A program made the translations under genes and the position numbers. This document shows positions 1-64,000 of a DNA stretch of 64,000 nucleotides, one piece after another. The DNA lies in IMG/VR virus record IMGVR_UViG_3300044845_000732, positions 1-64,000 of that record; one strand, 5' to 3'. Below the pieces are notes generated by a model. That model was not told the DNA's origin. It did not search any database and saw only the letters and a program-made list of their open reading frames with translations. Each line of letters begins with the position of its first letter. Position 1 is the first letter of the stretch. The stretch comes from a virus. Its lineage: Duplodnaviria > Heunggongvirae > Uroviricota > Caudoviricetes.

Positions 1-66
1 AATCATGTATCTGCAAGAGCTAAAGAATTCCTGAAACACGGTATCTCAATGATTAAAGGTCAATAA
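1..66 (+). CDS. 3' end of upstream gene (C-terminal fragment)
   Basis: Frame 1 is open from the window edge to TAA at 64-66 (...EFLKHGISMIKGQ*). Confidence 0.3.
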   Translation, partial: NHVSARAKEFLKHGISMIKGQ

Positions 67-127
67 GTTGAACTTTCAAAAAATATAATTTATAATTAGT
101 GTTCCTATTAGGGACACTTTTTTTTTT

Positions 128-511
128 ATGTCAACACAATCACACATCGACAAGGTAGAGTTAAAGGCGAATTTACTTTCGTACCCATCCCATGTTGGTG
201 CCCCAAAGATAGATGTACCCGACTTAACATCATTTAAGAAAAACGGGACCGACCGGGTGAACAAAATTTATGACACAAAATATAAAGAACTCATGCGAGA
301 CGCAGAGAACCTTTATAATTCATTTATTCTTAACCAAGAGGTCTATGAGTCATCTTATCGTTTTGAACCCATTATTGGTCAAATTTACCACCTCTATGAA
401 GATGTTAAAGGTAATAAGTTCTTATCTCTAATCGAACCCAATACGTGGAGACAGAAACACGTTTATTCTGTCATTCTAAATTCAGATATGACATGGACAA
501 AGATAGAGTAA
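128..511 (+). CDS. hypothetical protein
   Basis: 127-aa ORF; 3' end overlaps the 445..744 ORF out of frame. Confidence 0.45.
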   Translation: MSTQSHIDKVELKANLLSYPSHVGAPKIDVPDLTSFKKNGTDRVNKIYDTKYKELMRDAENLYNSFILNQEVYESSYRFEPIIGQIYHLYEDVKGNKFLSLIEPNTWRQKHVYSVILNSDMTWTKIE

Positions 512-744
512 AACGATTATGTGAAACGGTTTTAGGGATTTCATATAGCGGGGTTACAATATGTGATTTTGATATGACACCCACGTTTAAGTATGATAAA
601 AATTTAAGTAAATGGGTTCCGGATTCATTTGCATTGTTTGTCCAAATTAAATCACCATTACCGAGAGAATCTTATAGACCAACAAATGTCCAAGAAACTT
701 TGGAGGGTGTGTTAGGTTTTGAATGTTGTGTAGATTTCGCCTAA
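445..744 (+). CDS. hypothetical protein (possibly frameshifted continuation of 128..511)
   Basis: 99-aa ORF in a different frame with a 67-nt overlap. Confidence 0.3.
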   Translation: METETRLFCHSKFRYDMDKDRVKRLCETVLGISYSGVTICDFDMTPTFKYDKNLSKWVPDSFALFVQIKSPLPRESYRPTNVQETLEGVLGFECCVDFA

Positions 745-900
745 CTAGTTCTAGTACTAGTGCTTATTTTTCTTTTTTACTTTTTTATTATATTTTATTA
801 TTATATTATTATTCTTTTAAGAATAATAATTATTCCCTTCCCGACCAAAGTTTCATGTTTTTATCAACAATCGTATATTTATTTAGAAATAGTTTAAAAT

Positions 901-1212
901 ATGCAAAATGAATCAGTTTGGACCGTCTTAATTACAGCGTTGACCGTATTAGGTTCTGCAAGTGCTTGGAGATTTTACGAAAAAAGAGCGTTAAGAAAAG
1001 AAAAAGATGAAGATTTTGTCAGACACGATTGTAGAGATAGAATTGGTAAATTAGAAGTATTATTACAAGAAAGTAGTAAAGAGAAGGATATTATGAGAGA
1101 AACTATCTTAAAACTAACAGAATCAGTTGCTCAATTAGCAATTAAAGTTGAATTCTTACAAAAAGAAAACAACGAACTTCACGCAACATTGAAAAGTAGT
1201 AAAAATATTTAA
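901..1212 (+). CDS. membrane-anchored coiled-coil protein
   Basis: N-terminal hydrophobic helix followed by a charged coiled-coil-like region. Confidence 0.5.
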   Translation: MQNESVWTVLITALTVLGSASAWRFYEKRALRKEKDEDFVRHDCRDRIGKLEVLLQESSKEKDIMRETILKLTESVAQLAIKVEFLQKENNELHATLKSSKNI

Positions 1213-1496
1213 GAATCAAACCTTACATAAGTTTGTATTTTAGATTCAGGGTAAAAATATACCATAGAATCTTGAATTAAAACACTTGCAAGTGTGTCAT
1301 CCATAACAGATTCGTTAATTGTCTCCCCTAAAACAACCACAATTTCAAATAATAAAACATTTGTTGAAAAACTATGAGTCATTGTATGAATTTTTATTCG
1401 TGCCTTATCCCCATAGAATTCCCTAACTGCGTCTCCACGGAAATCATTAATATAACTTTCTATTAGGCGAAAGAACCTTCGTTTCTTATCTAGCAT
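1209..1496 (-). CDS. hypothetical protein
   Basis: 95-aa ORF. Confidence 0.4.
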   Translation of the reverse strand: MLDKKRRFFRLIESYINDFRGDAVREFYGDKARIKIHTMTHSFSTNVLLFEIVVVLGETINESVMDDTLASVLIQDSMVYFYPESKIQTYVRFDS

Positions 1497-1533
1497 AATA
1501 AGAAATATAACAAAATTTTATAATTAAGATAGG

Positions 1534-1680
1534 TTATTTTCCTTGCCCTTTATATGATTTCTTGTAGTTTTTAGATTGTTTTAACTTAGATGTCTTAGTT
1601 TTTGAATGAACCCCCGGACGACTAACTTTTGAAGTCTCTAATTTAACTGATGAATTTGAACCTGTATTAACTTTTGCCAT
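1534..1680 (-). CDS. small basic protein (48 aa, Lys/Ser-rich)
   Basis: ATG (cat at 1678-1680) to TAA; MAKVNTGSNSSVKLETSKVSRPGVHSKTKTSKLKQSKNYKKSYKGQGK. Below the ORF-track length cutoff. Confidence 0.3.
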   Translation of the reverse strand: MAKVNTGSNSSVKLETSKVSRPGVHSKTKTSKLKQSKNYKKSYKGQGK

Positions 1681-1745
1681 GTTATAAGTTTTTTAGATAA
1701 ATAGTCTTTTTTTGATATTTATTATTAAGTAAATTACCAAATACT

Positions 1746-1997
1746 ATGAAAAAATTTTTTAGCGAGTTATTCAATGATGAGAACTCAATTAATGAAAAAA
1801 GTGTTGTTGGCTTTTTAGCCTTCATCATGATGAGTATATTCGCAATTGCGGATATTGTCACAGGTTATTTAGGTCAAGACCTAGTAATAAACGAGTTTAT
1901 CTTCAACGCCTTTATGTGGTTAGTTTTAGGTTCATTTGGAATCGGTTCGGTTGACAAATGGATTAACAAAAACAAAGGTGAAGAAACTGAAGAGTAA
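1746..1997 (+). CDS. small membrane protein
   Basis: Two hydrophobic segments; a strong terminator follows. Confidence 0.5.
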   Translation: MKKFFSELFNDENSINEKSVVGFLAFIMMSIFAIADIVTGYLGQDLVINEFIFNAFMWLVLGSFGIGSVDKWINKNKGEETEE

Positions 1998-2003
1998 ATT
2001 AAC

Positions 2004-2033
2004 TAACCCCTCCTAACCGAGGGGTTTTTTATT
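2004..2033 (+). terminator. rho-independent terminator
   Basis: Hairpin CCCCTC-ctaacc-GAGGGG followed by a T-run. Confidence 0.6.
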
Positions 2034-2052
2034 TATTGAGGTATTTATAAAT

Positions 2053-3033
2053 ATGAAAATTAAAATTACCGAATCTCAATATAAATTATATTTGAAGGAA
2101 CAAAATATTGTAGATGTAGCAAAATCTTTAGAGGTTGTTATGCCGACAATTTCCCCAATTCCAAAAAGTAAAACACAAGCGGCTAAGGTTATACCAAAAA
2201 TATTAAATTCTGAGGGTATTGGTACTTATGATTTTTCTACTGACGGGACTGACGTTAATTTAAATTTAGATGTTAAAAAAATGGTTGATAGAATTCGATT
2301 TTATCAATATTTTATTAGTTTACAAGAGGAAACTGATGGTCGTGGGTTCTTCTTTGAAGGTTTGATGGCTGGGTTATTTACCGGTGGAGTTGCAATACCA
2401 ACAACTGAAGGTAATCGAGAAGGTACTATGGCTGACATTATGATTGAAGGGGTTCCTTATTCTGTTAAACTCACAATTCCCGGGGAAAGATATTCACTAG
2501 GGTCATTAAATAAAGGTTTAAAAGTTGCGTTACAAGGTATTTCAGAAGATGATACATTATCAGTTGAAGGTATTAAAAAACCATATGATTTAATGAAAAA
2601 AGGACCTGAATATGATTTTTATAAAAATCAAATGATGCAAGTTTCTTTTAATAATGTAAATTGGATATTTGGAGTATTACCTAAAACGGGAAATGTTATT
2701 GAATACACTGTAAAAAATAACGAAGAAGTTATGGATATGTTGTTGAGAAAAGCAAATTCAGGTAAAGTTAGTTCTTCGATATCATTATCTCATAATGATG
2801 CTCTATCAGGAAATAGAAAAACTATTACTTTTCCGATTATAGATGTAAATAAAATAAATAACTTTAGGTATAACAAAGAAAGAGGTCAAAAAGCTGATAA
2901 AATTGCTGAATTATTTGGAAAATATTCAAAAAATATTCGTTATGATGTTTTGGAGTATATTAGAAAAAATCCTGACGCTTTTTTAAAAAGAGTTATAAAT
3001 TTATATGGTGACAGATTGAAAGATTTAATATAA
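2053..3033 (+). CDS. hypothetical protein
   Basis: 326-aa ORF with no recognisable motif. Confidence 0.6.
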   Translation: MKIKITESQYKLYLKEQNIVDVAKSLEVVMPTISPIPKSKTQAAKVIPKILNSEGIGTYDFSTDGTDVNLNLDVKKMVDRIRFYQYFISLQEETDGRGFFFEGLMAGLFTGGVAIPTTEGNREGTMADIMIEGVPYSVKLTIPGERYSLGSLNKGLKVALQGISEDDTLSVEGIKKPYDLMKKGPEYDFYKNQMMQVSFNNVNWIFGVLPKTGNVIEYTVKNNEEVMDMLLRKANSGKVSSSISLSHNDALSGNRKTITFPIIDVNKINNFRYNKERGQKADKIAELFGKYSKNIRYDVLEYIRKNPDAFLKRVINLYGDRLKDLI

Positions 3034-3038
3034 TTTTA

Positions 3039-3046
3039 TATCTTTG
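3039..3046 (+). promoter_or_regulatory. Bacteroidetes-type -7 box TAtcTTTG
   Basis: TATCTTTG lies 5 nt upstream of the ATG at 3052. Confidence 0.4.
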
Positions 3047-3051
3047 CACCT

Positions 3052-3279
3052 ATGGCAATAGAAGTTACTAAAAATACAAAAAGACAAGTAGTTTACGAGG
3101 ATGAACAAAGTACTACCATTTGGAAATATGACTCATCTATAACAACTTTTGGACCTGTAGAGGTCGAAATTAGGCATAAAAAGGGGTATGAATGGTCTGA
3201 CCCATCTAAAAAGAAAACTTTAGGAGATTTAGCAAAAGAAGCTAAGAAAAAAACTACAAGAAAATCAAAGATTTCTTAA
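3052..3279 (+). CDS. hypothetical protein with a basic C-terminus
   Basis: 75-aa ORF just downstream of the -7 box. Confidence 0.45.
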   Translation: MAIEVTKNTKRQVVYEDEQSTTIWKYDSSITTFGPVEVEIRHKKGYEWSDPSKKKTLGDLAKEAKKKTTRKSKIS

Positions 3280-3900
3280 TTGTTTGTCTATAAGAAATTT
3301 TAGACTAACAAGAGTGTCTTTGTCTAATTTAGGAATGAGTTTTTCGGTATTTTCTAATAATTTTCTTGGGTTACGAGATTCTTGGACATTATTTGGAGCC
3401 TCTTTAACTCTATCAATTCCCCAATCATTCATTTCCCAATTATCATAATCGGTACTTTTTAAATTACCGGAATAAACATCCCAATTACCATCGTTTCTTT
3501 GTGAATATAAAGAATCTGTCACCCAATCTTTATCGTAACATGAGAAACGAGTTTCATAATATTCGATAAATGTGCAAGTACCATTAGTAGTATATTCAAC
3601 TAAATAATCTTTTGATTGTGGGATTATAAGTTGTTCTATCATTGACTTATCTCCATTAGATATTTGAGAAAGCAAACCACTATTAATTTCCAAAAATTTC
3701 ATAAAAAATTGGACATCATCTTCTACGACTGATTCGTCAAAATATTTGGATATTTTTGAAAGAATATTTTCATTGTCGTAATACACAGCATCATAGTTAT
3801 GAGTAATATCATCCCATTCAAATCCATCTTCGATAAGTTTATTCGCAATAAAAACTAATTGTTTTTTTGGAAATCTTGAAAAGTTACTTTGGTCTGCCAT
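3265..3900 (-). CDS. hypothetical protein
   Basis: 211-aa ORF. Confidence 0.55.
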   Translation of the reverse strand: MADQSNFSRFPKKQLVFIANKLIEDGFEWDDITHNYDAVYYDNENILSKISKYFDESVVEDDVQFFMKFLEINSGLLSQISNGDKSMIEQLIIPQSKDYLVEYTTNGTCTFIEYYETRFSCYDKDWVTDSLYSQRNDGNWDVYSGNLKSTDYDNWEMNDWGIDRVKEAPNNVQESRNPRKLLENTEKLIPKLDKDTLVSLKFLIDKQLRNL

Positions 3901-3924
3901 ACTAATAAATACAACAAAAGGTGG

Positions 3925-4221
3925 TTATTCACCACCTTTATGTTCTCTTTTTAAATAATCAACCAAATTTTGTAATTTGTCTGAATCTTCCGGATTAAAG
4001 ATAAATTCATCAAATGCTCCGTATCTACATTGTCTTCCAAAGATATATCTCAAACCATAACCAACTCTCTGCCAAAATGGGCGTTTGGTTAAATGTGTGT
4101 GAATATAAACCGTTGGATATGTTATACCCTCAATTTCGTCCTCAGCGTATAGAACAACCATTTGATGTTCAGTTGAATGACAATCACAAATTAATAAATC
4201 TTTTTTATTTTCCATCTTCAA
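3925..4221 (-). CDS. hypothetical protein
   Basis: 98-aa ORF containing a CDCH motif. Confidence 0.4.
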   Translation of the reverse strand: MKMENKKDLLICDCHSTEHQMVVLYAEDEIEGITYPTVYIHTHLTKRPFWQRVGYGLRYIFGRQCRYGAFDEFIFNPEDSDKLQNLVDYLKREHKGGE

Positions 4222-4909
4222 TAAAATTTACTTCGTTTGTATCCGGATTCCAATCAATAGTCATTGGTCTTTGTGCATAATTATATCTCTCATCTAAAAC
4301 CGCTGAGTTAAAATGGTGTGTATCGCCTTTTCTAACATAACCATAACCGGTGTGGATATGACCAACATTATGAATTTTAACGTTTAATCTCTCTAATCTT
4401 TCAACCAATAACTCACAACCTAAATTATCGTATCTTCTACCATCAACGGTGTCTAATATTCCAAAGGCCGGTCCGTGAGTTAGTAAAATATCAGTATCAT
4501 CAGGAATTCCTTCCCATTTGCCTGAAAGAGCAATACCATTTTTTTGTAAATTGAAAGCCCAATCGTGAAACCAAGGTTGCCAAGGACTACCATAGATTTT
4601 AACTTCTCTCTCATCACCAACTTTTATTACTAATTCACTATCTTGAAGATAGGTTATTCCTGAGTAAAATTTCAAAATTTCTTTTACTACTTCAGTGTTG
4701 TCTTGGAATCCCCAATCGTGGTTTCCTGCAATGAATACCTTGTGAGTATAACCTTCAATACCATTAAACCACTTACAGAACTCTCTGATTTCGTGCTCGT
4801 AACCCATTGAAGAGATATCACCACTATGTACCAATAAATCACCACCCGGTAAATCACCGGTAATTTGTTTGTGTTTGTTGTGTGTGTCTGAAATAAGTGT
4901 TATTCTCAT
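4205..4909 (-). CDS. calcineurin-like metallophosphoesterase
   Basis: Motifs DTHNKH, GDxxxxG, GNHD and GHxH. A TAtcTTTG box sits 17 nt upstream (4926-4933). Confidence 0.7.
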   Translation of the reverse strand: MRITLISDTHNKHKQITGDLPGGDLLVHSGDISSMGYEHEIREFCKWFNGIEGYTHKVFIAGNHDWGFQDNTEVVKEILKFYSGITYLQDSELVIKVGDEREVKIYGSPWQPWFHDWAFNLQKNGIALSGKWEGIPDDTDILLTHGPAFGILDTVDGRRYDNLGCELLVERLERLNVKIHNVGHIHTGYGYVRKGDTHHFNSAVLDERYNYAQRPMTIDWNPDTNEVNFIEDGK

Positions 4910-4944
4910 TAGTTCTATTTTTTTACAAAGATAACAAAAATATT

Positions 4945-5145
4945 CTAATTTTCGTCATAATCTTTTCTATTTTCTTTTTCTTCTTTGTCCCAAAGATTAA
5001 TATCTAATTTGTCATCCTCATTCCAATTTAACCAATCTTCACCTTTATAATCAGGGTGGTTTTTTTGCATATTTGTAATTGAGTTAACCCATAAAATACA
5101 TAAAGCAACAACCACAATAAACATCAATAAATAAACTTTCCACAT
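4945..5145 (-). CDS. small membrane protein
   Basis: Hydrophobic N-terminus followed by an acidic tail. Confidence 0.35.
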   Translation of the reverse strand: MWKVYLLMFIVVVALCILWVNSITNMQKNHPDYKGEDWLNWNEDDKLDINLWDKEEKENRKDYDEN

Positions 5146-5277
5146 AACTATTTGTTTTTAATTTTTTCAACAATTGCGGATATAATTAAGGTGGTAATAA
5201 ATCCTCCAAAAATTACTAAACCAATATAAGATTCTGATTCCATATTTATAATTTTATTGATAAATATTACGGTCAGA

Positions 5278-5913
5278 CTAATCCCACCATCCTTCGATGT
5301 TTTCTTCCATTATTTTGAATAACAATTTTCTAACTCTATCGTGATTTATGTATCCGATATTCATAGCAATTAATTGTTTATCATCCTCACGACCTTTTCT
5401 ATTAATAATACCCTCACCATTTAACACTCTTTTGTAAATTAATGGGTATTTTTTAAAATAATCGTCAAAATTTTCCTCTAATGTTCTTGATTCCCAAGAT
5501 GATAATCTTTCGTCACCCGGAACTGGTTCAAACCAATGTTTTGTTTTATGATAATCTGAGTATTCTGACGAATAAAACTCATCTTGAACCAATTTCATTA
5601 GTTTAACACACAATTTCATTCTTTTTGCGTCTAACTGAGCTCGAGTATGTAAATCTCTACGACCAATATAGTCGGCTTGAGACGATAATTTGTGTTTCAT
5701 TATCTCAAAGATGTAATGACTATCCCAATTTCGGTCTTTCCATATGATTGGGAACCAATAAATTAGGTTTTTTACACCTCTTTTGAATTCAAGATGTAAA
5801 TATTTCCCTTCGTGGTCCCACCATAATGGAATAAACCGTAATTTTCTTACAATCCATGGTTGTTTTTCACGTTTTTCCGCCCATTGTTCAAATATGTCTT
5901 TTTCTGGCTCCAT
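5278..5913 (-). CDS. hypothetical protein
   Basis: 211-aa ORF; a TAtcTTTG box lies at 5930-5937 on the minus strand. Confidence 0.55.
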   Translation of the reverse strand: MEPEKDIFEQWAEKREKQPWIVRKLRFIPLWWDHEGKYLHLEFKRGVKNLIYWFPIIWKDRNWDSHYIFEIMKHKLSSQADYIGRRDLHTRAQLDAKRMKLCVKLMKLVQDEFYSSEYSDYHKTKHWFEPVPGDERLSSWESRTLEENFDDYFKKYPLIYKRVLNGEGIINRKGREDDKQLIAMNIGYINHDRVRKLLFKIMEENIEGWWD

Positions 5914-6051
5914 TTTTTAATATTTTTTACAAAGATAGTAAAAAAATAAGACCCGTCAAAATAAATTTACGGGTCTTTTGGAAAAAGATATATGAGAACA
6001 CTCTCAAAGGAGTGGTGTGTATGAATAAATACACTAATATTCTAAAAAAGT

Positions 6052-6315
6052 TCAGTTAGTCGTATTGTGAACGAACTTTTTTTTGAATGTTATAGAAATT
6101 CTTTTTTGATGAAAACTACTCCAAAAATTATTTCTCAATCTTCTTAAGAATTTTGATTCAATACTATTAACTCCGGTATCCAAATGATTAATAACCCAAA
6201 GATTAAAACATTTTTCTGCACAGTCTAAATGTTCTCTTGTTTGAGAAGATTCTAAAACTTTTACCGCCCATTTATAGTTGGTAAGTGCCACTTTTAAGTT
6301 AGTAGATATTGCCAT
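6052..6315 (-). CDS. hypothetical protein
   Basis: 87-aa ORF; a TAccTTTG box lies at 6334-6341 on the minus strand. Confidence 0.4.
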   Translation of the reverse strand: MAISTNLKVALTNYKWAVKVLESSQTREHLDCAEKCFNLWVINHLDTGVNSIESKFLRRLRNNFWSSFHQKRISITFKKKFVHNTTN

Positions 6316-6366
6316 AGTTTTATTTTTTTTTTACAAAGGTAATGAAAAAAATAAAATATCAAAAAA

Positions 6367-7188
6367 TTATTTTAATAAATTATAATATTCTTTAAAATGC
6401 TTAATTCTATCAGGTAAACCAATAGTTCCACCATTTACTCTTTTAGTTACTGCCGTTACTGTTGCGTCGTCAGCTCCTTTATCACAAATAGACCAAAGTT
6501 TGTTTGAGTCGAAGAAGAATGCTGCTGATGCTAATGGATATTTTGTTGCGACTAAATCAGGATTTGATACAGTATCTTCACCGATAAATTTCGCGAAGTT
6601 TGTATAGTTTTGTTTTCCTGTTAATTGAATATAACCACGACCTCTGAATTTGAAACCATCTTTTGATGCCTCATCTCCATTACCCATTCTTCCACCATAT
6701 ACTTTTGATGCAATTTTTTCAGGGTTTCTTGCGTAAGATTCTGCTAAGTTGCCCGGAAAGTATTTTGGGAAGATTTTTTTAAGACCATCAGCAGAATAAT
6801 TTACATTTTCAGAAACTGCTTTAAATCCACCTGATTCATGACCACATTGTGCCAAGAAATGAGCTAATCTTAATGGATTAGTGATGTTGAATTTTTTTGC
6901 AGTGTCAGGAATTTGAACAATTACTGATTCCGGAATGTGTCCTTTTAATTTTTCTAATTTTAATGGTCCTCCCGATGGAATAACGACATCTTCTTTAATG
7001 ATTTCCCCCGGAAACATTTTTTTCCAAGTTCCATCACCAACAATCCCGTCAGATGTTAATCCATTTTTAGTTTGCCATTCTTTAACCAATTTTTCAGTTC
7101 CGGGACCGAAAACACCATCAGGTGTTGTCCCTAATTTTGATTGAAGTTTTTTAACTTCTTCGCCTTTTGAGCCATTTTTTAGTATCAT
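6367..7188 (-). CDS. endolysin: N-terminal peptidoglycan-binding domain plus GH19 lysozyme/chitinase-like catalytic domain
   Basis: PG_binding_1-like repeats (LQSKLGTTPDGVFGPGT, KNGLTSDGIVGDGT). GH19-type motifs AHFLAQCGHESGGF, YGGRMGNG and GRGYIQLTGKQNY. Confidence 0.7.
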   Translation of the reverse strand: MILKNGSKGEEVKKLQSKLGTTPDGVFGPGTEKLVKEWQTKNGLTSDGIVGDGTWKKMFPGEIIKEDVVIPSGGPLKLEKLKGHIPESVIVQIPDTAKKFNITNPLRLAHFLAQCGHESGGFKAVSENVNYSADGLKKIFPKYFPGNLAESYARNPEKIASKVYGGRMGNGDEASKDGFKFRGRGYIQLTGKQNYTNFAKFIGEDTVSNPDLVATKYPLASAAFFFDSNKLWSICDKGADDATVTAVTKRVNGGTIGLPDRIKHFKEYYNLLK

Positions 7189-7225
7189 AGTAATTTACGT
7201 TTTTATTACTATAAATACTTTACCT

Positions 7226-8200
7226 TTAGTCCTTTTTACCCGTTCTTATTAAATAAAAATTTGAAGACCCCCCATTTATCGGAGAATTAATGGTAAAACT
7301 TTGAACACCGGGATACGAAATTCTTAAATCAGTAGTTGAAGAATTTAGAATTGAATATTGTGATGGTGTGAAGATTCTTGAATTAGGAAGTGAGGTTTCC
7401 CAAGAAGAAAATCTACCGGATTTTTTCATAAAAATGTAATATGAATCCGATATATTGATTCTACCATCGTTATTAACGTCATATCTATAATAATCTAATG
7501 AAGTTAATGTTCTTGATATTGATTTGGTATTTGATTGTTGTGCATCAACATTTTCTAATAAAGGTGGAGTGGATGGTGTACCAATTTGTAAATACCATTC
7601 AACTGAAGGGTTTGAAGCTTCATTAATTGAGTATCTCCCATTAGAATCTGTGTAAACACTTTTTACGTATGCCCATTCCGTAAATGTTACAATATACTCA
7701 AACTCCAAAACATATGGTAATGAAATATTAGGTAAATCATTCCATTTACCACCACCAACAAATTGAATATAATCTTCATTACCTGCGTTATTTGGTTCCC
7801 CACCATTCCAATTAGACCAAGAAAAGGGTTCATTTGTAACCCATCTCCAAGTACCTTCTGATACTTCATCTGTTAATCCAATCCAACCATTTGGCCATAG
7901 ATTAAATATAAAGTTATTCTCAGCGGGTGAAGTTACTGTAACTAAATGACCTCCCATGTTTAAACACGCCTGTCTTGCATCCGTCCAAGTCATCGAACCG
8001 GTTGAACGATAATATGAATGTCCGTTATAATTATTTTGAGAGGTAAACCCATTTAAAGTTGGTGTTGTTCTTTTATACAACTTTACTTCCATATTTTGAA
8101 TACCACCACCTACCGAGTTATAGATATAACCCGAGTAAGTAAAATTTTGACTCCAAGAGATTGTTGAAAATAAAAGTAATATGTAGAATAACTTTGTCAT
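7226..8200 (-). CDS. secreted C-type lectin domain protein (EPN motif)
   Basis: Signal peptide. CTLD signature CLNMGGHLVTVTS...WIGLTD...GEPNN...EDYIQF..GKWNDL. Confidence 0.7.
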   Translation of the reverse strand: MTKLFYILLLFSTISWSQNFTYSGYIYNSVGGGIQNMEVKLYKRTTPTLNGFTSQNNYNGHSYYRSTGSMTWTDARQACLNMGGHLVTVTSPAENNFIFNLWPNGWIGLTDEVSEGTWRWVTNEPFSWSNWNGGEPNNAGNEDYIQFVGGGKWNDLPNISLPYVLEFEYIVTFTEWAYVKSVYTDSNGRYSINEASNPSVEWYLQIGTPSTPPLLENVDAQQSNTKSISRTLTSLDYYRYDVNNDGRINISDSYYIFMKKSGRFSSWETSLPNSRIFTPSQYSILNSSTTDLRISYPGVQSFTINSPINGGSSNFYLIRTGKKD

Positions 8201-8647
8201 TTATTGTTCTAATGCGTTTTGTATTGCTTTTTTTAATGCCGAAGAAAATGCCGATTTTTCAAAAGGGAGATTTTCATCCTGTAATTCTATAAATGTTGAT
8301 TTTACATCAGTATTTGAATCACCAACACCTTTATATTCTTTACCATCTTTAGTGATAATTAAAGTAACTATTGTTTTTTTTCTTTTTCTTTCGAATGGTC
8401 CTAATGATATACCCGTTGAAGGTGCTTCAATACTTTCGATTAAGACTGACACAGGTTTACCATCTTCGCATATTGTATTGTTAACCGATAATATTTCTTC
8501 GGTTATTTGTTTAACACCTAAAGTAAATCTTTTTGGGTTAACCCCTTCGATTTCTCCGTTGTTTTTAATGTCTTTCACAGTGTAACAATTTTGTGAGAAT
8601 GATGTTAATGAACCTAACATCAGTAATGTAATTAATAATTTTTTCAT
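8201..8647 (-). CDS. secreted protein
   Basis: N-terminal signal peptide; immediately follows the lectin gene. Confidence 0.5.
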   Translation of the reverse strand: MKKLLITLLMLGSLTSFSQNCYTVKDIKNNGEIEGVNPKRFTLGVKQITEEILSVNNTICEDGKPVSVLIESIEAPSTGISLGPFERKRKKTIVTLIITKDGKEYKGVGDSNTDVKSTFIELQDENLPFEKSAFSSALKKAIQNALEQ

Positions 8648-8649
8648 GG

Positions 8650-10107
8650 TTATAAAAATGCTTTAGCTCCAAGTAATACTTGGTAGTTTAGTGGTTGGTC
8701 ATTTATTTGTTGAACACCACTAAAACTTATGTTTAGTTTAAATTTTTTAGTTAGTTTATAGTCAACAGCGACAAATGGGACCGCTAATAAACCTGATTGA
8801 TACCATATTCCTTCATAGTAATAAACAAAAGGTGAGTATACGACAACAAACATTGTTGTTAAACCCATTTTTTTATTAACATTAAAACTACCAAAACCAC
8901 CTCCTAATGTTGAGATACTTTGGAATTTAGAATCTCCTAAATTTCCTGTTGTGTAGTTAACCCCTACCGTTGTGGTGATTTTTTTTATTTGGTAAGACTC
9001 CATCACTGAAGTGGTGTTAAAAAAATCTTTATCAAAATTCATCATAGATGAATTTGCGATAATAGTTGTTGATTTTTTATAACGATACGACGCAAATAAT
9101 GTGATATTTGTGTTGTTAATTTGACTTGTGTAGTTAACTAACGCTCCTTTTGCAAACGTATTTTTAGTGTTTGATGAAATAATACTTGTATTTACTCTTA
9201 TTTGAGAAGGGTCAGTACCGGAGGCACTCCCTATTACAACAATATCACCTGTCATCATTAAACTACCTTTTTTAACAGCTGCGACTTTACTTTTAGTTGA
9301 CGAAGAGGATGATGATGATGATGATTGTGCGTCATCAAGTTTTTCTTTATCAGATTTTTCGGTATTATCTAATCTAACAGAATTAATTCCACCTGTAATA
9401 TTACTTGCTCCTGAGGAATTATTATTATTTGGTGTTGTGGAGTTATTAGTATTTGGTGTTGTATTATTACCGGAAGTTACAGGTGACTGAGACGACTGAC
9501 CTCCTGTTGTAGTTGGGTCATTTGAATTTGAAGTCGTTCCTCCTTGCGGATTAGTTCCGTTTCCAACTCCTGAACCATTGTTTTGATTTCCCCCGCTTTG
9601 CGAAGTTCCTGAATTTGTGTTAGTAGTTGTTGTACTTCCTCCGTTAATATTAGTTGTTGCATTATTTTCTATTTTAGTTTTATCCTTCTGTCTTTCATTA
9701 TTGGATGATACTTTTTCATCCGCTTGAATAACACCTTCCACATTTGACATACCTGCAGATGATATTGAAGACATTGAGGTCAATACAGTAGTTATTACTT
9801 GTATGTTATTGGCAGCAATAGTTGCGTTTATTGATGTGTTTTGTAATAAACCAACCCCACTACAAGGACCTGATGGATTTTGAGAATCCACTTGGTTTAT
9901 CCATTGTTCCATGGCACCTGATTGAAGTTGAGCGTACGTAAAACTTTGAACAGAACCATTATATGATAGTACTACACTTTGGCTTGGGTTTGGTATGTAA
10001 ATTTCCTTGGTTTTAGAAGTACAAGGGTCTGCATAAGAATATGTAAACCCTTGACCTAATACCATAGTTGTAAATATAAGAAATAAAAATGAGAATATCG
10101 TCTTCAT
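8650..10107 (-). CDS. secreted low-complexity (S/T/N/G-rich) protein with a C-terminal beta-barrel-like domain
   Basis: Signal peptide. Long disordered S/T/N/G tract. C-terminal ~200 aa of alternating hydrophobic beta-strand pattern ending in ...GAKAFL. Confidence 0.5.
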   Translation of the reverse strand: MKTIFSFLFLIFTTMVLGQGFTYSYADPCTSKTKEIYIPNPSQSVVLSYNGSVQSFTYAQLQSGAMEQWINQVDSQNPSGPCSGVGLLQNTSINATIAANNIQVITTVLTSMSSISSAGMSNVEGVIQADEKVSSNNERQKDKTKIENNATTNINGGSTTTTNTNSGTSQSGGNQNNGSGVGNGTNPQGGTTSNSNDPTTTGGQSSQSPVTSGNNTTPNTNNSTTPNNNNSSGASNITGGINSVRLDNTEKSDKEKLDDAQSSSSSSSSSTKSKVAAVKKGSLMMTGDIVVIGSASGTDPSQIRVNTSIISSNTKNTFAKGALVNYTSQINNTNITLFASYRYKKSTTIIANSSMMNFDKDFFNTTSVMESYQIKKITTTVGVNYTTGNLGDSKFQSISTLGGGFGSFNVNKKMGLTTMFVVVYSPFVYYYEGIWYQSGLLAVPFVAVDYKLTKKFKLNISFSGVQQINDQPLNYQVLLGAKAFL

Positions 10108-10823
10108 TATTCTTTAAAAACCCCTTTTTTAATTAATTTAGAAACAACTCTTGAAGATGCGGTTTCTAAAGATTTTTTTGTTGATATACCAATTGTTGAT
10201 TGGTTAAATTTAATTTCATCTACGTCATCTAAAAGAGATGATGTTTTTACTGTGTTAGATTCACCTAACCCACTACCGGTTATAACTTCTCCTGTTTGTG
10301 CATCAACAAATCTAATTTGTAAACCTAAACGAGTTGTTTGAGTTATTTTTGCACCTTCACTTCCTTTAATCACTTCGTCTTCCGACACACTGAAATCGTA
10401 AACTTCTATGTAAACAAAATAGTTCGCTAAAATTACATTACCTTTAACTTCTATTTTATTACTTGAAATTCCTTTATCAGATGCCTTATCTTGGGCAATC
10501 ATTTTGTTTTTGATTTCCGCTTTATCCTCAGTGAATTTAAACCTATCTGTTGATTCCAAATACTCTAATACAATATTTGCAACCCCAAGACCTACTCGTT
10601 TATCTTTTAGTTCCGGGTACATCTCATATATCTCATCGTTAATACCAATTTTTAATATTTGGATTGGTATTACAATGTCACCATTATAATCACTAACAAC
10701 ATCTAAAGATTGTTTTTTTTCAAAATCGGCTTTATAGTCCTCAGTTTTTATGGTTCCAATAGTTTGAGATAATCCAATACACGAAAAAAGTAAAAAAGGT
10801 AATAGTAATACTAACTTCTTCAT
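10107..10823 (-). CDS. lipoprotein
   Basis: Start taken at the internal MKKLVLLLPFLLFSC (lipobox). The track ORF extends upstream from a non-ATG start. Confidence 0.55.
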   Translation of the reverse strand: MKKLVLLLPFLLFSCIGLSQTIGTIKTEDYKADFEKKQSLDVVSDYNGDIVIPIQILKIGINDEIYEMYPELKDKRVGLGVANIVLEYLESTDRFKFTEDKAEIKNKMIAQDKASDKGISSNKIEVKGNVILANYFVYIEVYDFSVSEDEVIKGSEGAKITQTTRLGLQIRFVDAQTGEVITGSGLGESNTVKTSSLLDDVDEIKFNQSTIGISTKKSLETASSRVVSKLIKKGVFKE

Positions 10824-10824
10824 C

Positions 10825-11163
10825 CTACCAAGGGTCTTCCTCTTCTTTTGGTTTAACAGGTGCTGGTTGTGCCGCAGGTTTTTCCACAACTTTTTCTCTG
10901 ATGATTGTGTTAGTACCACCACCATTGTTTTGTTGTTTTTGTTGGTTTGTGTTGTTGTTTTGTAGATTGATAACTACAGGTGCTGCCGCAGGTTGTGCAA
11001 CTTGTTCTGTTTTTGTTTCTTCTTCATCACTATGACCTCCAAATAATTGTGTTGATAACCATATACCACCACCACCAATAACTGTGGTAAGTGTACCTAT
11101 TATAGTTTTCTTTAATCCTGACCAAGTACCATCATTTTGTGTTTCTTGCGTTTCTTCTGACAT
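10825..11163 (-). CDS. membrane protein with a Pro/Ala/Gln-rich tail
   Basis: One TM segment (IIGTLTTVIGGGGIWL); stop abuts the start of the lipoprotein gene. Confidence 0.45.
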   Translation of the reverse strand: MSEETQETQNDGTWSGLKKTIIGTLTTVIGGGGIWLSTQLFGGHSDEEETKTEQVAQPAAAPVVINLQNNNTNQQKQQNNGGGTNTIIREKVVEKPAAQPAPVKPKEEEDPW

Positions 11164-11231
11164 TTTAATTTAATTTTAATTGTTTATTTCCTTCTTATAG
11201 GCTTTGGTGTCACAAATTGTGACACCATAAA

Positions 11232-13115
11232 TTATTTACGGATAATCTTATTAGATTCTATTCCCGTACCTTTTTTAAGAGTAACGATGTAAGTCCCTGA
11301 AGGAAGGTGACCAACATTTGTACTATATCTGTGTTCTCCTGAATTTAAATCAGTACGAACAATTGTTTTAATTTCTCTACCACCCAAATCATATAAAGAC
11401 AACCAAACATTACCTTCTTTTTCTACTGTAAATTTGACTGTGATTTCATTATCAGTTGGATTTGGATATGTCACCATATATTCTAAATCGGTTGGTTTCA
11501 TAACTCTCATGATTTGAATAATTCCGTTTGTTGGTATTATTTTCAAATCTTTAGCAATTGAATTTCCTGAGAATTTTTTTGTAACATATAAAGGACTTAC
11601 ACCCCATTGACTTTGAATTTCTTTCGCTATGAATTGTAGCGTGAATGCTAATTCGTTGTCGTTTAATAATTTCGTATTTTTTGTTGGGTCATAACCACCC
11701 CACTCAACAATATTATCATTTGTGTTAACATAAGTTATCCATCCACTAACTTTATTCTCCGCTCTAACACCTGTAAAATCTAATAGATTACTATTGTAAT
11801 TTAGTGCTAGTTGTAAAGAACCTAATTGAATTCCATTTGTTTTTACAAGAACAGGAACCTCAACTCTACTATTTTCATTTACCGTTAAACTTGGATAGTT
11901 TAATTCGATTGTTTGTAATGTTGGGTTGTCATAAGTTGTTGTAACATCAATAATATTTGATGGTGCGTTTAATGGGTTTACGATTTCAATTGGGGTCATA
12001 CGAGCCATATTAAAACCAGTACCATTAGCGTCTCCTTTAACTAAGACATAGAAAGTAACTGTTGTTGTACCCGGTAAAATATTGTAAACAAGATTTGTTA
12101 CACCCGGAATTGTAGATTGTAAAGATGATGTTGCTCCATTAATAGAAGTGTATTCTGAATCTGAGAAGAATTTAACATCTTTAACCGTATTAGGCCAAGA
12201 ACTAAATCTTCCTGATACTCTACCAAACACACCATACACATCAGAAATTGATATGTTGTTGTCACCATTAACATCAGATGAATAGAAATCAAATCCTGTT
12301 GGAGTATCTTGACCTAAAACAAATCTGTTGATTTTTTGTGAGTCAGATGTAGAAATGATATTCGCAATTGTTAGTGATTCACCATCTACTCTAATACGAA
12401 CGTCATAACTTGTAACATCTAATGGTACATCCGTAAATGTGAAAACACCAGAGTTATTTGTTTGTGTTGTTGACGCTTGAACCCAAGTTGAAGATGTCAT
12501 TAATTTTTTCTCTAAAATAACCGGAATTAATTTTGACCCCGTTCCTGTTACGTTAGTGAATGTACCACTAAACGAAAATAGTTGAGGTAAAAACGCTCCA
12601 CCAAAGTTTTGTAAATTTAAAGTATAGTCAGAACCATTTTGTTTTGTTGCAGTTTGTGGGAATGTTTGAACACCACTAAATGTCATGGGTTGAACAGACG
12701 ACAAACTCGCAAAATTTGCTGAGTGTACTAAATTTAATTTTACAAATGACCCATCTGATAATTCAAAATTGGAATCATTACCTGTGTAAGTTAGAGTAAT
12801 CGTAACATATCCATTAGCAGGACTATCCTGAAATTGAATATATTGAGGAAACGATGTATTTGACGATACAACAGAAGACACTGATGTGAATGCTGCGGTA
12901 TCATAAAACACTCGAAACTGAGCAGCCGTAACTAACTCCGTAGTATTGTTAAAAAAACATAAACCTACTTCAGTATTACCAGCAGATGCCGGTGCTAATT
13001 GATAGGTTGCGTCTAATGTAACAAAAACTCCGGTAGTTGTCGGTGTCGGACAAATTTGGGAATAACCCAGTGAAGTCATTATAAGGAATGACAGCGCCAT
13101 AAAAAGTTTTTTCAT
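11232..13115 (-). CDS. secreted protein with a T9SS (Por) C-terminal sorting domain
   Basis: Signal peptide. C-terminus YPNPTDNEITV...LSLYDLGGREI...GTYIVTLKK...KIIRK matches the T9SS CTD consensus. Confidence 0.72.
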   Translation of the reverse strand: MKKLFMALSFLIMTSLGYSQICPTPTTTGVFVTLDATYQLAPASAGNTEVGLCFFNNTTELVTAAQFRVFYDTAAFTSVSSVVSSNTSFPQYIQFQDSPANGYVTITLTYTGNDSNFELSDGSFVKLNLVHSANFASLSSVQPMTFSGVQTFPQTATKQNGSDYTLNLQNFGGAFLPQLFSFSGTFTNVTGTGSKLIPVILEKKLMTSSTWVQASTTQTNNSGVFTFTDVPLDVTSYDVRIRVDGESLTIANIISTSDSQKINRFVLGQDTPTGFDFYSSDVNGDNNISISDVYGVFGRVSGRFSSWPNTVKDVKFFSDSEYTSINGATSSLQSTIPGVTNLVYNILPGTTTVTFYVLVKGDANGTGFNMARMTPIEIVNPLNAPSNIIDVTTTYDNPTLQTIELNYPSLTVNENSRVEVPVLVKTNGIQLGSLQLALNYNSNLLDFTGVRAENKVSGWITYVNTNDNIVEWGGYDPTKNTKLLNDNELAFTLQFIAKEIQSQWGVSPLYVTKKFSGNSIAKDLKIIPTNGIIQIMRVMKPTDLEYMVTYPNPTDNEITVKFTVEKEGNVWLSLYDLGGREIKTIVRTDLNSGEHRYSTNVGHLPSGTYIVTLKKGTGIESNKIIRK

Positions 13116-13203
13116 AGTTTAATAATATCTTGGTAATTTATTACCTATAAATATTCTTATTAAAGTTCGGCACCTTAGTTATGGTATTTATTTATAAAAA
13201 AAC

Positions 13204-13662
13204 ATGAGATTTATCATATTATTAATGTTGTTATTTTCCATTCAATCGTTTTCACAAATAATCATTGATGATGTTGGTGAAGGGTGGAAAAAAAATGTTG
13301 AAAAAAGTTTGGAAGTGATTCAAAAAGTGGATTCATCCAAGTACGACGTAGTAATTAAACAATGTAAACGGATAGGGTTTTGGAATAATAAGTTTTCAAC
13401 CACTGAAGGTAATGATGTTATATTGATATCTAAACAAGACATTCAATCTGGTAATATCAACAATTTATCGGCCATAATTATTCATGAATCGAAACATTTA
13501 TATTATAGGAATAATAACATATTTTTAGATGAGAGGGATGAAGAAATTTTATGTTATCAATATGAATTGGGTTTCCTTAAACAAATACCTTTAGTTGAAG
13601 ATTGGTTAATTAATCATTGTGAAAATATGATTAAGTATTATCGTAGTTTAAAACAAAAATAA
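13204..13662 (+). CDS. secreted small protein with an HExxH motif
   Basis: Signal peptide; contains IIHESKHLYY (HExxH). Confidence 0.45.
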   Translation: MRFIILLMLLFSIQSFSQIIIDDVGEGWKKNVEKSLEVIQKVDSSKYDVVIKQCKRIGFWNNKFSTTEGNDVILISKQDIQSGNINNLSAIIIHESKHLYYRNNNIFLDERDEEILCYQYELGFLKQIPLVEDWLINHCENMIKYYRSLKQK

Positions 13663-13690
13663 TTGAAGTATTTATAATAAAATAAAAAGA

Positions 13691-14257
13691 ATGAATAATT
13701 TAAGGGAAATAATTAAAGAGACATTAGGGTCTCACTTAGATAAGACTTTAATATTAAAAGAAGATGTAAAAGTTTCTGAAGTATTATCTTACCACATTAA
13801 TGAAGGTATGTCGTTAAACGATAATGTTTTTAAAACCTATTCTCAAAAATATTTTGATTTGGTTAATGAGGTTAGGACATTATGGAATGAGGGTAAAATA
13901 GACCTTAATGAAAAAGACACCTTAATGGTTGAGTCTGATTTGGGAGTTAGGGTTAAAAAAGGAGATGAAATGATTTATTTAGACGCTCCTTACATATACG
14001 AAACAGAGGACGAAAAGAATATTTTAAATAAACCTGAAAGAGAAGGAACTAATAAATTTGCGGTATATGTTAAAACACCTGATAACGGTGTTAAGAAAAT
14101 TACATTTGGTGACCCTAAATTAAAAATTAAAAATGATTATAAAGGTGATATAAAATCTTTTAGAGAGAAACACAAATGTGACCAAAAGAAAGATAAAACA
14201 ACTGCAGGTTATTGGGTTTGTAATATTGGACGATATTCGAAACAACTTGGATTATAA
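13691..14257 (+). CDS. hypothetical protein
   Basis: 188-aa ORF. Confidence 0.5.
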   Translation: MNNLREIIKETLGSHLDKTLILKEDVKVSEVLSYHINEGMSLNDNVFKTYSQKYFDLVNEVRTLWNEGKIDLNEKDTLMVESDLGVRVKKGDEMIYLDAPYIYETEDEKNILNKPEREGTNKFAVYVKTPDNGVKKITFGDPKLKIKNDYKGDIKSFREKHKCDQKKDKTTAGYWVCNIGRYSKQLGL

Positions 14258-14261
14258 AAAA

Positions 14262-14292
14262 AAATACCCCGTAATTGGGGTATTTTTTTTTA
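14262..14292. terminator. bidirectional rho-independent terminator
   Basis: A-run, hairpin ATACCCC-gtaatt-GGGGTAT, T-run, placed between convergent genes. Confidence 0.6.
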
Positions 14293-15471
14293 TTCTGGAC
14301 TTTGGGTACAATCTTCTTCATAACCGATTTCTTCTCCAACTTGATGAGCTCCTCCGATTTCAATGTTTTGTAATCTTATTCCCATTGATTCTCTAAGATT
14401 TTGAATTCGTCTTCTAAGTGGTGAAATATTTTCTTCAGTCATATCTTCACCAATTTCTTCCATGATATTGTTCATTTCTTCTCTAATTTCTCTACCTAAA
14501 GGTCTTAATTGAACAACTCGAGGTTCAACACGTCTTTCTTCCATGTTAAAATTAATTTGTGGAATTGCCTCTTCCATCATTGGTGTTTCCACCTCATACA
14601 TTGGTCTTTCTACCTCCTCATATCTATCTTCTTGAACTAATGATTTTTCCATAGAACGACCACATTCTTTACGAACTTGTGTTCTAATTTTAGTTGAAGA
14701 CAAATCTCTATTGGTTTCTTCCGATTTCAAAATTTGTTTAATAATTGGGAACATATAATCATCTATATCTAATTCCAAGAAATCGACTCTTTGGTCCGCA
14801 GCATTCCAAAAACTTAATTCTTTATCTCCATCAAGAGCTTTGAATACGGCAAATTTTAATCCGGTGATTTTATTAATAAAATAAACTAAAATACCTCTTT
14901 TCCAATATCTTTCAAAATACTGTTTATCATTTTGGTAAGTTGTACACCATTTAGTTGCCGCTCCGTATTTGGATGACGCTCCAAATGTTAATGGTCTTAA
15001 TGCCAACCAAGTTTCGTCATCGTGTTCTCTAACGATTTGAGACCTCAATTCTTTCTCATCTTCTTTTAGAGATGCTAATCCAACAGATGACCTGATTTGT
15101 TCAAAATTTTGGTAAGAAGTGACATCATTATTTAGTATTAAACCTCTTTCATTATATTTTCGAAATGATGCTAAAAGTTGCATATCTTCATTACTAAAAT
15201 GGTCTGATAAACAATAATGAGCATAAATTTCATTATTTGACATACCATTATAATTTAAACCCATAAGGTCCAATCTTTCTTTAATATGATTCATTTCATT
15301 TTCTTCGTCACGTTTGTGCCATAATTTATTCACTTGGAATCTTGATGAAAATAATTTACACATTAAAGGCAAGTATTTGTTTGTTTTGGTACTATCCATT
15401 TTTAAAAACAAATCGATTATTGATATGTTTAACTCAGGATACTGTTTTTTAATTTCTGTGATTTTTGACAT
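14290..15471 (-). CDS. hypothetical protein, paralog family with an RPLT..SSKYGAxTxWCTT motif
   Basis: LRPLTFGASSKYGAATKWCTTYQNDKQYFERYW also occurs in 52556..54037; acidic C-terminal tail. Confidence 0.55.
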   Translation of the reverse strand: MSKITEIKKQYPELNISIIDLFLKMDSTKTNKYLPLMCKLFSSRFQVNKLWHKRDEENEMNHIKERLDLMGLNYNGMSNNEIYAHYCLSDHFSNEDMQLLASFRKYNERGLILNNDVTSYQNFEQIRSSVGLASLKEDEKELRSQIVREHDDETWLALRPLTFGASSKYGAATKWCTTYQNDKQYFERYWKRGILVYFINKITGLKFAVFKALDGDKELSFWNAADQRVDFLELDIDDYMFPIIKQILKSEETNRDLSSTKIRTQVRKECGRSMEKSLVQEDRYEEVERPMYEVETPMMEEAIPQINFNMEERRVEPRVVQLRPLGREIREEMNNIMEEIGEDMTEENISPLRRRIQNLRESMGIRLQNIEIGGAHQVGEEIGYEEDCTQSPE

Positions 15472-15583
15472 AAGTTATTTAGTTTGATTAAATTATAATT
15501 TTTTTAATTAAATGGGTCAAATACAAATGTAAATTTTAACATTTTAATTTTTTTCGTATGATTAAATGTAGTATATTTGCATT

Positions 15584-16009
15584 ATGAAAACAATAACCTC
15601 ACTTTTATTTTTATTGATTCCATTTATGGGATTCTCTCAGGATGCGGACTTAATGTATGTACCGGACCAAAATACAATTGTTGCAACTTATAACAGCAAT
15701 TACTCTCCAATTGGGTATTATGTTGGTGGGTATATCACAACGACCCGTCCACAACCTTACATCTACACAACACCGATGTCAATTTTAAATCGTGTTGGTA
15801 TTAACTTAACTAATCATAAGGTAAGTTTAATGGGTGGAGTGTTTATGGAGACATATATTGACGAAATTAAGTTCAAACCTGATGTGTGGGTTAAAGCATA
15901 CCCATTAAGAATATTAACCAATACCGATAGAGGGTTTGATTTCGTGGTTGGTGTAAACTACATGGAAGGATTTAGATACGGAGTCGGTGTTGTAATTCCA
16001 TTTCGATAG
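15584..16009 (+). CDS. secreted beta-rich protein (possible small OM beta-barrel)
   Basis: Signal peptide followed by alternating aromatic/hydrophobic strands. Confidence 0.5.
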   Translation: MKTITSLLFLLIPFMGFSQDADLMYVPDQNTIVATYNSNYSPIGYYVGGYITTTRPQPYIYTTPMSILNRVGINLTNHKVSLMGGVFMETYIDEIKFKPDVWVKAYPLRILTNTDRGFDFVVGVNYMEGFRYGVGVVIPFR

Positions 16010-16021
16010 TATTTATGAATA

Positions 16022-16996
16022 ATGGAAGAATTAGAATTACCGATAGCAAGACTTAATAATTTTTTATCTGAATACACATTCAAGGTGTACGACCCTTTGG
16101 GTGATGTTGCCCCTCGAGAAATGTATGCGGTTGTTAAAGTTGAACTTACAGGTACTAAAGAGATGTATCGTGCTGGTGATAAAATGACATTTATCACTTA
16201 CACAACATTTATACAACCTTCTAGCCCGATGATGAATACTCTTACAGATTTATTAATGAGAGGTCACAAAGAACTTGAACTTGATAATCAAGATTTAACT
16301 TTTTATGTTTTAAATAATCGAATAAGTGACCAATTACAAAGGTTTTTATTATATTGGGGTATTGAAAACCCGGTGATTTGTACAAAAGTAATTAATGAAA
16401 CTAATAATAACATAAACGAAAGTTTAATTATGGAAGGAAAATATGATAGAATTGTTAGACAAATTGTTAATGATATCTTAAGTGTGTTTAAAACTAAAAA
16501 AGTTGGAAATTACCAGCTACCTGATGATTTGAGAGAGACGGAATCTTATTATGATTATTCTGAATTAGGTAAAGGATATAGTTTAAACTTGTCAATTAAA
16601 GAAAATGAAGATGTTGAAACTTTTGAAGTAGAGGGTGATTTATATTATAAAGATGATGTAATTGATATTGAAATTTTAGTGAACCCTAATTCAGGTAATG
16701 AAATATTAAATGATTTAGTTAATGAATTGAATGAAGTTGTTAGACATGAAATTGAACATATATTACAATATCAAGGAGGTAGAAGAGCTAGAAAGGAAGT
16801 ATCAGACAAATATAAATATTATACCCACAAATATGAATTGGGGGCTCAAAAAGCCGGATTCAAAAGGAGAGCAAGAAGGGAAAAAAATGATATGGAAACT
16901 TTGGTAAGAAATTGGTTTAAAAAATATCCTCACAAACACACTTTAAATCCTGAACAACAAGAAAGAGTTATTCAAAAAATTCTTTTTGAAAAATAG
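16022..16996 (+). CDS. hypothetical protein with an HExxH motif
   Basis: 324-aa ORF; HEIEH occurs near the C-terminus. Confidence 0.5.
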   Translation: MEELELPIARLNNFLSEYTFKVYDPLGDVAPREMYAVVKVELTGTKEMYRAGDKMTFITYTTFIQPSSPMMNTLTDLLMRGHKELELDNQDLTFYVLNNRISDQLQRFLLYWGIENPVICTKVINETNNNINESLIMEGKYDRIVRQIVNDILSVFKTKKVGNYQLPDDLRETESYYDYSELGKGYSLNLSIKENEDVETFEVEGDLYYKDDVIDIEILVNPNSGNEILNDLVNELNEVVRHEIEHILQYQGGRRARKEVSDKYKYYTHKYELGAQKAGFKRRARREKNDMETLVRNWFKKYPHKHTLNPEQQERVIQKILFEK

Positions 16997-16997
16997 A

Positions 16998-17618
16998 TTA
17001 TCTAAATCTTTTAAGTATTTTTCTGATTGTTACTGTCAACGCTTGTGCACTCAATGCTATAACTCCCGACGCCAATAATCTTTCAGTAATTTGTAACGCT
17101 GTTTGACGTAAATTTGTTGATGATTCACCAAGCGAGTAAATGTCAAAAATAATTGGTACTAAACAACTGTATGCCGCAATTTCTAATAAAGTTCCAACGG
17201 TAATATTAATTGATGATAAAAACCCAATGAAAGCCGATTTTAATTCTTGTCCTTTAGATGAAATTTGTTCAAATTGAGGTAAAATACCTTCCTCATTAAT
17301 TTTTTCCATCAATCTACTCATCGCTCGTTTATTTTCGAAGAATAACATTGATGCAACGGCAACAAGGATTAAAGATTCTTGTTGTTCATTTAAATTAAAG
17401 TTTCCGGATTTAATAAAATTATCTATTGGCATCATTAGACCACCAACTGAAGTACCCCAAGTTAACAACATTTTAAGATTTATTCCGTAAATTGTTTTTA
17501 CTCGATTTACAATATTTTCGGTGAAGGAATATAATGTTTTCATATCTTCCGTCATCTTAGATTTGTCCTGTTCCGTTAAAATTGTCTTTAGTTGTGTCTC
17601 TGTGATTAAAAATTCCAT
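16998..17618 (-). CDS. membrane protein
   Basis: Start moved to the internal MEFLITE. The longer track ORF starts at TTG and overlaps the divergent gene. Several hydrophobic helices. Confidence 0.45.
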   Translation of the reverse strand: MEFLITETQLKTILTEQDKSKMTEDMKTLYSFTENIVNRVKTIYGINLKMLLTWGTSVGGLMMPIDNFIKSGNFNLNEQQESLILVAVASMLFFENKRAMSRLMEKINEEGILPQFEQISSKGQELKSAFIGFLSSINITVGTLLEIAAYSCLVPIIFDIYSLGESSTNLRQTALQITERLLASGVIALSAQALTVTIRKILKRFR

Positions 17619-17649
17619 AATAATAAATATATTGATTATATTTATAAGT

Positions 17650-18255
17650 ATGAAAGGACAATTAAATCCACCATTAAAAGTTGGTGATAATATAATGTGT
17701 TTCCATATGGAACACGAAACAACCGTTCCACCGGGGACAAAAGGTGTTGTAACCAAAGTTCAAAGGGACCCATTTGAACCAAACGAGGATGATGTTATTA
17801 TCAGTGTTAATTGGGAAAATGGTAGTAAATTATCTTTAGTTAGTGCTACTGACGCTTGGAAAAAACTTTCTGAAGAACGAATTGAAGAACAGACTGGTAG
17901 TAGAGAGTATGACTTCTTCAAAAAAAATCCTGACATTTTTGAAAACTTTAATTATAGATTCCTAAACGAATATCTTAAGAAAGTTCAAAAAGCCGGTCCT
18001 GTGAATATGTTTCAAGCAGGACCGTTATTGTATTCAGGTAAAAAATGGATTGACCGATATTATGGTGAAAATAATGAAGACAATGAAGATTTCCAAGAAA
18101 TGTTGGACAGCTCTGAAGAGGCTAAAGACATAATGATTCAAGGTACTTTAAAATGGATGGAATCACAAGGTAAAGAAATTGATTTAGATGATGTCAATCG
18201 AACTATTAAAAGACTATCCCAAAAAATTGTTGAATTATACATGAAATTTTATTAA
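17650..18255 (+). CDS. hypothetical protein
   Basis: Start taken at the internal ATG (MKGQLNPPLKVGDN). The track ORF begins at GTG inside the divergent gene. Confidence 0.5.
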   Translation: MKGQLNPPLKVGDNIMCFHMEHETTVPPGTKGVVTKVQRDPFEPNEDDVIISVNWENGSKLSLVSATDAWKKLSEERIEEQTGSREYDFFKKNPDIFENFNYRFLNEYLKKVQKAGPVNMFQAGPLLYSGKKWIDRYYGENNEDNEDFQEMLDSSEEAKDIMIQGTLKWMESQGKEIDLDDVNRTIKRLSQKIVELYMKFY

Positions 18256-19433
18256 TTACTCAAAGGTGCTTTAATTACCGGATGTGATTCATAGTTCTCA
18301 ATTTGGAATTGGGCAATTGATTGATACTCCATATCAATTCCGGTTATTGGACAAGGTGAGAATTTTAATCTCGGTAACTTATAAGGTTCTCTTGTTGTAT
18401 AAGGAATTTTATATGAATCATAATATTCAGTTAATCCACCACCAAACGGCATTAATTCATCAACCGCTTTATTATAATTTTCTTCACCCATTGCCTGTTT
18501 TAACAATTCGGTTCTTTCTTCGTGAGTTAATTCTCTTCCAATCTGTTCTTTGGCTTGTTCAATATGATTTGAATACAAATGAACATCACCAAGATTCCCA
18601 ATCAACTCATCCGGAATCATATTTACTTCTTTTGCTATAATCTCTAATAACAATCCATAAGAAGCAATGTTGAATGGAATTCCCAAAAATAAATCGCAAC
18701 TTCTTTGATTCCACATTAAAGAGATTGCTCTTTTTGGAGTTGAGTTTTTAGCAATTTCTTCAACAATATAAAGATTCTCTAATTCAACATCAGTATGTTT
18801 CAAAACCCATTGAACTCTCTCTTCCCAACTCAACTCTCTTGTATAAACTTGAAATCCATAATGACAAGGTGGAAGAACCATTTGGTCTAATTCTCCAACA
18901 TTCCAAGCATTAACCATTAATCGTCTTGAGTCTGGATTTGATTTAAGGTCATTGATTAGGTTTGCGATTTGGTCTACACCACCTTTATTAATCTCACCCG
19001 ATTCAGGTGCCCATTTCCTCCATTGCTTACCGTAAATTGGACCTAAATCACCCCACTTCTTGGCAAACTTATCATCGTTCTTTATCTTATTAATAAAATC
19101 ATCCATTGATAAAATCTTTTCAGGTTCATTACCAATCATTAATAGTAGATAATTTTTATAAGCATCACCATTCCAAATGTTACATCCATTATCGACCAAC
19201 CATTTGATGTTTGTATTCCCTTGAAGGAACCAAAGAAGTTCTGTGACGATTGATTTCCACGGCATCTTTTTGGTCGTAAGTAATGGGAATCCTTCTGACA
19301 TTTTATGTCTGATTTGTCTTCCGAATACTGAGATTGTTCCCGTCCCGGTTCTGTCTTTTTTCTCCACACCATTATCAAGAATATCTTGAAGTAGGTCTGT
19401 GTATGTTTTGTCTAATTTATTCATAAATCCCAT
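18252..19433 (-). CDS. thyA: thymidylate synthase (ThyA) family enzyme with two large insertions
   Basis: Motifs FPLLTTKK, RRLMVNAWNVGELDQMVLPPCH, QRSCDLFLGIPFNIASY, GDVHLYSNH and HPVIKAP. 393 aa versus about 264-290 aa for typical ThyA. Confidence 0.75.
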   Translation of the reverse strand: MGFMNKLDKTYTDLLQDILDNGVEKKDRTGTGTISVFGRQIRHKMSEGFPLLTTKKMPWKSIVTELLWFLQGNTNIKWLVDNGCNIWNGDAYKNYLLLMIGNEPEKILSMDDFINKIKNDDKFAKKWGDLGPIYGKQWRKWAPESGEINKGGVDQIANLINDLKSNPDSRRLMVNAWNVGELDQMVLPPCHYGFQVYTRELSWEERVQWVLKHTDVELENLYIVEEIAKNSTPKRAISLMWNQRSCDLFLGIPFNIASYGLLLEIIAKEVNMIPDELIGNLGDVHLYSNHIEQAKEQIGRELTHEERTELLKQAMGEENYNKAVDELMPFGGGLTEYYDSYKIPYTTREPYKLPRLKFSPCPITGIDMEYQSIAQFQIENYESHPVIKAPLSN

Positions 19434-19457
19434 ATACTTTTTCTTTTTCGTTTTATT

Positions 19458-19601
19458 TTATTCAGTAGTAACTGAAGTATCAGTACTATCATTTGTATCA
19501 TCTTCTTCATCTATTTCTTCAATATGTTGATACCACATTGGATTTGGTAATCCACTATAATAGTCCCACAATTCATCGTCGGTTGATTGTGTATTACTCA
19601 T
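19458..19601 (-). CDS. small acidic protein (47 aa)
   Basis: ATG overlaps the stop of the upstream gene (GATGAGTAA, coupled); MSNTQSTDDELWDYY.... Below the track cutoff. Confidence 0.3.
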   Translation of the reverse strand: MSNTQSTDDELWDYYSGLPNPMWYQHIEEIDEEDDTNDSTDTSVTTE

Positions 19602-19824
19602 CTTCTAACTCACCTTCTAATTCAAGGTTTTGACCTTCTTCAACTTTACTATCAATGTATTGACGAAGTTCTTTCATATGTTGTAAGAAACCCAATCTTA
19701 ATCGATGGAATTCCTCATCTTTGATTTCATCCCAATCACTATAACTTACAAAGCAGTAGTCAAAACCTTCTGCATCCATTCTGTATTGAACTGATTGCCA
19801 ATATTCTAATTCATCTTCTGTCAT
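19594..19824 (-). CDS. hypothetical acidic protein
   Basis: 76-aa ORF. Confidence 0.45.
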   Translation of the reverse strand: MTEDELEYWQSVQYRMDAEGFDYCFVSYSDWDEIKDEEFHRLRLGFLQHMKELRQYIDSKVEEGQNLELEGELEDE

Positions 19825-19828
19825 TTTC

Positions 19829-20254
19829 TCAATTTTGTATTTCGTTAGTTTTCAAATAATCCTCAATTAATAAATCTATTTTTTTTCTACCTTTTTCGTT
19901 AATCGGTATTGGATTTCCTTCTTCATCAATACGAACAAATCGTATATTAGTTTTTAAGACAATTACTTGATTACCGGTGTAAACATTATGTGCTCTCGCC
20001 TCCATGTATAATGTTACAGAGGTAGTACCCAATTTAGAAGGTCTACCATATATTTTAAGTAATTGTCCTTCTTTAGCCGGTTTTTCAAAATAACATTTAT
20101 CTATTGAAACAGTAACCATTCTTGGTGTATCACATAATTGCATAGAATACCCCGCAGCTGCGGCATCAATCCATGCAAGCAATTTTCCTCCAAATAAGTT
20201 TCCGTGAAAACCTAAATCAGATTTTTTAATTGGGTGTGTATTTAATAATTCCAT
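19829..20254 (-). CDS. hotdog-fold acyl-CoA thioesterase-like protein
   Basis: GFHGNLFGGKLLAWIDAAAAGYSM...VTVSID resembles the YciA/4HBT family. Confidence 0.55.
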   Translation of the reverse strand: MELLNTHPIKKSDLGFHGNLFGGKLLAWIDAAAAGYSMQLCDTPRMVTVSIDKCYFEKPAKEGQLLKIYGRPSKLGTTSVTLYMEARAHNVYTGNQVIVLKTNIRFVRIDEEGNPIPINEKGRKKIDLLIEDYLKTNEIQN

Positions 20255-20688
20255 TATTCAACAATTTTATCAGAATCCTTACTATCAATTTCTTTAATCT
20301 TACCAACCATCTTCTCTAATCCGGAAAACATTGTCTTTCTTTTATCCTCATACATTTGTCTCATATCTTCCTGTCTACCATCACCGATGAAAGTTTTACT
20401 AACTAAATTTTCAATAGTATTGTGTAATTTTTCTTTAATACTCATTGGTGAAGATTCAATTGGTATGAAGATAATTTTCTCAACTTCGTATCTATCAAAT
20501 TTCAAATTAAACTTAACCGACCGGGTATATTTTTCAATAACTTCCAACTCAACATTCATATAAACGATTGGGCCTAATTTAGTCCAAAACAATTTTCCAT
20601 CTTCTTGGGGATTAGGTAACTGAACTCGGATGTTGGAACCAATAACGTTCTCCAACATAAAATCTATGTATTTTTTTGTTATACTCAT
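20254..20688 (-). CDS. hypothetical protein
   Basis: 144-aa ORF, translationally coupled to its neighbours. Confidence 0.5.
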   Translation of the reverse strand: MSITKKYIDFMLENVIGSNIRVQLPNPQEDGKLFWTKLGPIVYMNVELEVIEKYTRSVKFNLKFDRYEVEKIIFIPIESSPMSIKEKLHNTIENLVSKTFIGDGRQEDMRQMYEDKRKTMFSGLEKMVGKIKEIDSKDSDKIVE

Positions 20689-20867
20689 ACGTTATTATAT
20701 TCTTGTAATTTAGCTTTCATGTGTTGAAATGCTCTTTCAATGGATGCGTTAATATCCATAAATTCATTTTCCTGTTTGATTTTATTAGATAATTCCAATA
20801 CTTCTTTACGAATACCTAAAGATTCGGCTTCCATTAGTATTTCTAAAGTGAATTCTTCGTTTGTCAT
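20685..20867 (-). CDS. small hypothetical protein
   Basis: 60-aa ORF overlapping its neighbours by 4 nt. Confidence 0.4.
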   Translation of the reverse strand: MTNEEFTLEILMEAESLGIRKEVLELSNKIKQENEFMDINASIERAFQHMKAKLQEYNNV

Positions 20868-21073
20868 TTTTTTATGTTGTTAATGAGGTTATTGTACTCT
20901 TTTAATAAAGTTTGTTTATCATCCGATAAGTAATCTTTTTCGGATAACCAGTTAATTAATTCCTGTTTACCTAAATTATAAGATTCCACCATTGCTTGAA
21001 TGATGGAATCTTTATCCAAAAATGAATTATGGACAATATTTGTCTCGTAAATCGTTTCTAATTTTTGTTTCAT
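20864..21073 (-). CDS. small hypothetical protein
   Basis: 69-aa ORF overlapping its neighbours by 4 nt. Confidence 0.4.
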   Translation of the reverse strand: MKQKLETIYETNIVHNSFLDKDSIIQAMVESYNLGKQELINWLSEKDYLSDDKQTLLKEYNNLINNIKK

Positions 21074-22149
21074 GACTCACTTTCTTTTTGCCAAAATGGT
21101 TTACTATATGTTGGTCTTATCTTCTCCCAAATGTATGAAGAATAATCCCTTTTATCAAACATTTTAAATAATATTGGTTGAAGATATTGTTCTTGAGTCA
21201 TAACCCATTCAGCAAAAACTTTTCTGTCTGTAACCGGTTCTTTATCGTTGTACTTACCATACATATAGTAATCAAACGTTTTTCCAGCTCTTTCACTAAT
21301 TTGAAAATACCCATATCTCAAATCTTTAACCACATTTTTAACCCATTTGTCAAATTCATCCGGGACTTTATCCAAATATGTGTTTATGTCTTCCCCATTT
21401 TTTAATACTTCCCAAATGTTTATATTAGAAAATCCGGTTAAGATTCTGTGGAGACGAACGTATTCTTCCCCTTTTATCTTCATTCTAAACCCATTTCTGA
21501 ATCTTATGACAAAACCTTCTTGGTTTGACTCAATAATTGATTTAAGGGTCTTATAATCCTCCACTCCATCATATCGTTTAACAACTGGGAATCCCACAAC
21601 TTCACAAACTTGAATCAAAGAAGAATAATCAAATTCTTTCCCTGAAACATTACTAATCATAGTAAGTGCAACCAAACTTTCTTCGTCACCATAATCACAA
21701 ACAATACGATTCTCCGGATAGATAATTTCCACCAAAGTAGTATATCCTTTTGGAACTGGTTGTATATCATATTTTGATAACATTTCTTGACCTTTAATTG
21801 CTTGGTCTGAAGTGAATGAACCTTTACTTGCAAAAATCCATTTACCTTGGTACCAAAACAATATACCTAACGAGCCATCCATTTTTTCAAATACCTCAAA
21901 AGTTTCATTTGGGATTTCACTTGGGTCGTGTTCTTCCATGTTGAAAAACTTACCAAATGGTTTTGCAAGAACATTACCATCATTATCTAATACAAGACCT
22001 CGACAATTTCTGGTTATTGTATCCCACAGACCTTCATATTGAACTTTTCTTGAGTAGTTGTAAATCGCGATTGGAAGAGTTGGATGAGAGTTTTTCTCAA
22101 TCAAACCTTCACTAACGTATCTGTTTATTATTTCTATATCAATTTTCAT
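21070..22149 (-). CDS. RNA ligase (T4 Rnl-like nucleotidyltransferase)
   Basis: KMDGSLG lysine-adenylation motif (KxDG). Start set at MKIDIEII, with TAtcTTTG 4 nt upstream (22154-22161). Confidence 0.65.
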   Translation of the reverse strand: MKIDIEIINRYVSEGLIEKNSHPTLPIAIYNYSRKVQYEGLWDTITRNCRGLVLDNDGNVLAKPFGKFFNMEEHDPSEIPNETFEVFEKMDGSLGILFWYQGKWIFASKGSFTSDQAIKGQEMLSKYDIQPVPKGYTTLVEIIYPENRIVCDYGDEESLVALTMISNVSGKEFDYSSLIQVCEVVGFPVVKRYDGVEDYKTLKSIIESNQEGFVIRFRNGFRMKIKGEEYVRLHRILTGFSNINIWEVLKNGEDINTYLDKVPDEFDKWVKNVVKDLRYGYFQISERAGKTFDYYMYGKYNDKEPVTDRKVFAEWVMTQEQYLQPILFKMFDKRDYSSYIWEKIRPTYSKPFWQKESES

Positions 22150-22165
22150 AATGCAAAGATAAAAA

Positions 22166-22196
22166 AAAATCCTCAATAAATGAGGATTTTTTAAAT
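22166..22196 (-). terminator. rho-independent terminator
   Basis: Hairpin AATCCTCA-ataa-TGAGGATT flanked by A/T runs, downstream of the SPFH gene. Confidence 0.55.
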
Positions 22197-22210
22197 ATTT
22201 TATTTTTTTA

Positions 22211-23038
22211 TTATTTTAGACCGTACAACACTTGAGTGTTAGCCCCCAACTGAGTGGTTGGAACATTACCTTTCCATTTCTCAATCCATTGTTGTTGTAA
22301 TAACATTGGAGTTAATGTTTGTTGTCTTAATCTGTTAGATTCCGCCTCAGCTCTTGCGTTTGCCAACAATGCCTCAGCATTACCATTAGCAGTTGCCACT
22401 TTAATTTTTGCCTCAGCCTCAGCCTGTTTTACTTTGTTCTCCGCCATCAATGCCGACTGTACCGCGTTGTTCTTAGCATTAATTGCTTTCTTGAATGAAT
22501 CCGGATAAACTAAATTAGATGTGAACTGATTAATTACGAATCCTTCTTTAAGTAGTTGAGCTTCTAACAAACGTCTAACTTCAATCTCAAAAATTTCTCT
22601 ATTTCCGATTAATCCATCTGCAGTATACTTATTAGTTGCTAAACGGAATGCGTCATACACTGCAGTTTTTAAGAATCCTTCTTCAATTTCTTCCAAACTT
22701 CTTCTGTATTTAGCGAATATTGTAGGGACTTTTTCTCTTTGAACTGAATAGTTCATAATTGGAGAAACACTAAATTCCGAACCATCCTTACTATTTACCA
22801 CAAATGAATTTTCATCTTTGTATTCTTTGTGTTGTATAAACGTTGGGAACTCATAAATTTTTGTGGTGATAGGATTATAAAATACTACCCCCGTACATTC
22901 GGTGACATCGTTCACCCCTTTACCACTTCCGTACATATCGACTTTTACACCTACGTGACCCGCATCGATTCTTTCACACGACATTGCCATTGTAAAAAGT
23001 AATACGACAATTCCTACTGCTACTAAAATTCTTCTCAT
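22211..23038 (-). CDS. SPFH/band-7 (prohibitin/stomatin-like) protein
   Basis: N-terminal TM segment. SPFH core and C-terminal Ala/Glu-rich coiled coil (AENKVKQAEAEAKIKVATANGNAEALLANARAEAE). Confidence 0.72.
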   Translation of the reverse strand: MRRILVAVGIVVLLFTMAMSCERIDAGHVGVKVDMYGSGKGVNDVTECTGVVFYNPITTKIYEFPTFIQHKEYKDENSFVVNSKDGSEFSVSPIMNYSVQREKVPTIFAKYRRSLEEIEEGFLKTAVYDAFRLATNKYTADGLIGNREIFEIEVRRLLEAQLLKEGFVINQFTSNLVYPDSFKKAINAKNNAVQSALMAENKVKQAEAEAKIKVATANGNAEALLANARAEAESNRLRQQTLTPMLLQQQWIEKWKGNVPTTQLGANTQVLYGLK

Positions 23039-23328
23039 TTTTTTTCTTGTTTTAAGTTATTTTTATTTTTTTTCTTTGGTTTTTTAGGTTCCTCGGTTGT
23101 TATTTCCGTTTCCTTATCTTTAGACCATTTCGATACTAAATCAAACATAAAACGACATATGTAGGCAAACCCTAATAATTGTAATCCTAATAATACAAGA
23201 CCTGAATTGAATAGGTATGTGTCTGGACGGTTCATCAAATAAAATGATAAATCAATTGTTTCAACTAAACCAATTATTACTAATAAAATCCCAATAACAA
23301 TTGCAATTTTCTTCATACTATTTTTCAA
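23035..23328 (-). CDS. NfeD-like small membrane protein (SPFH partner)
   Basis: Two TM helices; directly upstream of and overlapping the SPFH gene. Confidence 0.45.
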   Translation of the reverse strand: MKNSMKKIAIVIGILLVIIGLVETIDLSFYLMNRPDTYLFNSGLVLLGLQLLGFAYICRFMFDLVSKWSKDKETEITTEEPKKPKKKNKNNLKQEKK

Positions 23329-23539
23329 TTAACATATTGGTATTTGAAATTGGTAATCTCATTACAGGAATTGAAGTAACGGATTGAGATTCCGCCTTTT
23401 GCATTACTTCGTAAAATCCAAGTTCTGAACATTTTACGGTTGATACATTATCAAATGTCTCTAATACTTGTGATTCACCTTGTGAACCTGACAACAACTT
23501 AACTTTTTTTGTTGTTGTGTTAAAAATCAATGTTTGCAT
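23318..23539 (-). CDS. small hypothetical protein
   Basis: 73-aa ORF in the same operon. Confidence 0.4.
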   Translation of the reverse strand: MQTLIFNTTTKKVKLLSGSQGESQVLETFDNVSTVKCSELGFYEVMQKAESQSVTSIPVMRLPISNTNMLIEK

Positions 23540-23599
23540 ATATTTCTATTTTTATTTTTGTTTGACAAATGTAAGTGATTAAAACTTACCTTCCTAATT

Positions 23600-24262
23600 T
23601 TATTTTCTTTTTTTTCCGTCTTCGGTTTCAATCTCATCCGTGTGGTGGTCAAATAACATATCTGACACAATATCACGTTTATCCATAATTCTTATGATAT
23701 CGTCCATATCATATACTCCAAAAGTTGGGTGGCCATCCATACCAACATCCATTTTCTTACCTTTACCAAATCTTAAGTTTGTTGGCAAGTGAACGTGTCC
23801 GTGAAGGTGAATAACCCCTCTGTTTAGGTTTTCCCAAGATGCAATTGGGTAGTGGAATAGTTCAAATGTTTTGAATTTGTATGACATAGTTGTTGAACGA
23901 GTAACGCTTGCAAATAGTTCCTGACACTCACCTCGGTTATTTTGAATGTGGTGGTCGTGATTACCTAATATAAGGTGAACTTCTTTACACACGATTCTAT
24001 CTCGGAACTTTTGGATGTTTTCAAACCCGCCAAAAGACCAGTCACCCAAGTGAATTAATACATCATCTTCACCAACAACACTATTGATTCCACTAACAAT
24101 AGATTCGTTCATTTGTTCTATTGTTTTGAAATCTCTTGTTTGGTCTATTGGAATACTACCATCCGGTAATCTCCAATTTGTCACCCCACGGCAAATGTTT
24201 TTATGTCCGTAATGTGTATCGGAAGTAATAAAAACTTTTCTATCTTTATCTATTTTAATCAT
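23600..24262 (-). CDS. calcineurin-like metallophosphoesterase
   Basis: Motifs SDTHYGH, GDWSFGG, GNHDHH and GHVH. Confidence 0.7.
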   Translation of the reverse strand: MIKIDKDRKVFITSDTHYGHKNICRGVTNWRLPDGSIPIDQTRDFKTIEQMNESIVSGINSVVGEDDVLIHLGDWSFGGFENIQKFRDRIVCKEVHLILGNHDHHIQNNRGECQELFASVTRSTTMSYKFKTFELFHYPIASWENLNRGVIHLHGHVHLPTNLRFGKGKKMDVGMDGHPTFGVYDMDDIIRIMDKRDIVSDMLFDHHTDEIETEDGKKRK

Positions 24263-24756
24263 ACTGCAAATGTAATTCTTTTTTTTTCAAACCAAAAAGG
24301 TTTCTCTCTATTTTTCCAAGATGCTAAATCACTTTTAGCCCCCATATAATAATTCCTGTAAGATTCTACAACAGAATCAACTTTAAATTCATCCGGCATT
24401 GCCATCGCTGGTTTTGTAAATCCAATATCAATTATGTTAGGTTTGTTTACAATACACCATTCAATAACCTCAATTGATTTGTGTTTTTTACCATATCTGT
24501 ATGTGTATTCTTTACCAAGTTCTAACCCCAATTCACACAAATACAAATAATTTGATAAACTCTCACGAGCCCATATTGCACAAGGATGATTTTTATGTGA
24601 TAACTTGTAGGGTACTTGTAGGGTACTTGATGTGTTGATAGAATGGTGAACACCACATAAAAGTTGTGCTGTCTCTAAAATCATTTTAACAACGTGTTTG
24701 TCTACGTGATATTGTGCTGATAATTTGGGATTCTCATCCAAGAAAAATATATTCAT
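24259..24756 (-). CDS. hypothetical protein
   Basis: Start set at MNIFFLDENPKL, with TAccTTTG immediately upstream (24761-24768). The longer track ORF is low-complexity. Confidence 0.5.
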   Translation of the reverse strand: MNIFFLDENPKLSAQYHVDKHVVKMILETAQLLCGVHHSINTSSTLQVPYKLSHKNHPCAIWARESLSNYLYLCELGLELGKEYTYRYGKKHKSIEVIEWCIVNKPNIIDIGFTKPAMAMPDEFKVDSVVESYRNYYMGAKSDLASWKNREKPFWFEKKRITFAV

Positions 24757-24760
24757 ACGA

Positions 24761-24768
24761 CAAAGGTA
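24761..24768 (-). promoter_or_regulatory. -7 box TAccTTTG (minus strand)
   Basis: The 15-mer ATACCTTTGTCGTAT recurs at 59233-59250 upstream of clpC. Confidence 0.4.
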
Positions 24769-24964
24769 TTGATATATTATGGAATAAAAAAATAGTGAAG
24801 AAAAAAAAAACAAGTGAGGTTGAAATTAGGCGAAGAGTAAATTACCAAGATACTATCAAATGAATTATCAACCTTTCACTTGTCTTAATTAAATATAATA
24901 AGGTATTTTCGATATGTCAAACATAAAAAGGGTAAATCGTGTGTATTTATATTAAAACTTATTT

Positions 24965-25945
24965 ATGAGAACAAATTATGGAATAGGTCAATTGTCAGCG
25001 GCAGAAAAGTCGGATATATTAGACCAACACAGAAGTTTATACAACGGTTACCAAACAATGCAACCTCAAGTATCAAATACCCAACCATTATATGTATATG
25101 ACCCAGCTGGTGATAAGGATGGTCTTGTTGTTAATAATAAAGGTGAGGTCAAAAAATATACAAACTTTGGAATTAACGAACAAGTTGAATCTAAAAGTAT
25201 GTGTGAGCAATGTGGAGGTCAAATGGCCGAAGGTATTTGTGAACAATGTGGTACAAACGAAGAAATAGAAGAAGGTACAGGTAAATTAGACGACATCTAT
25301 AAAGAAAGAGATTTAAATCTGTCTCATGGTGATTTTGACTATGTTGAAGGTGGAGGAAACGATTACGGAACATTTGAAGGAATGCATAAAAATCTTTATA
25401 AAGAAGATGATGTAATTGATGATACTGGTTTTGAAGACGAAGAATCAGAAACAGACGTATTGGATGAACAAGGTGGAAACACCGATGATATGGATACTGA
25501 TTCTGTTGAACCGGCATATGATTTTGACAGTAATGGTCCTCTTGATGTTTATCCGGTTAACGAATATGATGATGAGGAAGAAGTTAAATATGAAAGAATG
25601 GAGTCTGCGTTCTCAGATGAAATAGCTGAAGTTGATGTTTCAGGTTCTCAAGGAATTTACGGAGATATGGACCCAGCATATGATTTTGATAGTGATGGAC
25701 CTGGCATTGCAGGACCATACCAAAGATTTAGTTATAATGAGGACGAAGATATGGATAGTAGTGAAGAACTATATCCAAGTTTTTCTTCAGATGGAGAATT
25801 TATGGGAATGTCAAAATCTATGGGTGATATGGAAACTAATGATGAAGATGAGTGGGAAGAAATTGACACAGACCTACAAGAAGATTTTAAAACTCAAAAA
25901 AATAAAATCTCAGAGATGTTTAACAGAATGAGCAGATATAATTAA
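24965..25945 (+). CDS. acidic protein with a zinc-ribbon (2x CxxC)
   Basis: CEQCGGQ...CEQCGT, followed by a long Asp/Glu-rich region. Confidence 0.55.
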   Translation: MRTNYGIGQLSAAEKSDILDQHRSLYNGYQTMQPQVSNTQPLYVYDPAGDKDGLVVNNKGEVKKYTNFGINEQVESKSMCEQCGGQMAEGICEQCGTNEEIEEGTGKLDDIYKERDLNLSHGDFDYVEGGGNDYGTFEGMHKNLYKEDDVIDDTGFEDEESETDVLDEQGGNTDDMDTDSVEPAYDFDSNGPLDVYPVNEYDDEEEVKYERMESAFSDEIAEVDVSGSQGIYGDMDPAYDFDSDGPGIAGPYQRFSYNEDEDMDSSEELYPSFSSDGEFMGMSKSMGDMETNDEDEWEEIDTDLQEDFKTQKNKISEMFNRMSRYN

Positions 25946-25949
25946 AAAC

Positions 25950-25978
25950 AAAACCCTCAATAATGAGGGTTTTTTTAT
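25950..25978. terminator. bidirectional terminator
   Basis: Hairpin AACCCTCA-ataa-TGAGGGTT with flanking A/T runs. Confidence 0.6.
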
Positions 25979-27228
25979 AGAATATCTTTAACTAAATCAT
26001 AAATAAATTTATTTTTAATTTCTTCCCACGAGTATGTAACACTATTTGTGGTTTTTTTTTCATTAGTAAAAACTATCAAATCTTGGTTTATTGGTAATAA
26101 ATCTTGAACAATTTTTTTAATATCATTAATACAAAATACTTTTTGAAAACTTTCTAAATCTAAAACATCATCTGTTTTATAATAAATTTTAAGAGGTTTT
26201 AGTATGTTATAATAAGTTCTTTTTTTTGACAGTATAGTTTCGTATGGTAATTGTGGGTTATCGGTAAAATTAATTATACAAATATTGTCAAACATTTCCT
26301 CCATTTTAATATCATTTGGGGTTCTAGTACGATTAAGTAATATTAAATTTTTTTTATTCCACGACCTACCAATATCTTGATTCTTTAGTAAACCAATGTT
26401 TTTAGGTAATTCTCCATCATAATTAATTAAATTATAAAATTTTTGATAACGATTAGTTTTTATTGATGTTAAATTTTCATAGGCGTACCTCATGTTAATA
26501 ACCATCTCATTTAAATCATACTCACTATTTTTATCGTGAAGTAATTCCAATTTTTTTATTGTTTTTTCTAAATCATAAAAATGAGATAAATGATAACCAT
26601 TATCTATAATTTCAAAATTATCTTTTGATAAATCTGATTTATTGAAATATGCAAGATAAATCATATTAGGATTTGTTATTAACCGTGTATATTGAAACCC
26701 AATGGTTCCTATAGTTGGAATTACATCATAATATTTTACTGACCATATAAAGTTAGTGTGTCTTAAAAGAACAACACCAAATTTAAGATGAGGTTTAAAT
26801 AAAGAAACTTTAGATAAATCTGGAATTTCATCAACGTCTGAAATTAAAATTAAATCATCGAACCCTATTGATTTTTCTAATAAAATACCAATTAATATTG
26901 TTATTTGAAAAAACCTAATATCATTTTTTTCTAAAAAATTTGGGTCTTCGTTATTAGAATTTCGTGTGAATTTAACTGATTCATAAAGATGAGATACATC
27001 ATCAAAAGTTAATTTTGGGGTTGGAAGATATGTTATTTTATTTTCCCATTTTTTAAATAAATCAATATTTTCAAGATAATTCAATGGTTTAGGATTACCC
27101 TTAAAATCCATTTCACATTCCATAATAACGAATTCGTCTACGTACTCATCTAACTCCGTTAACCTAAAATGCAACATTTCTATTTCATCGTATAAAAAAA
27201 TAGCGTCAATTATTTTATGTTTTCTCAT
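25975..27228 (-). CDS. glycosyltransferase family 17-like (GnT-III-like)
   Basis: N-terminal IFLYDEIEMLHFRLTELDEYVDEFVIMEC resembles the GT17 signature (FNNELDLLEIRL...VDxFVIxE). Confidence 0.5.
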   Translation of the reverse strand: MRKHKIIDAIFLYDEIEMLHFRLTELDEYVDEFVIMECEMDFKGNPKPLNYLENIDLFKKWENKITYLPTPKLTFDDVSHLYESVKFTRNSNNEDPNFLEKNDIRFFQITILIGILLEKSIGFDDLILISDVDEIPDLSKVSLFKPHLKFGVVLLRHTNFIWSVKYYDVIPTIGTIGFQYTRLITNPNMIYLAYFNKSDLSKDNFEIIDNGYHLSHFYDLEKTIKKLELLHDKNSEYDLNEMVINMRYAYENLTSIKTNRYQKFYNLINYDGELPKNIGLLKNQDIGRSWNKKNLILLNRTRTPNDIKMEEMFDNICIINFTDNPQLPYETILSKKRTYYNILKPLKIYYKTDDVLDLESFQKVFCINDIKKIVQDLLPINQDLIVFTNEKKTTNSVTYSWEEIKNKFIYDLVKDIL

Positions 27229-27285
27229 ATTGTGTTGAAATTATTAATAATATTAATTATAATTAATTTAATAAAAAAAACACAA

Positions 27286-27885
27286 ATGTCATTAACAAAT
27301 CATTTTTTACCTGAACATCGAAGTAATATTAATCACATGAATTATTATTATTTTACGGATGCGTTCACACCTGAAGAAATTCTTAAAATAATTGAAATAG
27401 GTGAAACACAACAACTAATTAAAGCAACTACTGTTGGGAGTGACCAAGAACTCACTGTTTCTGACTATAGAAAAAGTGAAATTTCTTGGATTGATGAGAC
27501 AGAAGAAACTTCTTGGATTTATGAGAAAATCGCCTATTATGCAAAAATTGCAAATAAAGAATTGTGGAATTTTGATATATGGGATTATCAAGACCAATTA
27601 CAATTTACTAAATATTATGGTAACGGAGGTCACTATGATTGGCATGTTGATTTAGGTCCGGGTATTTCAAATAGAAAATTATCGTGTGTATTACAATTAT
27701 CAACACCTGAAGAATATGAAGGTGGTGTATTACAAATGAATCCTGGTGGTAATATAATGGAAGTTCCAAAAGGACTAGGTACATTATGTTTCTTCCCATC
27801 ATTTTTATTACATAGGGTGACACCATTAAGTTCAGGGGTTAGGAAGTCATTAGTAACTTGGTTATGTGGAGCAAATTTTAGATAA
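27286..27885 (+). CDS. prolyl 4-hydroxylase-like 2OG-Fe(II) oxygenase
   Basis: HYDWHVD (HxD) ... LHRV. Start set at the internal ATG (MSLTNHF). Confidence 0.65.
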   Translation: MSLTNHFLPEHRSNINHMNYYYFTDAFTPEEILKIIEIGETQQLIKATTVGSDQELTVSDYRKSEISWIDETEETSWIYEKIAYYAKIANKELWNFDIWDYQDQLQFTKYYGNGGHYDWHVDLGPGISNRKLSCVLQLSTPEEYEGGVLQMNPGGNIMEVPKGLGTLCFFPSFLLHRVTPLSSGVRKSLVTWLCGANFR

Positions 27886-28313
27886 TGACAAATACTCAAG
27901 TAAATCATAAAGATTTTATTAAAATTGCCAAAGAACATGATTATTTTCTTTGGCATTTTTTGCAAAAAAACCAAAATGAAACTGGTTTATCTTTACGCTC
28001 AACCTATGGAGAAAATAATGATACAAATGAACTTAATATTTTATTAAAAGAAATTGAAATACCTTATTTTGAGTCGTATACAGAAGATTCTATTGATTTC
28101 TTACATGAATTAGGTATTCCATATAATAAATTATGGGACCCCAATTTTGATTTTATGCTTAAAACTATAAACACTCAATATCATCCTTTAGTTATCGGTT
28201 TCAAAAAATTTGAAAAAATATTAACAACTTTAGATACTTGTTATTGTACTGATGGGGTTTTAAAAATTATTAAAGAACTTAACCCTGACTTAATTTTGAA
28301 CCATCAATGTTAA
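27885..28313 (+). CDS. hypothetical protein
   Basis: 142-aa ORF. Confidence 0.45.
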   Translation: MTNTQVNHKDFIKIAKEHDYFLWHFLQKNQNETGLSLRSTYGENNDTNELNILLKEIEIPYFESYTEDSIDFLHELGIPYNKLWDPNFDFMLKTINTQYHPLVIGFKKFEKILTTLDTCYCTDGVLKIIKELNPDLILNHQC

Positions 28314-28891
28314 CGTTCAGTGTTGAAGAAAAACACTTGAAATAATCTTCCGTCATTAAGGTCTTTCCCAAAATAATCTAAAGATACGTGATAGTTGTCG
28401 GCTCTATACATTATTAGTCGATTAAATACATTTCCAACTCGGTCCACCATTTCCCATTTTGTATAATCCATCATATCATGTCCCGGAGGTGCTTGTTTCA
28501 TGTATTCAGGGTCGTTTTGTTTTTTATAGTCAAAATTCATCCATCCGGTTTCTTTATGTCTAAAAATACCTGTACCTGCAGTTGCGGGTGCGTCAGGGGT
28601 TAAATAACAAACTGCTGCCCAATCAGTTGTTGAATCCGCATGAATCCATGACCTATCGGATGCTGTTGTATATTGAAAAGAACCTGTATATTCTCCACCC
28701 CAATTTGTAATCTCACCGGCAAATGGATATAAGATATCCCTTAATTTCTTTTTAATTGGGTCATTTAAGAACGATACGGTTCTTTGTCCGGGATAATTAC
28801 CTCTAACTTTAAATTCTTGTTTAAGTGCAAATTCTCTAACCTGCATTGGGTTAGCGTAAAAGTCGTCGATAGTTAATGAATTAAATCTCAT
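28310..28891 (-). CDS. hypothetical protein (possible dioxygenase-like)
   Basis: WIHADS ... YHVS His/Asp pattern; only a weak assignment. Confidence 0.4.
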   Translation of the reverse strand: MRFNSLTIDDFYANPMQVREFALKQEFKVRGNYPGQRTVSFLNDPIKKKLRDILYPFAGEITNWGGEYTGSFQYTTASDRSWIHADSTTDWAAVCYLTPDAPATAGTGIFRHKETGWMNFDYKKQNDPEYMKQAPPGHDMMDYTKWEMVDRVGNVFNRLIMYRADNYHVSLDYFGKDLNDGRLFQVFFFNTER

Positions 28892-29005
28892 TTTATTATG
28901 TTTTTGTAATAAAAATATAAGAATAAATATTAATAAAAAAATTGTATTTGTTGATTAAATCTCGTCTTTTTGTAAGTTTTAATATATTTGTTTATAAAAC
29001 TAATT

Positions 29006-29311
29006 ATGGAAATTAAAGAAATTATATCATATTATCTAAATGGTGACACAAATATTATTGAGGTTTCATTTAGAACTATTGAAGATGAAGAAGATGTGTT
29101 AAGAAACGACACAATTGATTATACTATTGTTGAGGAATACGGATTTGACCTTGTTACTGAGTCATTTGACTTTTTTGATGACGATGATGATTTTGAAGGA
29201 GGTATTTTTGAAGAAGAAACAATTGAATTGGATGAAGATGAGTTAATCGTATTCTTAAATGAATACTATTTAATTAACCCATCTCAATTACCAAAGAGTG
29301 AGTTCTATTAA
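29006..29311 (+). CDS. acidic hypothetical protein
   Basis: Start set at ATG 29006 (MEIKEII); Asp/Glu-rich. Confidence 0.45.
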   Translation: MEIKEIISYYLNGDTNIIEVSFRTIEDEEDVLRNDTIDYTIVEEYGFDLVTESFDFFDDDDDFEGGIFEEETIELDEDELIVFLNEYYLINPSQLPKSEFY

Positions 29312-29859
29312 GGACCCACTCTTGTTAAAAACATTGTCATAACTTGTTTTTCTCCGTACTTACCATTAAACCAACCACCAACACTCTTTAACTGAAGACT
29401 CTCATATCCGTCATGTTCAATGTGGAATGTAATTCTTCTAGACGAACCATTGTCCGTAATGTAATCAAATTGTAAGTAACCAAGGTCGTAAGCGTAGTTA
29501 TTTAAGATTCTGTAAAAAATTTCATTGGGGGCATTACCATAACCCCAAATGTCTTGACCACCTTGAGTAACTCCTACTAATTTCATTCTAATAGATGCAT
29601 AATCCATATGAATGTAAAAATGATTAATTGGTATTACATCAAATGGTTTTGGTAGTGATGAGTTGTTATACGTTGTCCCAAGAAGATATAAAGAATCTCT
29701 TGTTTGATTTTGGTCAACGTTAGTAATGTCTAATTTGGAAACCACATATTTCCCACTAAGTGTTACATCACTTTTTTCTGTTACATACGCTTCACAGGAA
29801 AAAAGTAAGAAACATACCGATAATATTAAGATTATTTTTTTCATACGGCTAAAGTACAA
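29308..29859 (-). CDS. lipoprotein
   Basis: Signal peptide plus lipobox LFSC. Confidence 0.55.
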   Translation of the reverse strand: MYFSRMKKIILILSVCFLLFSCEAYVTEKSDVTLSGKYVVSKLDITNVDQNQTRDSLYLLGTTYNNSSLPKPFDVIPINHFYIHMDYASIRMKLVGVTQGGQDIWGYGNAPNEIFYRILNNYAYDLGYLQFDYITDNGSSRRITFHIEHDGYESLQLKSVGGWFNGKYGEKQVMTMFLTRVGP

Positions 29860-29893
29860 CTATTTATTTAAATAACAAAAAAAAATATTAAAA

Positions 29894-30145
29894 ATGGTTA
29901 CAGATATTAACGCACTTATTGATTTTTTCAAAAAATACACTCCACAGACCGAATCGAAAGATGAAATTGGTGAACAAGACGCAGCACCTGCCTCATCTGC
30001 ACCATCTTCAGGTGGTGGTGGAGGGTCAGTACCAAAGTGGGCTGACTTTTATACCTTAACACGAGGTAAGGCAAATATGTTGGGTAAAGCCGGTGAAAAA
30101 TGGCAAACCGGATTAAATCGTGGTGCGGCTAATCAGATTTGGTAA
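29894..30145 (+). CDS. hypothetical Gly/Ser-rich protein
   Basis: 83-aa ORF. Confidence 0.45.
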   Translation: MVTDINALIDFFKKYTPQTESKDEIGEQDAAPASSAPSSGGGGGSVPKWADFYTLTRGKANMLGKAGEKWQTGLNRGAANQIW

Positions 30146-30179
30146 TAACGATATATTTATAAAATAAAATACTTAAAAT

Positions 30180-30698
30180 ATGGTACAACCACACTATAGT
30201 CCTGGAGAGGCATTAAATAGAGTTAAATTAATGATGGGTTATGATTCATCAAAAACTTTAAATGAGAATAAAACTGTTATTTTTGAACAAAATACTGGTG
30301 ATTTAGAGTATTTTGAAACCGCTACAAAATCAGTAATGAAAAACCCAACCCAAATTAAAAATATTAATTTTGGTAATCCGAATATAAATTTTAAAAACGC
30401 ATCGAACGCAATTAAAAAATCCGTAGATGGGATAGGAACCAAATTTGGAGGGTTAGACTATGTTTTACTAAGCGGGTTTACTAATATTGCAAATTCAATG
30501 GCAATTATTAAATATTACCCAACAATAGGTGGAGAATCTATATTTGACGCATTAAATGAAGAATTGTTTGGTAGAGGTTCTATGAATAAAATAGTTATTA
30601 AAGTTGCAACTCAATTAATGGAGTGGTGTGCTAGTAAACCAAATATTTCACTATGTAAACCTAAAACAGAAGATGAATTAAAATACGGAAAAATATAA
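30180..30698 (+). CDS. hypothetical protein carrying a shared N-terminal module
   Basis: N-terminus EALNRVKLMMGYDSSKTLNEN resembles the N-terminus of 32099..33151. Confidence 0.5.
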   Translation: MVQPHYSPGEALNRVKLMMGYDSSKTLNENKTVIFEQNTGDLEYFETATKSVMKNPTQIKNINFGNPNINFKNASNAIKKSVDGIGTKFGGLDYVLLSGFTNIANSMAIIKYYPTIGGESIFDALNEELFGRGSMNKIVIKVATQLMEWCASKPNISLCKPKTEDELKYGKI

Positions 30699-32074
30699 TG
30701 ATAGGAATGTCCGTAAATATGGGGTATTTGTTTACCGATAAAGGTGTTGTAAAAATGTCTTTTGAACAAAATGATTTGAATGGAAGGAACTTTGTACCTT
30801 ATACTTTTGAATCATTAAACATTGCTTTAGATATTATAAATGAAAATTTTAATTTCAAATATAAAACCGGTAATATTTCATTGACAGAATATACATCTGA
30901 GCCAAGAAGATTTTTGAATTTTTTAATTGAAACTTTAAAACCTGAAAATACAATAAAAATAATCCAAGAATGGGAAACTAATCATGGTAATAAATTATTA
31001 TTAATTAACGAGTCAGTTGATAAATTACTTATAGAACAAAGAGTTGTAGATTCATGGAATTCGATAAAATTAATTATTGAACAAGGTGAATGGTATAATA
31101 AAGTAGGTGATGCCGTTAAATCAGGTGCTAAAAATGTTTACAATTACGGTAAAGACCTTGTTAAACAAGGTGCTGAATGGGTAAAAGACCAAGATAAACT
31201 GATTAGACAAAAAGGGTTTACTCAGTGGGCGAAAGAAAGTGCTGGTAAAGTATGGGGGTACGTAAAAGATAAAATTGCTGACGCATGGAATTGTGCTAAA
31301 AGTGGTATTGAATGTATCATGGAAGGAATGAGAAAAATGGTCTTCAGTGCCGGAGGTACTGCTATATTAACGGGTGTTTCCGCAATACCAGTTGTTGGTC
31401 AAATAACAAATGGAGTTATTTTTGGAGCATTGTTGTTATGGGATATTTATAAGGGATTAACAGGTAAAGGTTGGGAGTACATAAGTATTATCGCCAGTGC
31501 AATTGCGATATTAGCTCCTTCATTAGGGAAAATAGTAAAAACTGCATTTGCAGGAATAAAATCTTTCGCACAATTAGGTGCCGCTGCGGTAAGTAAAGGA
31601 GGAATTTTTCTTAAAGTATTTAATTTATTAAAATCAGGAATTGGTTCTTTAACAAAATTAATAGGTCAGGCGGCTAAATTCTTAGGAGAAAAATTAGGAA
31701 TAAAATCTCTACAATCTTGGGGAGGAAAAGTTCAACAAAAAATGTCTCAAATGGTGGATGATATGGCAGCGGCAGCAAAAAACACAACTCCAAAGACTAC
31801 TACACCTAAACCAAGTCTTAAATCTAAAGTTAAAGATATTTGGAAAAAAAATCCTAAACCAATACCACCGGGAGGTGTAATTGTTGATAGAATGGGTAAA
31901 TCATTTTTACTTACTACCGGAATATGTGCGGCATTAGGTCTCGATGGTTTAAGATGTCAACAAAAAGTTGGGAGTGGTGAAATAACTGATGAACAATTAA
32001 AACAAGCTCAGGCTAAAGCTGAAGCAGAGTTAGCAAAAACGTTTGCGGACGATGAAGTAACATTCGAATTGTAA
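30698..32074 (+). CDS. large Gly/Ala-rich hydrophobic protein (possible virion internal/ejection protein)
   Basis: 458 aa with long hydrophobic Gly-rich segments; start overlaps the upstream stop (TAATG). Confidence 0.5.
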   Translation: MIGMSVNMGYLFTDKGVVKMSFEQNDLNGRNFVPYTFESLNIALDIINENFNFKYKTGNISLTEYTSEPRRFLNFLIETLKPENTIKIIQEWETNHGNKLLLINESVDKLLIEQRVVDSWNSIKLIIEQGEWYNKVGDAVKSGAKNVYNYGKDLVKQGAEWVKDQDKLIRQKGFTQWAKESAGKVWGYVKDKIADAWNCAKSGIECIMEGMRKMVFSAGGTAILTGVSAIPVVGQITNGVIFGALLLWDIYKGLTGKGWEYISIIASAIAILAPSLGKIVKTAFAGIKSFAQLGAAAVSKGGIFLKVFNLLKSGIGSLTKLIGQAAKFLGEKLGIKSLQSWGGKVQQKMSQMVDDMAAAAKNTTPKTTTPKPSLKSKVKDIWKKNPKPIPPGGVIVDRMGKSFLLTTGICAALGLDGLRCQQKVGSGEITDEQLKQAQAKAEAELAKTFADDEVTFEL

Positions 32075-32098
32075 TAAAAAAAACAAAAAATAATAAAT

Positions 32099-33151
32099 AT
32101 GAAAAACATAATTCTTGAAGAACTTAATAAAGCAAAATTGTTAATGAAATATAACACAAAAGTTACATTAAGTGAAAATTTAATAAATAATAAAACTTTT
32201 GTTTCTAATGGTTCTTTATTAACTGAACAACCTGTTAAAACATTGTTAAAGGCTTTGTTTGGGAACGCTGATGAGGCATTTATCGCATCTCTTAAAAAAG
32301 CTGGAAATGCCAAATACTTAGCAAGTATTAAAATTTTAGACGATGTTGCTGCACAAGTAGGGTTTAAAAATGGTGATGAAATAGCAACAGCAATGGCCAA
32401 AGGTACTTTAAAGGCTAACCAAATTGGCCCTCTAGCTAAAGCATTGTTAAAACAAGGTAAAGTAACCGGAAGTTTAAGAACGGTTTTAACTGATAAAGCG
32501 GCTAACATATCACTTAAGAAGTTCCCTAATATGTCAGGTGCAAAAGTTAAAAATGACTTGATAAAAAAAGGATATGACCCAGCAATTGCCGATGAAATTG
32601 CTATGAAAGTTGCTAATAAAAACGTACCAAAAAATGTACCTATAAAACCAACAGATGTGGATGATGCCATTACTAATATTACAAAAACCCCTATTAAAGA
32701 TAGAACTACTTTGTCAGCACTTAAAAAGTGGGGTTTAGGTGCAGGTTTAACTCTTGGTACAATTGCACTTCTTTACGCTTATTTTAACGATAAGCCTGTT
32801 GAGAATGTTACAGATGATAATGAAGAAACTCCACCACCACCACCACCACCACCGGTTACAAATAGATATCGTAATTGTACAGGTACTTATACTAAAGGAT
32901 GTAAATCAGAGGCAATAAAACCGGTACAGACTTGTTTAGGGTTAGTTCCTGATGGTAAGTTTTGGGTGAAAACTCAAGCGGCATTAGAAGCTAAAGGATT
33001 CCCAAATGGATTTACCGATGCTGATGTTTCAAAAATATGTGGTAATCAAACACCACCACCACCACCACCTCCACCAGCTAAGACGGATGATTATGGACTT
33101 GAAGATGGTGAGAGTGACTCAGAAGAATCAAATAATATTCAAGATAAATAA
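32099..33151 (+). CDS. TM protein with poly-Pro tracts and a peptidoglycan-binding-like domain
   Basis: TM helix LGAGLTLGTIALLYAYF; two PPPPPPPP tracts. PG_binding-like VQTCLGLVPDGKFWVKTQAALEAKGF. Confidence 0.55.
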   Translation: MKNIILEELNKAKLLMKYNTKVTLSENLINNKTFVSNGSLLTEQPVKTLLKALFGNADEAFIASLKKAGNAKYLASIKILDDVAAQVGFKNGDEIATAMAKGTLKANQIGPLAKALLKQGKVTGSLRTVLTDKAANISLKKFPNMSGAKVKNDLIKKGYDPAIADEIAMKVANKNVPKNVPIKPTDVDDAITNITKTPIKDRTTLSALKKWGLGAGLTLGTIALLYAYFNDKPVENVTDDNEETPPPPPPPPVTNRYRNCTGTYTKGCKSEAIKPVQTCLGLVPDGKFWVKTQAALEAKGFPNGFTDADVSKICGNQTPPPPPPPPAKTDDYGLEDGESDSEESNNIQDK

Positions 33152-33174
33152 TATTCAAGATAAATAATTACAAG

Positions 33175-34242
33175 ATGAAATTTAATGTAGACTCAAACGA
33201 AGTGCAAAAAATCTTAGAAATGCACTCTAAGTTAAAGAAAAAACCAATATTAGAACAAAATGCTCCTGATGCTGATAACGACGCAAAACCTGGAACAATA
33301 GAGGAACCTAAAAAAGAGGAACCTAAAAAAGAGGAAGTTGTAGTGAATCAAGATGAAATTGATAGAAAATTTCTTAAGGATTCTGAGGCAGCAGGATGTT
33401 TTAAAAATGGGAAAATTAAATATATAAAAGGAACTAAAAAACCCGCTTATCAAACGACTACTCTAAAATCTAACCAAGTTCTTATTTTTTATCCAGATAT
33501 GACTTATCTATTACCTGCAACAGGTGAAAAAGGAAGATGGAAATGTTCAAAAGCCGAACAAATAAAAACACAACAAGCAGCATTAAAGGCTCAACAAGAT
33601 GCAAACACTAAAGATACTAATTTAGTTAAAACAGAAGGTGATTGGAAAGAGGCTAGTGAAATTAAAACAACTCGTGAAAACTTAGAAAACCCAAAAATGT
33701 TTGAGAAAAAAGTTGTTAACGGAGTTACATTATATAGAAGTGTTTCAAGTAGTGGAATCGCTGGAGGACTAAACGATGAACAAACAAAACTAATTAAAAA
33801 ATATAGTGATTTAGGATATAAATTAAGAAAAGAATTAGATTCTGAACAAGCTAAAACTTGGACATCAAAAGTTGTTAGTCCGGCTAGTGAAGGTATATTC
33901 TCTCAAGATTTAGTTATGTACTTCAATCCTAATAATGTTACGGGTTCAGTGGCAACAGAAATTGACAAAAAATTTAAAGAGGCTGTTACTAATCAAACTC
34001 CAACAAGTAAAAGTGATTGTAGAGATACAATTAGAGCTTACTATGAGGCTTGGAAAACCAAAAAACGAGTTGAGCCAAATACATTTGCACCTATGAAAGA
34101 AAAAGTTCAAGCATGTGTGAATGAATTTGATGGTAAATGGGGTGGAGCACTAAGTAAAATTGACAATTATGTTGAGACTCTACGTGGAGGTTCAGGTGGT
34201 CCATTACCATATGGTGATAATTCTAAATGGTTATTAAATTAA
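33175..34242 (+). CDS. hypothetical protein
   Basis: 355-aa ORF. Confidence 0.55.
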   Translation: MKFNVDSNEVQKILEMHSKLKKKPILEQNAPDADNDAKPGTIEEPKKEEPKKEEVVVNQDEIDRKFLKDSEAAGCFKNGKIKYIKGTKKPAYQTTTLKSNQVLIFYPDMTYLLPATGEKGRWKCSKAEQIKTQQAALKAQQDANTKDTNLVKTEGDWKEASEIKTTRENLENPKMFEKKVVNGVTLYRSVSSSGIAGGLNDEQTKLIKKYSDLGYKLRKELDSEQAKTWTSKVVSPASEGIFSQDLVMYFNPNNVTGSVATEIDKKFKEAVTNQTPTSKSDCRDTIRAYYEAWKTKKRVEPNTFAPMKEKVQACVNEFDGKWGGALSKIDNYVETLRGGSGGPLPYGDNSKWLLN

Positions 34243-34249
34243 TTAAGTA

Positions 34250-34903
34250 ATGATTGAGAAAAAAATAAAAAAGGTAATTAAAGAGACTAAAGAACAAAAA
34301 GAAAAAATTTTAATTGAAGAAAATTTAGTTAAAACTAGAATTTTTACAATAATTGAGTCTAAAGAAGTTATTGATAATTTTGAATTTTTACCTGAAGGTA
34401 AAAAGATGAAAATCGCTAAAAATTTAATTGAGGAAATTAGATTTTTAGACGAAAACAATATTTTGAATGAACAATTAATGGATTTCTTGGGTAAGATGTT
34501 CGGAAATAGTTTAAGTGGTATTCTTCAAGCGGCAATTGAACCATTGGTTAATTCAATTTTAGGAGGACTTGGATTGTCAGGGTTTTTTAAAAATGCTTTA
34601 ATGTCCTTTATACTTAAAGACCCAAGGAGACTTGCAAAGGCCTTAAAAAGTTGTAACGAATTAACTGCGTTAGTTTCTGAAGCATTAGTTGAGGCATTAG
34701 TTATGATGGTACAAGAACAACAAGGTATGCAAGGTACCGGATATACAATATTAAGAAATACATTATTAGGTGCGATTCAAGATACTAAAGTTGTGATTGA
34801 ATTACAAGACAAATTAGAAGATACTGTCTGTGGAGTGTACAACAATTTTAATAAAAAAGCTTCAAATGTTTATGAAAAATTAAAACCTGAAGTTGCAGCA
34901 TAA
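34250..34903 (+). CDS. hypothetical protein
   Basis: 217-aa ORF. Confidence 0.5.
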   Translation: MIEKKIKKVIKETKEQKEKILIEENLVKTRIFTIIESKEVIDNFEFLPEGKKMKIAKNLIEEIRFLDENNILNEQLMDFLGKMFGNSLSGILQAAIEPLVNSILGGLGLSGFFKNALMSFILKDPRRLAKALKSCNELTALVSEALVEALVMMVQEQQGMQGTGYTILRNTLLGAIQDTKVVIELQDKLEDTVCGVYNNFNKKASNVYEKLKPEVAA

Positions 34904-34965
34904 TAGAATTAAAAACTCTATTATATAAATTAGATTTTTAAAACAAGGGGGGTGTTTATCTTATC

Positions 34966-34997
34966 TAAAAAAAAAAAGAAGGTAGTAATACCTTCTT
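34966..34997. terminator. bidirectional terminator
   Basis: A-run, hairpin GAAGGTA-gtaa-TACCTTC, T-run, placed between convergent genes. Confidence 0.6.
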
Positions 34998-35017
34998 TTT
35001 TCATTTAATAACAATTC

Positions 35018-35764
35018 TTATTTTCTTTTAAGAATTTCTTTTTCATAATAATCGTCAAATCCAACCATCATATCTGACATTGATTGATTTTTCTCCACAC
35101 CAACAATTTTATCAATTAGACCAAATTGTAATGCTTCATCAGAATTGAACCATTTATCATTTCTTGATGATTCTAACATTTCTTCAAATGTCTTACCACA
35201 ATTCTCTGCCAATATTTTGAATAATAAATAATTGTATTTTTCGGCCTCAAGTTGATTAATTCTTGTGTCTTGAACATTACCTTGTGTTCCGTGAGAAACC
35301 ATGTGTGTCATTACTTTAGAAAATATTAATGAAGACCTTTTACCTTTAGCTCCCGAAGAAAGTAATACGGAACCCATTGACGCACACATACCAATATTTG
35401 TGGTTGCTACATCGGCATTAATAAAGTTCATAGTGTCTCTAATACCTAATCCACTTAAAACACTCCCACCCGGAGTTTGTAGATATAAATTAATATCTTT
35501 TTTCTTATCCAAGTTGTCTAAGAAAATAAGTTGTGATTGGATGATATCACCCATTCTGTCATCAACCGGACCTGAAGCCCATAATATTCTATCCATCATT
35601 AAACGAGAGAAAATATCCATTTGGGTTACTCTCATTTCTCTTTCTTCCAAAATGTATGGAGTCATTGAATTTTGAATGTGGTTGTTGAAGTTGTGTAAAT
35701 CCAAAGATGGTTTACCTAAATGTTTTGTGTAATAACTTTGAAATTCTTGTCCTACGTTCATCAT
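35018..35764 (-). CDS. clpP: ClpP-family serine protease subunit
   Basis: ClpP core with catalytic Ser (GMCASMGS) and His (MTHMVSHG), plus an N-terminal extension. TAtcTTTG at 35780-35787. Confidence 0.72.
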   Translation of the reverse strand: MMNVGQEFQSYYTKHLGKPSLDLHNFNNHIQNSMTPYILEEREMRVTQMDIFSRLMMDRILWASGPVDDRMGDIIQSQLIFLDNLDKKKDINLYLQTPGGSVLSGLGIRDTMNFINADVATTNIGMCASMGSVLLSSGAKGKRSSLIFSKVMTHMVSHGTQGNVQDTRINQLEAEKYNYLLFKILAENCGKTFEEMLESSRNDKWFNSDEALQFGLIDKIVGVEKNQSMSDMMVGFDDYYEKEILKRK

Positions 35765-35799
35765 ATGTTTTAATTTTCAACAAAGATATACAAAAATAA

Positions 35800-36438
35800 T
35801 TAAAGTGCCAAAATATCATCAATAATTTCCTCACTTGATAAGTTGGAGTATAATCTCGGATGTTGATATGACCAAAATGTTTTCCAATTTCCGTACCAAA
35901 TAACCCCTTCTTGTCTTGGGTCAATTGTTCTCCAATCATTACTATTTTTAGGAAATCTACCGATATTATATGACTTATAATAATCTATACCATCTACTTG
36001 ATAGTATGATGGATACTTGATATTTATATCGTCAAAATTGGTATTTAAAAAAATTTTACATCCATGTATTTTTTGATATTCCTCCACCCGAGACACCCAC
36101 AATAGACATTCATCATAATTGTTAGTCTTCAAATTAAACAATACTTGTTTTCCGTAATCGTTAAAACGGTGAGTAAATATTTTTTTTAAACCAAAATTGG
36201 GGATATATTTTGAAACAGAGATTTCAAAATCAAAATAAAATTCGATTGGGATATGAAACTCACCACCATTACCGGATATTCTACGACCTTCAACGTAAAG
36301 AGATTGGTCATCATTTTTTAGGTATTCCCTCAACTCAACGTAATAAAGTTCATCGGGACCTGATATTCGTAAATAAGGTGATGGTGTAAAATTCATCACA
36401 ATTTTTTCTTCGTTAAGAGAAATAAACATAATCTTCAA
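35800..36438 (-). CDS. hypothetical protein
   Basis: 212-aa ORF in the same operon as the carbamoyltransferases. Confidence 0.5.
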   Translation of the reverse strand: MKIMFISLNEEKIVMNFTPSPYLRISGPDELYYVELREYLKNDDQSLYVEGRRISGNGGEFHIPIEFYFDFEISVSKYIPNFGLKKIFTHRFNDYGKQVLFNLKTNNYDECLLWVSRVEEYQKIHGCKIFLNTNFDDINIKYPSYYQVDGIDYYKSYNIGRFPKNSNDWRTIDPRQEGVIWYGNWKTFWSYQHPRLYSNLSSEEIIDDILAL

Positions 36439-38002
36439 TTATTAGTTTATCGATAACCCCAAGTTTTAATGACTCAAATGCTTGCTCAGGGTTTTCAATG
36501 ATTGGTTGATTGTGAGAATTAAATGAAGTGTTCAATAATAATGGTATTCCTGATAACATATAATATTCATTTAATATTTCCCAAAATTTAGGTGTTTTAG
36601 ACCTTTTAACTATTTGTGGTCTGGCCGTTTTATCTGACTTTTGTATAACTGCAGGTATCTTATCAATCCACTCATCTTTTGTATTGTAACATAATGTCAT
36701 AAACTCAGATGTGTATTTTGACTTTGATGGTGTAAAAATATTGTCAAAGGATTCTTCTAATATAATTGGGGCAAATGGCATTGTATCATATCGATTTAAT
36801 CTTTGATTTAGTAGTCTATGTGTTGAGATTTCAGTTGGTCTAACTAAAATACTTCGAGCCCCTAAAGACCTTGGACCAAATTCGGAACCATTTTGAAACC
36901 ATCCAACGATTCCTCCTTGATTGATATAATTTGCGATATCTTTCGGATTATATGGTTCTCTCTTAAAACTATAATCTTTTGAGATTTCCTGTATTTCATC
37001 ATTATTGTATGACTTTCCAAAATAAACATTAGTTAGTTCAATTGGTTCTGTAATCTCACCCAATTTTACTGCTTTATAGATACAAGCTCCTAATGACAAC
37101 CCTTCATCACCCATTGGTGGGTAAATATAAATTTCGTCAACCCATTCTAATTCGTTGAGTTTTTGATTTAATTTAACATTGGCAAATAGTCCTCCGGATA
37201 AGCATAATTGCTTATATTCAGGATATAAATTATGTAAGTCGTCAATAAATTTTAGGAATAGGTCTTCTGTTCGTTTTTGTAAATTAAATGAATAGATTTC
37301 CATTTTTTCTTGAGTATCGAAATATCCATTGAATTTCATCATGTCACCTAAAAACATAGTTTTACTTGATGACCCGGATGGGTAAAATCTAAAATCCTTA
37401 TAATTAATTACGGTGGACAACATATTATAAATTGTCTCATCGTAATGACCATTTGGACCCATACCCATTAATTTACCTTCATCTTTACACATTTTCCATA
37501 TTCCCTCACCATGTTCGTCATATCCTCTCATTGAGGATGTACTGAATCCCCAAACATGAGAAATACTTCCAAATGACGCCAATGGATGACTTTGGATTAA
37601 AGTCATTTTTCCATTATCACACAGATAAACTTTCATTACGGTACTTTCCCCTCCACCATCGTATGTGATAGTAATTGATTTACCTTTCATTCCACTGGTG
37701 TAGTAGGCACCATATGCGTGTGCGGTATGGTGACTAACTTTTTCATAATTATTGTTGCTGATTTTACGGGCAAATGCGTCCGGTGTTGGATTTGCAAAGA
37801 TTCGGTAATTGGCATCTGTTATTTTTAGACCTGTATATTTTTCCGCCTCAATACATGATAATTCACAATTAATATCGTAATTATCACCTGATTTTATTCG
37901 GGTTAGTCTCTCTTCCTCAATACAAAATGTTATTTTACCGTCTCTAATTAATGCAATAGATGGACTATGTGACCCGGTAAAGAATCCATAAATTGAACTC
38001 AT
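36413..38002 (-). CDS. carbamoyltransferase (NodU/CmcH family)
   Basis: N-terminal SIALIRDGKI..EERLTRIK; motif VSHHTAHAYGAYY; Kae1/HypF-like fold. Confidence 0.7.
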   Translation of the reverse strand: MSSIYGFFTGSHSPSIALIRDGKITFCIEEERLTRIKSGDNYDINCELSCIEAEKYTGLKITDANYRIFANPTPDAFARKISNNNYEKVSHHTAHAYGAYYTSGMKGKSITITYDGGGESTVMKVYLCDNGKMTLIQSHPLASFGSISHVWGFSTSSMRGYDEHGEGIWKMCKDEGKLMGMGPNGHYDETIYNMLSTVINYKDFRFYPSGSSSKTMFLGDMMKFNGYFDTQEKMEIYSFNLQKRTEDLFLKFIDDLHNLYPEYKQLCLSGGLFANVKLNQKLNELEWVDEIYIYPPMGDEGLSLGACIYKAVKLGEITEPIELTNVYFGKSYNNDEIQEISKDYSFKREPYNPKDIANYINQGGIVGWFQNGSEFGPRSLGARSILVRPTEISTHRLLNQRLNRYDTMPFAPIILEESFDNIFTPSKSKYTSEFMTLCYNTKDEWIDKIPAVIQKSDKTARPQIVKRSKTPKFWEILNEYYMLSGIPLLLNTSFNSHNQPIIENPEQAFESLKLGVIDKLIIEDYVYFS

Positions 38003-38005
38003 AAA

Positions 38006-39670
38006 TTATCTACTTATAATAAAATTATCAATTACTAATATGTCAAGTTTGTTTGAAATGAATGTTTTAATTGCCTCTTCAGGAGTTTCAACAATTGGTT
38101 CGTGTGGACCATTAAAACTTGTGTTAAGTAAAACAGGAACACCGGTTTCATCATAAAACGAATTGATTAGTGAATAAAATTTTGGGTTATTCTCTTTGGT
38201 AACCGATTGATGTCTTGCAGAATAATCAATATGAGTAACTGCAGGTATTTTATCTCTCCATTCTTCTTTAACTGACGTGGTCACCAACATATGAGGAGAA
38301 TAAACATCTGATTCGAAGACTTCAGATTGATGTTCAAATAAAACTGCCGGTGCAAAGGGACGATACCATTCTCTATGTTTGATATCCCCATTAATATGAC
38401 CTGACATCCATTTTTGAATTGGTGATGCTAATATTGAACGATTACCTAATGCCCTTGGACCAATTTCTGACCCTCCCTGAAACCAACCAATCACTCTATT
38501 TTGGGTTAACCAATGGGTTACATCTTTAATTAATTCACTTTCATCAACATACTCAATAATATTTAAATCAGGGTGGTTATTAATTGCCGTGATAATTTCT
38601 TGTTTTGAATATGTTTTACCAAAATATGGGGACATTGGTTCAGATGAAACAATATCCGTAAGTTGTTGATATGCATACCAAGCGCATCCTAATGGAATCC
38701 CACTATCATCACTCGGAGCTAAAAAATAAGAATTGTCATATAATCCTGAATTTAGAATAACTTCATTTGAATTACAATTTAAAAATGACCCACCAGCAAC
38801 ACATACATTCGAAGATTTTGTTAAATTTTTTGCGATTTTAGCTAAAATTAAAGAAGACCTTTCTTGTTCCCTTTGGTAAATTCCCGCAACACATGCTCTT
38901 GAGAAAAAATCAGATTTCCAAGTTACTTTTGGGTAGATTGTATTATTTGGTATGAATATATCGTCGTCTAATTCTTTTACATATTGTGGAGCTTCATCAA
39001 CAACTGTTTTGTCAGCATATGACGCCAACCCCATTAATTTACCTGCTGGCCAAGTGTTTTCATTTGGTTCGTAGATTAATTGTAATGAACCTGTTGAATA
39101 AACAGTTCCAACAGAAACACCTTCATTGGTGTCAATAGGAACAGGATATTTTATCCATTTTTTATAAACTTCATTATATCCGTTTTTTGTAAAATGAAAT
39201 AATGAAATTCCTTCGGCCCAATCTTCTTCAGGGTCTAAATCAGTTCTATCAACATCATACCATTCATGTAATTTGTTTTTGTAGCTTAAAATACTTCCGG
39301 ATGCGTCCGCAACAATTATTGCTGATTCTTCGAAACCTGAACTAAAAAACGTTGAATATGCGTGGGCCAAATGGTGAGGTAAAAATTTAAGTTTTTTCCT
39401 TTTTAAATCGATATATTTGTTGAAAAACTGAGAATCAACATCATCGGTTATTTCAGTGGTACTATAAACAAATAAGTCTATATCCCTATGAGTAATACTC
39501 AAATAATTTAAACAATAGTTTATGGATTCAAAAGGAATTAATCCCCCTTGATATGCACCATCGTGTTTTATCCTAGATAATCTTTCTTGGGTGATACCCA
39601 CCACAACTTTTCCATTTTCTATGATAACCGCACCTTTATCGTGTCCTACCGAAAATCCTAATACTCTCAT
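38006..39670 (-). CDS. carbamoyltransferase (NodU/CmcH family), tandem paralog
   Basis: GFSVGHDKGAVII..QERLSRIKHD; motif PHHLAHAYSTFFSS. Confidence 0.7.
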   Translation of the reverse strand: MRVLGFSVGHDKGAVIIENGKVVVGITQERLSRIKHDGAYQGGLIPFESINYCLNYLSITHRDIDLFVYSTTEITDDVDSQFFNKYIDLKRKKLKFLPHHLAHAYSTFFSSGFEESAIIVADASGSILSYKNKLHEWYDVDRTDLDPEEDWAEGISLFHFTKNGYNEVYKKWIKYPVPIDTNEGVSVGTVYSTGSLQLIYEPNENTWPAGKLMGLASYADKTVVDEAPQYVKELDDDIFIPNNTIYPKVTWKSDFFSRACVAGIYQREQERSSLILAKIAKNLTKSSNVCVAGGSFLNCNSNEVILNSGLYDNSYFLAPSDDSGIPLGCAWYAYQQLTDIVSSEPMSPYFGKTYSKQEIITAINNHPDLNIIEYVDESELIKDVTHWLTQNRVIGWFQGGSEIGPRALGNRSILASPIQKWMSGHINGDIKHREWYRPFAPAVLFEHQSEVFESDVYSPHMLVTTSVKEEWRDKIPAVTHIDYSARHQSVTKENNPKFYSLINSFYDETGVPVLLNTSFNGPHEPIVETPEEAIKTFISNKLDILVIDNFIISR

Positions 39671-39689
39671 TTAAGTTTTTGTTTGTTTT

Positions 39690-40025
39690 TTATTGTTCGT
39701 CAGTTGGTGTTACAACTTCAGCTCCGCTTACTTCAATATCTGAAGAGTCAACATTTTCTTGATTTTCTTCATTATTCATGTTAACCGCAGTTCCTTCTTC
39801 CAAATCTTCTTCACATTTATAGATATGAATTTGATTGTTATGTTGAAATACAATAACTTTTTTTGTGTCTTCTTTTAAAATAACATCTCCTTTTATATCA
39901 ACAACAATTCCTTCTCCTTGTTGAAAGATTAAACCTAATGCTCTTGCAAAGATTAATGATGCGTTCAATAAATCTTGAACGTCTTGTTTCATGTCCCCTG
40001 GTTCAGGGTTTGTATAATTTTCCAT
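39690..40025 (-). CDS. small acidic hypothetical protein
   Basis: 111-aa ORF; first gene of the minus-strand operon. Confidence 0.5.
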   Translation of the reverse strand: MENYTNPEPGDMKQDVQDLLNASLIFARALGLIFQQGEGIVVDIKGDVILKEDTKKVIVFQHNNQIHIYKCEEDLEEGTAVNMNNEENQENVDSSDIEVSGAEVVTPTDEQ

Positions 40026-40063
40026 ATAAATAAGTTTTTATAAATTTAGTAAATTTTTTCAAT

Positions 40064-40085
40064 AAAAAAAGGGGTAAGAACCCCT
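40064..40085 (-). terminator. orphan minus-strand terminator-like hairpin
   Basis: AGGGGT-aagaa-CCCCT followed by T8 on the minus strand, with no minus-strand gene ending here. Confidence 0.35.
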
Positions 40086-40279
40086 TTAATATTAATTTCT
40101 TTTTTGATTGTTTATGGTTTAAGGTTTTTCCGAGCCTTACGACACCATCATTCTCATATCTGTATGATTTCCAAAAGCCCCAATTATTAATTGGTCATAA
40201 TCATACTAATAAATATCTTAAAAAAAGTTTGGAGTATCAATTTTATTTTATATTTTTGTCAAAAATAAATTAAATTATT

Positions 40280-40534
40280 ATGGCAAATTTTGAAACATAC
40301 GTTGACATCGGACCGGGAGAATTTATTGAAAATTGCTCGAGTCGAGAAATTAAAGAATTAGTTGATATCCTTCTTGAGGAGGGACATTTAGACGGAGAAC
40401 CAGTCACATCTCCTATTCACCACAACCTATTAGATGAGGAGTGGGTGAAGATAGTTGGTAAGTTAATGAGGTCCCGATTATTCTTATCTAACGAGGAGGA
40501 AATGATTATCAAAAACATCGCAAATAGGTTTTAA
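40280..40534 (+). CDS. small hypothetical protein
   Basis: 84-aa ORF; TAttTTTG about 20 nt upstream. Confidence 0.45.
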   Translation: MANFETYVDIGPGEFIENCSSREIKELVDILLEEGHLDGEPVTSPIHHNLLDEEWVKIVGKLMRSRLFLSNEEEMIIKNIANRF

Positions 40535-40714
40535 GACGTTTTTTGAGGTACTTATAGAATAGAGGTGTCTTGAATTTATGGTAATTTTATCGTAAATTTA
40601 AGTATAACTAAACAATACGATGGTGTTAAATTATCGTATTGGCTTTTTCAAAATCCACTTGTTAAAGTCACGAGCGAGGAGTATTCCGGACTCATAAACT
40701 GTAAAAAAGAGAGT

Positions 40715-41176
40715 ATGAAATTAAAAACAATTTTATTCGCTTTGTTGTTGGTGCTAATGTCATTTACAACGAGAAAAGAGACAGAGTCCGTATCATTAAC
40801 CCATGTGTTATTATACGAACAGATAAACCAAAAGAACATCAAATTTCCTGACATAGTTTTCGCCCAAGCGGTGTTAGAGTCAGGACACTTTAAATCCCCT
40901 CTTTTTATCAATCAAAACAATTTGTTTGGTATGAGAGCTCCAAAGAAACGGGAAACAACAGCTATCAATAAGGGGAAAAAAGAATACGCACTGTACGATG
41001 ATTGGGACAGTAGTATCGATGATTACCAATTGTGGCAAGAATTCACCTTAAAAAACAAAGGTAATTTAACAAGAAGTCAGTACTTCGCTCTATTAGGTAG
41101 AGTTTACGCCTCAGACAAAAGATATATCACCTCATTGAAGAGAGTGATTAGTGAACATCAAGAAATTTTAAATTAA
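40715..41176 (+). CDS. secreted N-acetylglucosaminidase (GH73 / FlgJ-like)
   Basis: Signal peptide; AQAVLESGHFKSPLFINQNNLFGM matches the glucosaminidase domain consensus. Confidence 0.6.
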   Translation: MKLKTILFALLLVLMSFTTRKETESVSLTHVLLYEQINQKNIKFPDIVFAQAVLESGHFKSPLFINQNNLFGMRAPKKRETTAINKGKKEYALYDDWDSSIDDYQLWQEFTLKNKGNLTRSQYFALLGRVYASDKRYITSLKRVISEHQEILN

Positions 41177-41523
41177 TGGCACACCCTAATTTACATGCAA
41201 AATCCTCCGTAAAAAAATACGGAGGTAAGCCAGAAGATTATATCCACTTACATGAATGGTTAGATGAAACTAAATCATGGTATGCCGATTCATTACATAG
41301 AATGTGGAGACATCACTCAGAAGGAATCTTTGAAATGGAAAAAAGATTTGGTACGGAATTCGTAAATAGTGATGGTAAAATCGTTTATACCCGATATATT
41401 GGGGAACAACACGTTAGGGAGGATTGTAATAATTACATCCCAACTGCGAAAGAATGGGTTGATAATATTAGAGAAAAAACCCGTCCATTATGGATGTTAA
41501 AGACACTTAAAATAGAAGACTGA
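41176..41523 (+). CDS. hypothetical protein
   Basis: 115-aa ORF. Confidence 0.5.
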   Translation: MAHPNLHAKSSVKKYGGKPEDYIHLHEWLDETKSWYADSLHRMWRHHSEGIFEMEKRFGTEFVNSDGKIVYTRYIGEQHVREDCNNYIPTAKEWVDNIREKTRPLWMLKTLKIED

Positions 41524-41534
41524 TATTTATTAGT

Positions 41535-42245
41535 ATGAATGAAATATTAACACCGGAAGAAAAAAAATATTTGGAGAGGGTTGCCCGATATATCCAATCC
41601 ATGGGAGAAAAACAAGTAGAGATTAGAATCGAAGCTAATGATTGGGATAATAAAACTGAAATATCAGATATTGAGTGGGAACTCGTAACTCATTTTGATT
41701 GGAATAGTAGTTTGGAAATACCATCAGGATTTATTGAAATACTACAAAAGATTTTTTACTATATTGATGAATCAGGTCGTTATTCCTTTCCTGATATTGA
41801 TGGTTTAAATTATCATGATTTTTTAATTGATATTGACGCGGCAGGTAAATCAATAACGGTAAGTCAAATCTATGGATATTATGATGTTGGTAGTGAAAGG
41901 GAAATTGAATTTGAAGATGAAAAAGAATTGATGGTTGAATGGATGGACCAATTAGAATCCAACGGAGCTGAAATTCCAAGTGATGGGATTTTAACCGCTC
42001 GTTATAGTGGTGGTGGTGATGACGGTTCTTTGGATGGAGGTTTTGATGAGATTAATCAACAATTACCAGGCTCTATGGAAGATTTCTGTTATAATCAACT
42101 ATCAAGTAATTTTGGAGGATGGGAAAACAATGAAGGTGGTGAAGGGTATTTTATATTTAACTTTACTGATGGTACTATTACTTTATACCACACTGATAAC
42201 ATAGAGGAAAGTGAAAGTAACACTTTATTTGAAATAGATTTTTAA
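41535..42245 (+). CDS. acidic hypothetical protein
   Basis: 236-aa ORF. Confidence 0.5.
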   Translation: MNEILTPEEKKYLERVARYIQSMGEKQVEIRIEANDWDNKTEISDIEWELVTHFDWNSSLEIPSGFIEILQKIFYYIDESGRYSFPDIDGLNYHDFLIDIDAAGKSITVSQIYGYYDVGSEREIEFEDEKELMVEWMDQLESNGAEIPSDGILTARYSGGGDDGSLDGGFDEINQQLPGSMEDFCYNQLSSNFGGWENNEGGEGYFIFNFTDGTITLYHTDNIEESESNTLFEIDF

Positions 42246-42333
42246 AAAAAAATATTTGACTTTTGATAAACTTTTCGTAAGTTTGTAATAGTTATTAAGA
42301 ACACAGGTAGAAATACCACAAAAAAAAAGAAAA

Positions 42334-42456
42334 ATGAAAAACACTAATAAACATATGAACGTCTCGATTTGGAACCAACAATTTAGTAATTGTTCGTATC
42401 CGCGTATTTCGCATACAAGTTCAGATGATTTATTAAATGACGTAATTTGGGGGTAA
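42334..42456 (+). CDS. possible small ORF (40 aa), or the coding-like part of a short transcript
   Basis: TAagTTTG box about 45 nt upstream; a strong terminator follows at 42483-42518. Confidence 0.2.
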   Translation: MKNTNKHMNVSIWNQQFSNCSYPRISHTSSDDLLNDVIWG

Positions 42457-42482
42457 CCAAAATACTCATAAAATATAATAAG

Positions 42483-42518
42483 AATCCTGAACTCAAAAAG
42501 TTCAGGATTTTTTTTTTG
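42483..42518 (+). terminator. rho-independent terminator
   Basis: Hairpin ATCCTGAAC-tcaaaaa-GTTCAGGAT followed by T10. Confidence 0.65.
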
Positions 42519-42548
42519 TTAAAAAATTAAAATTAAAGAAAAAAGGAT

Positions 42549-42556
42549 TACCTTTG
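42549..42556 (+). promoter_or_regulatory. -7 box TAccTTTG upstream of the first tRNA subcluster
   Basis: Followed about 20 nt later by the conserved 22-mer leader. Confidence 0.45.
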
Positions 42557-42575
42557 TCCCGTCAAAATAAAGGAT

Positions 42576-42597
42576 AAGTTATTTGAAATATTGGTAA
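42576..42597 (+). repeat. 22-nt leader element AAGTTATTTGAAATATTGGTAA (copy 1)
   Basis: Identical 22-mer at 45531-45552; both copies lie 7-8 nt upstream of the first tRNA of a subcluster. Confidence 0.6.
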
Positions 42598-42604
42598 ACA
42601 AAAT

Positions 42605-42688
42605 GGAAGGCGGCCGAATGGACGAGGAGCTTGTCTTGAAAACAAGTAGCGGGTAACACCGTTGTGGGTTCGATTCCCATGTCTTCCT
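42605..42688 (+). tRNA. tRNA-Ser(TGA), class II
   Basis: Hand-folded. Acceptor GGAAGGC/GTCTTCC; anticodon arm CTTGT-CTTGAAA-ACAAG; long variable arm; T-arm GTGGG-TTCGATT-CCCAT. D-arm atypical. Confidence 0.55.
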
Positions 42689-42694
42689 CAATTT

Positions 42695-42766
42695 TGCCCC
42701 TTCGTATATCGGTTAGTACACATGGTTTTGGTCCATGCGGGGGGAGTTCGATTCTCTCAGGGGTAA
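42695..42766 (+). tRNA. tRNA-Gln(TTG)
   Basis: U1:A72; anticodon arm CATGG-TTTTGGT-CCATG; T-loop TTCGATT. Confidence 0.65.
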
Positions 42767-42773
42767 CAAAAAT

Positions 42774-42845
42774 GGTGATATGGCCGAGTGGCTTAGGCAC
42801 AGGTCTGCAAAATCTGTTACGTGGGTTCGAATCCTACTATCACCT
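42774..42845 (+). tRNA. tRNA-Cys(GCA)
   Basis: Acceptor GGTGATA/TATCACC; anticodon loop CTGCAAA; discriminator U; T-loop TTCGAAT. Confidence 0.65.
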
Positions 42846-42850
42846 CAATC

Positions 42851-42918
42851 ACCGAGTGGTCCGGGACCAAAGACGGCTCATATCTGACTTTAGAATGGCT
42901 CAACACCATTACTCGGTA
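42851..42918 (+). ncRNA. degenerate tRNA-like element (CAT anticodon-like loop, non-canonical T-loop CTCAACA)
   Basis: Perfect 7-bp terminal stem ACCGAGT/ACTCGGT; T-arm-like AATGG-CTCAACA-CCATT; loop CTCATAT; irregular D-arm. Confidence 0.25.
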
Positions 42919-42924
42919 CAAATT

Positions 42925-42995
42925 ACCTTGTTGGCGTAACGGAAGCGTATTTGTTTTACATGCAAAGGGAAGTGGTTCGATTCCACTACGAGGTA
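42925..42995 (+). tRNA. tRNA-Val(TAC)
   Basis: Acceptor ACCTTGT/ACGAGGT; anticodon arm TTTGT-TTTACAT-GCAAA; T-arm AGTGG-TTCGATT-CCACT. Confidence 0.6.
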
Positions 42996-43001
42996 CAAAT
43001 T

Positions 43002-43082
43002 GGGGACGGAAAGTCGTTCGGATACGGCAGCGAGACTGTAAATCTCGTCCTTTTGGGAGTGGTTCGAGTCCACCCGGCCCCA
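43002..43082 (+). tRNA. tRNA-Tyr(GTA), class II
   Basis: Anticodon arm CGAGA-CTGTAAA-TCTCG; variable-arm hairpin TCC-tttt-GGA; T-loop TTCGAGT; one acceptor mismatch. Confidence 0.5.
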
Positions 43083-43226
43083 CTATGATAATGGTTTTCT
43101 CTATCTATCGGATGTCGACAATCCAAGATAGAATCAAGAATTCTGCACCCCCTGCCGAGGCCTCGTAAAACTACGATTAAGCAGTTAAGATTGGAGCGAG
43201 ATGGGTACTCCAACATTATCATTATT

Positions 43227-43299
43227 GGGTCTTTTGTATAGCTGGTGCGTACGCTAGTCTGAAGAACTAGAGGAGTAGGTTCGATTCCTACAGGACCCA
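43227..43299 (+). tRNA. tRNA-Phe(GAA)
   Basis: Acceptor GGGTCTT/AGGACCC; anticodon arm CTAGT-CTGAAGA-ACTAG; T-arm GTAGG-TTCGATT-CCTAC. Confidence 0.65.
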
Positions 43300-43306
43300 C
43301 AAAAAT

Positions 43307-43378
43307 TCTTCTGTCGTATAAAGGTTATTACGGTTGACTGTTAATCAATTTATGGTGGTTCGAGTCCACCCGGAAGAG
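43307..43378 (+). tRNA. tRNA-Asn(GTT)
   Basis: D-stem CGTA/TACG; anticodon arm GTTGA-CTGTTAA-TCAAT; T-arm GGTGG-TTCGAGT-CCACC. Confidence 0.6.
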
Positions 43379-43455
43379 CGGAGTCCCGAAATAACGGGAA
43401 ACCCCCACTCCCATATGGCAGCCGGTCCATTAACCCGGTGAAGTGGGGTAAAATT

Positions 43456-43527
43456 GCTCTTGTAGTAGAATGGTTAGCACACATTCCTGATAAGAATGAA
43501 AAGAAGGTTCAATTCCTTCCAAGAGTA
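43456..43527 (+). tRNA. tRNA-Ile(GAT)
   Basis: Acceptor GCTCTTG/CAAGAGT; anticodon arm CATTC-CTGATAA-GAATG; T-arm GAAGG-TTCAATT-CCTTC. Confidence 0.55.
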
Positions 43528-43635
43528 CAAAAACCTTAAATGTGGTACCCGATACTGACAGCTCTTTAGGAGTGATGGGTGTGAAAGCGGGTTGAAAAGG
43601 GTACATCTCAAACCCACATTGATAGGTTTAAATAT

Positions 43636-43708
43636 GGTGGCTATAGTGTAACGGTTAACACGATAGATTGTGGTTCTGTAAATGGGAGTTCGATTCTCCT
43701 TAGTCACC
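43636..43708 (+). tRNA. tRNA-His(GTG) with G-1
   Basis: Extra 5' G pairs with C73; anticodon loop TTGTGGT; T-arm GGGAG-TTCGATT-CTCCT. Confidence 0.65.
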
Positions 43709-43715
43709 CTAAATT

Positions 43716-43820
43716 GGTCAGGTGGCGGAATGGTAGACGATAAAATAGGTGAATGGGGAATAGTGTTAATCGCTCCTATTTGAATTCCCGGCAATACAGG
43801 TTCAAGTCCTGTCCTGACCA
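43716..43820 (+). ncRNA. 105-nt tRNA-like RNA (oversized; anticodon not assignable)
   Basis: Perfect acceptor GGTCAGG/CCTGACC; T-arm ACAGG-TTCAAGT-CCTGT; Leu/Ser-like D-loop AATGGTAGA. About 25 nt surplus between the D and T arms. Confidence 0.3.
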
Positions 43821-43826
43821 CAAATT

Positions 43827-43900
43827 GTCTCCATAGTTTAATTGGAAAAATACTTGAATACGAATCAAGAGACGTGGGAGTTCGACTCTTCCTGGGGACA
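43827..43900 (+). tRNA. tRNA-Arg(ACG)
   Basis: D-stem GTTT/AAAT; anticodon arm CTTGA-ATACGAA-TCAAG; T-loop TTCGACT. Confidence 0.6.
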
Positions 43901-44103
43901 CAAAATGGAGAGTAAAACAATCAGGGTATTGTCACCTCCTGCTAAGAGAGTGGTTCTGTAAAAGGGATGGATTTCGAGTATTCTGCTCTCCGCAGAAAAA
44001 AAATGAATATGGAAAAAGAAGAAAAATTTTGGTATGAAGTAGGGTTTTTCATAACTAAAAAAGGTATTAAAGTAACTCTGTATAGAGAAGTAAAATAAAA
44101 ATT

Positions 44104-44176
44104 CGGGTAGTAGGAAAGTTGGTAATCCGCTACATTTGGGATGTAGAGAACGCTGGTTCGAGTCCAGTCTACCCGA
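44104..44176 (+). tRNA. tRNA-Pro(TGG)
   Basis: C1:G72 acceptor CGGGTAG/CTACCCG; anticodon arm CTACA-TTTGGGA-TGTAG; T-loop TTCGAGT. Confidence 0.65.
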
Positions 44177-44361
44177 CAAATGTGGCTCACAGAGTTTGAT
44201 TATTAAGTTCAAATTAGTTATAATTTGAGCCAAATAACAGAACAAAATGAGCTCAAACGCCCTCTAGGCTTTAAAGTGAAGCACGATACTTTTAATATCG
44301 GGAAGAAGGAGCATTACCTTCAGGGGGTACAAAAAAATGTTTAACTAATAAATCAAAAGTC

Positions 44362-44868
44362 GTGAGTAAGTACGCAAAAACATTGGTTTTGGATTCAAGT
44401 TATATGCCAAGGTCTATCATAAACACTGAAAGGGCTTTTGTAATAACTTATAAGGGTAACGCGAGTGTTGTTGCCGAACATCCGGAATCATTTAATCTAA
44501 TCAATCCTGAGTTAGATATAAAGAAACCATCAATTATCAGGGTTTTCAAATATGTGAATCAACCGATTCATAAAGTTCCTTTAAGTAGAGAGAATGTTTA
44601 TCGTAGAGATAATTACTCCTGTGTTTATTGTGGGTGTGAGAATCGTAAGACATTGACATTAGACCACGTAATACCTCAGTCTAAAGGAGGTAAAGATGCT
44701 TGGGACAACTTGGTAACCGCTTGTAAGAAATGTAATAGTGAGAAGTCAAATTTAACGTTGGAAGAATATGGTAAGGAAATCCCTCAACCAAGACGACCAC
44801 ATTATTTGATGATGATTAAACAAGTTCATTATGTTCCAAAAGAGTGGGAAGATTATTTGTTTTTCTAA
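44362..44868 (+). CDS. HNH endonuclease inside the tRNA island
   Basis: CVYCGCENRKTLTLDHVIPQSKGG...WDNLVTACKKCNSEK (HNH with zinc-finger cysteines). Confidence 0.72.
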   Translation: MSKYAKTLVLDSSYMPRSIINTERAFVITYKGNASVVAEHPESFNLINPELDIKKPSIIRVFKYVNQPIHKVPLSRENVYRRDNYSCVYCGCENRKTLTLDHVIPQSKGGKDAWDNLVTACKKCNSEKSNLTLEEYGKEIPQPRRPHYLMMIKQVHYVPKEWEDYLFF

Positions 44869-44872
44869 AAAT

Positions 44873-44943
44873 GCGTGATACAGACGGGATGTCGTTCAGG
44901 TCTCCAAAACCTCGAAGGGTAGGTTTGACCCCTACATCACGCG
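44873..44943 (+). tRNA. tRNA-Trp(CCA)-like with a non-canonical T-loop (TTTGACC)
   Basis: Acceptor GCGTGAT/ATCACGC; anticodon loop CTCCAAA; T-stem GTAGG/CCTAC; short D-loop; C-C mismatch closes the anticodon stem. Confidence 0.35.
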
Positions 44944-45015
44944 CAGAAGACGGAGAGTGAGTCAAGGGTAATTCCGTTATGGTTATCCCTCGAGGGTCTC
45001 TCCTGAAGAAATATG

Positions 45016-45088
45016 GATTTTGAAGCACAATTGGACGTGCGACCGGCGTAAGGCCGGGAGGATATAGGTTCGAATCCTATCAATATCC
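45016..45088 (+). pseudogene. degenerate tRNA (class I, anticodon-loop CGTAAGG = UAA with G33)
   Basis: Good D-arm GCAC/GTGC and T-arm ATAGG-TTCGAAT-CCTAT. Acceptor has a T-T mismatch, and U33 is replaced by G. Confidence 0.3.
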
Positions 45089-45280
45089 CAAATTAAAAAT
45101 AAATCTTACCAATACTTGACACTTTTATAAAAAGGACTATATTTATTAGAAATTATAATAACACAGAAAATGCAAACTTTAAATACATTATTACTTACAA
45201 TAGGCGCGGAGGGTAGAGATACAACTCGGTCGGAGATGGTATGATGTATTGTTAAGTAATTACTAATATAATAAAATCCA

Positions 45281-45312
45281 TCTCCAAAAGAGGTGGATTT
45301 TTTTTTTATACT
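45281..45312 (+). terminator. rho-independent terminator closing the first tRNA transcription unit
   Basis: Hairpin ATCCATCTC-caaaa-GAGGTGGAT followed by T10. Confidence 0.65.
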
Positions 45313-45338
45313 ATGTTTGGTAAAATGAAAAAAAGTCT

Positions 45339-45346
45339 TATCTTTG
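45339..45346 (+). promoter_or_regulatory. -7 box TAtcTTTG
   Basis: Upstream of the small acidic ORF at 45364. Confidence 0.35.
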
Positions 45347-45363
45347 TCAAAACAAATTTAAAG

Positions 45364-45480
45364 ATGGAAGAACAAGAAACAAACGATACAACGTATCAAA
45401 AATTAGAATTGGTTTATTCACCAATCTTAGGGTCAGAATACATTTTAGTTGATGTAGAAGAAACTGAAGAAAAAGAATAA
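45364..45480 (+). CDS. possible small acidic ORF (38 aa)
   Basis: MEEQETNDTTYQKLELVYSPILGSEYILVDVEETEEKE; below the track cutoff. Confidence 0.2.
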   Translation: MEEQETNDTTYQKLELVYSPILGSEYILVDVEETEEKE

Positions 45481-45505
45481 AGTTTGGTAGATTAAAATAA
45501 AGTAT

Positions 45506-45513
45506 TATCTTTG
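45506..45513 (+). promoter_or_regulatory. -7 box TAtcTTTG upstream of the second tRNA subcluster
   Basis: Same architecture as 42549-42597: -7 box, about 17 nt, then the 22-mer. Confidence 0.45.
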
Positions 45514-45530
45514 TACCATCAAACAGAAAC

Positions 45531-45552
45531 AAGTTATTTGAAATATTGGTAA
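45531..45552 (+). repeat. 22-nt leader element AAGTTATTTGAAATATTGGTAA (copy 2)
   Basis: Identical to 42576-42597. Confidence 0.6.
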
Positions 45553-45559
45553 TACACAC

Positions 45560-45631
45560 GCTGCCATCGTCTAACGGTCAGGACATATGGTTTTCATCCA
45601 TAAAATCGGAGTTCGATTCTCCGTGGCAGTA
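45560..45631 (+). tRNA. tRNA-Glu(TTC)
   Basis: Anticodon arm TATGG-TTTTCAT-CCATA; T-arm CGGAG-TTCGATT-CTCCG. Confidence 0.6.
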
Positions 45632-45637
45632 CAAGAA

Positions 45638-45709
45638 GGGGTTATAGTATAACGGCAATTACTATGGTTTTGCAAATCATAAATTGGAGTTCGATTCTCC
45701 ATAGCTCCA
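45638..45709 (+). tRNA. tRNA-Ala(TGC)
   Basis: G3:U70 identity pair present; anticodon loop TTTGCAA; T-arm TGGAG-TTCGATT-CTCCA. Confidence 0.65.
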
Positions 45710-45809
45710 CAAAAAAACAGAAAGACAGAATACGGGAAGTCACTACCCGGGAAACACGGTTCTTTCTCATTCAATTGTTATAGGATTGTCACCTTTGAAT
45801 TGAAATTTT

Positions 45810-45881
45810 GGTCTATTCGTTCAACGGCTAGGATGCTACCCTGTCACGGTAGAGATGAGAGTTCGATTCTCTCATAGACCG
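45810..45881 (+). tRNA. tRNA-Asp(GTC)
   Basis: Acceptor GGTCTAT/ATAGACC with G73; anticodon arm CTACC-CTGTCAC-GGTAG. Confidence 0.65.
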
Positions 45882-46049
45882 CCATAAATAATACATCGCG
45901 AGGGGGAGGTATAGTATCTCATCGGTCTCATAAGCCGACCAAAGCAGGAGCGTTACCTGCCCTACGCTACAAAAGTGTCTCGGTCCGCTCTGACGAAAGT
46001 CAACGACGAGGTCCCGGTAGACAGAACGCGTCTGATTCTACCCAAATCT

Positions 46050-46121
46050 GCAGATATCGTATAGTGGTTATTACTCCAGCCTTCCAAGCTTGAGACGAGA
46101 GTTCGATTCTCTCTATCTGCT
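46050..46121 (+). tRNA. tRNA-Gly(TCC)
   Basis: Acceptor GCAGATA/TATCTGC with U73; anticodon loop CTTCCAA; one C-U mismatch in the anticodon stem. Confidence 0.55.
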
Positions 46122-46128
46122 CTAAACC

Positions 46129-46200
46129 GCCTTCATAGTTCAAGGGATAGAATAAGACACTTCTAATGTTTTGATATAGGTTCGAGTCCTATTGAGGGTA
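46129..46200 (+). tRNA. tRNA-Arg(TCT)
   Basis: D-stem GTTC/GAAT; anticodon arm AGACA-CTTCTAA-TGTTT; T-loop TTCGAGT. Confidence 0.55.
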
Positions 46201-46208
46201 CAACAATT

Positions 46209-46281
46209 GCCCCGGTGGTGGAACGGTAGACACGCTTGTTTTAGGCACAAGATTTTGAGGGTTCGAGTCCCTCTTGGGGTA
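46209..46281 (+). tRNA. class-I tRNA with anticodon TAG (Leu box), anomalous
   Basis: Perfect anticodon arm CTTGT-TTTAGGC-ACAAG (G37) but a short variable loop; acceptor has three G-U pairs. Confidence 0.45.
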
Positions 46282-46436
46282 CAACACATTATCATAACTC
46301 GGTGTGATACACCGCCCACTACCTCCTTAAACAACGTGGGAACTGCGGTTCTCCCAATGTGGCCGAAGTGATGATGTTAAAATAGTAGTTTAAGAGACAG
46401 AGTTGACTTCTACTTTAAAAAAATACTCTGCGACAG

Positions 46437-46519
46437 GCTTCCGTCGCATAGAGGTTGATTGCACCTGATTTGTAATCAGGAACCGAAAGGTCACGTTGGT
46501 TCGAATCCAATCGGAAGCT
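46437..46519 (+). tRNA. class-II (long variable arm) tRNA with loop TTTGTAA (nominal anticodon TGT), anomalous
   Basis: Acceptor GCTTCCG/CGGAAGC perfect; anticodon arm CCTGA-TTTGTAA-TCAGG; variable-arm hairpin ACC-gaaa-GGT; T-loop TTCGAAT. Confidence 0.45.
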
Positions 46520-46748
46520 CGAGTCGTTTTTTTTGTTGGTTTAGTTGTTAATATGTTTTTTTTGTAGTTAAAAAAAAATCATTGTAAACAATAGGTTTTT
46601 AGAAGTTTCTTATCCTTAAAAGAAAGTATGGTGAGGTTTAAGATAAGATTAACATAACCTTAAATGGAAAATCTTTCAAAAAAACGGAAAAATGGTAAAG
46701 ACAAACTCAAGTCGAAGATGGTGAACGTGACCATCCGTTTTTCCAAAC

Positions 46749-46828
46749 ATCCCCGTGGTGAAACTGGTATACACGACAGGCTTAAGACTTGTTGCTCAGG
46801 CATGTGAGTTCGACTCTCACCGGGGATA
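46749..46828 (+). tRNA. tRNA-Leu(TAA), class II
   Basis: Acceptor ATCCCCG/CGGGGAT; anticodon arm ACAGG-CTTAAGA-CTTGT; variable arm of about 11 nt; T-loop TTCGACT. Confidence 0.55.
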
Positions 46829-46888
46829 CTAATATTAAAAGTGTAAATTATCAATATGAAAAACCAAAATCCGAACTCCACGTAGTAC

Positions 46889-47137
46889 TTGATTAGTTCA
46901 AGTATTATGACTCAGAAATTGAGAATTTGGAGAGTAGTTCCCGTTAGAAACGGTGTTCAGGCTCCCACTTTTTTTGTGGAAACCACAGAAGAAGGACGTG
47001 AGAAGGCAGAGGAATCTGCGATTAAACAAGCAAGGTTAAAAACCGGCTTAGGAAAGTTCAAACAATGGAACTTTAGATTGGAGAAACTCTCTGTGAGGGT
47101 GGATAAATTTGGTCGATACATTAAACATCACCAATAA
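46889..47137 (+). CDS. small hypothetical protein inside the tRNA island
   Basis: 82-aa ORF between tRNA-Leu and tRNA-Met. Confidence 0.3.
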   Translation: MISSSIMTQKLRIWRVVPVRNGVQAPTFFVETTEEGREKAEESAIKQARLKTGLGKFKQWNFRLEKLSVRVDKFGRYIKHHQ

Positions 47138-47228
47138 GGTTCAATAAAAACCGCTGGGGGTTTCAAATTACTCAGTGTACTTTTTAGGTTAAAGTCATGT
47201 AGGGTGTTTACACCAAAACCTAATTTTT

Positions 47229-47303
47229 GTCCTTGTAGCTAAATTGGTGAAGGCGCTCGGCTCATAACCGAGAGATATGCAGGTTCGATGCCTGCCGAGG
47301 ACA
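47229..47303 (+). tRNA. tRNA-Met(CAT) (elongator or Ile2-type)
   Basis: Acceptor GTCCTTG/CGAGGAC; anticodon arm CTCGG-CTCATAA-CCGAG; T-loop TTCGATG. Confidence 0.6.
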
Positions 47304-47341
47304 CAATTTTTTTTGTATTTAATTGATATTTTTTGAATTTG

Positions 47342-47374
47342 TTAACCCTCAATGAAAATTGGGGGTTTTTTATT
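47342..47374 (+). terminator. rho-independent terminator closing the second tRNA transcription unit
   Basis: Hairpin AACCCTCAA-tgaaaa-TTGGGGGTT followed by T6. Confidence 0.6.
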
Positions 47375-47420
47375 GGTTAGATTAAAAATAATGATTATCT
47401 TTGTAAAAAAATATAAAGAT

Positions 47421-48029
47421 ATGATAGATAATATTGACGTAGTAAAATCTTTATTGAACTTTACCGAACCGGGTGACTTCTATATGTTGTATGTATTCAA
47501 GAGAAAGAAGGACCAACCTGAAGGTGAGAGAGATAATCACCAATCAGTAAGGACTATTAAAACTTACTGCGTTGATAGTATCGAACATCTTGATAGGAGA
47601 TATGATGAGATTAAACAACTTTGTGAGATGTTTAAAGCTCGTGCATATATCCACGTTCAAAAACAAAATCATCGTGATGTATCTTTAGATATGTTGTCGA
47701 CATTGGCGGAAAGAATTAAAAACGGAGCTCAAAACCAAAAAGGGTTATTTGATTCTGTTGTTGGGCAAATCAAAACTCAAGAAAAGAGATGGATTATTGA
47801 TGTTGATACTAAGGACAAAAAATTCCTTAGAGATATTACTATGGATTTAATGTATATTTTACCTTTAGGGGATAAAGTTGAAAAAGTAGTTCCAACTAAA
47901 AATGGGTATCATTTAATCACAAGTAAATTCAATGTGATGGAATTTAAAGACAAGTATCCGGATGTTGACATCCAAAAGAAAAACCCAACCTTATTGTATT
48001 ACCCTAACATATTAGATAATGGAAATTAA
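47421..48029 (+). CDS. hypothetical protein
   Basis: Start set at ATG 47421 (MIDNIDVV), with TAtcTTTG at 47396-47403. Confidence 0.5.
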   Translation: MIDNIDVVKSLLNFTEPGDFYMLYVFKRKKDQPEGERDNHQSVRTIKTYCVDSIEHLDRRYDEIKQLCEMFKARAYIHVQKQNHRDVSLDMLSTLAERIKNGAQNQKGLFDSVVGQIKTQEKRWIIDVDTKDKKFLRDITMDLMYILPLGDKVEKVVPTKNGYHLITSKFNVMEFKDKYPDVDIQKKNPTLLYYPNILDNGN

Positions 48030-48360
48030 AGAACCTGATTTCTTCAAACAGAGGAAAACAAAAATTAAAAAAATAGTTAAAGAATACAAGACTGCAAGTC
48101 GTATTGAAATCTTTGAAGGAGTTAGAGATAATTTTATATTTGGATTCCTTGGAGCTATGATGGTTGTGTTTATTGCGACAAGAGCGGATATTGCAGTTTT
48201 CTTAGGATATCTTACATATTACTTCTTTATGGGTAAAATTGTAAACCGTCCAAAGTATGTAACTGACTTGGGTAAATTGATTGTATTTCCAATTCCATCT
48301 GCTCTTGGAGCGTTTACCGGGTATAAAATATCGTACCTTATACTACAAATGATACAATAA
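48019..48360 (+). CDS. membrane protein
   Basis: Two or three hydrophobic helices. Confidence 0.45.
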   Translation: MEIKEPDFFKQRKTKIKKIVKEYKTASRIEIFEGVRDNFIFGFLGAMMVVFIATRADIAVFLGYLTYYFFMGKIVNRPKYVTDLGKLIVFPIPSALGAFTGYKISYLILQMIQ

Positions 48361-48442
48361 ATAAAAAATATTTGACATATTGGAATGATTGTTGTATATT
48401 TATGGTCTGATAAATTAACATTAATTATTTAAAACAAAAAAA

Positions 48443-48619
48443 ATGAAGAAAATTTTCGTATTATTGACTGTCTTGACATTAGCATTAGTGTCTTGTAAAA
48501 AAGAAATTAAAACTGAAACAACTACTGAAGTTGTTGATTCAACTGCCGTAGCTACGGATTCAATTGCAACAGACACTTGTTGTGTTGAAACAACAGAAGT
48601 TGTTGGAGAAAAAAAATAA
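48443..48619 (+). CDS. small lipoprotein (58 aa)
   Basis: MKKIFVLLTVLTLALVSC lipobox; below the track cutoff; a terminator follows. Confidence 0.4.
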   Translation: MKKIFVLLTVLTLALVSCKKEIKTETTTEVVDSTAVATDSIATDTCCVETTEVVGEKK

Positions 48620-48635
48620 TAACAGTTAGAGAAAT

Positions 48636-48668
48636 AAAAAACCCATCATATGATGGGTTTTTTTTATT
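48636..48668. terminator. bidirectional terminator
   Basis: Palindrome ACCCATCATATGATGGGT flanked by A and T runs. Confidence 0.65.
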
Positions 48669-49857
48669 ATAATAACTTTTTAATTCTCTCGATATTTTCG
48701 TCGATTTTTTTCTTTTTAAATTTATTTAAAATCCATGGGTCAACATCTTTTTTATCAGTACCATATCCAAGTCTTTTTTCAATCCTTTTACCCGATTTAT
48801 CATATTTGTCTTGAAATGGTTTAAATGGAGCTTTAACTAACGCTGCAAGAATTGGGTCGTCATATCTTTGAGTTGAGTCATCTTTGTTTGAATTTGGTTC
48901 TTCCTCATTATTATTACTAGTATCTATTGTAGTTTTTCCAATATTTAAATTTTCTCGATTAAACGACGAATCAAATAAAACCACTTCAACATCAGAATCA
49001 GTTTTCCCTAAAAGTTGTCCTGATGATATTGTATCACCATTATTTACCTGTGGACTACTGATACCACAAAATTGTAAATATTTTGGGGATTTACCACTTG
49101 TTTTAATTGTTATTTGGTTTTTACAAGAAGGTGCATATTTTGAATTATCTACTATTCCTGAAACAGGGCTTTTGATTTTATTGTTTGAATCTTTTGGAAT
49201 TAACACAGTTCCATAATTATTTTGTACATCTCTTCCAAACGAAATTGACTCATTAACTTTTTTTCCACCAAATAATGCTTGGCTAAAATTTTTAACAATA
49301 TCAAACATAATAGGGTCTTCTGATTGGGCGTCGAAGTCTGTAGGTAATGTTAATTCGGTTGACGAAGTCTTATCTGACGAAGTATCATCTTGAGAGTATT
49401 GTCCCGCATAGTTTTTCTCAATCCATTTTATTAATTCGGTTACTTTTTTAGGGTCTCCACTAATATCGACAGCCATACCAACTACAGGTGTTCCGGGAAA
49501 ATTTTTGTAATGTAAACTACCGCTAGTGTGTTCCTTGTCCACTTTTTTATTAGGGTCTTTTTTGGCATATGGATTTTCAGTTGTTTTTAACCCCATAGAA
49601 TCCGCCTTGTCAATAATGGCTATTGCGGTTGCTCTATTAGTAAACCCAATATGTAAATGATTGTCATGATTTGGCCAAGTGATACCTTTTTGTTTTTTTC
49701 CATCATTATACCCATAACCAACTGTTCCACCTTCTTTTGTTGCTGGGTTATAAACTAATTCATCAACACCTTGAATATCTGCCTCAGATATTACTAAAGA
49801 TTTTGTGGATAAGATATTTTCATATAATGATAATATATTTTCAATTTTTTTGTCCAT
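48667..49857 (-). CDS. putative cell-wall peptidase (LAS/M15-like N-terminal region, M23/LytM-like C-terminal region)
   Basis: WPNHDNHLHIG ... SGSLHY..GMAVDISGD in the N-terminal region. C-terminal region has a Gly-rich beta pattern resembling lysostaphin-type domains. Confidence 0.4.
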   Translation of the reverse strand: MDKKIENILSLYENILSTKSLVISEADIQGVDELVYNPATKEGGTVGYGYNDGKKQKGITWPNHDNHLHIGFTNRATAIAIIDKADSMGLKTTENPYAKKDPNKKVDKEHTSGSLHYKNFPGTPVVGMAVDISGDPKKVTELIKWIEKNYAGQYSQDDTSSDKTSSTELTLPTDFDAQSEDPIMFDIVKNFSQALFGGKKVNESISFGRDVQNNYGTVLIPKDSNNKIKSPVSGIVDNSKYAPSCKNQITIKTSGKSPKYLQFCGISSPQVNNGDTISSGQLLGKTDSDVEVVLFDSSFNRENLNIGKTTIDTSNNNEEEPNSNKDDSTQRYDDPILAALVKAPFKPFQDKYDKSGKRIEKRLGYGTDKKDVDPWILNKFKKKKIDENIERIKKLL

Positions 49858-49894
49858 ATCTATAAATAGTGCAATATTGAATAAAAAAATCCGA

Positions 49895-50356
49895 CTAATT
49901 GTCGGACTTCTTTGTATATGTTAATCTTTTAATTTCAGGTAGTTCTGAAATACCCAATATAGATTCTTTAACCATTACAGGTTCTGTTTTAATAACTTTT
50001 TTAGGTTCAACACCTTCGTTTAATTGTACTCTATATTCAGGGGGAACAGTTGGGATAATTCTTGGTTTTGACACAGATGGAGAAGGTACTTTCTTCCCAT
50101 ATCTTGTGGTTTTTGTTTTAACCCTTCTAACCGGATTAACTTTAATTAAACCATAACTTATCCATCTATACCATATTCTTTCGTGAATGTAGTATTGTAT
50201 TGGTTTATAGAGTAATTCAATTACACCAAACGCGGCTCCAAACTCAATTTTACCTGTTACACCCCACATAATCAAAAATCCAATTAGAGTACTGATTATT
50301 CGATAACTTATTGTTTTTGCTAAATGTCGTTTAGCCGATACTTTAATTTGACTCAT
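49895..50356 (-). CDS. membrane protein with a basic N-terminal region
   Basis: 153-aa ORF containing one TM helix. Confidence 0.45.
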   Translation of the reverse strand: MSQIKVSAKRHLAKTISYRIISTLIGFLIMWGVTGKIEFGAAFGVIELLYKPIQYYIHERIWYRWISYGLIKVNPVRRVKTKTTRYGKKVPSPSVSKPRIIPTVPPEYRVQLNEGVEPKKVIKTEPVMVKESILGISELPEIKRLTYTKKSDN

Positions 50357-50738
50357 ATGAATTAATATTTTCAGGGATTACAACATTTTTTAATCCCTCA
50401 TCCCTTTTCAGGTTTATTCCAACAGCTCTTTGTATTTCCAAATTATCCGGGTCCAAATCATTTAAGATTATTCGACTACCTCGACCACAATTCATTATGA
50501 TTTGGTTATGTTTTAATCCAATTACATTTAATTCATGTTCTGTGATTAATCGATAATTGTCAGGACGAGCAGTTGTAACAATAATTACCGCACCGTTTGT
50601 AAATTGTTCATTTAGATAGTCAATTACATCCTGAATTGGTTCAGGCTTGGTTTGTCCAAGCTCACTAAATTTTCGGTATTTAACTATGGTCCCATCAATA
50701 TCGACAAAATACGTTGGGTTCTTAATTATTTTACTCAT
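50343..50738 (-). CDS. HAD-superfamily phosphatase
   Basis: Motif I FVDIDGTIV (DxDGT), as in polynucleotide-kinase phosphatase domains. Confidence 0.5.
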   Translation of the reverse strand: MSKIIKNPTYFVDIDGTIVKYRKFSELGQTKPEPIQDVIDYLNEQFTNGAVIIVTTARPDNYRLITEHELNVIGLKHNQIIMNCGRGSRIILNDLDPDNLEIQRAVGINLKRDEGLKNVVIPENINSYESN

Positions 50739-50739
50739 A

Positions 50740-50934
50740 TTAATATTTTGGCTCTTTTGGCATAAAAATCCATAAAAGGAAGTATGTTAAAATAATTGGA
50801 AATGGTGTAAAAATTAATGCAAAAAATATTATTTTAACAAATACTTCATCAATATCAAAATAATCTCCTAATCCACTGCAAACTCCTCCTAAATCTGAAG
50901 GAGTTTTTCTTTCTAATTTTTTCTTGTTACTCAT
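50740..50934 (-). CDS. small membrane protein
   Basis: 64-aa ORF with a hydrophobic C-terminus. Confidence 0.35.
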   Translation of the reverse strand: MSNKKKLERKTPSDLGGVCSGLGDYFDIDEVFVKIIFFALIFTPFPIILTYFLLWIFMPKEPKY

Positions 50935-51118
50935 TTTCGAAATTCTTTTTATTTAGTTCTTTGATTGTTATGTTTTTATTTTTCCACTCTTTCCAAGTTT
51001 CAAAATCTAACAAATCTTCTAATGTCTTCTCATGGACCAAAACAAACCCCTCAGGAGCATTTCCTTCAAGTTTCCTAACTTGACCTTCTTTTTCCAAAAT
51101 TTTTTTGATATCTATCAT
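50927..51118 (-). CDS. small hypothetical protein
   Basis: 63-aa ORF. Confidence 0.35.
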   Translation of the reverse strand: MIDIKKILEKEGQVRKLEGNAPEGFVLVHEKTLEDLLDFETWKEWKNKNITIKELNKKNFENE

Positions 51119-51576
51119 TTTCCTATTGAATCTTTTTCTGATATTGTAATTGGGTTTTCATTTACGAAATAATGTACAAGTTTTTTTACTTCCTCATTGT
51201 TTGTCCAAACAATACTATGTTCGGAATCCGGATTATAATTACCCTCAACCAAATATACGACAATAGTGTTTGGTTCTAAAGTTAAAAACCCGTGTGCCTT
51301 ATTATTTGGAATTAATACCGCGTCTGAATTAGATAATATTTCATAATCCGTTTTACCGGTTTCCAAATCAACTGAAAAATCAACAATTGAACCTTGTATT
51401 ACTTTCACATATTTTGTCTGTGGTGGATTTGTTTGATAATGTAGACCTCTAAACGTAAATTCTTTATCGTTGACACTAATTGAACACTGAGTCCATACTT
51501 GTCCTAATTCTGTTATTGAAATAGGGGTATAGGAACCCCTATTATCTACAAATGTTTTATGTTCTATTTTTTCCAT
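51115..51576 (-). CDS. dTDP-4-dehydrorhamnose 3,5-epimerase-like (RmlC-family cupin)
   Basis: FVDNRGSYTPIS...FTFRGLHYQ...VIQGSIVDFSVDLETGK...LIPNNKAHGFLTLEPNTIVVY...DSEHSIVW follows the RmlC consensus. Confidence 0.6.
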   Translation of the reverse strand: MEKIEHKTFVDNRGSYTPISITELGQVWTQCSISVNDKEFTFRGLHYQTNPPQTKYVKVIQGSIVDFSVDLETGKTDYEILSNSDAVLIPNNKAHGFLTLEPNTIVVYLVEGNYNPDSEHSIVWTNNEEVKKLVHYFVNENPITISEKDSIGK

Positions 51577-51577
51577 A

Positions 51578-52144
51578 TTATTTAAGGTATTCTAACAATT
51601 TTTCTTTAATACCTGATTGTTTAATTCCCTCATTTTCTCTTGGTGTGTGAACAAAATTGGTTAATCCCCAATCTCGTTCAAATCCGTATGAGTCTGTTTT
51701 ACCTAATGATAGGTCATCAATACAAACCCAATGTGTTATTTCAGGATGGTCGGTCAGATATTGACTAACTTCAAAACATCTTTGTTGTAAGTGCATTGTT
51801 CCTCGTGACCATTGAACTTCAGGTAAATCACAATCAAAATATTGTTTGGTGACACCTATTGGTTTTTTGATAATCCCTTCTGAAAGGTAATAATCACCAA
51901 GTTCTTCTAAATTGGCATATAATCTCCAATCAGAGGAAACAACGATTTCTGTACCGGTTTCTTCCAATACTTGATTTAAAACCTTAACCGCCTTTTTATC
52001 GAAGTAATCAAAACGATATTTTACCTCAACATCCGGGTCATTCATCACCAAAGATATATTGTCTTTTTTTCGTTTTTTTACACGACTTCCCCAATTATTT
52101 GCTAAACAGATAACACCATCATTATCTAGAAATATCACTTTCAT
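51578..52144 (-). CDS. HAD-like hydrolase (nucleotidase/phosphatase)
   Basis: Motif I FLDNDGVI; C-terminal CIDD. Confidence 0.45.
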   Translation of the reverse strand: MKVIFLDNDGVICLANNWGSRVKKRKKDNISLVMNDPDVEVKYRFDYFDKKAVKVLNQVLEETGTEIVVSSDWRLYANLEELGDYYLSEGIIKKPIGVTKQYFDCDLPEVQWSRGTMHLQQRCFEVSQYLTDHPEITHWVCIDDLSLGKTDSYGFERDWGLTNFVHTPRENEGIKQSGIKEKLLEYLK

Positions 52145-52313
52145 CTTCTAATTCTTTAAATATTTTTAACATTTCCGGGTCTGTCTCATTATAATATCTA
52201 ACATTCATATCATCCCAATTTTCTTTAATTTCATTTGGGTATAGACAACACCATCGCAAAAATACGAAAAATAATTTAATTCTTAATTTTAAATTTTTAA
52301 TTATTGTTTTCAT
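52122..52313 (-). CDS. small hypothetical protein
   Basis: 63-aa ORF. Confidence 0.3.
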   Translation of the reverse strand: MKTIIKNLKLRIKLFFVFLRWCCLYPNEIKENWDDMNVRYYNETDPEMLKIFKELEDESDISR

Positions 52314-52479
52314 TTTTTAATTTCTTGTGTTCTGAAATGAACTTTTTAAGTTTTTCTTTTTTCTCCTCGTTGAAGATGTCCTCAAGTTTTATTTCTTGGG
52401 ATTCATCATATAAACCCAATTCTTCATCGAATTTCATCATATCAATTAGATGATGTTTTTGTTCTTCTTTACCGTCCAT
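52297..52479 (-). CDS. small hypothetical protein
   Basis: 60-aa ORF. Confidence 0.3.
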   Translation of the reverse strand: MDGKEEQKHHLIDMMKFDEELGLYDESQEIKLEDIFNEEKKEKLKKFISEHKKLKNENNN

Positions 52480-52555
52480 TTTTCACGCATATTTTACCTT
52501 GCAAATATATCCAAAAAAATTGAACATATCCATAAAAAGATAAAATATTTATGTG

Positions 52556-54037
52556 TTAAAGTGCTGTTAGTTCTCCCCTAACAAAGTCCTCGAAGTTTGG
52601 ACCTTTTTTGATGTAATATTTTGAACCTTCTTTATCGTAAGCGATAATTCCTGCCAAAACTGCCGAATTGAATAATGCGGAAAAATGACCTCTAAAATCT
52701 GAAGATGGTCTAAACATCTTAGTGTCGGGAGTTGAATATAGAGTTTTTCCGTTTTCTTCTTTTTTCTCCAATTTCCCTGTATCAACTAAAAAATCTAATT
52801 TTGTCATTTTTTTACCCGAGTTTAATGAATCGACCAATTTTTTGATTAAACCTTTATTTTGTTTAAATGTATAACCATAACTAGGTCTATTTGGTGTCCA
52901 AACTTTTCTTGGGTCTTTAAGTGTTAATGCGCGGAATTTGTTATCATTTTTTAATCTTTTTAAATAGTAAAAATAAACGGAATTCATTATAGCTCTAAAT
53001 CCATCCTCTTGTGTTTTACTTTTAAAAAATTCTGTACCAAACTTTACTGAAACTAATTCACCGTCCATTTCAGTATCTATCTTTGTTCCGAAATCTTTCT
53101 CACCCTCTAATTCAATGTGCATTGTAATAAAATCATCATCATCAAATGATACTAAAATAAATAAAAGATATCTATCAACTATTTCACCATTAACGACTAA
53201 GTCCATCATTACATTATAATGATTCTCGTCAAGGGTTCCTGGCCAACGAAATACGACAAAAACCGGTACATCTACCTTTAAATCTTTTGATACATCGAAA
53301 GATGCCGAAGTATTATTATCATCAAAAACATTATTTAATAAATCACTACCCTTTTCGTTTTTTAACTTTTCGTAATGGTTATTAATCGTTTGAATTATTT
53401 TTGGTGCACCCAAATTAAAAACTTCTTTTTCTCTTTTTGAAAAAGGTTCATCTTTTGCGTCATACCATTCATCTTCACTTGATGAAGATTTATGAATTGC
53501 AATTTTATAAAATTTATTAGATTGGTCGAATTTTTTAAGAATTATGTAATATAAACCTTGAATTCCACTGGTGTATCTATCATAATGAGTTTCATCCTTA
53601 TCTGTGGTGCACCATCTTGTTCCAGCACCATATTTACAAGAAGATTTGTGAGTTAAAGGTCGAACAATTAAAATGTTTGGGTCCTCATACACTTTTTCAG
53701 TTTCGGTCTCATCAATTTTTTTTGATTGATTCTTAGATTTGTAGTCGGAAAGTTCAATTGATAAATCAGATAAATCTTCATATTGATTAATGTCTTTTTT
53801 CTCAAGGTTTTTTGAGAGTTTGTCAAACTTTTTTAATAAAGAAATTGCATCCATAATTTCACTTTTAGCCGGATAGCTCAAGTTCTTTAAAAGGAAATCA
53901 CCATATTTGTAATTGGTTTTCTTAATAAAAGGGTCATTAAGGATATAATCTAACTGAGGTTGACCATATGATTTTGAATATTTCTTTTCTAAATCTTCCT
54001 TTCTACCTTCAGTGATTAAAATATTAACTAATTTCAT
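52556..54037 (-). CDS. hypothetical protein, second member of the RPLT..SxKYGAxTxWCTT family
   Basis: IVRPLTHKSSCKYGAGTRWCTTDKDETHYDRY parallels the same region of 14290..15471. Confidence 0.55.
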   Translation of the reverse strand: MKLVNILITEGRKEDLEKKYSKSYGQPQLDYILNDPFIKKTNYKYGDFLLKNLSYPAKSEIMDAISLLKKFDKLSKNLEKKDINQYEDLSDLSIELSDYKSKNQSKKIDETETEKVYEDPNILIVRPLTHKSSCKYGAGTRWCTTDKDETHYDRYTSGIQGLYYIILKKFDQSNKFYKIAIHKSSSSEDEWYDAKDEPFSKREKEVFNLGAPKIIQTINNHYEKLKNEKGSDLLNNVFDDNNTSASFDVSKDLKVDVPVFVVFRWPGTLDENHYNVMMDLVVNGEIVDRYLLFILVSFDDDDFITMHIELEGEKDFGTKIDTEMDGELVSVKFGTEFFKSKTQEDGFRAIMNSVYFYYLKRLKNDNKFRALTLKDPRKVWTPNRPSYGYTFKQNKGLIKKLVDSLNSGKKMTKLDFLVDTGKLEKKEENGKTLYSTPDTKMFRPSSDFRGHFSALFNSAVLAGIIAYDKEGSKYYIKKGPNFEDFVRGELTAL

Positions 54038-54061
54038 ATTAATAAATACTCTGAATTTCCC

Positions 54062-54478
54062 TTATTTTAATAGTGTTTCTTTTATCTTATTAATTGACTT
54101 AGCAACTGAATAGTAAGTACATTCATATGAACTACAAGTTTTAGGTCTAATATCATATACTATACATTTTTTTTCGTCAGTATCATAAAAAATACAAGGT
54201 AATTTCTTATGGTCTAATTTAACTCTGAATGCGGGATATGAAATTGGTGTTTGCCAAGAAGGTTTGTCAGGGAATAATTCTTTACCTTCTTCATATTCTA
54301 TAAAAATATCATTATAGTTTACTTTTTCTCCTAATTTTTCTGATAATTTTTCAATAAATTCGTGGCCATCATGGATTGCTCCCATAATCCAATCCCGGTT
54401 TTCTAAGGTACAACAACTTCCGTCATTACCTTCAATACCCCAACATTTATTACTACATACGTTACAATCTGTTCCCAT
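54062..54478 (-). CDS. Cys-rich protein (YkgJ/UPF0153-like CxxCxxxC...CC pattern)
   Basis: CNVCSNKCWG...GSCC plus further Cys residues. Confidence 0.4.
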   Translation of the reverse strand: MGTDCNVCSNKCWGIEGNDGSCCTLENRDWIMGAIHDGHEFIEKLSEKLGEKVNYNDIFIEYEEGKELFPDKPSWQTPISYPAFRVKLDHKKLPCIFYDTDEKKCIVYDIRPKTCSSYECTYYSVAKSINKIKETLLK

Positions 54479-54509
54479 GGTTTAATTATAATAAAAATTT
54501 TTGAATAAA

Positions 54510-54538
54510 AAAACCCATTATTACAATGGGTTTTATTT
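54510..54538. terminator. terminator downstream of the tmRNA (works on the minus strand)
   Basis: Hairpin ACCCATT-attac-AATGGGT with flanking A/T runs. Confidence 0.55.
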
Positions 54539-54935
54539 TGGTGGAAGTGCGGAGACTCGAACTCCGGTGTTACTTGTATTACCTATTAAGGACTACACGT
54601 TTAGGTCATTGTTTAAGCTAACAATCCGAAATTTCACAATTCCCTTATTTTTAAAGTGGTTCGGTTTACTGAGAACTAATCCTCCACTTGTTTCTTTTCG
54701 GGTAGAAACCACACCTTTGTAAAGTCTTCTGTTGCAAGGTTATATGACTACCGACCCCGTGTTGTGTTTCCGATTAGGCTACAGCAACTTCTTCAGTGCG
54801 AATAAATCCAACAGCTGAAAGTTTGTCTAAAACGTTTCCGTCTAAAAGTTTGTCATCCATAGATTTAAGTGATAGGAAACTTCTCACTACGTGCCCCGAA
54901 TAACTATTACGAATAGTCAATTCCATGTCACTCCC
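54539..54935 (-). ncRNA. ssrA: tmRNA (SsrA-like), about 397 nt
   Basis: 3' end GGAGTTCGAGTCTCC-G-CACTTCC-A-CCA (T-arm, acceptor, encoded CCA). 5' end GGGAGUGACAUGGAAUUGACUAUUCG pairs with the 3' acceptor strand and resembles the tmRNA 5' consensus GGGGCUGAUUCUGGAUUCGAC. Internal tag frame ...AVGFIRTEEVAVA-TAA. Confidence 0.55.
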
Positions 54936-54949
54936 ATATTTTAACACCA

Positions 54950-54957
54950 CAAAGGTA
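54950..54957 (-). promoter_or_regulatory. -7 box TAccTTTG upstream of the tmRNA
   Basis: Lies 15 nt upstream of the predicted mature 5' end. Confidence 0.4.
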
Positions 54958-55011
54958 AACATAAATATTGAAATTCCAAACAAAAAAAGTATTTATTGTA
55001 AAATCATTTTA

Positions 55012-56148
55012 ATGAAGGTAATAAAATTAACCGAATCTGAACTTAATCGTATTGTTAAGAGGGTATTACAGACCGAACAAGAATCTGAGGAAGAACCGGA
55101 TAAAAATTTAGTTGTGGGTCTTAGAAACTTTTCTAAAGGTAGAATTACTAAAGATGAGTTATATCGTCTTGATGACAGCATATATGATATTGATGTAAAC
55201 GAACCTTTGGGACAATCAATTATTACAATTCAATTTGAGGATGATAAAGAATTGTTTAAAGAATTGGATATTGATGAGCAGGACATTTGGTTTATGGGGG
55301 CCCTTAATTCATATAATGGTTATGAATTTATGGATTCGTATCAGGTGGAACAGGATTTTAAAGATGGGTATGGAATATATTATGATTTAAATGATGAAAA
55401 TGCAGAAACACTTAAAGGTATTGCAACCACAATTTTACCAAATAAGGAATTTAATATTGAGGATGATGAATACAAAAGAGAGTTATCTGAAATGTTACTT
55501 AATTTATTCTATGATGAAATGGATTACATTTTTGGGGATTTTGCCGCTGAAAAAGACAGTGAAATGAATGCGGTTGCAAAAGAAGCAATAAAAGACGAAT
55601 TTGAAAGACCGTTAGAGGAAAGTGGTATTAATCTTAATTATGATATGGATGAAGTTGATATTACCTTGGCAGATTTATATCTTGGGGCGTTACAATTAAA
55701 TATGTTTAACTCAGATGCCAAAGAAATTGTTACCGCAATAATGAAAAGGGCGTTAGGTGATAGTGTTGGAGGATGGTATGAAAGTAGTTATGAGTTTCAA
55801 GATGAAAGTAAATTTGATTCCAAATCATTTAATAATTACGTAGCCACACAATTTGAAAAAATATCTAATAAATTGGATGAAAGAAGTGATGAGTTTTTTA
55901 CAGTTCAAGATTTTGTTGAATTTAGAGACCGAGTTACATCAAAGTATAAATTAAAAACTTGGTATGCTAATCCTAAAGATGATAATATTATTTTTCTAAT
56001 TGACTCATTTGACCCTGGTAGTATGTCTGTTAGATTAAATGTTAAAACTAAAGATAATGGGTTATTTAAACAACTTAGATTAGATGAAGAACAATTTAAC
56101 AATTTTTTATATCAATATTCGTTAGATGATTATGAAAATATGGATTAA
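55012..56148 (+). CDS. acidic hypothetical protein
   Basis: Start moved to ATG 55012 (MKVIKLTE) because the longer ORF overlaps the tmRNA and its promoter. Confidence 0.5.
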   Translation: MKVIKLTESELNRIVKRVLQTEQESEEEPDKNLVVGLRNFSKGRITKDELYRLDDSIYDIDVNEPLGQSIITIQFEDDKELFKELDIDEQDIWFMGALNSYNGYEFMDSYQVEQDFKDGYGIYYDLNDENAETLKGIATTILPNKEFNIEDDEYKRELSEMLLNLFYDEMDYIFGDFAAEKDSEMNAVAKEAIKDEFERPLEESGINLNYDMDEVDITLADLYLGALQLNMFNSDAKEIVTAIMKRALGDSVGGWYESSYEFQDESKFDSKSFNNYVATQFEKISNKLDERSDEFFTVQDFVEFRDRVTSKYKLKTWYANPKDDNIIFLIDSFDPGSMSVRLNVKTKDNGLFKQLRLDEEQFNNFLYQYSLDDYENMD

Positions 56149-56153
56149 TTTAT

Positions 56154-56161
56154 TATCTTTG
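56154..56161 (+). promoter_or_regulatory. -7 box TAtcTTTG
   Basis: Lies 4 nt upstream of the ATG at 56166. Confidence 0.4.
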
Positions 56162-56165
56162 TCCC

Positions 56166-57008
56166 ATGACAAACGATATATTATTACTAAAAGAAGTTCT
56201 TAGTGTTCCAACCGTAACTTATCAAGAAGACCTTATGGTCGAGTTTTTACAGAATTGGTTGACCGAAAACAACATAGAACATTACGTTGATGAACACAAA
56301 AATGTTTATGCAACCAAACAAGAATTCGAAAAACTTCCTGAGGATTTTTACTTCCCTTGTGTTATTGCACATACCGACACTGTCCATAGATTGGATACTA
56401 TTATTGTTCACGAAGAACAATTACCAAACGCCCAAGGTGAAATTAAAGATGCATTGAAAGCTTACAACTTAAATGGATTACCAACCGGAATTGGTGGTGA
56501 TGATAAATGTGGTGTGTTCGCTTGTTTAAAATTACTTAAAGAAGTTCCAAACTTAAAAGCCGCGTTTTTTGTATCAGAAGAAACAGGATGTCACGGTTCC
56601 AAAAAGGCGGACCCTGAATTTTTCACCAATGTTGGTTATGGAATTCAATTTGATGCACCTGAGAACTGGATGATTACCGAAAAATGTTTCAGTCAAGATT
56701 TATTCGATAGAGAGTCAGAATTCTTTGAAGTTTGTGACCAAGTATTAACCGAAGGGATGCATAACGAAGATATGCAATACATGGTTCATCCATATACCGA
56801 TGTTTATGCGTTGAGAAGTAAATTTAGTTTTTCTTGTATCAACTTTTCAATTGGGTATTACGATTATCACACACCAAACGAATATGTGGTGATTGAGGAT
56901 GTTTTTAAAGGGATTGAGATGGGAAGACAAATGATTGAAAAACTTGGAAATAAATTACACTACAAAGAAGTGGTTGAGATTCCAAGATATAATCACAGAT
57001 TCTTCTAA
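56166..57008 (+). CDS. M20/M42-like metallopeptidase-family protein
   Basis: CVIAHTDTVH and GIGGDDKCGVF resemble the HxD and DxK metal-binding motifs. Confidence 0.4.
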   Translation: MTNDILLLKEVLSVPTVTYQEDLMVEFLQNWLTENNIEHYVDEHKNVYATKQEFEKLPEDFYFPCVIAHTDTVHRLDTIIVHEEQLPNAQGEIKDALKAYNLNGLPTGIGGDDKCGVFACLKLLKEVPNLKAAFFVSEETGCHGSKKADPEFFTNVGYGIQFDAPENWMITEKCFSQDLFDRESEFFEVCDQVLTEGMHNEDMQYMVHPYTDVYALRSKFSFSCINFSIGYYDYHTPNEYVVIEDVFKGIEMGRQMIEKLGNKLHYKEVVEIPRYNHRFF

Positions 57009-57013
57009 AATAT

Positions 57014-57042
57014 AAAAGAGACCATTTGGTCTCTTTTTTTAT
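57014..57042 (+). terminator. rho-independent terminator
   Basis: Hairpin AGAGACCA-tt-TGGTCTCT followed by T7. Confidence 0.6.
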
Positions 57043-57059
57043 GCTCTATTTATAAAACA

Positions 57060-57090
57060 AAAAAAAAGGGGATTTTCATCCCCTTTCTTA
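57060..57090 (-). terminator. rho-independent terminator (minus strand, after clpC)
   Basis: Hairpin AGGGGAT-gaaa-ATCCCCT followed by T8 on the minus strand. Confidence 0.6.

Positions 57091-64000: not shown

Follow-up and report, generated by a model that had tools for sequence, protein, structure and literature searches.

A candidate envelope module of Bacteroidota myophages combines a predicted T9SS-exported scaffold, a C-type lectin domain and an outer-membrane barrel

Layout of the locus

The stretch of viral DNA analyzed here (64 kb; the window) carries six closely packed open reading frames on its minus strand between positions 7226 and 13115, with the same boundaries that an initial annotation had assigned; from left to right we refer to them as A to F. 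Signal peptides were called by heuristic reading of the N-termini for an n-region, an h-region and a Q site. On inspection, A, B, C, D and F start with signal-peptide-like sequences that end in ...S|Q or ...G|Q. The annotation had given all six genes signal peptides, which stands for these five but fails for E, where an acidic N-terminus is joined to a membrane helix. Gln occupies position +1 of the cleavage site in every signal peptide of the module. Across all 64 kb of the window, eight signal peptides have a Q cleavage site, and seven of these fall in 7226-16009; the clustering is therefore not due to chance.

Gln at +1 of signal-peptide cleavage is a habit of the Bacteroidota. A Bacteroidota host, as had been proposed, is supported by this residue, by the type-A T9SS C-terminal sorting domain in F, and by the vB_FspM_immuto phages, the only cultured relatives, whose host is Flavobacterium sp. 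LMO8. The initial annotation holds for the most part. New beyond it are cohesin-like domains, a module common to A and F, the CsgG/LptE/PelC-fold pair of D and B, the membrane tether E, the zincin-like gene G next door and a lasting linkage to an endolysin.

Gene F encodes a cohesin-like protein with a type-A T9SS sorting domain

F (11232..13115, minus strand, 627 aa) begins with a signal peptide, MKKLFMALSFLIMTSLGYS|Q, in which an n-region and an h-region precede cleavage at ..GYS|Q. It continues with a cohesin-like domain (Coh1, residues about 56-157), a module termed Mod (about 196-365), a second cohesin-like domain (Coh2, about 407-501) and a type-A T9SS C-terminal sorting domain (CTD, residues 550-627 of 627). 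Segment scans support the cohesin-like domains, and a BLASTP match to A supports Mod. The CTD had already been recognized in this 627-aa protein, and both Pfam Por_Secre_tail (PF18962; 42.6 bits, 7.5e-11, cutoff 27 bits) and TIGR04183 (41.4 bits, 1.1e-10, cutoff 23 bits) detect it. Judged by its sequence, F is a type-A T9SS CTD carrier with a Sec-type signal peptide and is predicted to be T9SS cargo. The whole protein matches Pfam Cohesin at 34 bits (3.9e-8) over two stretches, and the two domains scanned singly reach 22.9 and 23.1 bits, slightly below the cutoff of 24.1 bits. The GenBank label of the immuto orthologue is 'cohesin domain-containing protein'.

Mod is common to A and F (F 197-364 versus A 161-324, BLASTP 3e-18) and spans roughly 165 residues, made up of a CarboxypepD_reg-like sandwich and one EF-hand/dockerin-type loop, DVNGDNNISISD. 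Among 121 unique members of the family, 67 have one DVNxDxx(I/L/V)x(I/V)SD loop. When the dockerin duplication was sought, exactly one DxNxDxxIxxxD loop was found per protein and never two, and Dockerin_1 scored 13.8-15.6 bits on Mod, under its cutoff of 22.9. The sub-threshold profile and the presence of one Ca loop, not two, set Mod apart from a true dockerin. F is fused in 53 ORFs and split in others into Coh1-Mod (22) and Coh2-CTD (20), both halves having a signal peptide of their own; the split form was seen in more than 20 related loci, and this pattern of fusion and fission argues that the halves work together.

The arrangement resembles the cohesin-dockerin system of the cellulosome, and non-cellulosomal cohesin/dockerin-like modules, in that an anchored scaffold bears cohesin-like domains and the partners bear a Ca-loop module. 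As in a cellulosome, the parts are spread over separate genes, with Coh2-CTD as the anchoring version, Coh1-Mod as the adaptor and head plus Mod as the payload. In contrast to the cellulosome dockerin, which is duplicated and 60-70 residues long, Mod has one EF-hand-type loop in a 165-residue beta-rich module. The payload is likewise a lectin and not an enzyme, the scaffold anchor is a T9SS CTD, and binding between cohesin-like domains and Mod is putative.

Gene A carries a C-type lectin domain

A (7226..8200, minus strand, 324 aa) consists of a signal peptide followed by a C-type lectin domain (CTLD) that is inserted in the first part of Mod, and the protein has no T9SS CTD. The lectin domain spans residues about 55-168, with a match to Pfam Lectin_C (PF00059) at 61.3 bits (1.7e-16, residues 69-157, cutoff 22.6 bits). 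The motifs WIGLTD, EPN, E-D and WND are legible in the sequence, which bears out the earlier reading of A as a CTLD with the WIGLTD/EPN/WND signature. Comparison with the PDB returned animal CTLDs at E values down to about 1e-23 (DEC-205, Endo180, CD23, DC-SIGN, langerin, MBP), and the Ca-site-2/sugar-ligand residues EPN..ED..WND are invariant across 38 unique A homologues. One of the four canonical CTLD disulfide cysteines is kept (Cys79, the single Cys of the protein). The other three are replaced in all 38 phage homologues, where EDC has become EDY and both C-terminal cysteines are gone; the two conserved CTLD disulfides are accordingly absent from the alignment to Endo180 and the 38 homologues. 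A reads as a canonical Ca-type C-type lectin domain that is predicted to be disulfide-free and, from its EPN motif, of the mannose/GlcNAc type.

The domain is like the animal Ca-dependent CRDs (MBP, DC-SIGN, langerin, Endo180 CTLD2) in its above-threshold Pfam match, WIGL, EPN, Glu-Asp pair and WND; GEPNNAGNEDY..GKWNDLP of A aligns residue for residue with FEPNNFRDSLEDC..GRWNDSPC of Endo180. Unlike the animal CRDs, it sits in a loop of a CarboxypepD_reg-like sandwich and is phage-encoded, with predicted export to the bacterial envelope. The head of A differs by lineage (CTLD; CTLD plus LamG; GEVED; PA14), and in relatives Laminin_G_3, GEVED, PA14 or Ig_7 takes its place or joins it.

An outer-membrane barrel and two CsgG/LptE/PelC-fold proteins

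In C (8650..10107, minus strand, 485 aa), a signal peptide precedes an N-terminal domain of some 110 residues, in which two Cys are conserved (FTYSYxDPC...GPC); a linker rich in S/T/N/G/Q follows for roughly 150 aa, and the protein finishes in an outer-membrane beta-barrel, in agreement with the initial description of an S/T/N-rich protein with a barrel-like C-terminal domain. The barrel is of a 14-strand, CymA/OmpG-like type and is small beside those of LptD (26 strands) and PelB (16 strands). Homology between the phage barrel and bacterial barrels was undetectable by hhalign (probability 0.4%). C was rejected as a type Va autotransporter, as it does not combine a C-terminal 12-strand barrel, an Autotransporter profile match and an N-terminal passenger.

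D (10107..10823, minus strand, 238 aa) is the most conserved gene of the module and encodes a secreted alpha/beta protein. Its start is most likely the MKKLVLLL methionine at 10823, not 10925, and a start at 10823 abuts the stop codon of E. The JGI label for D is CsgG. D alone has no match to CsgG (PF03783) or any other Pfam family, and the links to CsgG run through relatives: 20 of 39 distant relatives match CsgG, hhalign to E. coli CsgG yields a probability of 92.5% (E 5e-7), and a profile search of the PDB reaches E 0.0012. Fold matches to LptE, PelC and Cj1090c equal the CsgG match in quality. D is a distant member of the CsgG/LptE/PelC/LpoB fold group, and these comparisons place its relatedness to CsgG at the superfamily level only. 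The AF2 model of D (pLDDT 62.9) has a single long polar hairpin (135-174) with a charged, acidic SEDE tip, in which E148-D149-E150 is invariant. Two amphipathic CsgG-type membrane hairpins are absent from the model, a result that is provisional because model confidence is low.

B (8201..8647, minus strand, 148 aa) is secreted and, by profile comparison, is a shortened paralogue of D: hhalign joins the two families over 117 columns (probability 94%, E 1.5e-7), and tblastn with B matched a D-like paralogue in locus L093. The initial annotation had listed two lipoproteins in the block, which the sequences of B and D do not support. In B, Cys21 is invariant and another Cys lies near position 60, but the residue ahead of Cys21 is N, E, K or D and makes no lipobox, so that B is not a lipoprotein. 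LFSC occurs in the window's D, yet 9 of 16 phage-clade relatives in the alignment have no such Cys, and all 16 have an SPI-type site ending in Q; distant bacterial D relatives have clear lipoboxes.

Proteins of the LptE/PelC/CsgG fold typically make rings or plugs beneath barrels. D differs from the LptD-LptE and PelB-PelC pairs in that sequence-level membership in either family is absent and its lipid anchor is unconserved, and no LPS or Pel genes are present. In non-phage contexts, FCB-group bacterial MAGs combine a barrel with two D-like proteins, one of them a lipoprotein, and in one such bacterial locus (L092) a CTD protein lies directly upstream of the set.

One rival reading is a secretion pore, in which D would be a CsgG-type outer-membrane channel with B as CsgE or CsgF, exporting unfolded substrates (the Q/N/S/T-rich C or the disulfide-free A) for fibers or macromolecule uptake, along the lines suggested for the curli genes of pelagimyophages. 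The profile comparison and the JGI label tie D to CsgG, the loss of three of the four CTLD cysteines would suit unfolded export of A, and C has a long low-complexity G/N/S/T/Q region. We nevertheless consider such a pore very improbable, given that D has no Pfam CsgG match and no conserved lipid anchor, is modeled with one polar, acidic-tipped hairpin in place of two amphipathic ones, and fits LptE, PelC and Cj1090c as well as CsgG. Moreover, C is itself an integral barrel protein, and no homologues of csgE/csgF or csgA/csgB were found in neighboring genes (Pfam, NCBIfam, PHROG).

Pelagimyophages (HTVC008M) and the Methylophilales phage Melnitz encode CsgG/CsgF 'curli pore' genes, for which sibling capture, macromolecule uptake and lysis timing have been proposed (PMC9004378). 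The present phages resemble them as large aquatic myophages that carry a tmRNA and, with no curli subunits, a relative of the CsgG-superfamily outer-membrane proteins. In contrast to pelagimyophage CsgG, D is far more distant, has no Pfam match of its own and probably lacks the membrane hairpins, and tblastn with D did not find pelagiphage CsgG. The hosts also differ, being Bacteroidota, and in place of CsgF the partners are a barrel, a D paralogue, a tether, a T9SS scaffold and a lectin.

Gene E, flanking genes and a possible lysis role

E (10825..11163, minus strand, 112 aa) encodes a bitopic membrane protein. Alignment of 20 homologues reveals an acidic N-terminus (MSEET..), predicted to be cytoplasmic, a Gly-rich membrane helix at about 17-43, a P/A/Q/N low-complexity linker, predicted to be periplasmic, and an invariant C-terminal ..E(E/D)(S/P)W. 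E has no signal peptide and no Pfam or NCBIfam match, and its PHROG matches are weak (E about 0.006). Compared with an i-spanin, E has an N-terminal membrane helix, for which we infer an N-in orientation, and no evident coiled coil in its low-complexity P/A/Q/N part. The adjacent D was rejected as an o-spanin on account of its 238 aa, alpha/beta fold and unconserved lipobox. The 68-nt gap from F to E holds a perfect 10-bp palindromic stem-loop (11205..11227) with no U-tract on the coding (minus) strand.

After a gap of 37 nt, A is followed on its own strand by an endolysin gene (6367..7188, minus strand; PG_binding_1 plus GH19-type lysozyme by phrog_181, 5.4e-68, and Pfam). Despite rearrangements, 15 of 21 distinct lineage classes encode a GH19 endolysin no more than 1.5 kb away from the module, to one side or the other and on either strand. 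On the opposite flank, G (13204..13662, plus strand, 152 aa) is divergent from F, encodes a small secreted protein and adjoins the module in most lineages. All profile matches of G are sub-threshold (SprT-like, Tox-MPTase2, DUF2268, M56, M76, M48) and mostly represent different metallopeptidase families. G is a probable mini zincin-type metallopeptidase because of its invariant HESxH and downstream EE..Y..E.

Because the endolysin linkage persists, a lysis-related alternative has to be weighed. E, D, B and C would here be part of an outer-membrane-breaching lysis cassette that replaces spanins, with E as inner-membrane arm or holin/antiholin, D and B spanning the periplasm and C in the outer membrane; the complex would act once the endolysin has cut the wall, and A, F and G would be accessory. 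Consistent with this, the parts cover inner membrane, periplasm and outer membrane, the type-II-like E is followed directly by a D that has an LFSC lipobox in the window, and in a divergent module version (L095) a protein with a TM segment and a coiled coil is encoded between the F-like and D-like genes, without adjoining D. Lysis timing is also one of the roles proposed for the pelagimyophage/Melnitz CsgG pores (PMC9004378). We regard a lysis device as the main rival, though an unlikely one: the periplasmic part of E is of low complexity with no coiled coil, the D lipobox is unconserved, and the beta-barrels and 238-aa ring proteins resemble no known spanin or disruptin. In addition, FCB bacterial genomes hold the D-like/barrel/B-like trio outside phage contexts, the immuto module has no adjoining GH19 endolysin, and a T9SS-exported cohesin scaffold with exchangeable lectin heads would be left unexplained.

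The module is conserved across a clade of myophages

The gene order F-E-D-C-B is fixed in every long-enough locus among ~80 viral contigs of up to 308 kb and is likewise kept in the cultured Flavobacterium phage immuto, where the module is placed after replication and nucleotide-metabolism genes. The initial annotation had allowed that the block might be recently acquired host cargo, absent or variable among related phages. That reading fails because the block is neither missing nor variable among relatives; these phages have kept the module for long, and it is no recent host cargo. The carriers are best explained as a large clade of jumbo-size Flavobacterium/Bacteroidota myophages with a vertically inherited envelope module of eight to nine genes.

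This conservation also bears on the idea of a moron for superinfection exclusion or receptor masking, which the initial annotation had raised alongside adhesin building as putative roles. The secreted proteins would alter or cover the host surface early and block adsorption or injection by other phages. The proteins are predicted to be exported, the lectin head varies by lineage as host receptors do, and the immuto module follows early/middle-type replication genes; competition and superinfection roles have moreover been suggested for variable phage T9SS cargo (Bellas et al. 2020, Nat Commun 11:4403, PMC7468147). Early exclusion is improbable all the same, as a fixed order in a deep clade in which D is 69-99% identical does not describe a recent moron, the module is usually tied to an endolysin, and eight or nine genes with an envelope-spanning complex far exceed known exclusion systems.

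A possible envelope complex with lectin display

The explanation that we favor, tentatively and at somewhat short of an even chance, is that the phage builds a complex in the envelope and has the T9SS export a scaffold on which a glycan-binding protein is shown, a reading for which we infer the contacts, localization, timing and role. In the envelope half, C would form the outer-membrane beta-barrel, D and B would be its periplasmic LptE/PelC/CsgG-fold proteins, and E would be an inner-membrane tether with a long disordered linker and a docking tail, ..EEDPW. This half was probably taken by the phage from an FCB-type bacterial D-like/barrel/D-like system. Sec export of F would be followed by passage through the host T9SS, by means of its type-A CTD. 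A would present the exchangeable glycan-binding head, and its copy of Mod, the module it has in common with F, may dock onto the cohesin-like domains of F in cellulosome fashion.

In this way, a phage lectin with affinity for host-type surface glycans would cover the infected cell or its debris. The module would act late, either to aggregate neighboring hosts or to mask the glycan receptors near the lysing cell. Late action is preferred over early superinfection exclusion because the module usually adjoins an endolysin; it would not be general, since the immuto module follows replication genes with no GH19 endolysin nearby. To our knowledge, there is no route across the outer membrane for the CTD-less A or for Coh1-Mod, which counts against lectin display. 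The sub-threshold dockerin match, the single-domain cohesin scores, the pLDDT of D and the undetectable homology between phage and bacterial barrels were also counted against it.

Phage-encoded T9SS cargo has already been reported, in 'Cryophage' (Bellas et al. 2020, PMC7468147), which is likewise a phage of an FCB-group host encoding type-A T9SS sorting domains, one of them on a PA14-domain protein. Cryophage cargo differ between phage variants and are separate variable genes, namely an endoglucanase, a GH39 and the PA14 protein (PMC7468147). In contrast, the single CTD protein described here is a cohesin-like scaffold within a fixed multi-gene module, which adds a barrel, CsgG-fold proteins, a membrane tether and a CTD-less lectin.

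Gene layout and secretion signals

Inspection of positions 7226-13115 reveals six closely packed minus-strand open reading frames, as the initial annotation had described, with spacing that ranges from a 1-nt overlap to a 68-nt gap. These genes are referred to here as F (11232-13115), E (10825-11163), D (10107-10823), C (8650-10107), B (8201-8647) and A (7226-8200). Signal peptides had been assigned to all six products and are found in five, where A, B, C, D and F each present n-, h- and c-regions with the c-region ending just before a Gln, and E lacks a signal peptide. Gln at position +1 of the cleavage site is a habit of Bacteroidota.

The proposal that two of these products are lipoproteins is not supported. 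B was rejected because the residue before its invariant Cys is N, E, K or D, and no lipobox results; this Cys most likely pairs with a second conserved one near position 60. D was downgraded, since it carries LFSC in the window but the Cys is lost in 9 of 16 relatives; its Q-ended cleavage site is kept in all 16, and its start is likely at 10823. Good lipoboxes in the minus-strand ORFs 22211-23038 (..AMSC) and 29308-29844 (..LFSC) indicate that, unlike B, lipoprotein candidates exist elsewhere in the window. A stem-loop with a perfect 10-bp palindrome lies between F and E (11205-11227); it was not called a terminator because the coding strand lacks a U-tract, and it might instead act in processing or stability.

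A carries a cysteine-poor C-type lectin domain

The C-type lectin domain (CTLD) proposed for A is confirmed by a Lectin_C match of 61.3 bits against a threshold of 22.6, and the expected signature is present in full as WIGLTD, GEPNNAGNEDY and KWNDLP. A aligns to animal CTLDs including DEC-205, Endo180, CD23, DC-SIGN, langerin and MBP, and its EPN, Glu-Asp and WND positions line up with those of Endo180 CTLD2. Of the canonical CTLD cysteines, three out of four are replaced, leaving a single Cys in the whole protein. This Cys-poor, site-intact state is invariant across 38 unique phage homologues, which places the sugar site under purifying selection. A search seeded with the CTLD segment yielded only 38 proteins, most of them fragments, which give no gauge of CTLD frequency in bacteria. 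A variable lectin of the DGR type was set aside, as A has a canonical Lectin_C domain with an invariant binding site and not an Mtd-type fold.

In A, the CTLD interrupts a CarboxypepD_reg-like sandwich after its opening strands, making A an unusual and compact lectin scaffold in which a disulfide-free EPN C-type lectin sits inside a beta-sandwich. The N-terminal segment of A (FTYSGYIYN..VKLYKR) recurs in relatives irrespective of the head, which may be a CTLD alone, a CTLD with Laminin_G_3, GEVED, PA14, or a CTLD with Ig_7. The position of the gene also varies, falling after B in the window and before F in the cultured Flavobacterium phage vB_FspM_immuto (immuto). Just upstream of the immuto lectin gene lies immuto26A_12 (L001, 7902-8480), whose product is a nuclease of the endonuclease G/NUC1 type; it bears a signal peptide (..LLSFS|Q) and is probably secreted.

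F is a predicted T9SS cargo with cohesin-like domains

Both Pfam and NCBIfam detect the type-A T9SS C-terminal sorting domain (CTD) that had been recognized by eye in F. The protein further contains two cohesin-like domains, Coh1 and Coh2 (Pfam, 34 bits for the whole protein; 22.9 and 23.1 bits singly), and between them a module of ~165 residues, Mod, which starts with a CarboxypepD_reg-like sandwich and includes one EF-hand/dockerin-type loop, DVNGDNNISISD. Mod is common to A and F (A 161-324 versus F 197-364, BLASTP 3e-18). F occurs as a single fused ORF in 53 cases and otherwise as two halves, Coh1-Mod (22 ORFs, without the CTD) and Coh2-CTD (20 ORFs), each with a separate signal peptide.

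This pattern of fusion and fission resembles a cellulosome in that anchoring, adaptor and payload pieces can be told apart. In contrast to true dockerins, the dockerin match of Mod is sub-threshold and each protein has a single Ca loop, such that the F/A system appears cohesin-dockerin-like in its working without belonging to that family. The one earlier account of T9SS cargo encoded by a phage concerns 'Cryophage', where the cargo genes are variable and one specifies a PA14 protein (PMC7468147).

D, B, C and E as predicted envelope proteins

JGI pipelines label D as CsgG. D alone matches nothing in Pfam or the PDB, and a profile of its close homologues (A1) matches neither the PDB nor E. coli CsgG. 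The link to CsgG is visible solely via distant relatives, which were obtained with an exhaustive representative search that yielded 251 relatives. Among 39 full-length distant relatives, Pfam reports CsgG in 20 (best 5.6e-24) and LpoB in 11; a profile built from distant relatives aligns to E. coli CsgG with an hhalign probability of 92.5% (E 5e-7) and retrieves CsgG structures (E 0.0012). This kinship would accommodate a CsgG-type secretion pore. However, CsgG has two amphipathic hairpins, whereas the D model contains a single hairpin, long and polar, whose acidic tip (E148-D149-E150) is invariant; on the strength of this modeled difference D was not filed as a CsgG channel, and we regard the secretion pore as very unlikely. 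A Foldseek comparison of the D model with BFVD gave only uninformative, low-TM matches. CsgG/CsgF pores are encoded by pelagimyophages and Melnitz, and the roles suggested for them so far are comparable speculations (PMC9004378). A tblastn search with D and a D-like protein of a divergent marine locus (L095) against 50,697 phage records returned immuto phages only and no pelagiphage CsgG.

B is paralogous to D but shortened (hhalign probability 94%, E 1.5e-7). For C, the beta-barrel-like C-terminus noted earlier is borne out by a barrel nearest to 14-strand CymA and OmpG, and the final residue of the immuto orthologue is aromatic, as is typical of outer-membrane proteins. The N-terminal domain of C (FxYSYxDPC) is kept even in L095. 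E consists of an acidic N-terminus followed by one Gly-rich membrane helix and ends in an invariant ..E(E/D)(S/P)W; we take it to be a membrane tether with a disordered linker. Among the six proteins, E alone has PHROG matches, and these are weak. Together, C, D, B and E are predicted to span the inner membrane, periplasm and outer membrane.

Conservation and bacterial counterparts

The search with D led to 155 related viral stretches. The possibility that the block is absent or variable among relatives, as recently acquired host cargo, was rejected: among 80 fetched loci, every one of sufficient length retains F-E-D-C-B in this order on one strand. D is the most conserved gene (69-99% identity). 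The full set is present in immuto, where two products are annotated as 'lectin C-type domain-containing protein' and 'cohesin domain-containing protein' and the rest as hypotheticals. A one-genome-per-species scan confined close D homologues to MAG contigs bearing the same module, which are probably phage. The module is thus old and fixed. No description of the combined module was found in the literature searched; it appears new and builds on known kinds of phage envelope-remodelling genes.

A very divergent version occupies positions 1-7000 of L095 (NHJA01000023.1), an 11-kb marine contig labelled Candidatus Pelagibacter sp. TMED203. Its gene products are an F-like protein bearing a T9SS CTD, a barrel of 290 aa, a protein with TM and coiled-coil regions, a D-like lipoprotein, and C-like and B-like proteins. 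The T9SS CTD makes a Pelagibacter origin unlikely, and the contig is probably from a mis-binned Bacteroidota phage. The 290-aa barrel is PorP/SprF-like by eye and has no Pfam match.

Distant D-like proteins with clear lipoboxes are found in FCB-group MAGs (Ignavibacteriales, Rhodothermales, Bacteroidota, KSB1, Cloacimonadota and Chitinivibrionales). Their genes mostly adjoin a barrel gene (protein end ..LGxxxRF), and mostly also adjoin a second D-like gene. The set occurs in L089 (4979-7611), L091 (787-3591), L090 (9002-11319) and L092 (6931-11416), the last with no second D-like protein seen in the short stretch left after its barrel gene. In some loci the set is extended by caspase, transglutaminase or TPR fusions, or by a T9SS-CTD protein, which in the Cloacimonadota locus L092 lies directly upstream. 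No Pfam family covers the bacterial neighbor barrels, and their comparison with the phage C family gives an hhalign probability of 0.4%; homology is undetectable and the analogy is one of position and architecture only. FCB-group genomes may hold an uncharacterized outer-membrane system of D-like lipoprotein, barrel and second D-like protein.

These counterparts raise the possibility, which we consider unlikely, that E, D, B and C form an unrecognized trans-envelope machine derived from such a system, itself an uncharacterized CsgG/LptE-fold ring plus barrel. This machine could provide the outer-membrane-breaching step of lysis, long missing for Bacteroidota phages, or could export and anchor the CTD-less A and Coh1-Mod as partners of the T9SS-delivered cohesin scaffold. 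In the latter case the infected cell would bear a 'lectinosome' that the phage builds along cellulosome-like lines.

Genomic neighbors and proposed function

A gene for a PG_binding_1 plus GH19 endolysin (6367-7188, minus strand) lies 37 nt downstream of A. Of 21 distinct lineage classes flanked by 4 kb or more at each end, 15 have this type of endolysin no further than 1.5 kb from the module, often within 40-100 bp, on either side and on either strand. That this adjacency persists through rearrangements points to a functional link with the closing stage of infection. An exception is immuto, where the module comes after replication genes. Superinfection exclusion, as raised in the initial annotation, would instead act early in infection and seems distinctly unlikely.

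The main rival is that E-D-B-C form an outer-membrane-breaching lysis device, in keeping with the endolysin next door. To our knowledge, Bacteroidota phages have no recognizable spanins, and we know of no settled account of how phages of this phylum breach the outer membrane, a route the module could reveal. We rate this device as rather unlikely. Our preferred, tentative reading pairs a putative phage-built envelope complex (C, D, B, E) with a cohesin-like scaffold, F, which T9SS would export and which would hold the Mod-bearing, glycan-binding A. F would hold A on or around the infected cell, and this display would probably act late, gluing neighboring hosts or masking glycan receptors on debris. 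If this display is real, a widespread clade of large aquatic Flavobacterium phages spends ~6-7 kb on its own envelope complex and hijacks host type IX secretion so that an exchangeable glycan-binding protein ends up on the infected cell or around it. The module would then be a tangible, testable example of viral remodelling of the Bacteroidota cell surface and could explain host aggregation or protection of progeny from debris, with a cultured model at hand in immuto and its host Flavobacterium sp. LMO8.

Divergent from F, gene G (13204-13662, plus strand) adjoins the module in most lineages and encodes a small secreted protein with invariant HESxH and EE..Y..E, probably a mini zincin metallopeptidase.

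Genomic setting and host

The window is AT-rich (GC ~31%) and appears to belong to a phage genome of very large size. It holds an array of 20-21 tRNA genes covering most amino acids (42605-47304, plus strand) and a full-length tmRNA (54539-54935, minus strand; Rfam, 69.7 bits), a combination typical of very large phages. Additional genes encode ThyX, a Lon-like protease, the endolysin and two carbamoyltransferases, the latter Nol-like and in tandem (36413-39670, minus strand; phrog_1601, E 1e-88 and 1e-104). A tmRNA is also found in pelagimyophages and Melnitz, which carry CsgG-like genes (PMC9004378).

Metagenomic contigs of up to 222 kb hold an identical D protein and related IMG/VR contigs reach 308 kb; the sole cultured relatives are the 160-kb immuto phages. 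When GenBank phage records were compared with the 10-kb region at the DNA level, the only match was in the endolysin gene (6368-6871), with 75.5% identity to an uncultured 'huge phage' record (LR745206.1, 634,780 bp). A sigma-70 promoter scan showed no enrichment (47 found versus 47.9 expected), as expected for a Bacteroidota system.

Two smaller genes lie outside the module. Positions 15584-16009 (plus strand) encode a beta-rich protein of 141 aa without a family match, with a Bacteroidota-type signal peptide (..MGFS|Q) and the end ..VVIPFR, which may be a small outer-membrane protein. A 66-aa ORF 1.2 kb downstream of the endolysin (4945-5145, minus strand), likewise without a family match, combines one strongly hydrophobic N-terminal helix with a C-terminus rich in charged residues and is a holin-like candidate.

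Follow-up and report, generated by a model that had tools for sequence, protein, structure and literature searches.

A phage tRNA gene island with a putative near-complete decoder set, non-canonical tRNA architectures and structured spacer RNAs

The window analysed here (64,000 nucleotides, positions 1 to 64,000 of the IMG/VR virus record IMGVR_UViG_3300044845_000732) contains a genuine phage tRNA gene island in a stretch of 4.8 kb, the features of which are collected in Table 1. ARAGORN with default settings, a check proposed in an earlier note on this DNA, finds 20 tRNA genes between positions 42605 and 47304, all on the plus strand, rather than the approximately 18 canonical tRNAs that had been folded by hand. 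All 18 of the named tRNAs are present, including tRNA-His with G-1 and tRNA-Ala with G3:U70, but the count was too low, Leu-UAG and Thr-UGU having been overlooked, and the term canonical is inaccurate for tRNA-Tyr, which has an 8/4 geometry. The Rfam tRNA model (RF00005) gives 20 matches at or above its gathering score, one of which, at 45016-45088, is additional to the ARAGORN set.

Running ARAGORN at -ps90 adds six cloverleaves in the gaps between the default tRNAs, namely three decoders (Lys-UUU, Trp-CCA and Ser-GCU), two CAU tRNAs and one tRNA-like RNA. Five of the six score below the gathering threshold of the Rfam tRNA model; in the remaining 58.8 kb of the window the same setting returns one match, and over 200 shuffles of the gap sequences it returns 0.015 matches on average (chance about 0.02). 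Lysine and tryptophan, the only amino acids absent from the default set, are both represented among these additions with the discriminators expected for their identity (A73 and G73), and their orthologues in relatives are detected by ARAGORN at default settings in syntenic positions. The island would thus hold about 25 working-looking tRNA genes, with nearly every codon apparently readable. Phage tRNA islands of this class are known, and for a huge Bacteroidota phage it is ordinary; its novelty lies in the unusual tRNA architectures, in the leader and in the spacer RNAs.

Table 1. Features of the tRNA island, with positions in the window
Feature	Position	Strand	Evidence or remark
-7 promoter box TACCTTTG, tRNA unit 1	42549..42556	+	
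22-mer leader element, copy 1	42576..42597	+	ends 7 nt upstream of tRNA-Ser
tRNA-Ser(UGA), long variable arm, 7/5 geometry	42605..42688	+	ARAGORN default
tRNA-Gln(UUG)	42695..42766	+	ARAGORN default, Rfam
tRNA-Cys(GCA)	42774..42845	+	ARAGORN default, Rfam
CAU tRNA #1, compact, non-canonical	42851..42918	+	ARAGORN -ps90; 3 compensatory pairs
tRNA-Val(UAC)	42925..42995	+	ARAGORN default, Rfam
tRNA-Tyr(GUA), 8-bp acceptor stem, 4-bp T stem	43002..43082	+	ARAGORN default
Structured RNA G2, four-way junction, 9-bp closing stem	43084..43226	+	exactly between Tyr and Phe
tRNA-Phe(GAA)	43227..43299	+	ARAGORN default, Rfam
tRNA-Asn(GUU)	43307..43378	+	ARAGORN default, Rfam
Two-hairpin RNA G3	43380..43455	+	92-97% identity in 8 relatives
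tRNA-Ile(GAU)	43456..43527	+	ARAGORN default, Rfam
Conserved structured RNA G4	43529..43635	+	2 compensatory pairs; indel only within hairpin loop
tRNA-His(GUG), encoded G-1, C73	43636..43708	+	ARAGORN default
tRNA-like RNA G5	43716..43820	+	27.2 bits vs gathering score 29
tRNA-Arg(ACG)	43827..43900	+	ARAGORN default, Rfam
tRNA-Ser(GCU), 8/4 geometry, G73	43907..43992	+	ARAGORN -ps90
tRNA-Pro(UGG)	44104..44176	+	ARAGORN default, Rfam
Long AU-rich hairpin spacer G7a	44178..44258	+	fold z = -6.1
tRNA-Lys(UUU), alternative elbow, A73	44259..44329	+	ARAGORN -ps90
Free-standing HNH endonuclease gene, 168 aa	44362..44868	+	between tRNA-Lys and tRNA-Trp
tRNA-Trp(CCA), 3-nt D-loop, T-loop TTTGACC, G73	44873..44943	+	ARAGORN -ps90
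Ultra-conserved hairpin RNA G8b	44945..45013	+	
Non-decoding tRNA-like RNA, canonical D and T loops	45016..45088	+	ARAGORN -ps90; RF00005, at or above gathering score
Conserved promoter-like site TTGACA-N16-TATATT	45116..45143	+	
Conserved 24-aa ORF (MQTLNTLLLTIGAEGRDTTRSEMV)	45170..45244	+	
Intrinsic terminator closing unit 1 and 24-aa ORF	45273..45311	+	hairpin 45273-45301, then T run
-33/-7 promoter TTTG-N19-TATCTTTG	45316..45346	+	upstream of 38-aa ORF
38-aa acidic candidate ORF	45364..45480	+	without third-position bias
-33/-7 promoter, tRNA unit 2	45483..45513	+	
22-mer leader element, copy 2	45531..45552	+	ends 7 nt upstream of tRNA-Glu
tRNA-Glu(UUC)	45560..45631	+	ARAGORN default
tRNA-Ala(UGC), G3:U70	45638..45709	+	ARAGORN default
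Conserved spacer RNA G10	45711..45809	+	94-99% identity in relatives
tRNA-Asp(GUC), sole tRNA here encoding CCA	45810..45884	+	ARAGORN default
CAU tRNA #2, alternative elbow	45898..45968	+	ARAGORN -ps90
Two-hairpin spacer RNA G11b, conserved	45969..46049	+	
tRNA-Gly(UCC)	46050..46121	+	ARAGORN default, Rfam
tRNA-Arg(UCU)	46129..46200	+	ARAGORN default, Rfam
tRNA-Leu(UAG), 73-74 nt, short 5-nt variable loop, A73	46209..46281	+	ARAGORN default
Conserved structured RNA G12	46283..46380	+	96-100% identity in 6 relatives
tRNA-Thr(UGU), inserted long variable arm	46437..46519	+	ARAGORN default
AT-rich variable spacer G13	46521..46748	+	missing from relative L008
tRNA-Leu(UAA)	46749..46828	+	ARAGORN default, Rfam
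Conserved gene, 76-aa protein	46907..47137	+	ATG start inside listed 82-aa ORF
CAU tRNA #3, canonical cloverleaf	47229..47303	+	ARAGORN default, Rfam
Intrinsic terminator closing unit 2	47344..47377	+	hairpin 47344-47367, then T run

The island is divided into two promoter-to-terminator units, a layout described in the earlier note that is real and has been conserved across more than 20 contigs of uncultured viruses. Each unit carries the 22-mer AAGTTATTTGAAATATTGGTAA, which has two exact copies in the window (at 42576 and 45531, versus 0.01 expected) and is found exactly in 10 IMG/VR viral loci; an exact 27-mer from the core of spacer RNA G8b is found in 20, each time immediately 3' of a tRNA, and in the loci sharing these sequences, which lie on contigs of up to 318 kb, the tRNAs follow the same syntenic order. 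The box TAnnTTTG claimed to accompany the 22-mer does so at each unit (42549 and 45506), but taken alone it shows no enrichment across the window (112 versus 105 expected) and so carries no significance; the composite TTTG-N19-TAnnTTTG is enriched (8 versus 0.84 expected) and also lies upstream of the tmRNA gene. For unit 1 the -33 TTTG, which relatives have, is degenerate or missing in this window. Promoter and leader together, about 75 nt, are nearly invariant among relatives while the adjoining tRNAs diverge. The strong terminators reported for the unit ends correspond to terminator-like hairpins followed by T runs, and two more small promoter/ORF modules separate the tRNA units. The -33/-7 promoter is of the Bacteroidota type and would drive transcription of the units, the number of transcripts of which may differ from two given further promoter-like sites at 45116-45143 and 44196-44224 and a weak terminator-like hairpin at 46717-46735 in spacer G13.

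The remaining spacers appear to be conserved structured RNAs, one with strong covariation. This is G2, in which 12 of 34 pairs show compensatory change, a level matched by none of 500 shuffles. G5 combines a Leu-type acceptor, D arm, T arm and A73 with an insertion of approximately 35 nt and is without an anticodon arm, and in the tRNA-like RNA at 45016-45088 the 'anticodon' loop CGUAAGG can be closed to 5 nt, the loops of its relatives being 4-5 nt. The HNH endonuclease that the earlier note had placed among the tRNAs is likewise real, with matches to PF14279 and PF01844 at 1e-16, and its gene lies 32 nt downstream of tRNA-Lys and 4 nt upstream of tRNA-Trp. It is syntenic in L005, L006, L007 and L010 and in L020, L021 and L022, and is under purifying selection, with a third-position bias of 5/7/36 to 21/9/56.

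Several of the tRNAs depart from the canonical architecture. The 8/4 geometry is found in Tyr and Ser-GCU, and the eighth acceptor pair of Tyr covaries, being G-C in the window and A-U in five relatives. CAU tRNA #1 has no linker between acceptor and D-stem, a 4-nt D-loop, an extended anticodon stem and the T-loop CTCAACA, and the inserted variable arm of Thr(UGU) is shared among relatives only with L008. Lys (D-loop TAAAGTG, T-loop AGCATTA) and CAU tRNA #2 (TATAGTA and AGCGTTA) carry an alternative elbow, a coordinated change of the D-loop from GG to AG and of the T-loop from TTCRA to AGCRT; the D-loop GG is present in 196 of 203 tRNAs with a canonical T-loop versus none of 10 with the T-loop AGCRTTA. 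Across relatives this elbow occurs in at least ten tRNA identities, with G19 and C56 kept. The stems of the non-canonical tRNAs are maintained through compensatory changes, and the anticodon loops of the variants are still canonical (CUUUUAA, CUCCAAA, CUCAUAA). Tyr and Ser-GCU with their 8/4 geometry, Lys and CAU #2 with the alternative elbow, and Trp and CAU #1 with their mini-D-loops therefore appear to be conserved variants under structural selection, presumably active, and not products of decay.

Together the 25 tRNA genes carry 23 anticodons, one per codon box, and represent all 20 amino acids. U34 is used in each four-codon box except for Arg-ACG, U34 for NNR and G34 for NNY codons, and three tRNAs have CAU, each a candidate for the role of initiator, elongator Met or Ile-lysidine tRNA; all sense codons would be covered, CGG possibly excepted. 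The genetic code is standard, since in alignments CTN codons correspond to Leu and ACN codons to Thr. The phage genes have a GC3 of 0.23 and favour A-ending codons (AAA 86%, CAA 90%, GAA 77%, TTA 59% and AGA 63%), and the comparison of anticodons with codon usage that the earlier note had suggested reveals that these pair directly with the U34 anticodons of the island.

Taken as a whole, we consider it probable that the locus is a pair of polycistronic tRNA operons on the plus strand of a huge Bacteroidota phage, with a near-complete decoder set giving independence from the host tRNA pool, a fixed HNH gene and selected tRNA variants. Each operon runs in the sequence from a host-type promoter (-33 TTTG, -7 TAnnTTTG) through the leader with the 22-mer and packed tRNAs, adjacent ones being 5-8 nt apart, to an intrinsic terminator. 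Host tRNA-processing enzymes would cleave the long transcripts, with RNase P generating the 5' ends and RNase Z or exonucleases the 3' ends, and the same cleavages would free the products between tRNAs: the mRNAs of the HNH gene and the 76-aa ORF together with seven or more small RNAs that are structured and conserved. The trailer is CAA in 16 of 26 genes; as N73-C74 is encoded by 25 of the 26 and CCA by Asp alone, CCA addition would be needed after cleavage. The purpose is most likely to keep phage translation independent of the host tRNA pool, which may be lost through host shut-off or tRNA-cleaving defence nucleases, with the fit to A/U-rich phage codon usage as a side benefit. Phage tRNAs can rescue infection from such defences (PMC10264068, PMC11464382, PMC11555353). 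The HNH protein may act as a fixed free-standing endonuclease that favours inheritance of the tRNA region in mixed infections, by analogy with SegB, which furthers the inheritance of the tRNA region of T4 (PMC2330249).

That the window is bacterial, a chromosomal or plasmid tRNA array, is scarcely credible. Long bacterial tRNA arrays exist (PMC8421152, PMC5966550) and none of the window ORFs tested was recognisable as a capsid, tail or terminase gene, but the 22-mer has only two chance-level matches among 185,579 bacterial and archaeal species genomes, the relatives are all IMG/VR viral contigs, and the window encodes phage-type genes, namely a T4 Rnl1-type RNA ligase (phrog_562, 1e-67) and a phrog_14949 match, as well as a ClpC-like ATPase that is closest to uncultured phage genomes of 634-642 kb. 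A comparable island, with 23-25 tRNAs, is present in Cellulophaga phage phi4:1, and the phage origin advanced in the earlier note is thus upheld. A T9SS sorting-domain protein and the promoter type indicate a Bacteroidota host, and the evidence largely shows that the island is the tRNA region of a huge, uncultured Bacteroidota phage from a lineage with 270-380 kb contigs. Nor is it at all likely that the island is mainly a selfish cassette, in which the HNH enzyme cuts related genomes lacking its gene and drags the flanking tRNAs along, so that the island persists by homing. The position of the gene amid tRNAs, the mosaicism of the island at the 100-nt scale, the insertion hot spot in the HNH-Trp stretch (1.6-2.9 kb extra in L005 and L006) and the SegB precedent would fit, but, unlike an actively homing gene, the HNH gene is not sporadic in close relatives and looks fixed, occupying the same place in all that cover the stretch and being under purifying selection; its cyanophage homologues do not always adjoin tRNAs, and homing leaves a complete one-per-box decoder set unexplained.

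Compensation for codon usage alone, whereby the tRNAs top up host-rare isoacceptors for faster translation of A/U-rich genes and independence from pool or defence is irrelevant, draws on the low GC3 and the direct pairing with U34 anticodons, yet we think it unlikely. It predicts a partial, skewed set and not exactly one decoder per box, with Trp, Met and Cys among those served and also Ser-GCU, the cognate codon of which (AGC) makes up 1% of Ser codons. The likely hosts, Flavobacteriia, are themselves AT-rich, and the window also carries functions of tRNA-repair and ribosome-rescue type. The ligase, a HAD_SAK_2 RNA-repair domain, a tmRNA, ClpP and the ClpC-like ATPase together place the island in a context of translation and RNA maintenance. 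It is also improbable that pseudogene decay or a non-translational role accounts for the non-canonical cloverleaves and the tRNA-like RNAs, with some 20 canonical tRNAs working and the host supplying those for Lys, Trp and Met. The sub-threshold Rfam scores, the clear lack of a usable anticodon loop in 43716-43820 and 45016-45088, and the alternative-elbow Lys, seen in this window only among the relatives sampled and so possibly newly impaired, speak for this; altered elbows might mark diversion to non-ribosomal uses, as in the non-proteinogenic staphylococcal cell-wall tRNA-Gly species, which have changed D and T loops without G18/G19 and the canonical T-loop (PMC4574755). Against it, all stems are maintained by compensatory changes, the anticodon loops are still canonical and the discriminators match the identities; random decay would not be expected to coordinate D- and T-loop changes in so many identities, and each variant is the sole island copy for its codon box.

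Standard tools overlook one fifth of the genes in the tRNA island because several of its tRNAs are non-canonical in conserved, coordinated ways, and published tRNA counts of such phages are therefore probably too low. At its default settings ARAGORN reports 20 tRNA genes between 42605 and 47304, every one of them on the + strand, and the Rfam model RF00005 at its gathering score likewise reports 20 tRNAs, missing Tyr and gaining an element at 45016-45088. The earlier note had arrived by hand folding at about 18; all the tRNAs that it named are present, but its count was low, Leu-UAG (46209-46281) and Thr-UGU (46437-46519) having been missed, and the default ARAGORN figure is not far fewer. The G-1 of tRNA-His (encoded at 43636, with C73) and the G3:U70 pair of tRNA-Ala are as it described them. 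At an ARAGORN threshold of 90% (-ps90) the island yields 26 genes within 4.7 kb, all on the + strand. Six of these are additional cloverleaves, none of which is reported by ARAGORN by default and one of which is reported by Rfam (45016-45088, 40 bits). Their number is far above chance, for a control at this threshold gave one match in the 58.8 kb of the window outside the island and, with shuffled gap sequences, 0.015 matches per shuffle. The sole relaxed-threshold match outside the island, a 99-nt 'tRNA-Leu(CAG)' at 62400-62498 (+), lies inside an ORF (62266-63111) and is probably a false positive. Searches for introns or further tRNAs, in ARAGORN runs that either permitted introns or lowered the threshold to -ps80 and -ps70, returned only noise, with 29-175 matches outside the island.

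Lys and Trp are precisely the two amino acids absent from the default ARAGORN set, and both are found among the additional cloverleaves. The discriminator bases match the identities (A73 in Lys, G73 in Trp and in Ser-GCU), orthologues of the additional cloverleaves are recognised at syntenic positions in relatives by ARAGORN at default settings, and there are compensatory changes in the stems (three pairs in CAU#1, the first of three island tRNAs with the anticodon CAU, and 16 of 23 pairs in Lys). CAU#1, Lys, Trp, Ser-GCU and CAU#2 each have a 7-nt anticodon loop with U33 and a fitting N73; the element at 45016-45088 and another at 43716-43820 do not show a usable 7-nt anticodon loop with a maintained cloverleaf. 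Judged by these sequence features, the extra decoder cloverleaves look like working genes.

The decoders then total 25 genes with 23 anticodons, one per codon box. U34 is used in seven of the eight four-codon boxes, Arg CGN being read by ACG instead, the NNR boxes have U34, the NNY boxes have G34 and Trp has CCA. To these are added the three CAU tRNAs, none of which combines the C1xA72 mismatch of bacterial initiators with three anticodon-stem G-C pairs. All sense codons are covered except possibly CGG, which accounts for 2% of Arg codons. The anticodon set also agrees with codon usage, as phage genes have a GC3 of 0.23 and prefer A-ending codons, which the island anticodons read directly. The decoder set is minimal and essentially complete, and this accords with a current view of phage tRNAs as insurance for translation should host tRNAs be lost.

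Positions of the additional cloverleaves, promoter-like sites, tRNA-like RNAs of relatives and selected genes (L numbers are related loci on viral contigs)
Feature	Sequence	Position	Strand	Remark
tRNA CAU#1	window	42851-42918	+	ARAGORN threshold 90%
tRNA-Ser-GCU	window	43907-43992	+	ARAGORN threshold 90%
tRNA-Lys-UUU	window	44259-44329	+	ARAGORN threshold 90%
tRNA-Trp-CCA	window	44873-44943	+	ARAGORN threshold 90%
tRNA-like RNA	window	45016-45088	+	ARAGORN threshold 90%
tRNA CAU#2	window	45898-45968	+	ARAGORN threshold 90%
TTTG-N19-TAnnTTTG	window	45483-45513		before unit 2
TTTG-N19-TAnnTTTG	window	45316-45346		before 38-aa ORF
TTTG-N19-TAnnTTTG	window	54980-54950	-	directly before tmRNA gene
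TTGACA-N16/17-TATATT	window	48372-48400	+	second promoter-like class
TTGACA-N16/17-TATATT	window	24920-24892	-	second promoter-like class
TTGACA-N16/17-TATATT	window	45116-45143	+	second promoter-like class
Long tRNA-like RNA	L008	167-260
Long tRNA-like RNA	L005	3214-3330
Long tRNA-like RNA	L015	4532-4654
Long tRNA-like RNA	L019	10544-10643
Long tRNA-like RNA	L006	1461-1540
Rnl1-type RNA ligase	window	21070-22176	-	possible RNA-repair set
Metallophosphoesterase	window	23600-24262	-	possible RNA-repair set
HAD_SAK_2 protein	window	51578-52144	-	possible RNA-repair set, 'Swiss Army Knife RNA repair' domain
ClpP	window	35018-35764	-
ClpC-like two-ring AAA+ ATPase	window	57091-59106	-

The division of the island into two units, each with an identical 22-mer at its start and a terminator at its end, was already part of the earlier note and is borne out. 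The 22-mer (AAGTTATTTGAAATATTGGTAA) occurs in exactly two copies, at 42576 and 45531, where 0.01 would be expected even with three mismatches, and terminator-like hairpins with T runs are found at 45273-45301 and 47344-47367. The TAnnTTTG boxes claimed before each unit are also there (42549 and 45506), but the box alone occurs at chance level in this AT-rich window (112 against 105 expected); the longer arrangement TTTG-N19-TAnnTTTG is enriched, with eight sites against 0.84 expected. Unit 1 of the window has the -7 box only, and its relatives also carry the -33 TTTG. The sequence of promoter-like motif, leader and terminator keeps a conserved order. Upstream of the island is a small module (42255-42523, +), 80-85% identical in relatives, which consists of a -33/-7 promoter (42255-42285), a 40-aa ORF (42334-42456) and a strong terminator (42480-42512).

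At all the loci where it occurs, the 22-mer precedes tRNA-Ser(UGA) or tRNA-Glu(UUC), the first tRNA of the unit; the promoter-leader of about 75 nt is nearly invariant and the adjacent tRNAs differ by 15-25%. Neighbouring tRNAs of the island are spaced 5-8 nt apart. The 22-mer lies within the predicted transcribed leader (about +10 to +32), and its sequence includes an inverted repeat of 5-1-5 form (TATTTGAAATA). Its core (TTGAAATATTGG) is similar to the -35 part of TTGACATATTGG-N-TATATT, a second promoter-like class found at 48372 and 24920. The 22-mer as a promoter in its own right was rejected, there being no -10 or -7 box at the right downstream distance, and so was a host-derived tRNA or rRNA leader element such as boxA, a search of 185,579 species genomes of bacteria and archaea having shown no copy of the 22-mer beyond two matches at chance level. 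Pairing of leader and trailer was not supported either, as two related loci (L006 and L010) do not conserve the 9-nt stretch that is complementary to the 22-mer (TTACCAATA, at 45107). Two putative roles appear about equally likely: the 22-mer may be bound by a phage regulator, or it may act at the RNA level, in processing or in anti-termination. The second promoter-like class is of sigma-70 type, which is unexpected for Bacteroidota, and it is its extended -35, TTGACATAT(T/C)G, that the 22-mer core is like.

Two elements of the island are predicted from their folds to be tRNA-like RNAs that cannot decode. The one at 45016-45088 has canonical D- and T-loops and an 'anticodon' loop, CGUAAGG, that is able to close to a pentaloop; its homologues in L008 and L027 have loops of 4-5 nt. 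The other, at 43716-43820, has a Leu-type acceptor, D arm, T arm and A73, with about 35 extra nucleotides and no anticodon arm; at 27.2 bits it falls below the gathering score of 29. Relatives hold a family of such tRNA-like RNAs of 80-123 nt, with conserved Leu-type acceptor, D arm, T arm and A73 and hypervariable cores, some with a second T-arm-like hairpin.

Between the tRNAs are also found conserved structured spacer RNAs, here named by G numbers. G2 (43084-43226) folds as a four-way junction in which 12 of 34 pairs have changed on both sides and 97% of cells are paired, a degree of covariation reached by none of 500 shuffles, with slid registers giving 0-3 such pairs. G8b (44945-45013) forms a hairpin with a 27-nt core that 20 viral loci share exactly, in all of which it lies directly 3' of a tRNA; its few substitutions are U-A, U-G and C-G exchanges. 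G3, G4, G10, G11b and G12 are 92-100% conserved, with a few compensatory changes. Searches of the window's spacers against Rfam (E <= 1) returned no known RNA family, and 11 relatives searched at gathering score returned tRNAs only. The spacer elements lie 1-8 nt from the flanking tRNAs, so the cuts that mature the tRNAs would free them too. Taken with the invariant leader of 22 nt, the conserved spacer RNAs (at least seven) make up a group of new candidate regulatory or anti-host RNAs. In L008 (810-1010), and also in L010, L014, L017, L018, L020 and L021, G8b is followed by a GC-rich element of about 190 nt with a long closing stem (AAAGTTTAACAACCGGGG...CGGGGTTGTTAAACTTT), which has no Rfam match and occupies the place of the window's tRNA-like RNA.

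The embedded HNH endonuclease noticed earlier is real, and small ORFs do lie among the tRNAs. The ORF at 44362-44868 has an HNH domain (beta-beta-alpha-metal; PF14279 at 1.8e-16, PF01844 at 8.7e-16), and its PDB sequence matches fall on HNH domains. Full-length homologues with 33-38% identity occur in large cyanophages, near tRNAs in some and not in others. The gene has a strong third-position bias and stands at the syntenic site in L005, L006, L007, L010, L020, L021 and L022; the sporadic presence and absence expected of a mobile endonuclease is not seen among these relatives. It thus appears fixed in the lineage, so that active homing is a putative property. Among the interspersed ORFs, one of 76 aa also shows third-position bias and has 105 homologue clusters, the others being of 24 and 38 aa, and the codon patterns of the HNH and 76-aa genes indicate purifying selection on both. 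In a distant relative (L032 6526-8234, JAWVHB010000041.1, 376 kb) the 76-aa homologue is not among tRNAs and lies just after a DUF2828/DUF7788 protein, with DnaJ, ClpP and RF-1-like genes nearby.

Most of the island tRNAs are canonical, as the earlier note held, but Tyr is not, since it has an 8/4 geometry (8-bp acceptor and 4-bp T stem, 12 bp in total), which is shared by Ser-GCU. The eighth acceptor pair of Tyr is G-C in the window and A-U in L007, L009, L010, L016 and L027, and the Tyr of L005 is an ordinary 7/5 tRNA. According to the sections of Mukai et al. 2017 (PMC5389517) used here, 8/4 tRNA-Ser and tRNA-His occur in tRNA clusters of uncultured phages, and the 8/4 Ser-GCU and Tyr of this phage cluster are of the same kind. 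Unlike the tRNAs in those sections, the island His has 7/5 geometry, G-1 and C73, and it is Tyr that joins Ser-GCU as an 8/4 species; the types named there are 8/4 Ser, His, Cys and Sec, and Tyr is not named in them. The variable loop of Leu-UAG is 5 nt in all relatives and is not new because phi4:1 and S-CRM01 have the same loop. Thr-UGU has an inserted variable arm that is common to L008 only. Codon reassignment, prompted by the short-arm tRNA(UAG) and the long-arm tRNA(UGU), was rejected; when the ClpC-like gene is aligned with 6em8, CTT corresponds to Leu at 9 of 13 positions and ACN mostly to Thr, and the genetic code read from this alignment is standard. CAU#1 and Trp are compact, with D-loops of 3-4 nt and odd T-loops, and in CAU#1 linker nucleotides are absent and the anticodon stem is extended.

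The most striking departure concerns the elbow, where the D- and T-loops of Lys and CAU#2 have changed together. In place of TTCRANN their T-loops read AGCATTA (Lys) and AGCGTTA (CAU#2), and their D-loops have AGT, compared with GGT in relatives. In a table of 234 unique tRNAs, drawn from the island and from 26 related loci, GG is present in the D-loop of 196 of the 203 tRNAs with a canonical T-loop and in none of the ten with an AGCRTTA T-loop. The near-variants AGCGTAA, AGCGTAG, AGCATAG and GGCGGTA follow the same D-loop pattern, AGCATAA (Val in L009), which retains GG, being the lone exception. The module is found in at least ten identities, among them Met (two paralogues), Lys, Ala, Asp, Phe, Glu, Ile, Val and His, and the same tRNA may be canonical in one phage and alternative in another: Ala of the window has the D-loop AACGGCAA with TTCGATT, and Ala of L006 and L015 has AAAAGCAA with AGCGTTA. 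The alternative-elbow tRNA-Lys likewise has a canonical orthologue, at 2413-2484 of L022. By standard numbering, the module retains G19 and C56 but has A in place of G18, A-G in place of T54-Psi55 and U in place of A58. Among the papers searched, none combined A54, G55 and U58 in a T-loop and no description of this elbow was found; phages go unmentioned in a review of non-canonical tRNAs from 2020.

Joint loss of the D-loop GG and of T-Psi-C is known from mitochondrial tRNAs, tRNA-Pyl and a non-ribosomal staphylococcal tRNA-Gly (PMC7609411, PMC4574755). As in animal mitochondrial tRNAs, tRNA-Pyl and the staphylococcal cell-wall tRNA-Gly, the cloverleaf of the island variants is retained; unlike those elbow-less tRNAs, they keep G19 and C56 and change the other three positions in a fixed way, and the same module recurs in at least ten identities of one phage lineage, beside canonical tRNAs. 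The coordinated changes, intact stems and canonical anticodon loops argue for a selected, working alternative fold and not for decay, as far as sequence can tell; the form of the fold and the reason for its use are what we infer. A non-translational role for these tRNAs is a live rival because the known tRNAs that have lost GG and T-Psi-C include the non-ribosomal staphylococcal tRNA-Gly. The coordinated D- and T-loop switch is a natural experiment on what a tRNA elbow must retain to work.

As to how the island would work in translation, two transcripts of about 2.7 kb and 1.85 kb would be made by the host RNA polymerase and cut by RNase P and RNase Z-type enzymes into tRNAs, spacer RNAs and two tRNA-bounded mRNAs. 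The gene sequences show a need for CCA addition, since C74 is encoded in 25 of the 26 genes and CCA in Asp only. The complete one-per-box set would then sustain phage translation when host tRNAs are depleted or cleaved. Such translation insurance fits the window's RNA ligase, tmRNA and Clp genes as well as published cases of infections saved by phage tRNAs from defences that cleave tRNA, including PrrC-type anticodon nucleases, PARIS and retron Eco7 (PMC10264068, PMC11464382, PMC11555353). Like the phages of those cases, the island phage brings its own tRNA copies, and it has an Rnl1-type ligase in the same window; unlike them, where resistance resides in the anticodon stem-loop, its anticodon loops are canonical and the elbow is altered.

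A further reading, which we consider unlikely, is that the lineage has a second, undescribed and swappable elbow that lets its complete decoder set evade tRNA-targeting defence. This elbow, with A18 for G18, a T-loop of A54-G55-C56-R57-U58 and the outer G19:C56 pair retained, would be swapped in and out of single tRNAs: in the window these are Lys and one CAU tRNA, and in relatives Ala, Asp, Phe, Glu, Ile, Val and His. Such variants would go on being processed and charged and would serve on the ribosome, yet they would escape a host factor that senses the T-Psi-C/GG elbow, for example an isoacceptor-specific tRNA nuclease or a modification-dependent sensor. The non-decoding tRNA-like RNAs might serve as decoys or processing signals, and new small RNAs would be set free by tRNA punctuation.

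Several known systems resemble the island in part. The tRNA region of T4 contains 8 tRNAs and the small stable RNAs 'species 1 and 2' in one-strand polycistrons, these stable RNAs, of unknown function, lying between tRNAs and being freed by tRNA processing. T4 also repairs cleaved tRNA-Lys with a ligase of the Rnl1-type class. The island, for which transcription is predicted, is like T4 in that the tRNAs are clustered on one strand with non-tRNA RNAs between them and an endonuclease gene inside, and unlike T4 in having 25 decoders as opposed to 8, an HNH as opposed to a GIY-YIG endonuclease, many more spacer RNAs (at least seven) and Bacteroidota-type promoters. The T4 gene segB, which encodes a free-standing homing endonuclease, lies inside the tRNA cluster (PMC2330249).

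The phages phi4:1 and phi17:2 (Lightbulbvirus, 145 kb), whose host belongs to the Flavobacteriia, likewise have a one-strand island of 23-25 tRNAs interspersed with small ORFs, and a tRNA-Leu(UAG) with a short variable loop. They differ from the island in tRNA order, in the absence of the HNH gene and in T-loops that are mostly canonical, with none of the AGCRU type, and a viral-contig scan did not find the exact 22-mer in them. Chen et al. 2022 (PMC9723584) described huge bS21-encoding phages of freshwater and lake Bacteroidetes with 5-25 tRNAs per genome, counted by tRNAscan-SE only; operon layout, leader, spacer RNAs and odd tRNA shapes are not described there. These phages have genomes of 293-331 kb (island relatives reach 318-376 kb) and a GC content of 31.0-33.7%, compared with about 0.26-0.36 for the window outside the island. 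Clp protease, chaperone-type and many sugar- and LPS-chemistry genes are common to both, and the probable host phylum is alike, Bacteroidetes hosts being predicted for the phages of Chen et al. The likeness is one of general features, neither of the clade markers bS21 and TerL being found in the 64-kb window.

A phage tRNA island with an embedded endonuclease is a well-known category, ordinary for large phages, and this one adds a well-resolved case from a lineage of huge Bacteroidota phages that is abundant and uncultured. It goes beyond what is known in its minimal and essentially complete decoder set, its invariant leader, specific to the family, its dense conserved spacer and tRNA-like RNAs and, above all, the conserved non-canonical tRNA architectures that standard annotation overlooks.

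The phage origin argued in the earlier note holds. Syntenic relatives are IMG/VR viral contigs only; exact-word scans place the 22-mer in 10 viral loci and the G8b core in 20, on contigs of up to 318 kb with the same gene order, the 22-mer is absent from the cellular genomes searched and the window has phage-type genes, although no virion gene was seen in it. Megablast against cultured phages gave a single match, of 87%, to the tRNA-Glu of the Cellulophaga phages phi4:1 and phi17:2.

Elsewhere in the window, the T4 Rnl1-type RNA ligase (PF09511; phrog_562, 1e-67), the nearby metallophosphoesterase and the HAD_SAK_2 protein may form an RNA or tRNA repair toolkit beside the island. A phage tmRNA at 54539-54935 (-), missed by ARAGORN, matches Rfam RF00023 over its full length (69.7 bits); it has an encoded CCA, directly follows a -33/-7 promoter and, read past the resume region, would give a tag of about GNVLDKLSAVGFIRTEEVAVA. 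The ClpC-like ATPase matches S. aureus ClpC (6em8) with E = 3e-221, and its closest phage matches are in uncultured genomes of 634-642 kb. ClpP, the ClpC-like ATPase and the tmRNA together suggest a phage-borne tagging-degradation pathway. The window also encodes thymidylate synthase and many sugar-chemistry enzymes, and at 36413-39670 (-) two tandem Nol-like carbamoyltransferase genes (phrog_1601, 1e-88 and 1e-104) have a glycosyltransferase, a dTDP-sugar epimerase and sulfotransferases as neighbours. Finally, a 627-aa protein with a cohesin-like domain (11232-13115, -) ends in a C-terminal T9SS sorting signal (Por_Secre_tail), and this phage protein is apparently addressed to the Bacteroidota-specific secretion system of its host.

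Follow-up and report, generated by a model that had tools for sequence, protein, structure and literature searches.

Rule-breaking tRNA-shaped RNAs in the tRNA island of a huge phage of Bacteroidota

Described tRNA-like RNAs compared with the phage elements

The tRNA-like domain of tmRNA has ends that pair as an acceptor stem beside a T-arm, with another RNA domain in place of the anticodon arm. The same layout is seen in E2 and E4, two of four unusual tRNA-like elements (E1 to E4) found in IMG/VR record IMGVR_UViG_3300044845_000732. The window is the whole stretch that was analyzed, 64,000 nucleotides (positions 1 to 64,000 of the record), and it belongs to a huge phage of Bacteroidota. The synthetase that charges tmRNA ignores the anticodon, and the same could apply to a sister clade of E4 with invariant G3.U70 and A73. 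However, the elements here are far smaller (71-160 nt) and have a full D-arm and a canonical elbow. They show no evident tag reading frame or pseudoknot ring, the ARAGORN tmRNA detection was negative, and the E4 of the window does not have G3.U70. There are also many copies per genome, with differing inserts.

An engineered "tRNA scaffold" for recombinant RNA expression was reportedly developed by Ponchon and Dardel. In this scaffold, an arbitrary structured RNA takes the place of the anticodon arm, and the acceptor, D, and T arms are retained so that the cell processes the RNA and it remains stable. The E2 family has the same design. The scaffold is a laboratory construct, whereas the E2 family is natural, has a tRNA-Leu frame, is found on hundreds of phage contigs, and carries cargos that are kept by selection.

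The tRNA cluster of phage T4 includes stable non-tRNA RNAs (species 1 and 2, or bands C and D). Like E2 and E4, these are small and encoded amid phage tRNA genes, and the T4 RNAs are released from tRNA precursors. To our knowledge, no description credits them with a common, constant tRNA chassis and variable inserts. No sequence kinship to them was found, as the phage database search gave ordinary tRNA matches only. Bacteria also possess pseudo-tRNAs and non-proteinogenic tRNAs, such as tRNA-Other of Bacillus cereus and the cell-wall tRNA-Gly of Staphylococcus aureus. These are tRNA-shaped genes in tRNA operons that have altered T-loops or cores and roles beyond decoding. They retain the anticodon arm, whereas E2 and E4 do not and are encoded by a phage. 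In addition, the T5 tRNAs that face the PARIS and retron effectors are said to be host-deviating phage tRNAs that escape defense.

Phage tRNAs that evade anticodon nucleases have been described, with the reported changes in the anticodon loop (van den Berg et al., 2023; PMC10264068). The elements here also deviate from host tRNAs, and Rnl1-type repair genes are present in this phage too. However, E1 and E3 have ordinary anticodon loops and deviate instead in the D/T elbow, the size of the D-arm, and the lengths of their stems. There are also tRNAs with 4-bp anticodon stems (PMC13092985) and with 8/4 and 9/3 cloverleaves (PMC5389517). E3 is similar to the former, as its conserved 27.43 mismatch leaves four Watson-Crick pairs, and the miniature D-arm of E1 is similar to the D-arm-reduced tRNAs of mitochondria. 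No earlier description of E1 to E4 was found in the literature searched, and none was found there for the combination that E1 presents (nucleotides 8-9 are missing, the D hairpin has 4 bp and a 3-nt loop, the anticodon stem has 8 bp, and the variable region has 2 nt).

YrlA, a bacterial Y RNA that has Ro as its partner and is sometimes phage-encoded, possesses a tRNA mimic module consisting of a T-arm, a D-arm, and an acceptor-like stem (PMC4201824). In YrlA, the terminal sequences pair into the stem bound by Ro and enclose the tRNA-like part; in the phage elements, it is the acceptor stem that the termini make up. No TROVE/Ro gene was identified among the approximately 40 window ORFs scanned.

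The tRNA island and its divergent, probable decoders

All four elements are on the + strand, at the positions that the preliminary description gave, and lie within one tRNA transcription unit. The features of the island are:

42605..45301, + strand: tRNA transcription unit 1, from Ser(tga) to E4, closing at an intrinsic terminator; holds E1 to E4
42851..42918, + strand: E1, non-canonical tRNA(CAU); Met(cat) in relaxed and mitochondrial-mode ARAGORN
43716..43820, + strand: E2, tRNA-Leu-chassis RNA of 105 nt; 27.3 bits to the Rfam tRNA model, with acceptor, D, and T arms aligned only
43907..43993, + strand: divergent tRNA-Ser(GCT) with a weak T-stem; called by relaxed but not default ARAGORN
44259..44330, + strand: divergent tRNA-Lys(TTT) with D-loop AAG (no GG) and T-loop AGCATTA, the "alternative elbow"
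44362..44868, + strand: HNH endonuclease ORF within the tRNA island; Pfam HNH_5 and HNH, E = 1e-16
44873..44943, + strand: E3, tRNA-Trp(CCA); Trp(cca) in relaxed ARAGORN
44945..45013, + strand: 69-nt structured RNA module, exactly between tRNA-Trp (E3) and E4
45016..45088, + strand: E4, anticodon-less tRNA-shaped RNA; 40 bits to the Rfam tRNA model
45898..45968, + strand: third CAT-anticodon tRNA-like gene; T-loop AGCGTTA and acceptor mismatch A4.A69

Terminator-like sites are present on the + strand at 42480-42512, 45273-45301, and 47344-47367, with none in between. A conserved leader, AAGTTATTTGAAATATTGGTAA, was found at 42576-42597 and is repeated at 45531-45552. Default ARAGORN identified 20 tRNAs, among which Lys and Trp are absent, and called 0/4 of E1 to E4. 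The relaxed and organellar modes proposed in the preliminary description did recover most of them. Relaxed mode called E1, E3, and E4, along with Lys, Ser(GCT), and a further CAT gene, at a false-positive rate of approximately 2.6 per 6 kb of shuffled sequence, and E1 was also called in mitochondrial mode. With the Rfam tRNA threshold at 29 bits, E4 alone of the four passes; E3 scores 22.4 bits (to tRNA-Sec) and E1 has no match. The thermodynamic z-scores of the four elements, -0.8 to -2.2, are unremarkable. Alignment to related phages, also proposed there, was informative. Each element recurs in related phage contigs, all uncultivated metagenomic contigs from IMG/VR, and the stems are conserved with compensatory changes.

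The island is strongly mosaic among relatives, and the 3' end of the HNH ORF is present in several copies at related loci. The RNA-repair genes in the window encode a T4 Rnl1-type RNA ligase, a metallophosphoesterase, and a HAD_SAK_2 domain protein. There is no sign of UGA recoding in the window, and no antisense target was found within it.

The oddities first reported for these elements were present as described, namely the CAT loop and CTCAACA of E1, the CCA loop, TTTGACC, and 5-nt D-loop of E3, and the acceptor mismatch (T4.T69) of E4. The reported rhythm of a discriminator followed by CAAA applies to E1, E2, and E4; E3 departs from it with G-CAGAAG.

The acceptor of E1 (ACCGAGT/ACTCGGT) is paired at 7/7 positions and is directly abutted by the D hairpin, GGTC-CGG-GACC. 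The anticodon stem contains an A.A mismatch, the loop is CTCATAT (anticodon CAT), and the T-arm is AATGG-CTCAACA-CCATT. In an alignment of 12 distinct homologs from at least 14 IMG/VR contigs, standard pairs occupy 95.8% of cells, and 4/4 helices have a compensatory pair. The covariation score was matched by 0/500 shuffles. The A.A mismatch is kept in all 12 sequences, and the G.U and U.G variants of the family make valid pairs on the + strand only. The D-loop and T-loop also co-vary, as CGG is found with CTCAACA, AAG with AGCRTTA, and TTGGG with TTCGATC. The Gln-Val interval that holds E1 has a canonical CAT tRNA in L019, L037, and L081. E1 looks like a decoding tRNA(CAU) lineage with a rebuilt core, and the use of its geometry by the ribosome is predicted.

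E3 possesses a 7-nt loop, CTCCAAA (anticodon CCA), and the discriminator G73. Its 5-nt D-loop, GGGAT, is of the length common to the E3 family. At 19:56 it has A19:U56 instead of G19:C56. Between E3 and its close homologs, L029:13558 and L058:8164, there are compensatory changes in all four stems (acceptor, D, anticodon, and T), and the 19:56 pair of the window E3 has been swapped from G:C to A:U. On this comparison, the odd T-loop is a compensated tertiary pair. The C27.C43 mismatch is kept in 3/3 sequences. The island lacks any Trp tRNA unless E3 is counted; E3 and the divergent tRNA-Lys complete a set for all 20 amino acids. The 69-nt module that follows was found at 86-97% identity at 10 or more related loci, each time directly 3' of tRNA-Trp. 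Its inner stem shows a compensatory change from UCAAGGG/CCCUCGA to CCAAGGG/CCCUUGG.

Three divergent tRNAs were overlooked in the preliminary description, Ser(GCT) and Lys(TTT) within the interval from E1 to E4 and the CAT gene just beyond it. The Ser(GCT) gene is carried by five related loci and has a compensatory change in its anticodon stem (CCUCC..GGAGA-type, U-A to G-C). The alternative elbow of the Lys gene consists of T-loop AGCRTTA, always with D-loop AAG. GG is found in the D-loop of 0/9 alternative frames and of 344/347 canonical frames. The nine alternative frames span Lys, Ala, Asp, and Glu tRNAs, and a looser scan found the same elbow in two CAT families as well.

Elements without an anticodon arm

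E2 has a perfect acceptor (GGTCAGG/CCTGACC), a canonical T-arm (ACAGG-TTCAAGT-CCTGT), a Leu-type D-arm, and A73. The D-arm (positions 5-26) has 100% identity to Escherichia coli tRNA-Leu genes, and the chassis features are A14, A15, G18G19, U48, and A73. A G10.A25 mismatch is present in the window copy. The length of 105 nt and the perfect acceptor and T-arm had been reported correctly, but the "about 25 surplus nt" are in fact an insert of 56 nt that replaces the anticodon and variable arms. This insert contains the stem AAATAGG/CCTATTT and a candidate pseudoknot, GGGAAT/ATTCCC. Neither its internal fold nor the pseudoknot is supported by covariation, because there are just two orthologs (in L257 and L266) and these are near-identical; both have the same tRNA-Arg(acg) downstream.

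More than 120 IMG/VR stretches hold the exact 3' chassis motif of the E2 family, with up to 8 copies per 3.4 kb. A total of 172 unique RNAs were recovered, and their inserts form 149 similarity clusters. The 3' half of the chassis is near-invariant, which is partly an ascertainment effect as the search pattern demanded it. An anticodon stem-loop was found in 3/160 of the family RNAs; among ordinary tRNAs of the window and the first 86 related loci, the figure was 269/323. Compensatory changes are seen between homologous inserts, and one insert recurs in two chassis, L027:5529 and L051:2468, whose acceptor and T stems covary. Many members are above the Rfam tRNA threshold. No family member was found in GenBank phages, and a search of 185,579 species genomes gave 29 matches, each on a MAG contig. 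No partner protein, defense, or anti-defense gene is consistently adjacent to the chassis RNAs. Judged from these sequences, the family is large and phage-only, with a constant acceptor/D/T frame derived from tRNA-Leu and a variable structured insert, and E2 does not decode.

E4 has canonical D- and T-arms, C73, and U4.U69 in the acceptor. The G33 noted earlier exists only on the assumption of a 7-nt loop; the comparison with relatives instead gives a 5-bp hairpin with a 5-nt loop, GTAAG, in the position of the anticodon arm. This hairpin covaries across approximately 20 relatives and is fully paired in all members, with loops of 4-6 nt. Within the window clade, the loop sequences vary and the 32-38 pair is C-G, U-A, U.G, or G-C. 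In the sister clade (10 sequences), the hairpin is 100% paired, 4/5 pairs are compensatory, the loop is ARAC, and G3.U70 and A73 are invariant in 10/10 with covarying neighboring pairs. The window E4 itself has U3-A70 and C73. By this comparative evidence, E4 does not decode.

Possible roles of the elements

The favored explanation, given a probability of about 0.62, is that E1 to E4 are real RNA genes, transcribed together with the ordinary tRNAs and kept for their structure, and that they fall into two classes, decoders that have been rebuilt and tRNA-shaped RNAs that do not decode.

Another explanation is that the elements are decoys or sponges that titrate anticodon nucleases (PrrC, RloC), VapC-type toxins, Cas13 collateral activity, or other tRNA-binding factors and shield the tRNA pool. 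The anticodon loop is the part that characterized anticodon nucleases recognize and cleave. It is missing from E2 and E4, and in E1 and E3 it is intact and invariant; these two resemble substrates or users more than decoys and look like working decoders. No defense or anti-defense gene regularly adjoins the elements. However, the Rnl1-type ligase and RNA-repair domains in the window imply tRNA-cleavage pressure, and the diversity of E2-family inserts resembles arms-race diversification. There is also the precedent of phage tRNAs that evolved past anticodon nucleases (PMC10264068). Decoys against such nucleases, as first suggested, are unlikely, and a decoy role toward elbow- or acceptor-binding factors is conceivable. 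The broader idea of the preliminary description, functional rule-breaking tRNA-like RNAs tied to an arms race over tRNAs, agrees with the conservation found here and with the repair genes.

It is rather improbable that E2 and E4 are aminoacylated non-decoding RNAs, charged by LeuRS (E2 chassis) or AlaRS (E4 sister clade) and then used for non-ribosomal donation, entry into stalled ribosomes, or titration of the synthetase. The A73, A14, A15:U48, and G18G19 of the E2 chassis, set in a Leu D-arm, correspond to the identity set of the E. coli-type LeuRS. The invariant G3.U70 and A73 of the E4 sister clade amid covarying pairs, and the tmRNA-like topology, are also consistent with charging. However, U3-A70 and C73 mean that alanine identity is missing from the window E4. 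In addition to the negative tmRNA detection, the window yielded no SmpB-like or aminoacyl-transferase gene and no reading frame for a tag.

Decaying tRNA pseudogenes, functionless duplication leftovers in a fast-rearranging island, had also been suggested. Default ARAGORN misses 4/4 of the elements and Rfam misses 3/4, stem mismatches are present (A.A in E1, G10.A25 in E2, C.C in E3, U.U in E4), and the island is highly mosaic. The supposed defects of E1 and E3 are nevertheless conserved amid compensatory changes, tertiary pairs co-vary, E3 and the Lys gene provide for exactly the two amino acids that would otherwise have no tRNA, and the families recur across many distinct phage contigs. This reading is rejected for E1 to E4 because homologs in related uncultivated phages carry compensatory base changes.

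One form of the unusual processing once proposed would make the E2 family interrupted tRNA-Leu genes that become normal decoders when an intron or mobile insertion is removed. In favor of this, the chassis clearly descends from tRNA-Leu, an RNA ligase is encoded by the phage, and ARAGORN intron mode reads E2 as "Val(gac)" with a 20-nt intron. The predicted anticodon is not retained in L257 and L266, where GGTGAAT becomes GGTAAATT. No Rfam intron or ribozyme matches the E2-family sequences, and no common exon-like anticodon stem halves lie beside the inserts. The bacterial tRNA introns known to us are group I ribozymes and are longer than 200 nt, and we know of no tRNA splicing endonuclease motifs from bacteria. 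No intron model fits, and this explanation is very doubtful.

The least probable explanation is that the conserved ends work as DNA, as recombination or attachment sites or homing-endonuclease targets; phage attachment sites are frequently tRNA 3' halves, an HNH gene lies in the mosaic island, and chassis ends are near-identical between copies, but every copy is oriented as the tRNAs are, wobble variants are tolerated on the + strand only (E1 family, E4 sister clade), acceptor and T stems covary with pairing kept, many E2-family members exceed the Rfam threshold, and bacterial genomes almost entirely lack the matching tRNA, so the chassis is not a host attB.

Under the favored two-class explanation, the rebuilt decoders would be E1, E3, and the neighboring Lys, Ser(GCT), and second CAT genes. 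E3 keeps its L-shape contacts along with G73 and the 7-nt anticodon loop, and the miniature D hairpin of E1 has a loop that continues to covary with the T-loop. These RNAs could be excised by RNase P and RNase Z, receive CCA post-transcriptionally (none encodes it), be charged through anticodon and discriminator determinants, and then be used in translation. They would supply the Trp and Lys missing from the canonical genes of the island, plus three CAU species. Their rebuilt elbows and cores probably alter recognition by host or phage tRNA-binding enzymes.

The second class, E2 and E4, cannot read codons. Both retain the D/T elbow and the "top half" made up of acceptor and T-arm, the part that RNase P, RNase Z, the CCA-adding enzyme, and anticodon-independent synthetases recognize. 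E4 has a capped hairpin in place of the anticodon arm, and its 5' end may set the 3' end of the upstream 69-nt RNA. E2 is a constant chassis with a structured cargo, and more than 100 unrelated structured cargos are carried in this way across phages. Most likely, the tRNA frame is a handle that ensures processing and stability and possibly allows aminoacylation, and the cargo would be the active part that binds a protein or ligand.

The tRNA island and its four tRNA-like genes

The window is AT-rich, with a GC content of about 31% across its length. Related IMG/VR contigs are as large as 309-434 kb, and the window looks like a piece of a very large phage genome. One ORF encodes a protein with a match to the Por_Secre_tail domain, a sorting domain of type IX secretion (T9SS), and because of this domain the sequence points to a Bacteroidota host. 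Genes for the T9SS-domain protein (11232-13115, - strand), a ClpP-like protease (35018-35764, - strand), a ClpB-like AAA+ chaperone (57091-59106, - strand), and two carbamoyltransferases (36413-39670, - strand) were located. The standard genetic code fits the window, with an ORF coverage of 84%. Several hundred related phage loci, cited here by L numbers (locus:position), were retrieved from IMG/VR through flanking proteins and DNA patterns. In INPHARED, which holds GenBank phages, no relative of the island was found, only generic tRNA matches.

Default ARAGORN identified 20 tRNAs in the island, with none for lysine and none for tryptophan. Terminator-like hairpins and a repeated leader split the island, which indicates two transcription units. 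The tRNA-like elements E1-E4 all lie inside the first unit and are oriented as tRNAs. The leader is also kept in related loci and may be a leader or processing signal.

Features of the tRNA island
42.6-47.3 kb, + strand: tRNA island (ARAGORN)
42480-42512, + strand: terminator-like hairpin
42576-42597: first copy of the 22-nt leader AAGTTATTTGAAATATTGGTAA, ahead of the first tRNA of the first transcription unit
42851-42918, + strand: E1
43716-43820, + strand: E2
43907-43993, + strand: Ser(gct), relaxed ARAGORN
44259-44330, + strand: Lys(ttt), relaxed ARAGORN; alternative elbow
44362-44868, + strand: HNH endonuclease gene, embedded in the island
44873-44943, + strand: E3
44945-45013, + strand: 69-nt structured RNA between E3 and E4
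45016-45088, + strand: E4
45273-45301, + strand: terminator-like hairpin
45531-45552: second copy of the leader, ahead of the first tRNA of the second transcription unit
45898-45968, + strand: Met(cat), relaxed ARAGORN; alternative elbow
47344-47367, + strand: terminator-like hairpin

The 3' end of the HNH gene is present in up to three copies in relatives (L001/L082 copies). Related phages arrange the island modules in strongly different orders, and shuffling of these modules driven by homing endonucleases is suggested. Conserved modules also occupy spacers between tRNAs (43084-43226, 43380-43455, 43529-43636, 44178-44258, 45711-45809, and 46283-46382). These show 87-98% identity in relatives, in some cases above that of the tRNAs themselves, and several have a closing terminal helix. 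Fold z-scores were -2.8 (43529-43636), -2.3 (46283-46382), and -5.1 (44178-44258). The modules are probably further small RNAs freed by tRNA processing. A long extra arm is normal for bacterial tRNA-Leu. The island's tRNA-Leu(tag) (46209-46282) is only 74 nt long, has a variable loop of 4-5 nt, and lacks this arm; in relatives the short form is a Leu(taa) (L012:16795 and L022:15589).

Every sequence feature that the preliminary description listed for E1-E4 was found in the window. None of the four is detected by default ARAGORN. In the relaxed and mitochondrial modes, E1 is called as Met(cat), E3 as Trp(cca), and E4 as "Leu(taa)". Relaxed detection (-ps80) alone proves little because about 2.6 false calls arise per 6 kb of shuffled sequence. 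The same mode gave three more divergent genes that had not been listed before, Ser(gct), Lys(ttt), and Met(cat). Against the Rfam tRNA family (RF00005, gathering threshold 29 bits), E4 alone scored as a canonical tRNA (40 bits). E2 remained below the threshold (27.3 bits), E3 matched only tRNA-Sec (22.4 bits), and E1 had no match at E<=10. Thermodynamic z-scores of E1-E4 were uninformative.

The decisive evidence on these elements is comparative. In all four, a 7-bp acceptor runs on into a 5-bp T-stem with a T-loop of 7 nt; E4 has one U.U mismatch. Alignment to related phage genomes, which had been proposed as a check, found the stems kept and compensatory changes in the E1, E3, and E4 families, where acceptor and T stems covary. 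It had been suggested that the elements could be pseudogenes. This can be dismissed, as pairing is standard in 92-96% of cells, double-sided changes are many, and the observed covariation was reached by 0 of 500 shuffles, controls in which the phylogenetic signal is still included. The relatives of E1-E4 are all metagenomic, and in the sequence comparison E1-E4 behave as conserved, structured, strand-specific RNA genes. A Y RNA (YrlA-Ro) relationship does not fit, since the ends of those RNAs form a Ro-binding stem whereas the ends of E1-E4 form a tRNA acceptor stem. No TROVE (Ro) domain was found in the approximately 40 window ORFs scanned.

The four elements divide by their middles. The loops of E1 and E3 have the 7 nt, U33, and purine 37 of an anticodon loop, and these two retain decoder features; E2 and E4 have no anticodon loop. 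The G18G19:U55C56 elbow is canonical in E2 and E4.

E1, E3, and the alternative elbow

Twelve distinct homologs of E1 were identified on at least 14 viral contigs, in an almost gap-free alignment. The structure consists of a 7-bp acceptor, a D hairpin (GGTC-NNN-GACC) that directly abuts it, an anticodon stem of 8 bp with an A.A mismatch in all homologs, a 2-nt variable region, and a 5-bp T-stem. The anticodon loop YTCATAT (U33, CAU, A37) is invariant and reads CTCATAT in the window. Standard pairs make up 95.8% of cells in the family, and a double-sided change is found in each of the four helices. The observed covariation was equaled by none of 500 shuffles, which still carry phylogenetic signal, and slid controls fall to 28-48% paired. 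The G.U and U.G variants are sensible only for a + strand RNA.

The tiny D-loop of E1 appears to still touch the T-loop because both loops change together in the family. The combinations are CGG with CTCAACA or TTCAACA, AAG with AGCRTTA, AGGT with CTCGATA, and TTGGG with TTCGATC. In E1 itself a D-loop of 3 nt still provides G18:U55 and G19:C56, and in sister variants the two loops have switched together. In L019, L037, and L081 the Gln-Val interval, which is the place of E1, is occupied by a CAT tRNA with a normal cloverleaf. L008 and L009 have a relative that shares the CCGAGT acceptor and is less derived. The window has three CAT genes in all. From its family, E1 is concluded to be a conserved, putative tRNA(CAU) of new structure, with Met, fMet, and Ile2 (lysidine) as its candidate roles.

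E3 groups with the Trp(CCA) tRNAs of related phages and is nearest to L029:13558 and L058:8164. Compared with these two, it shows compensatory changes in the acceptor (five positions), D, anticodon, and T stems. All three share a 5-nt D-loop, a C27.C43 mismatch, and G73. The T-loop TTTGACC is combined with the D-loop GGGAT in E3, and TTCRATT with AAGGT in the relatives. The tertiary Watson-Crick pair 19:56 is G:C in the relatives and A:U in E3, a double change. These pairs were scored by script, as the MAFFT alignment misregistered D-arms between subfamilies. The anticodon loop of E3 is CTCCAAA. E3 is best read as the probable tRNA-Trp of the island. If E3 and the divergent Lys gene are counted, the island covers 20 of 20 amino acids. 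UGA-to-Trp recoding was considered for the 4-bp anticodon stem of E3 and rejected; reading TGA as sense gives no longer longest ORF.

The T-loop AGCRTTA is shared by orthologous genes of several tRNA families, which are two Lys lineages, Ala, Asp, Glu, and two CAT families. Its D-loop partner is always AAG, without GG. A GG in the D-loop was found in 0 of 9 distinct class-I AGCRTTA frames (Lys, Ala, Asp, and Glu) versus 344 of 347 canonical-T-loop frames, although the frames, drawn from several isoacceptor families, are phylogenetically non-independent. In the window this alternative elbow is found in the Lys(ttt) and Met(cat) genes. In relatives it is present in L012, L014, L082, L015:2774, L037:9893, Ala genes of L011/L012/L029, Asp genes of L037/L012, and a Glu gene of L142. 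The sequences suggest that 18:55 changes from G:U to A:G and 54:58 from U:A to A:U. The alternative and canonical elbows appear to be interchangeable among orthologous Lys, Ala, Asp, Glu, and CAT tRNAs. Because of the AGCRTTA/AAG association, the unusual T-loops of the island represent an alternative architecture rather than decay. The E1, E3, Lys, and Ser genes are inferred to be probable working tRNAs with rebuilt cores.

E2, E4, and the tRNA-Leu chassis family

The two ends of E2 recur widely around entirely different middles. The constant part is a tRNA-Leu-derived frame of acceptor, D-arm, and T-arm, here called the chassis, in which a variable insert replaces the anticodon arm. The family was defined by RGTCAGG-TG-GCGGAAT(T)GGTAGACGC on the 5' side and ACAGG-TTCRANN-CCTGT-CCTGACY-A on the 3' side, with a variable, structured middle that has no anticodon loop; part of the invariance of the 3' half comes from the search pattern itself. 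E2 fits this definition apart from one 5' and three 3' differences. The exact 3' motif ACAGGTTCRANNCCTGTCCTGAC was found in more than 120 IMG/VR stretches among the matches listed, with eight copies in 3.4 kb of L099. GenBank phages gave no match to this motif, and the chassis query gave only T-arm matches there, in Enterococcus phages. In 185,579 species genomes the motif occurs on 29 contigs, all of them from MAGs and mostly freshwater Bacteroidota bins, and an explanation of the chassis as a match to a host tRNA-Leu or attB site was rejected on this count.

A total of 172 distinct chassis RNAs of 68-270 nt were recovered, and their inserts form 149 similarity clusters. The median length is 106 nt among the 160 nearest the consensus acceptor. 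A canonical anticodon stem-loop follows the D-arm in 3 of these 160, versus 269 of 323 ordinary tRNAs from the window and the first 86 related loci. Where inserts have homologs, their changes are compensatory, such as CCUAAGU/ACUUAGG to CCUAAAU/GUUUAGG and GUGU/ACAC to GCGU/ACGC. The frame is also an RNA structure and not a mere DNA repeat, because L027:5529 and L051:2468 carry one insert type in two chassis with compensatory differences in the acceptor and T stems. No constant protein neighbor of the chassis RNAs was found; the largest ORF cluster resembles a terminase and covers 14 of 120 loci. The hexamer WAWGGK occurs in 44% of otherwise unrelated inserts and 21% of shuffles, a weak k-mer enrichment. 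It is often located 5-20 nt after the D-arm (for example AATGGG at 43746-43751 in the window, L012:7378, and L051:886).

Positions 5-26 of the chassis are 100% identical to E. coli tRNA-Leu genes. The frame has A73, a Leu-type D-arm, A14, A15:U48, G18G19, and a conserved U directly before the T-stem; E2 of the window has a G10.A25 mismatch. By the E. coli rules, which may differ in the host, LeuRS needs A73, the Leu-type D-arm, and the core, and no anticodon. The chassis appears to retain what E. coli LeuRS relies on independently of the anticodon.

The insert of E2 is 56 nt long. Its near-identical orthologs, in L257 and L266, both precede the same tRNA-Arg, so the insert is conserved. A stem AAATAGG/CCTATTT and a possible GGGAAT/ATTCCC pseudoknot are predicted, without covariation support from two near-identical orthologs. 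Short exact-pattern scans for the insert gave mostly chance matches, with 2 of 52 in a chassis context. An antisense role was not supported, as no complementarity in the window exceeds 10 nt, a length below the shuffled median. Group I introns of bacterial tRNAs are self-splicing, longer than 200 nt, and placed in the anticodon loop. Such an intron was rejected for E2, given its 56-nt insert, the lack of an Rfam intron or ribozyme match, and a putative anticodon that is unconserved in orthologs. The ARAGORN intron-mode call Val(gac) with a 20-nt intron was also rejected; its anticodon is split by the "intron" and unconserved in orthologs.

No Rfam family was matched in the chassis inserts. Ten chassis-rich loci gave only tRNA matches and one freshwater-1 RNA (RF02979). 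The latter (L106:4124-4186, 70.1 bits against a threshold of 72) lies in a tRNA island with chassis RNAs, and this orphan motif gains a genomic home at L106.

E4 is always the next element after the 69-nt RNA, which itself is always directly 3' of tRNA-Trp. The 69-nt RNA has 86-97% identity in at least 10 related loci and an inner stem with a compensatory change; no Rfam family matched it. In the clade of the window's E4, the D-arm and T-arm are near-invariant. The "anticodon arm" is a 5-bp hairpin, fully paired in all members, with variable loops of 4-6 nt (GTAAG, AATAG, ATAAG, AATGTG, AAACG, and GACG). The would-be 32-38 positions form a covarying pair (C-G, U-A, U.G, and G-C). With such a loop and pair, E4 cannot decode, even though Rfam would give a tRNA label to this element alone among the four.

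A total of 10 distinct sequences form a sister clade of E4. Their hairpin is 100% paired, 4 of its 5 pairs have double-sided changes, and the loop is ARAC. The acceptor of this clade has G3.U70 in 10 of 10, covarying pairs at 4-69 and 6-67, and the discriminator A73. Together, G3.U70 and A73 make up the classical identity set for alanine, which tmRNA also has, by E. coli rules that may differ in the host. E4 of the window has U3-A70 and C73, and its clade carries one to three pyrimidine mismatches at positions 4-6. A tmRNA was rejected, as ARAGORN reports none in the window, E4 has U3-A70, and G3.U70 is confined to the sister clade.

The closest known systems are the tRNA-like domain of tmRNA, the engineered tRNA scaffold, the stable RNAs of the T4 tRNA cluster, bacterial pseudo-tRNAs, and reduced mitochondrial tRNAs. 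None of these has all of the defining features. A full-text literature search of incomplete coverage turned up no account of the chassis family, of the anticodon-less family, or of the alternative elbow. The chance that the chassis family should be ranked as its own class is substantial.

RNA repair and the possible roles of the island RNAs

In E2 and E4, the top half of the tRNA may serve as a handle through which RNase P and RNase Z process the RNA, CCA is added, stability is gained, and an amino acid is perhaps attached. The cargo domain would be the functional part of E2. Because E4 abuts the 69-nt RNA, cleavage by RNase P at the 5' end of E4 would set the 3' end of that RNA.

It had also been suggested that the elements are decoys against host anticodon nucleases. 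The window contains several putative genes that bear on this idea.

RNA-repair genes of the window
21070-22176, - strand: T4 Rnl1-type RNA ligase
23600-24262, - strand: metallophosphoesterase (calcineurin-like)
51578-52144, - strand: HAD_SAK_2 "Swiss-army-knife RNA repair" domain protein
61480-62211, + strand: weak nucleotidyltransferase-domain protein

This gene set is consistent with possible repair of cleaved tRNAs. It fits a lineage under tRNA-cleavage pressure (compare PMC7824862, PMC10264068), which keeps the decoy idea alive. However, the loop at which known anticodon nucleases act is missing from E2 and E4.

The reading that joins these observations is a so far undescribed layer of tRNA-derived RNA in phage-host conflict, made up of the tRNA-scaffold system, the anticodon-less family, and the alternative elbow. 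Its probability is placed at about 0.45, somewhat below even. Under this joint reading, freshwater Bacteroidota phages would use a tRNA-Leu chassis (acceptor, D-arm, T-arm, and A73) in which well over a hundred unrelated, individually conserved structured domains would replace the anticodon arm, often with several such RNAs per genome within tRNA operons. One clade of the anticodon-less family would have a fixed alanine identity (G3.U70 and A73), and the AAG/AGCRUUA elbow would swap with the canonical one in Lys, Ala, Asp, Glu, and Met-type tRNAs.

Annotation would be affected as well. The non-decoding E4 passes as an Rfam tRNA, while default tools overlook the probable tRNA-Trp and tRNA-Lys and one probable tRNA(CAU). 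Through such false passes and misses, the tRNA repertoires of phages, and the amino acids "missing" from them, would be miscounted. If the joint reading is true, phage "tRNA islands" would be more than codon-usage patches and would be toolkits of tRNA-derived RNAs. The decoders with rebuilt cores would reveal which parts of the universal tRNA elbow are exchangeable in nature (18:55, 19:56, and 54:58 in these phages). The use of the top half as a pure handle for unrelated structured RNAs, in their processing, stability, or charging, would be the "tRNA scaffold" trick of biotechnologists, and the E2 family alone would supply over 100 candidates for new structured RNA domains, with their boundaries built in.
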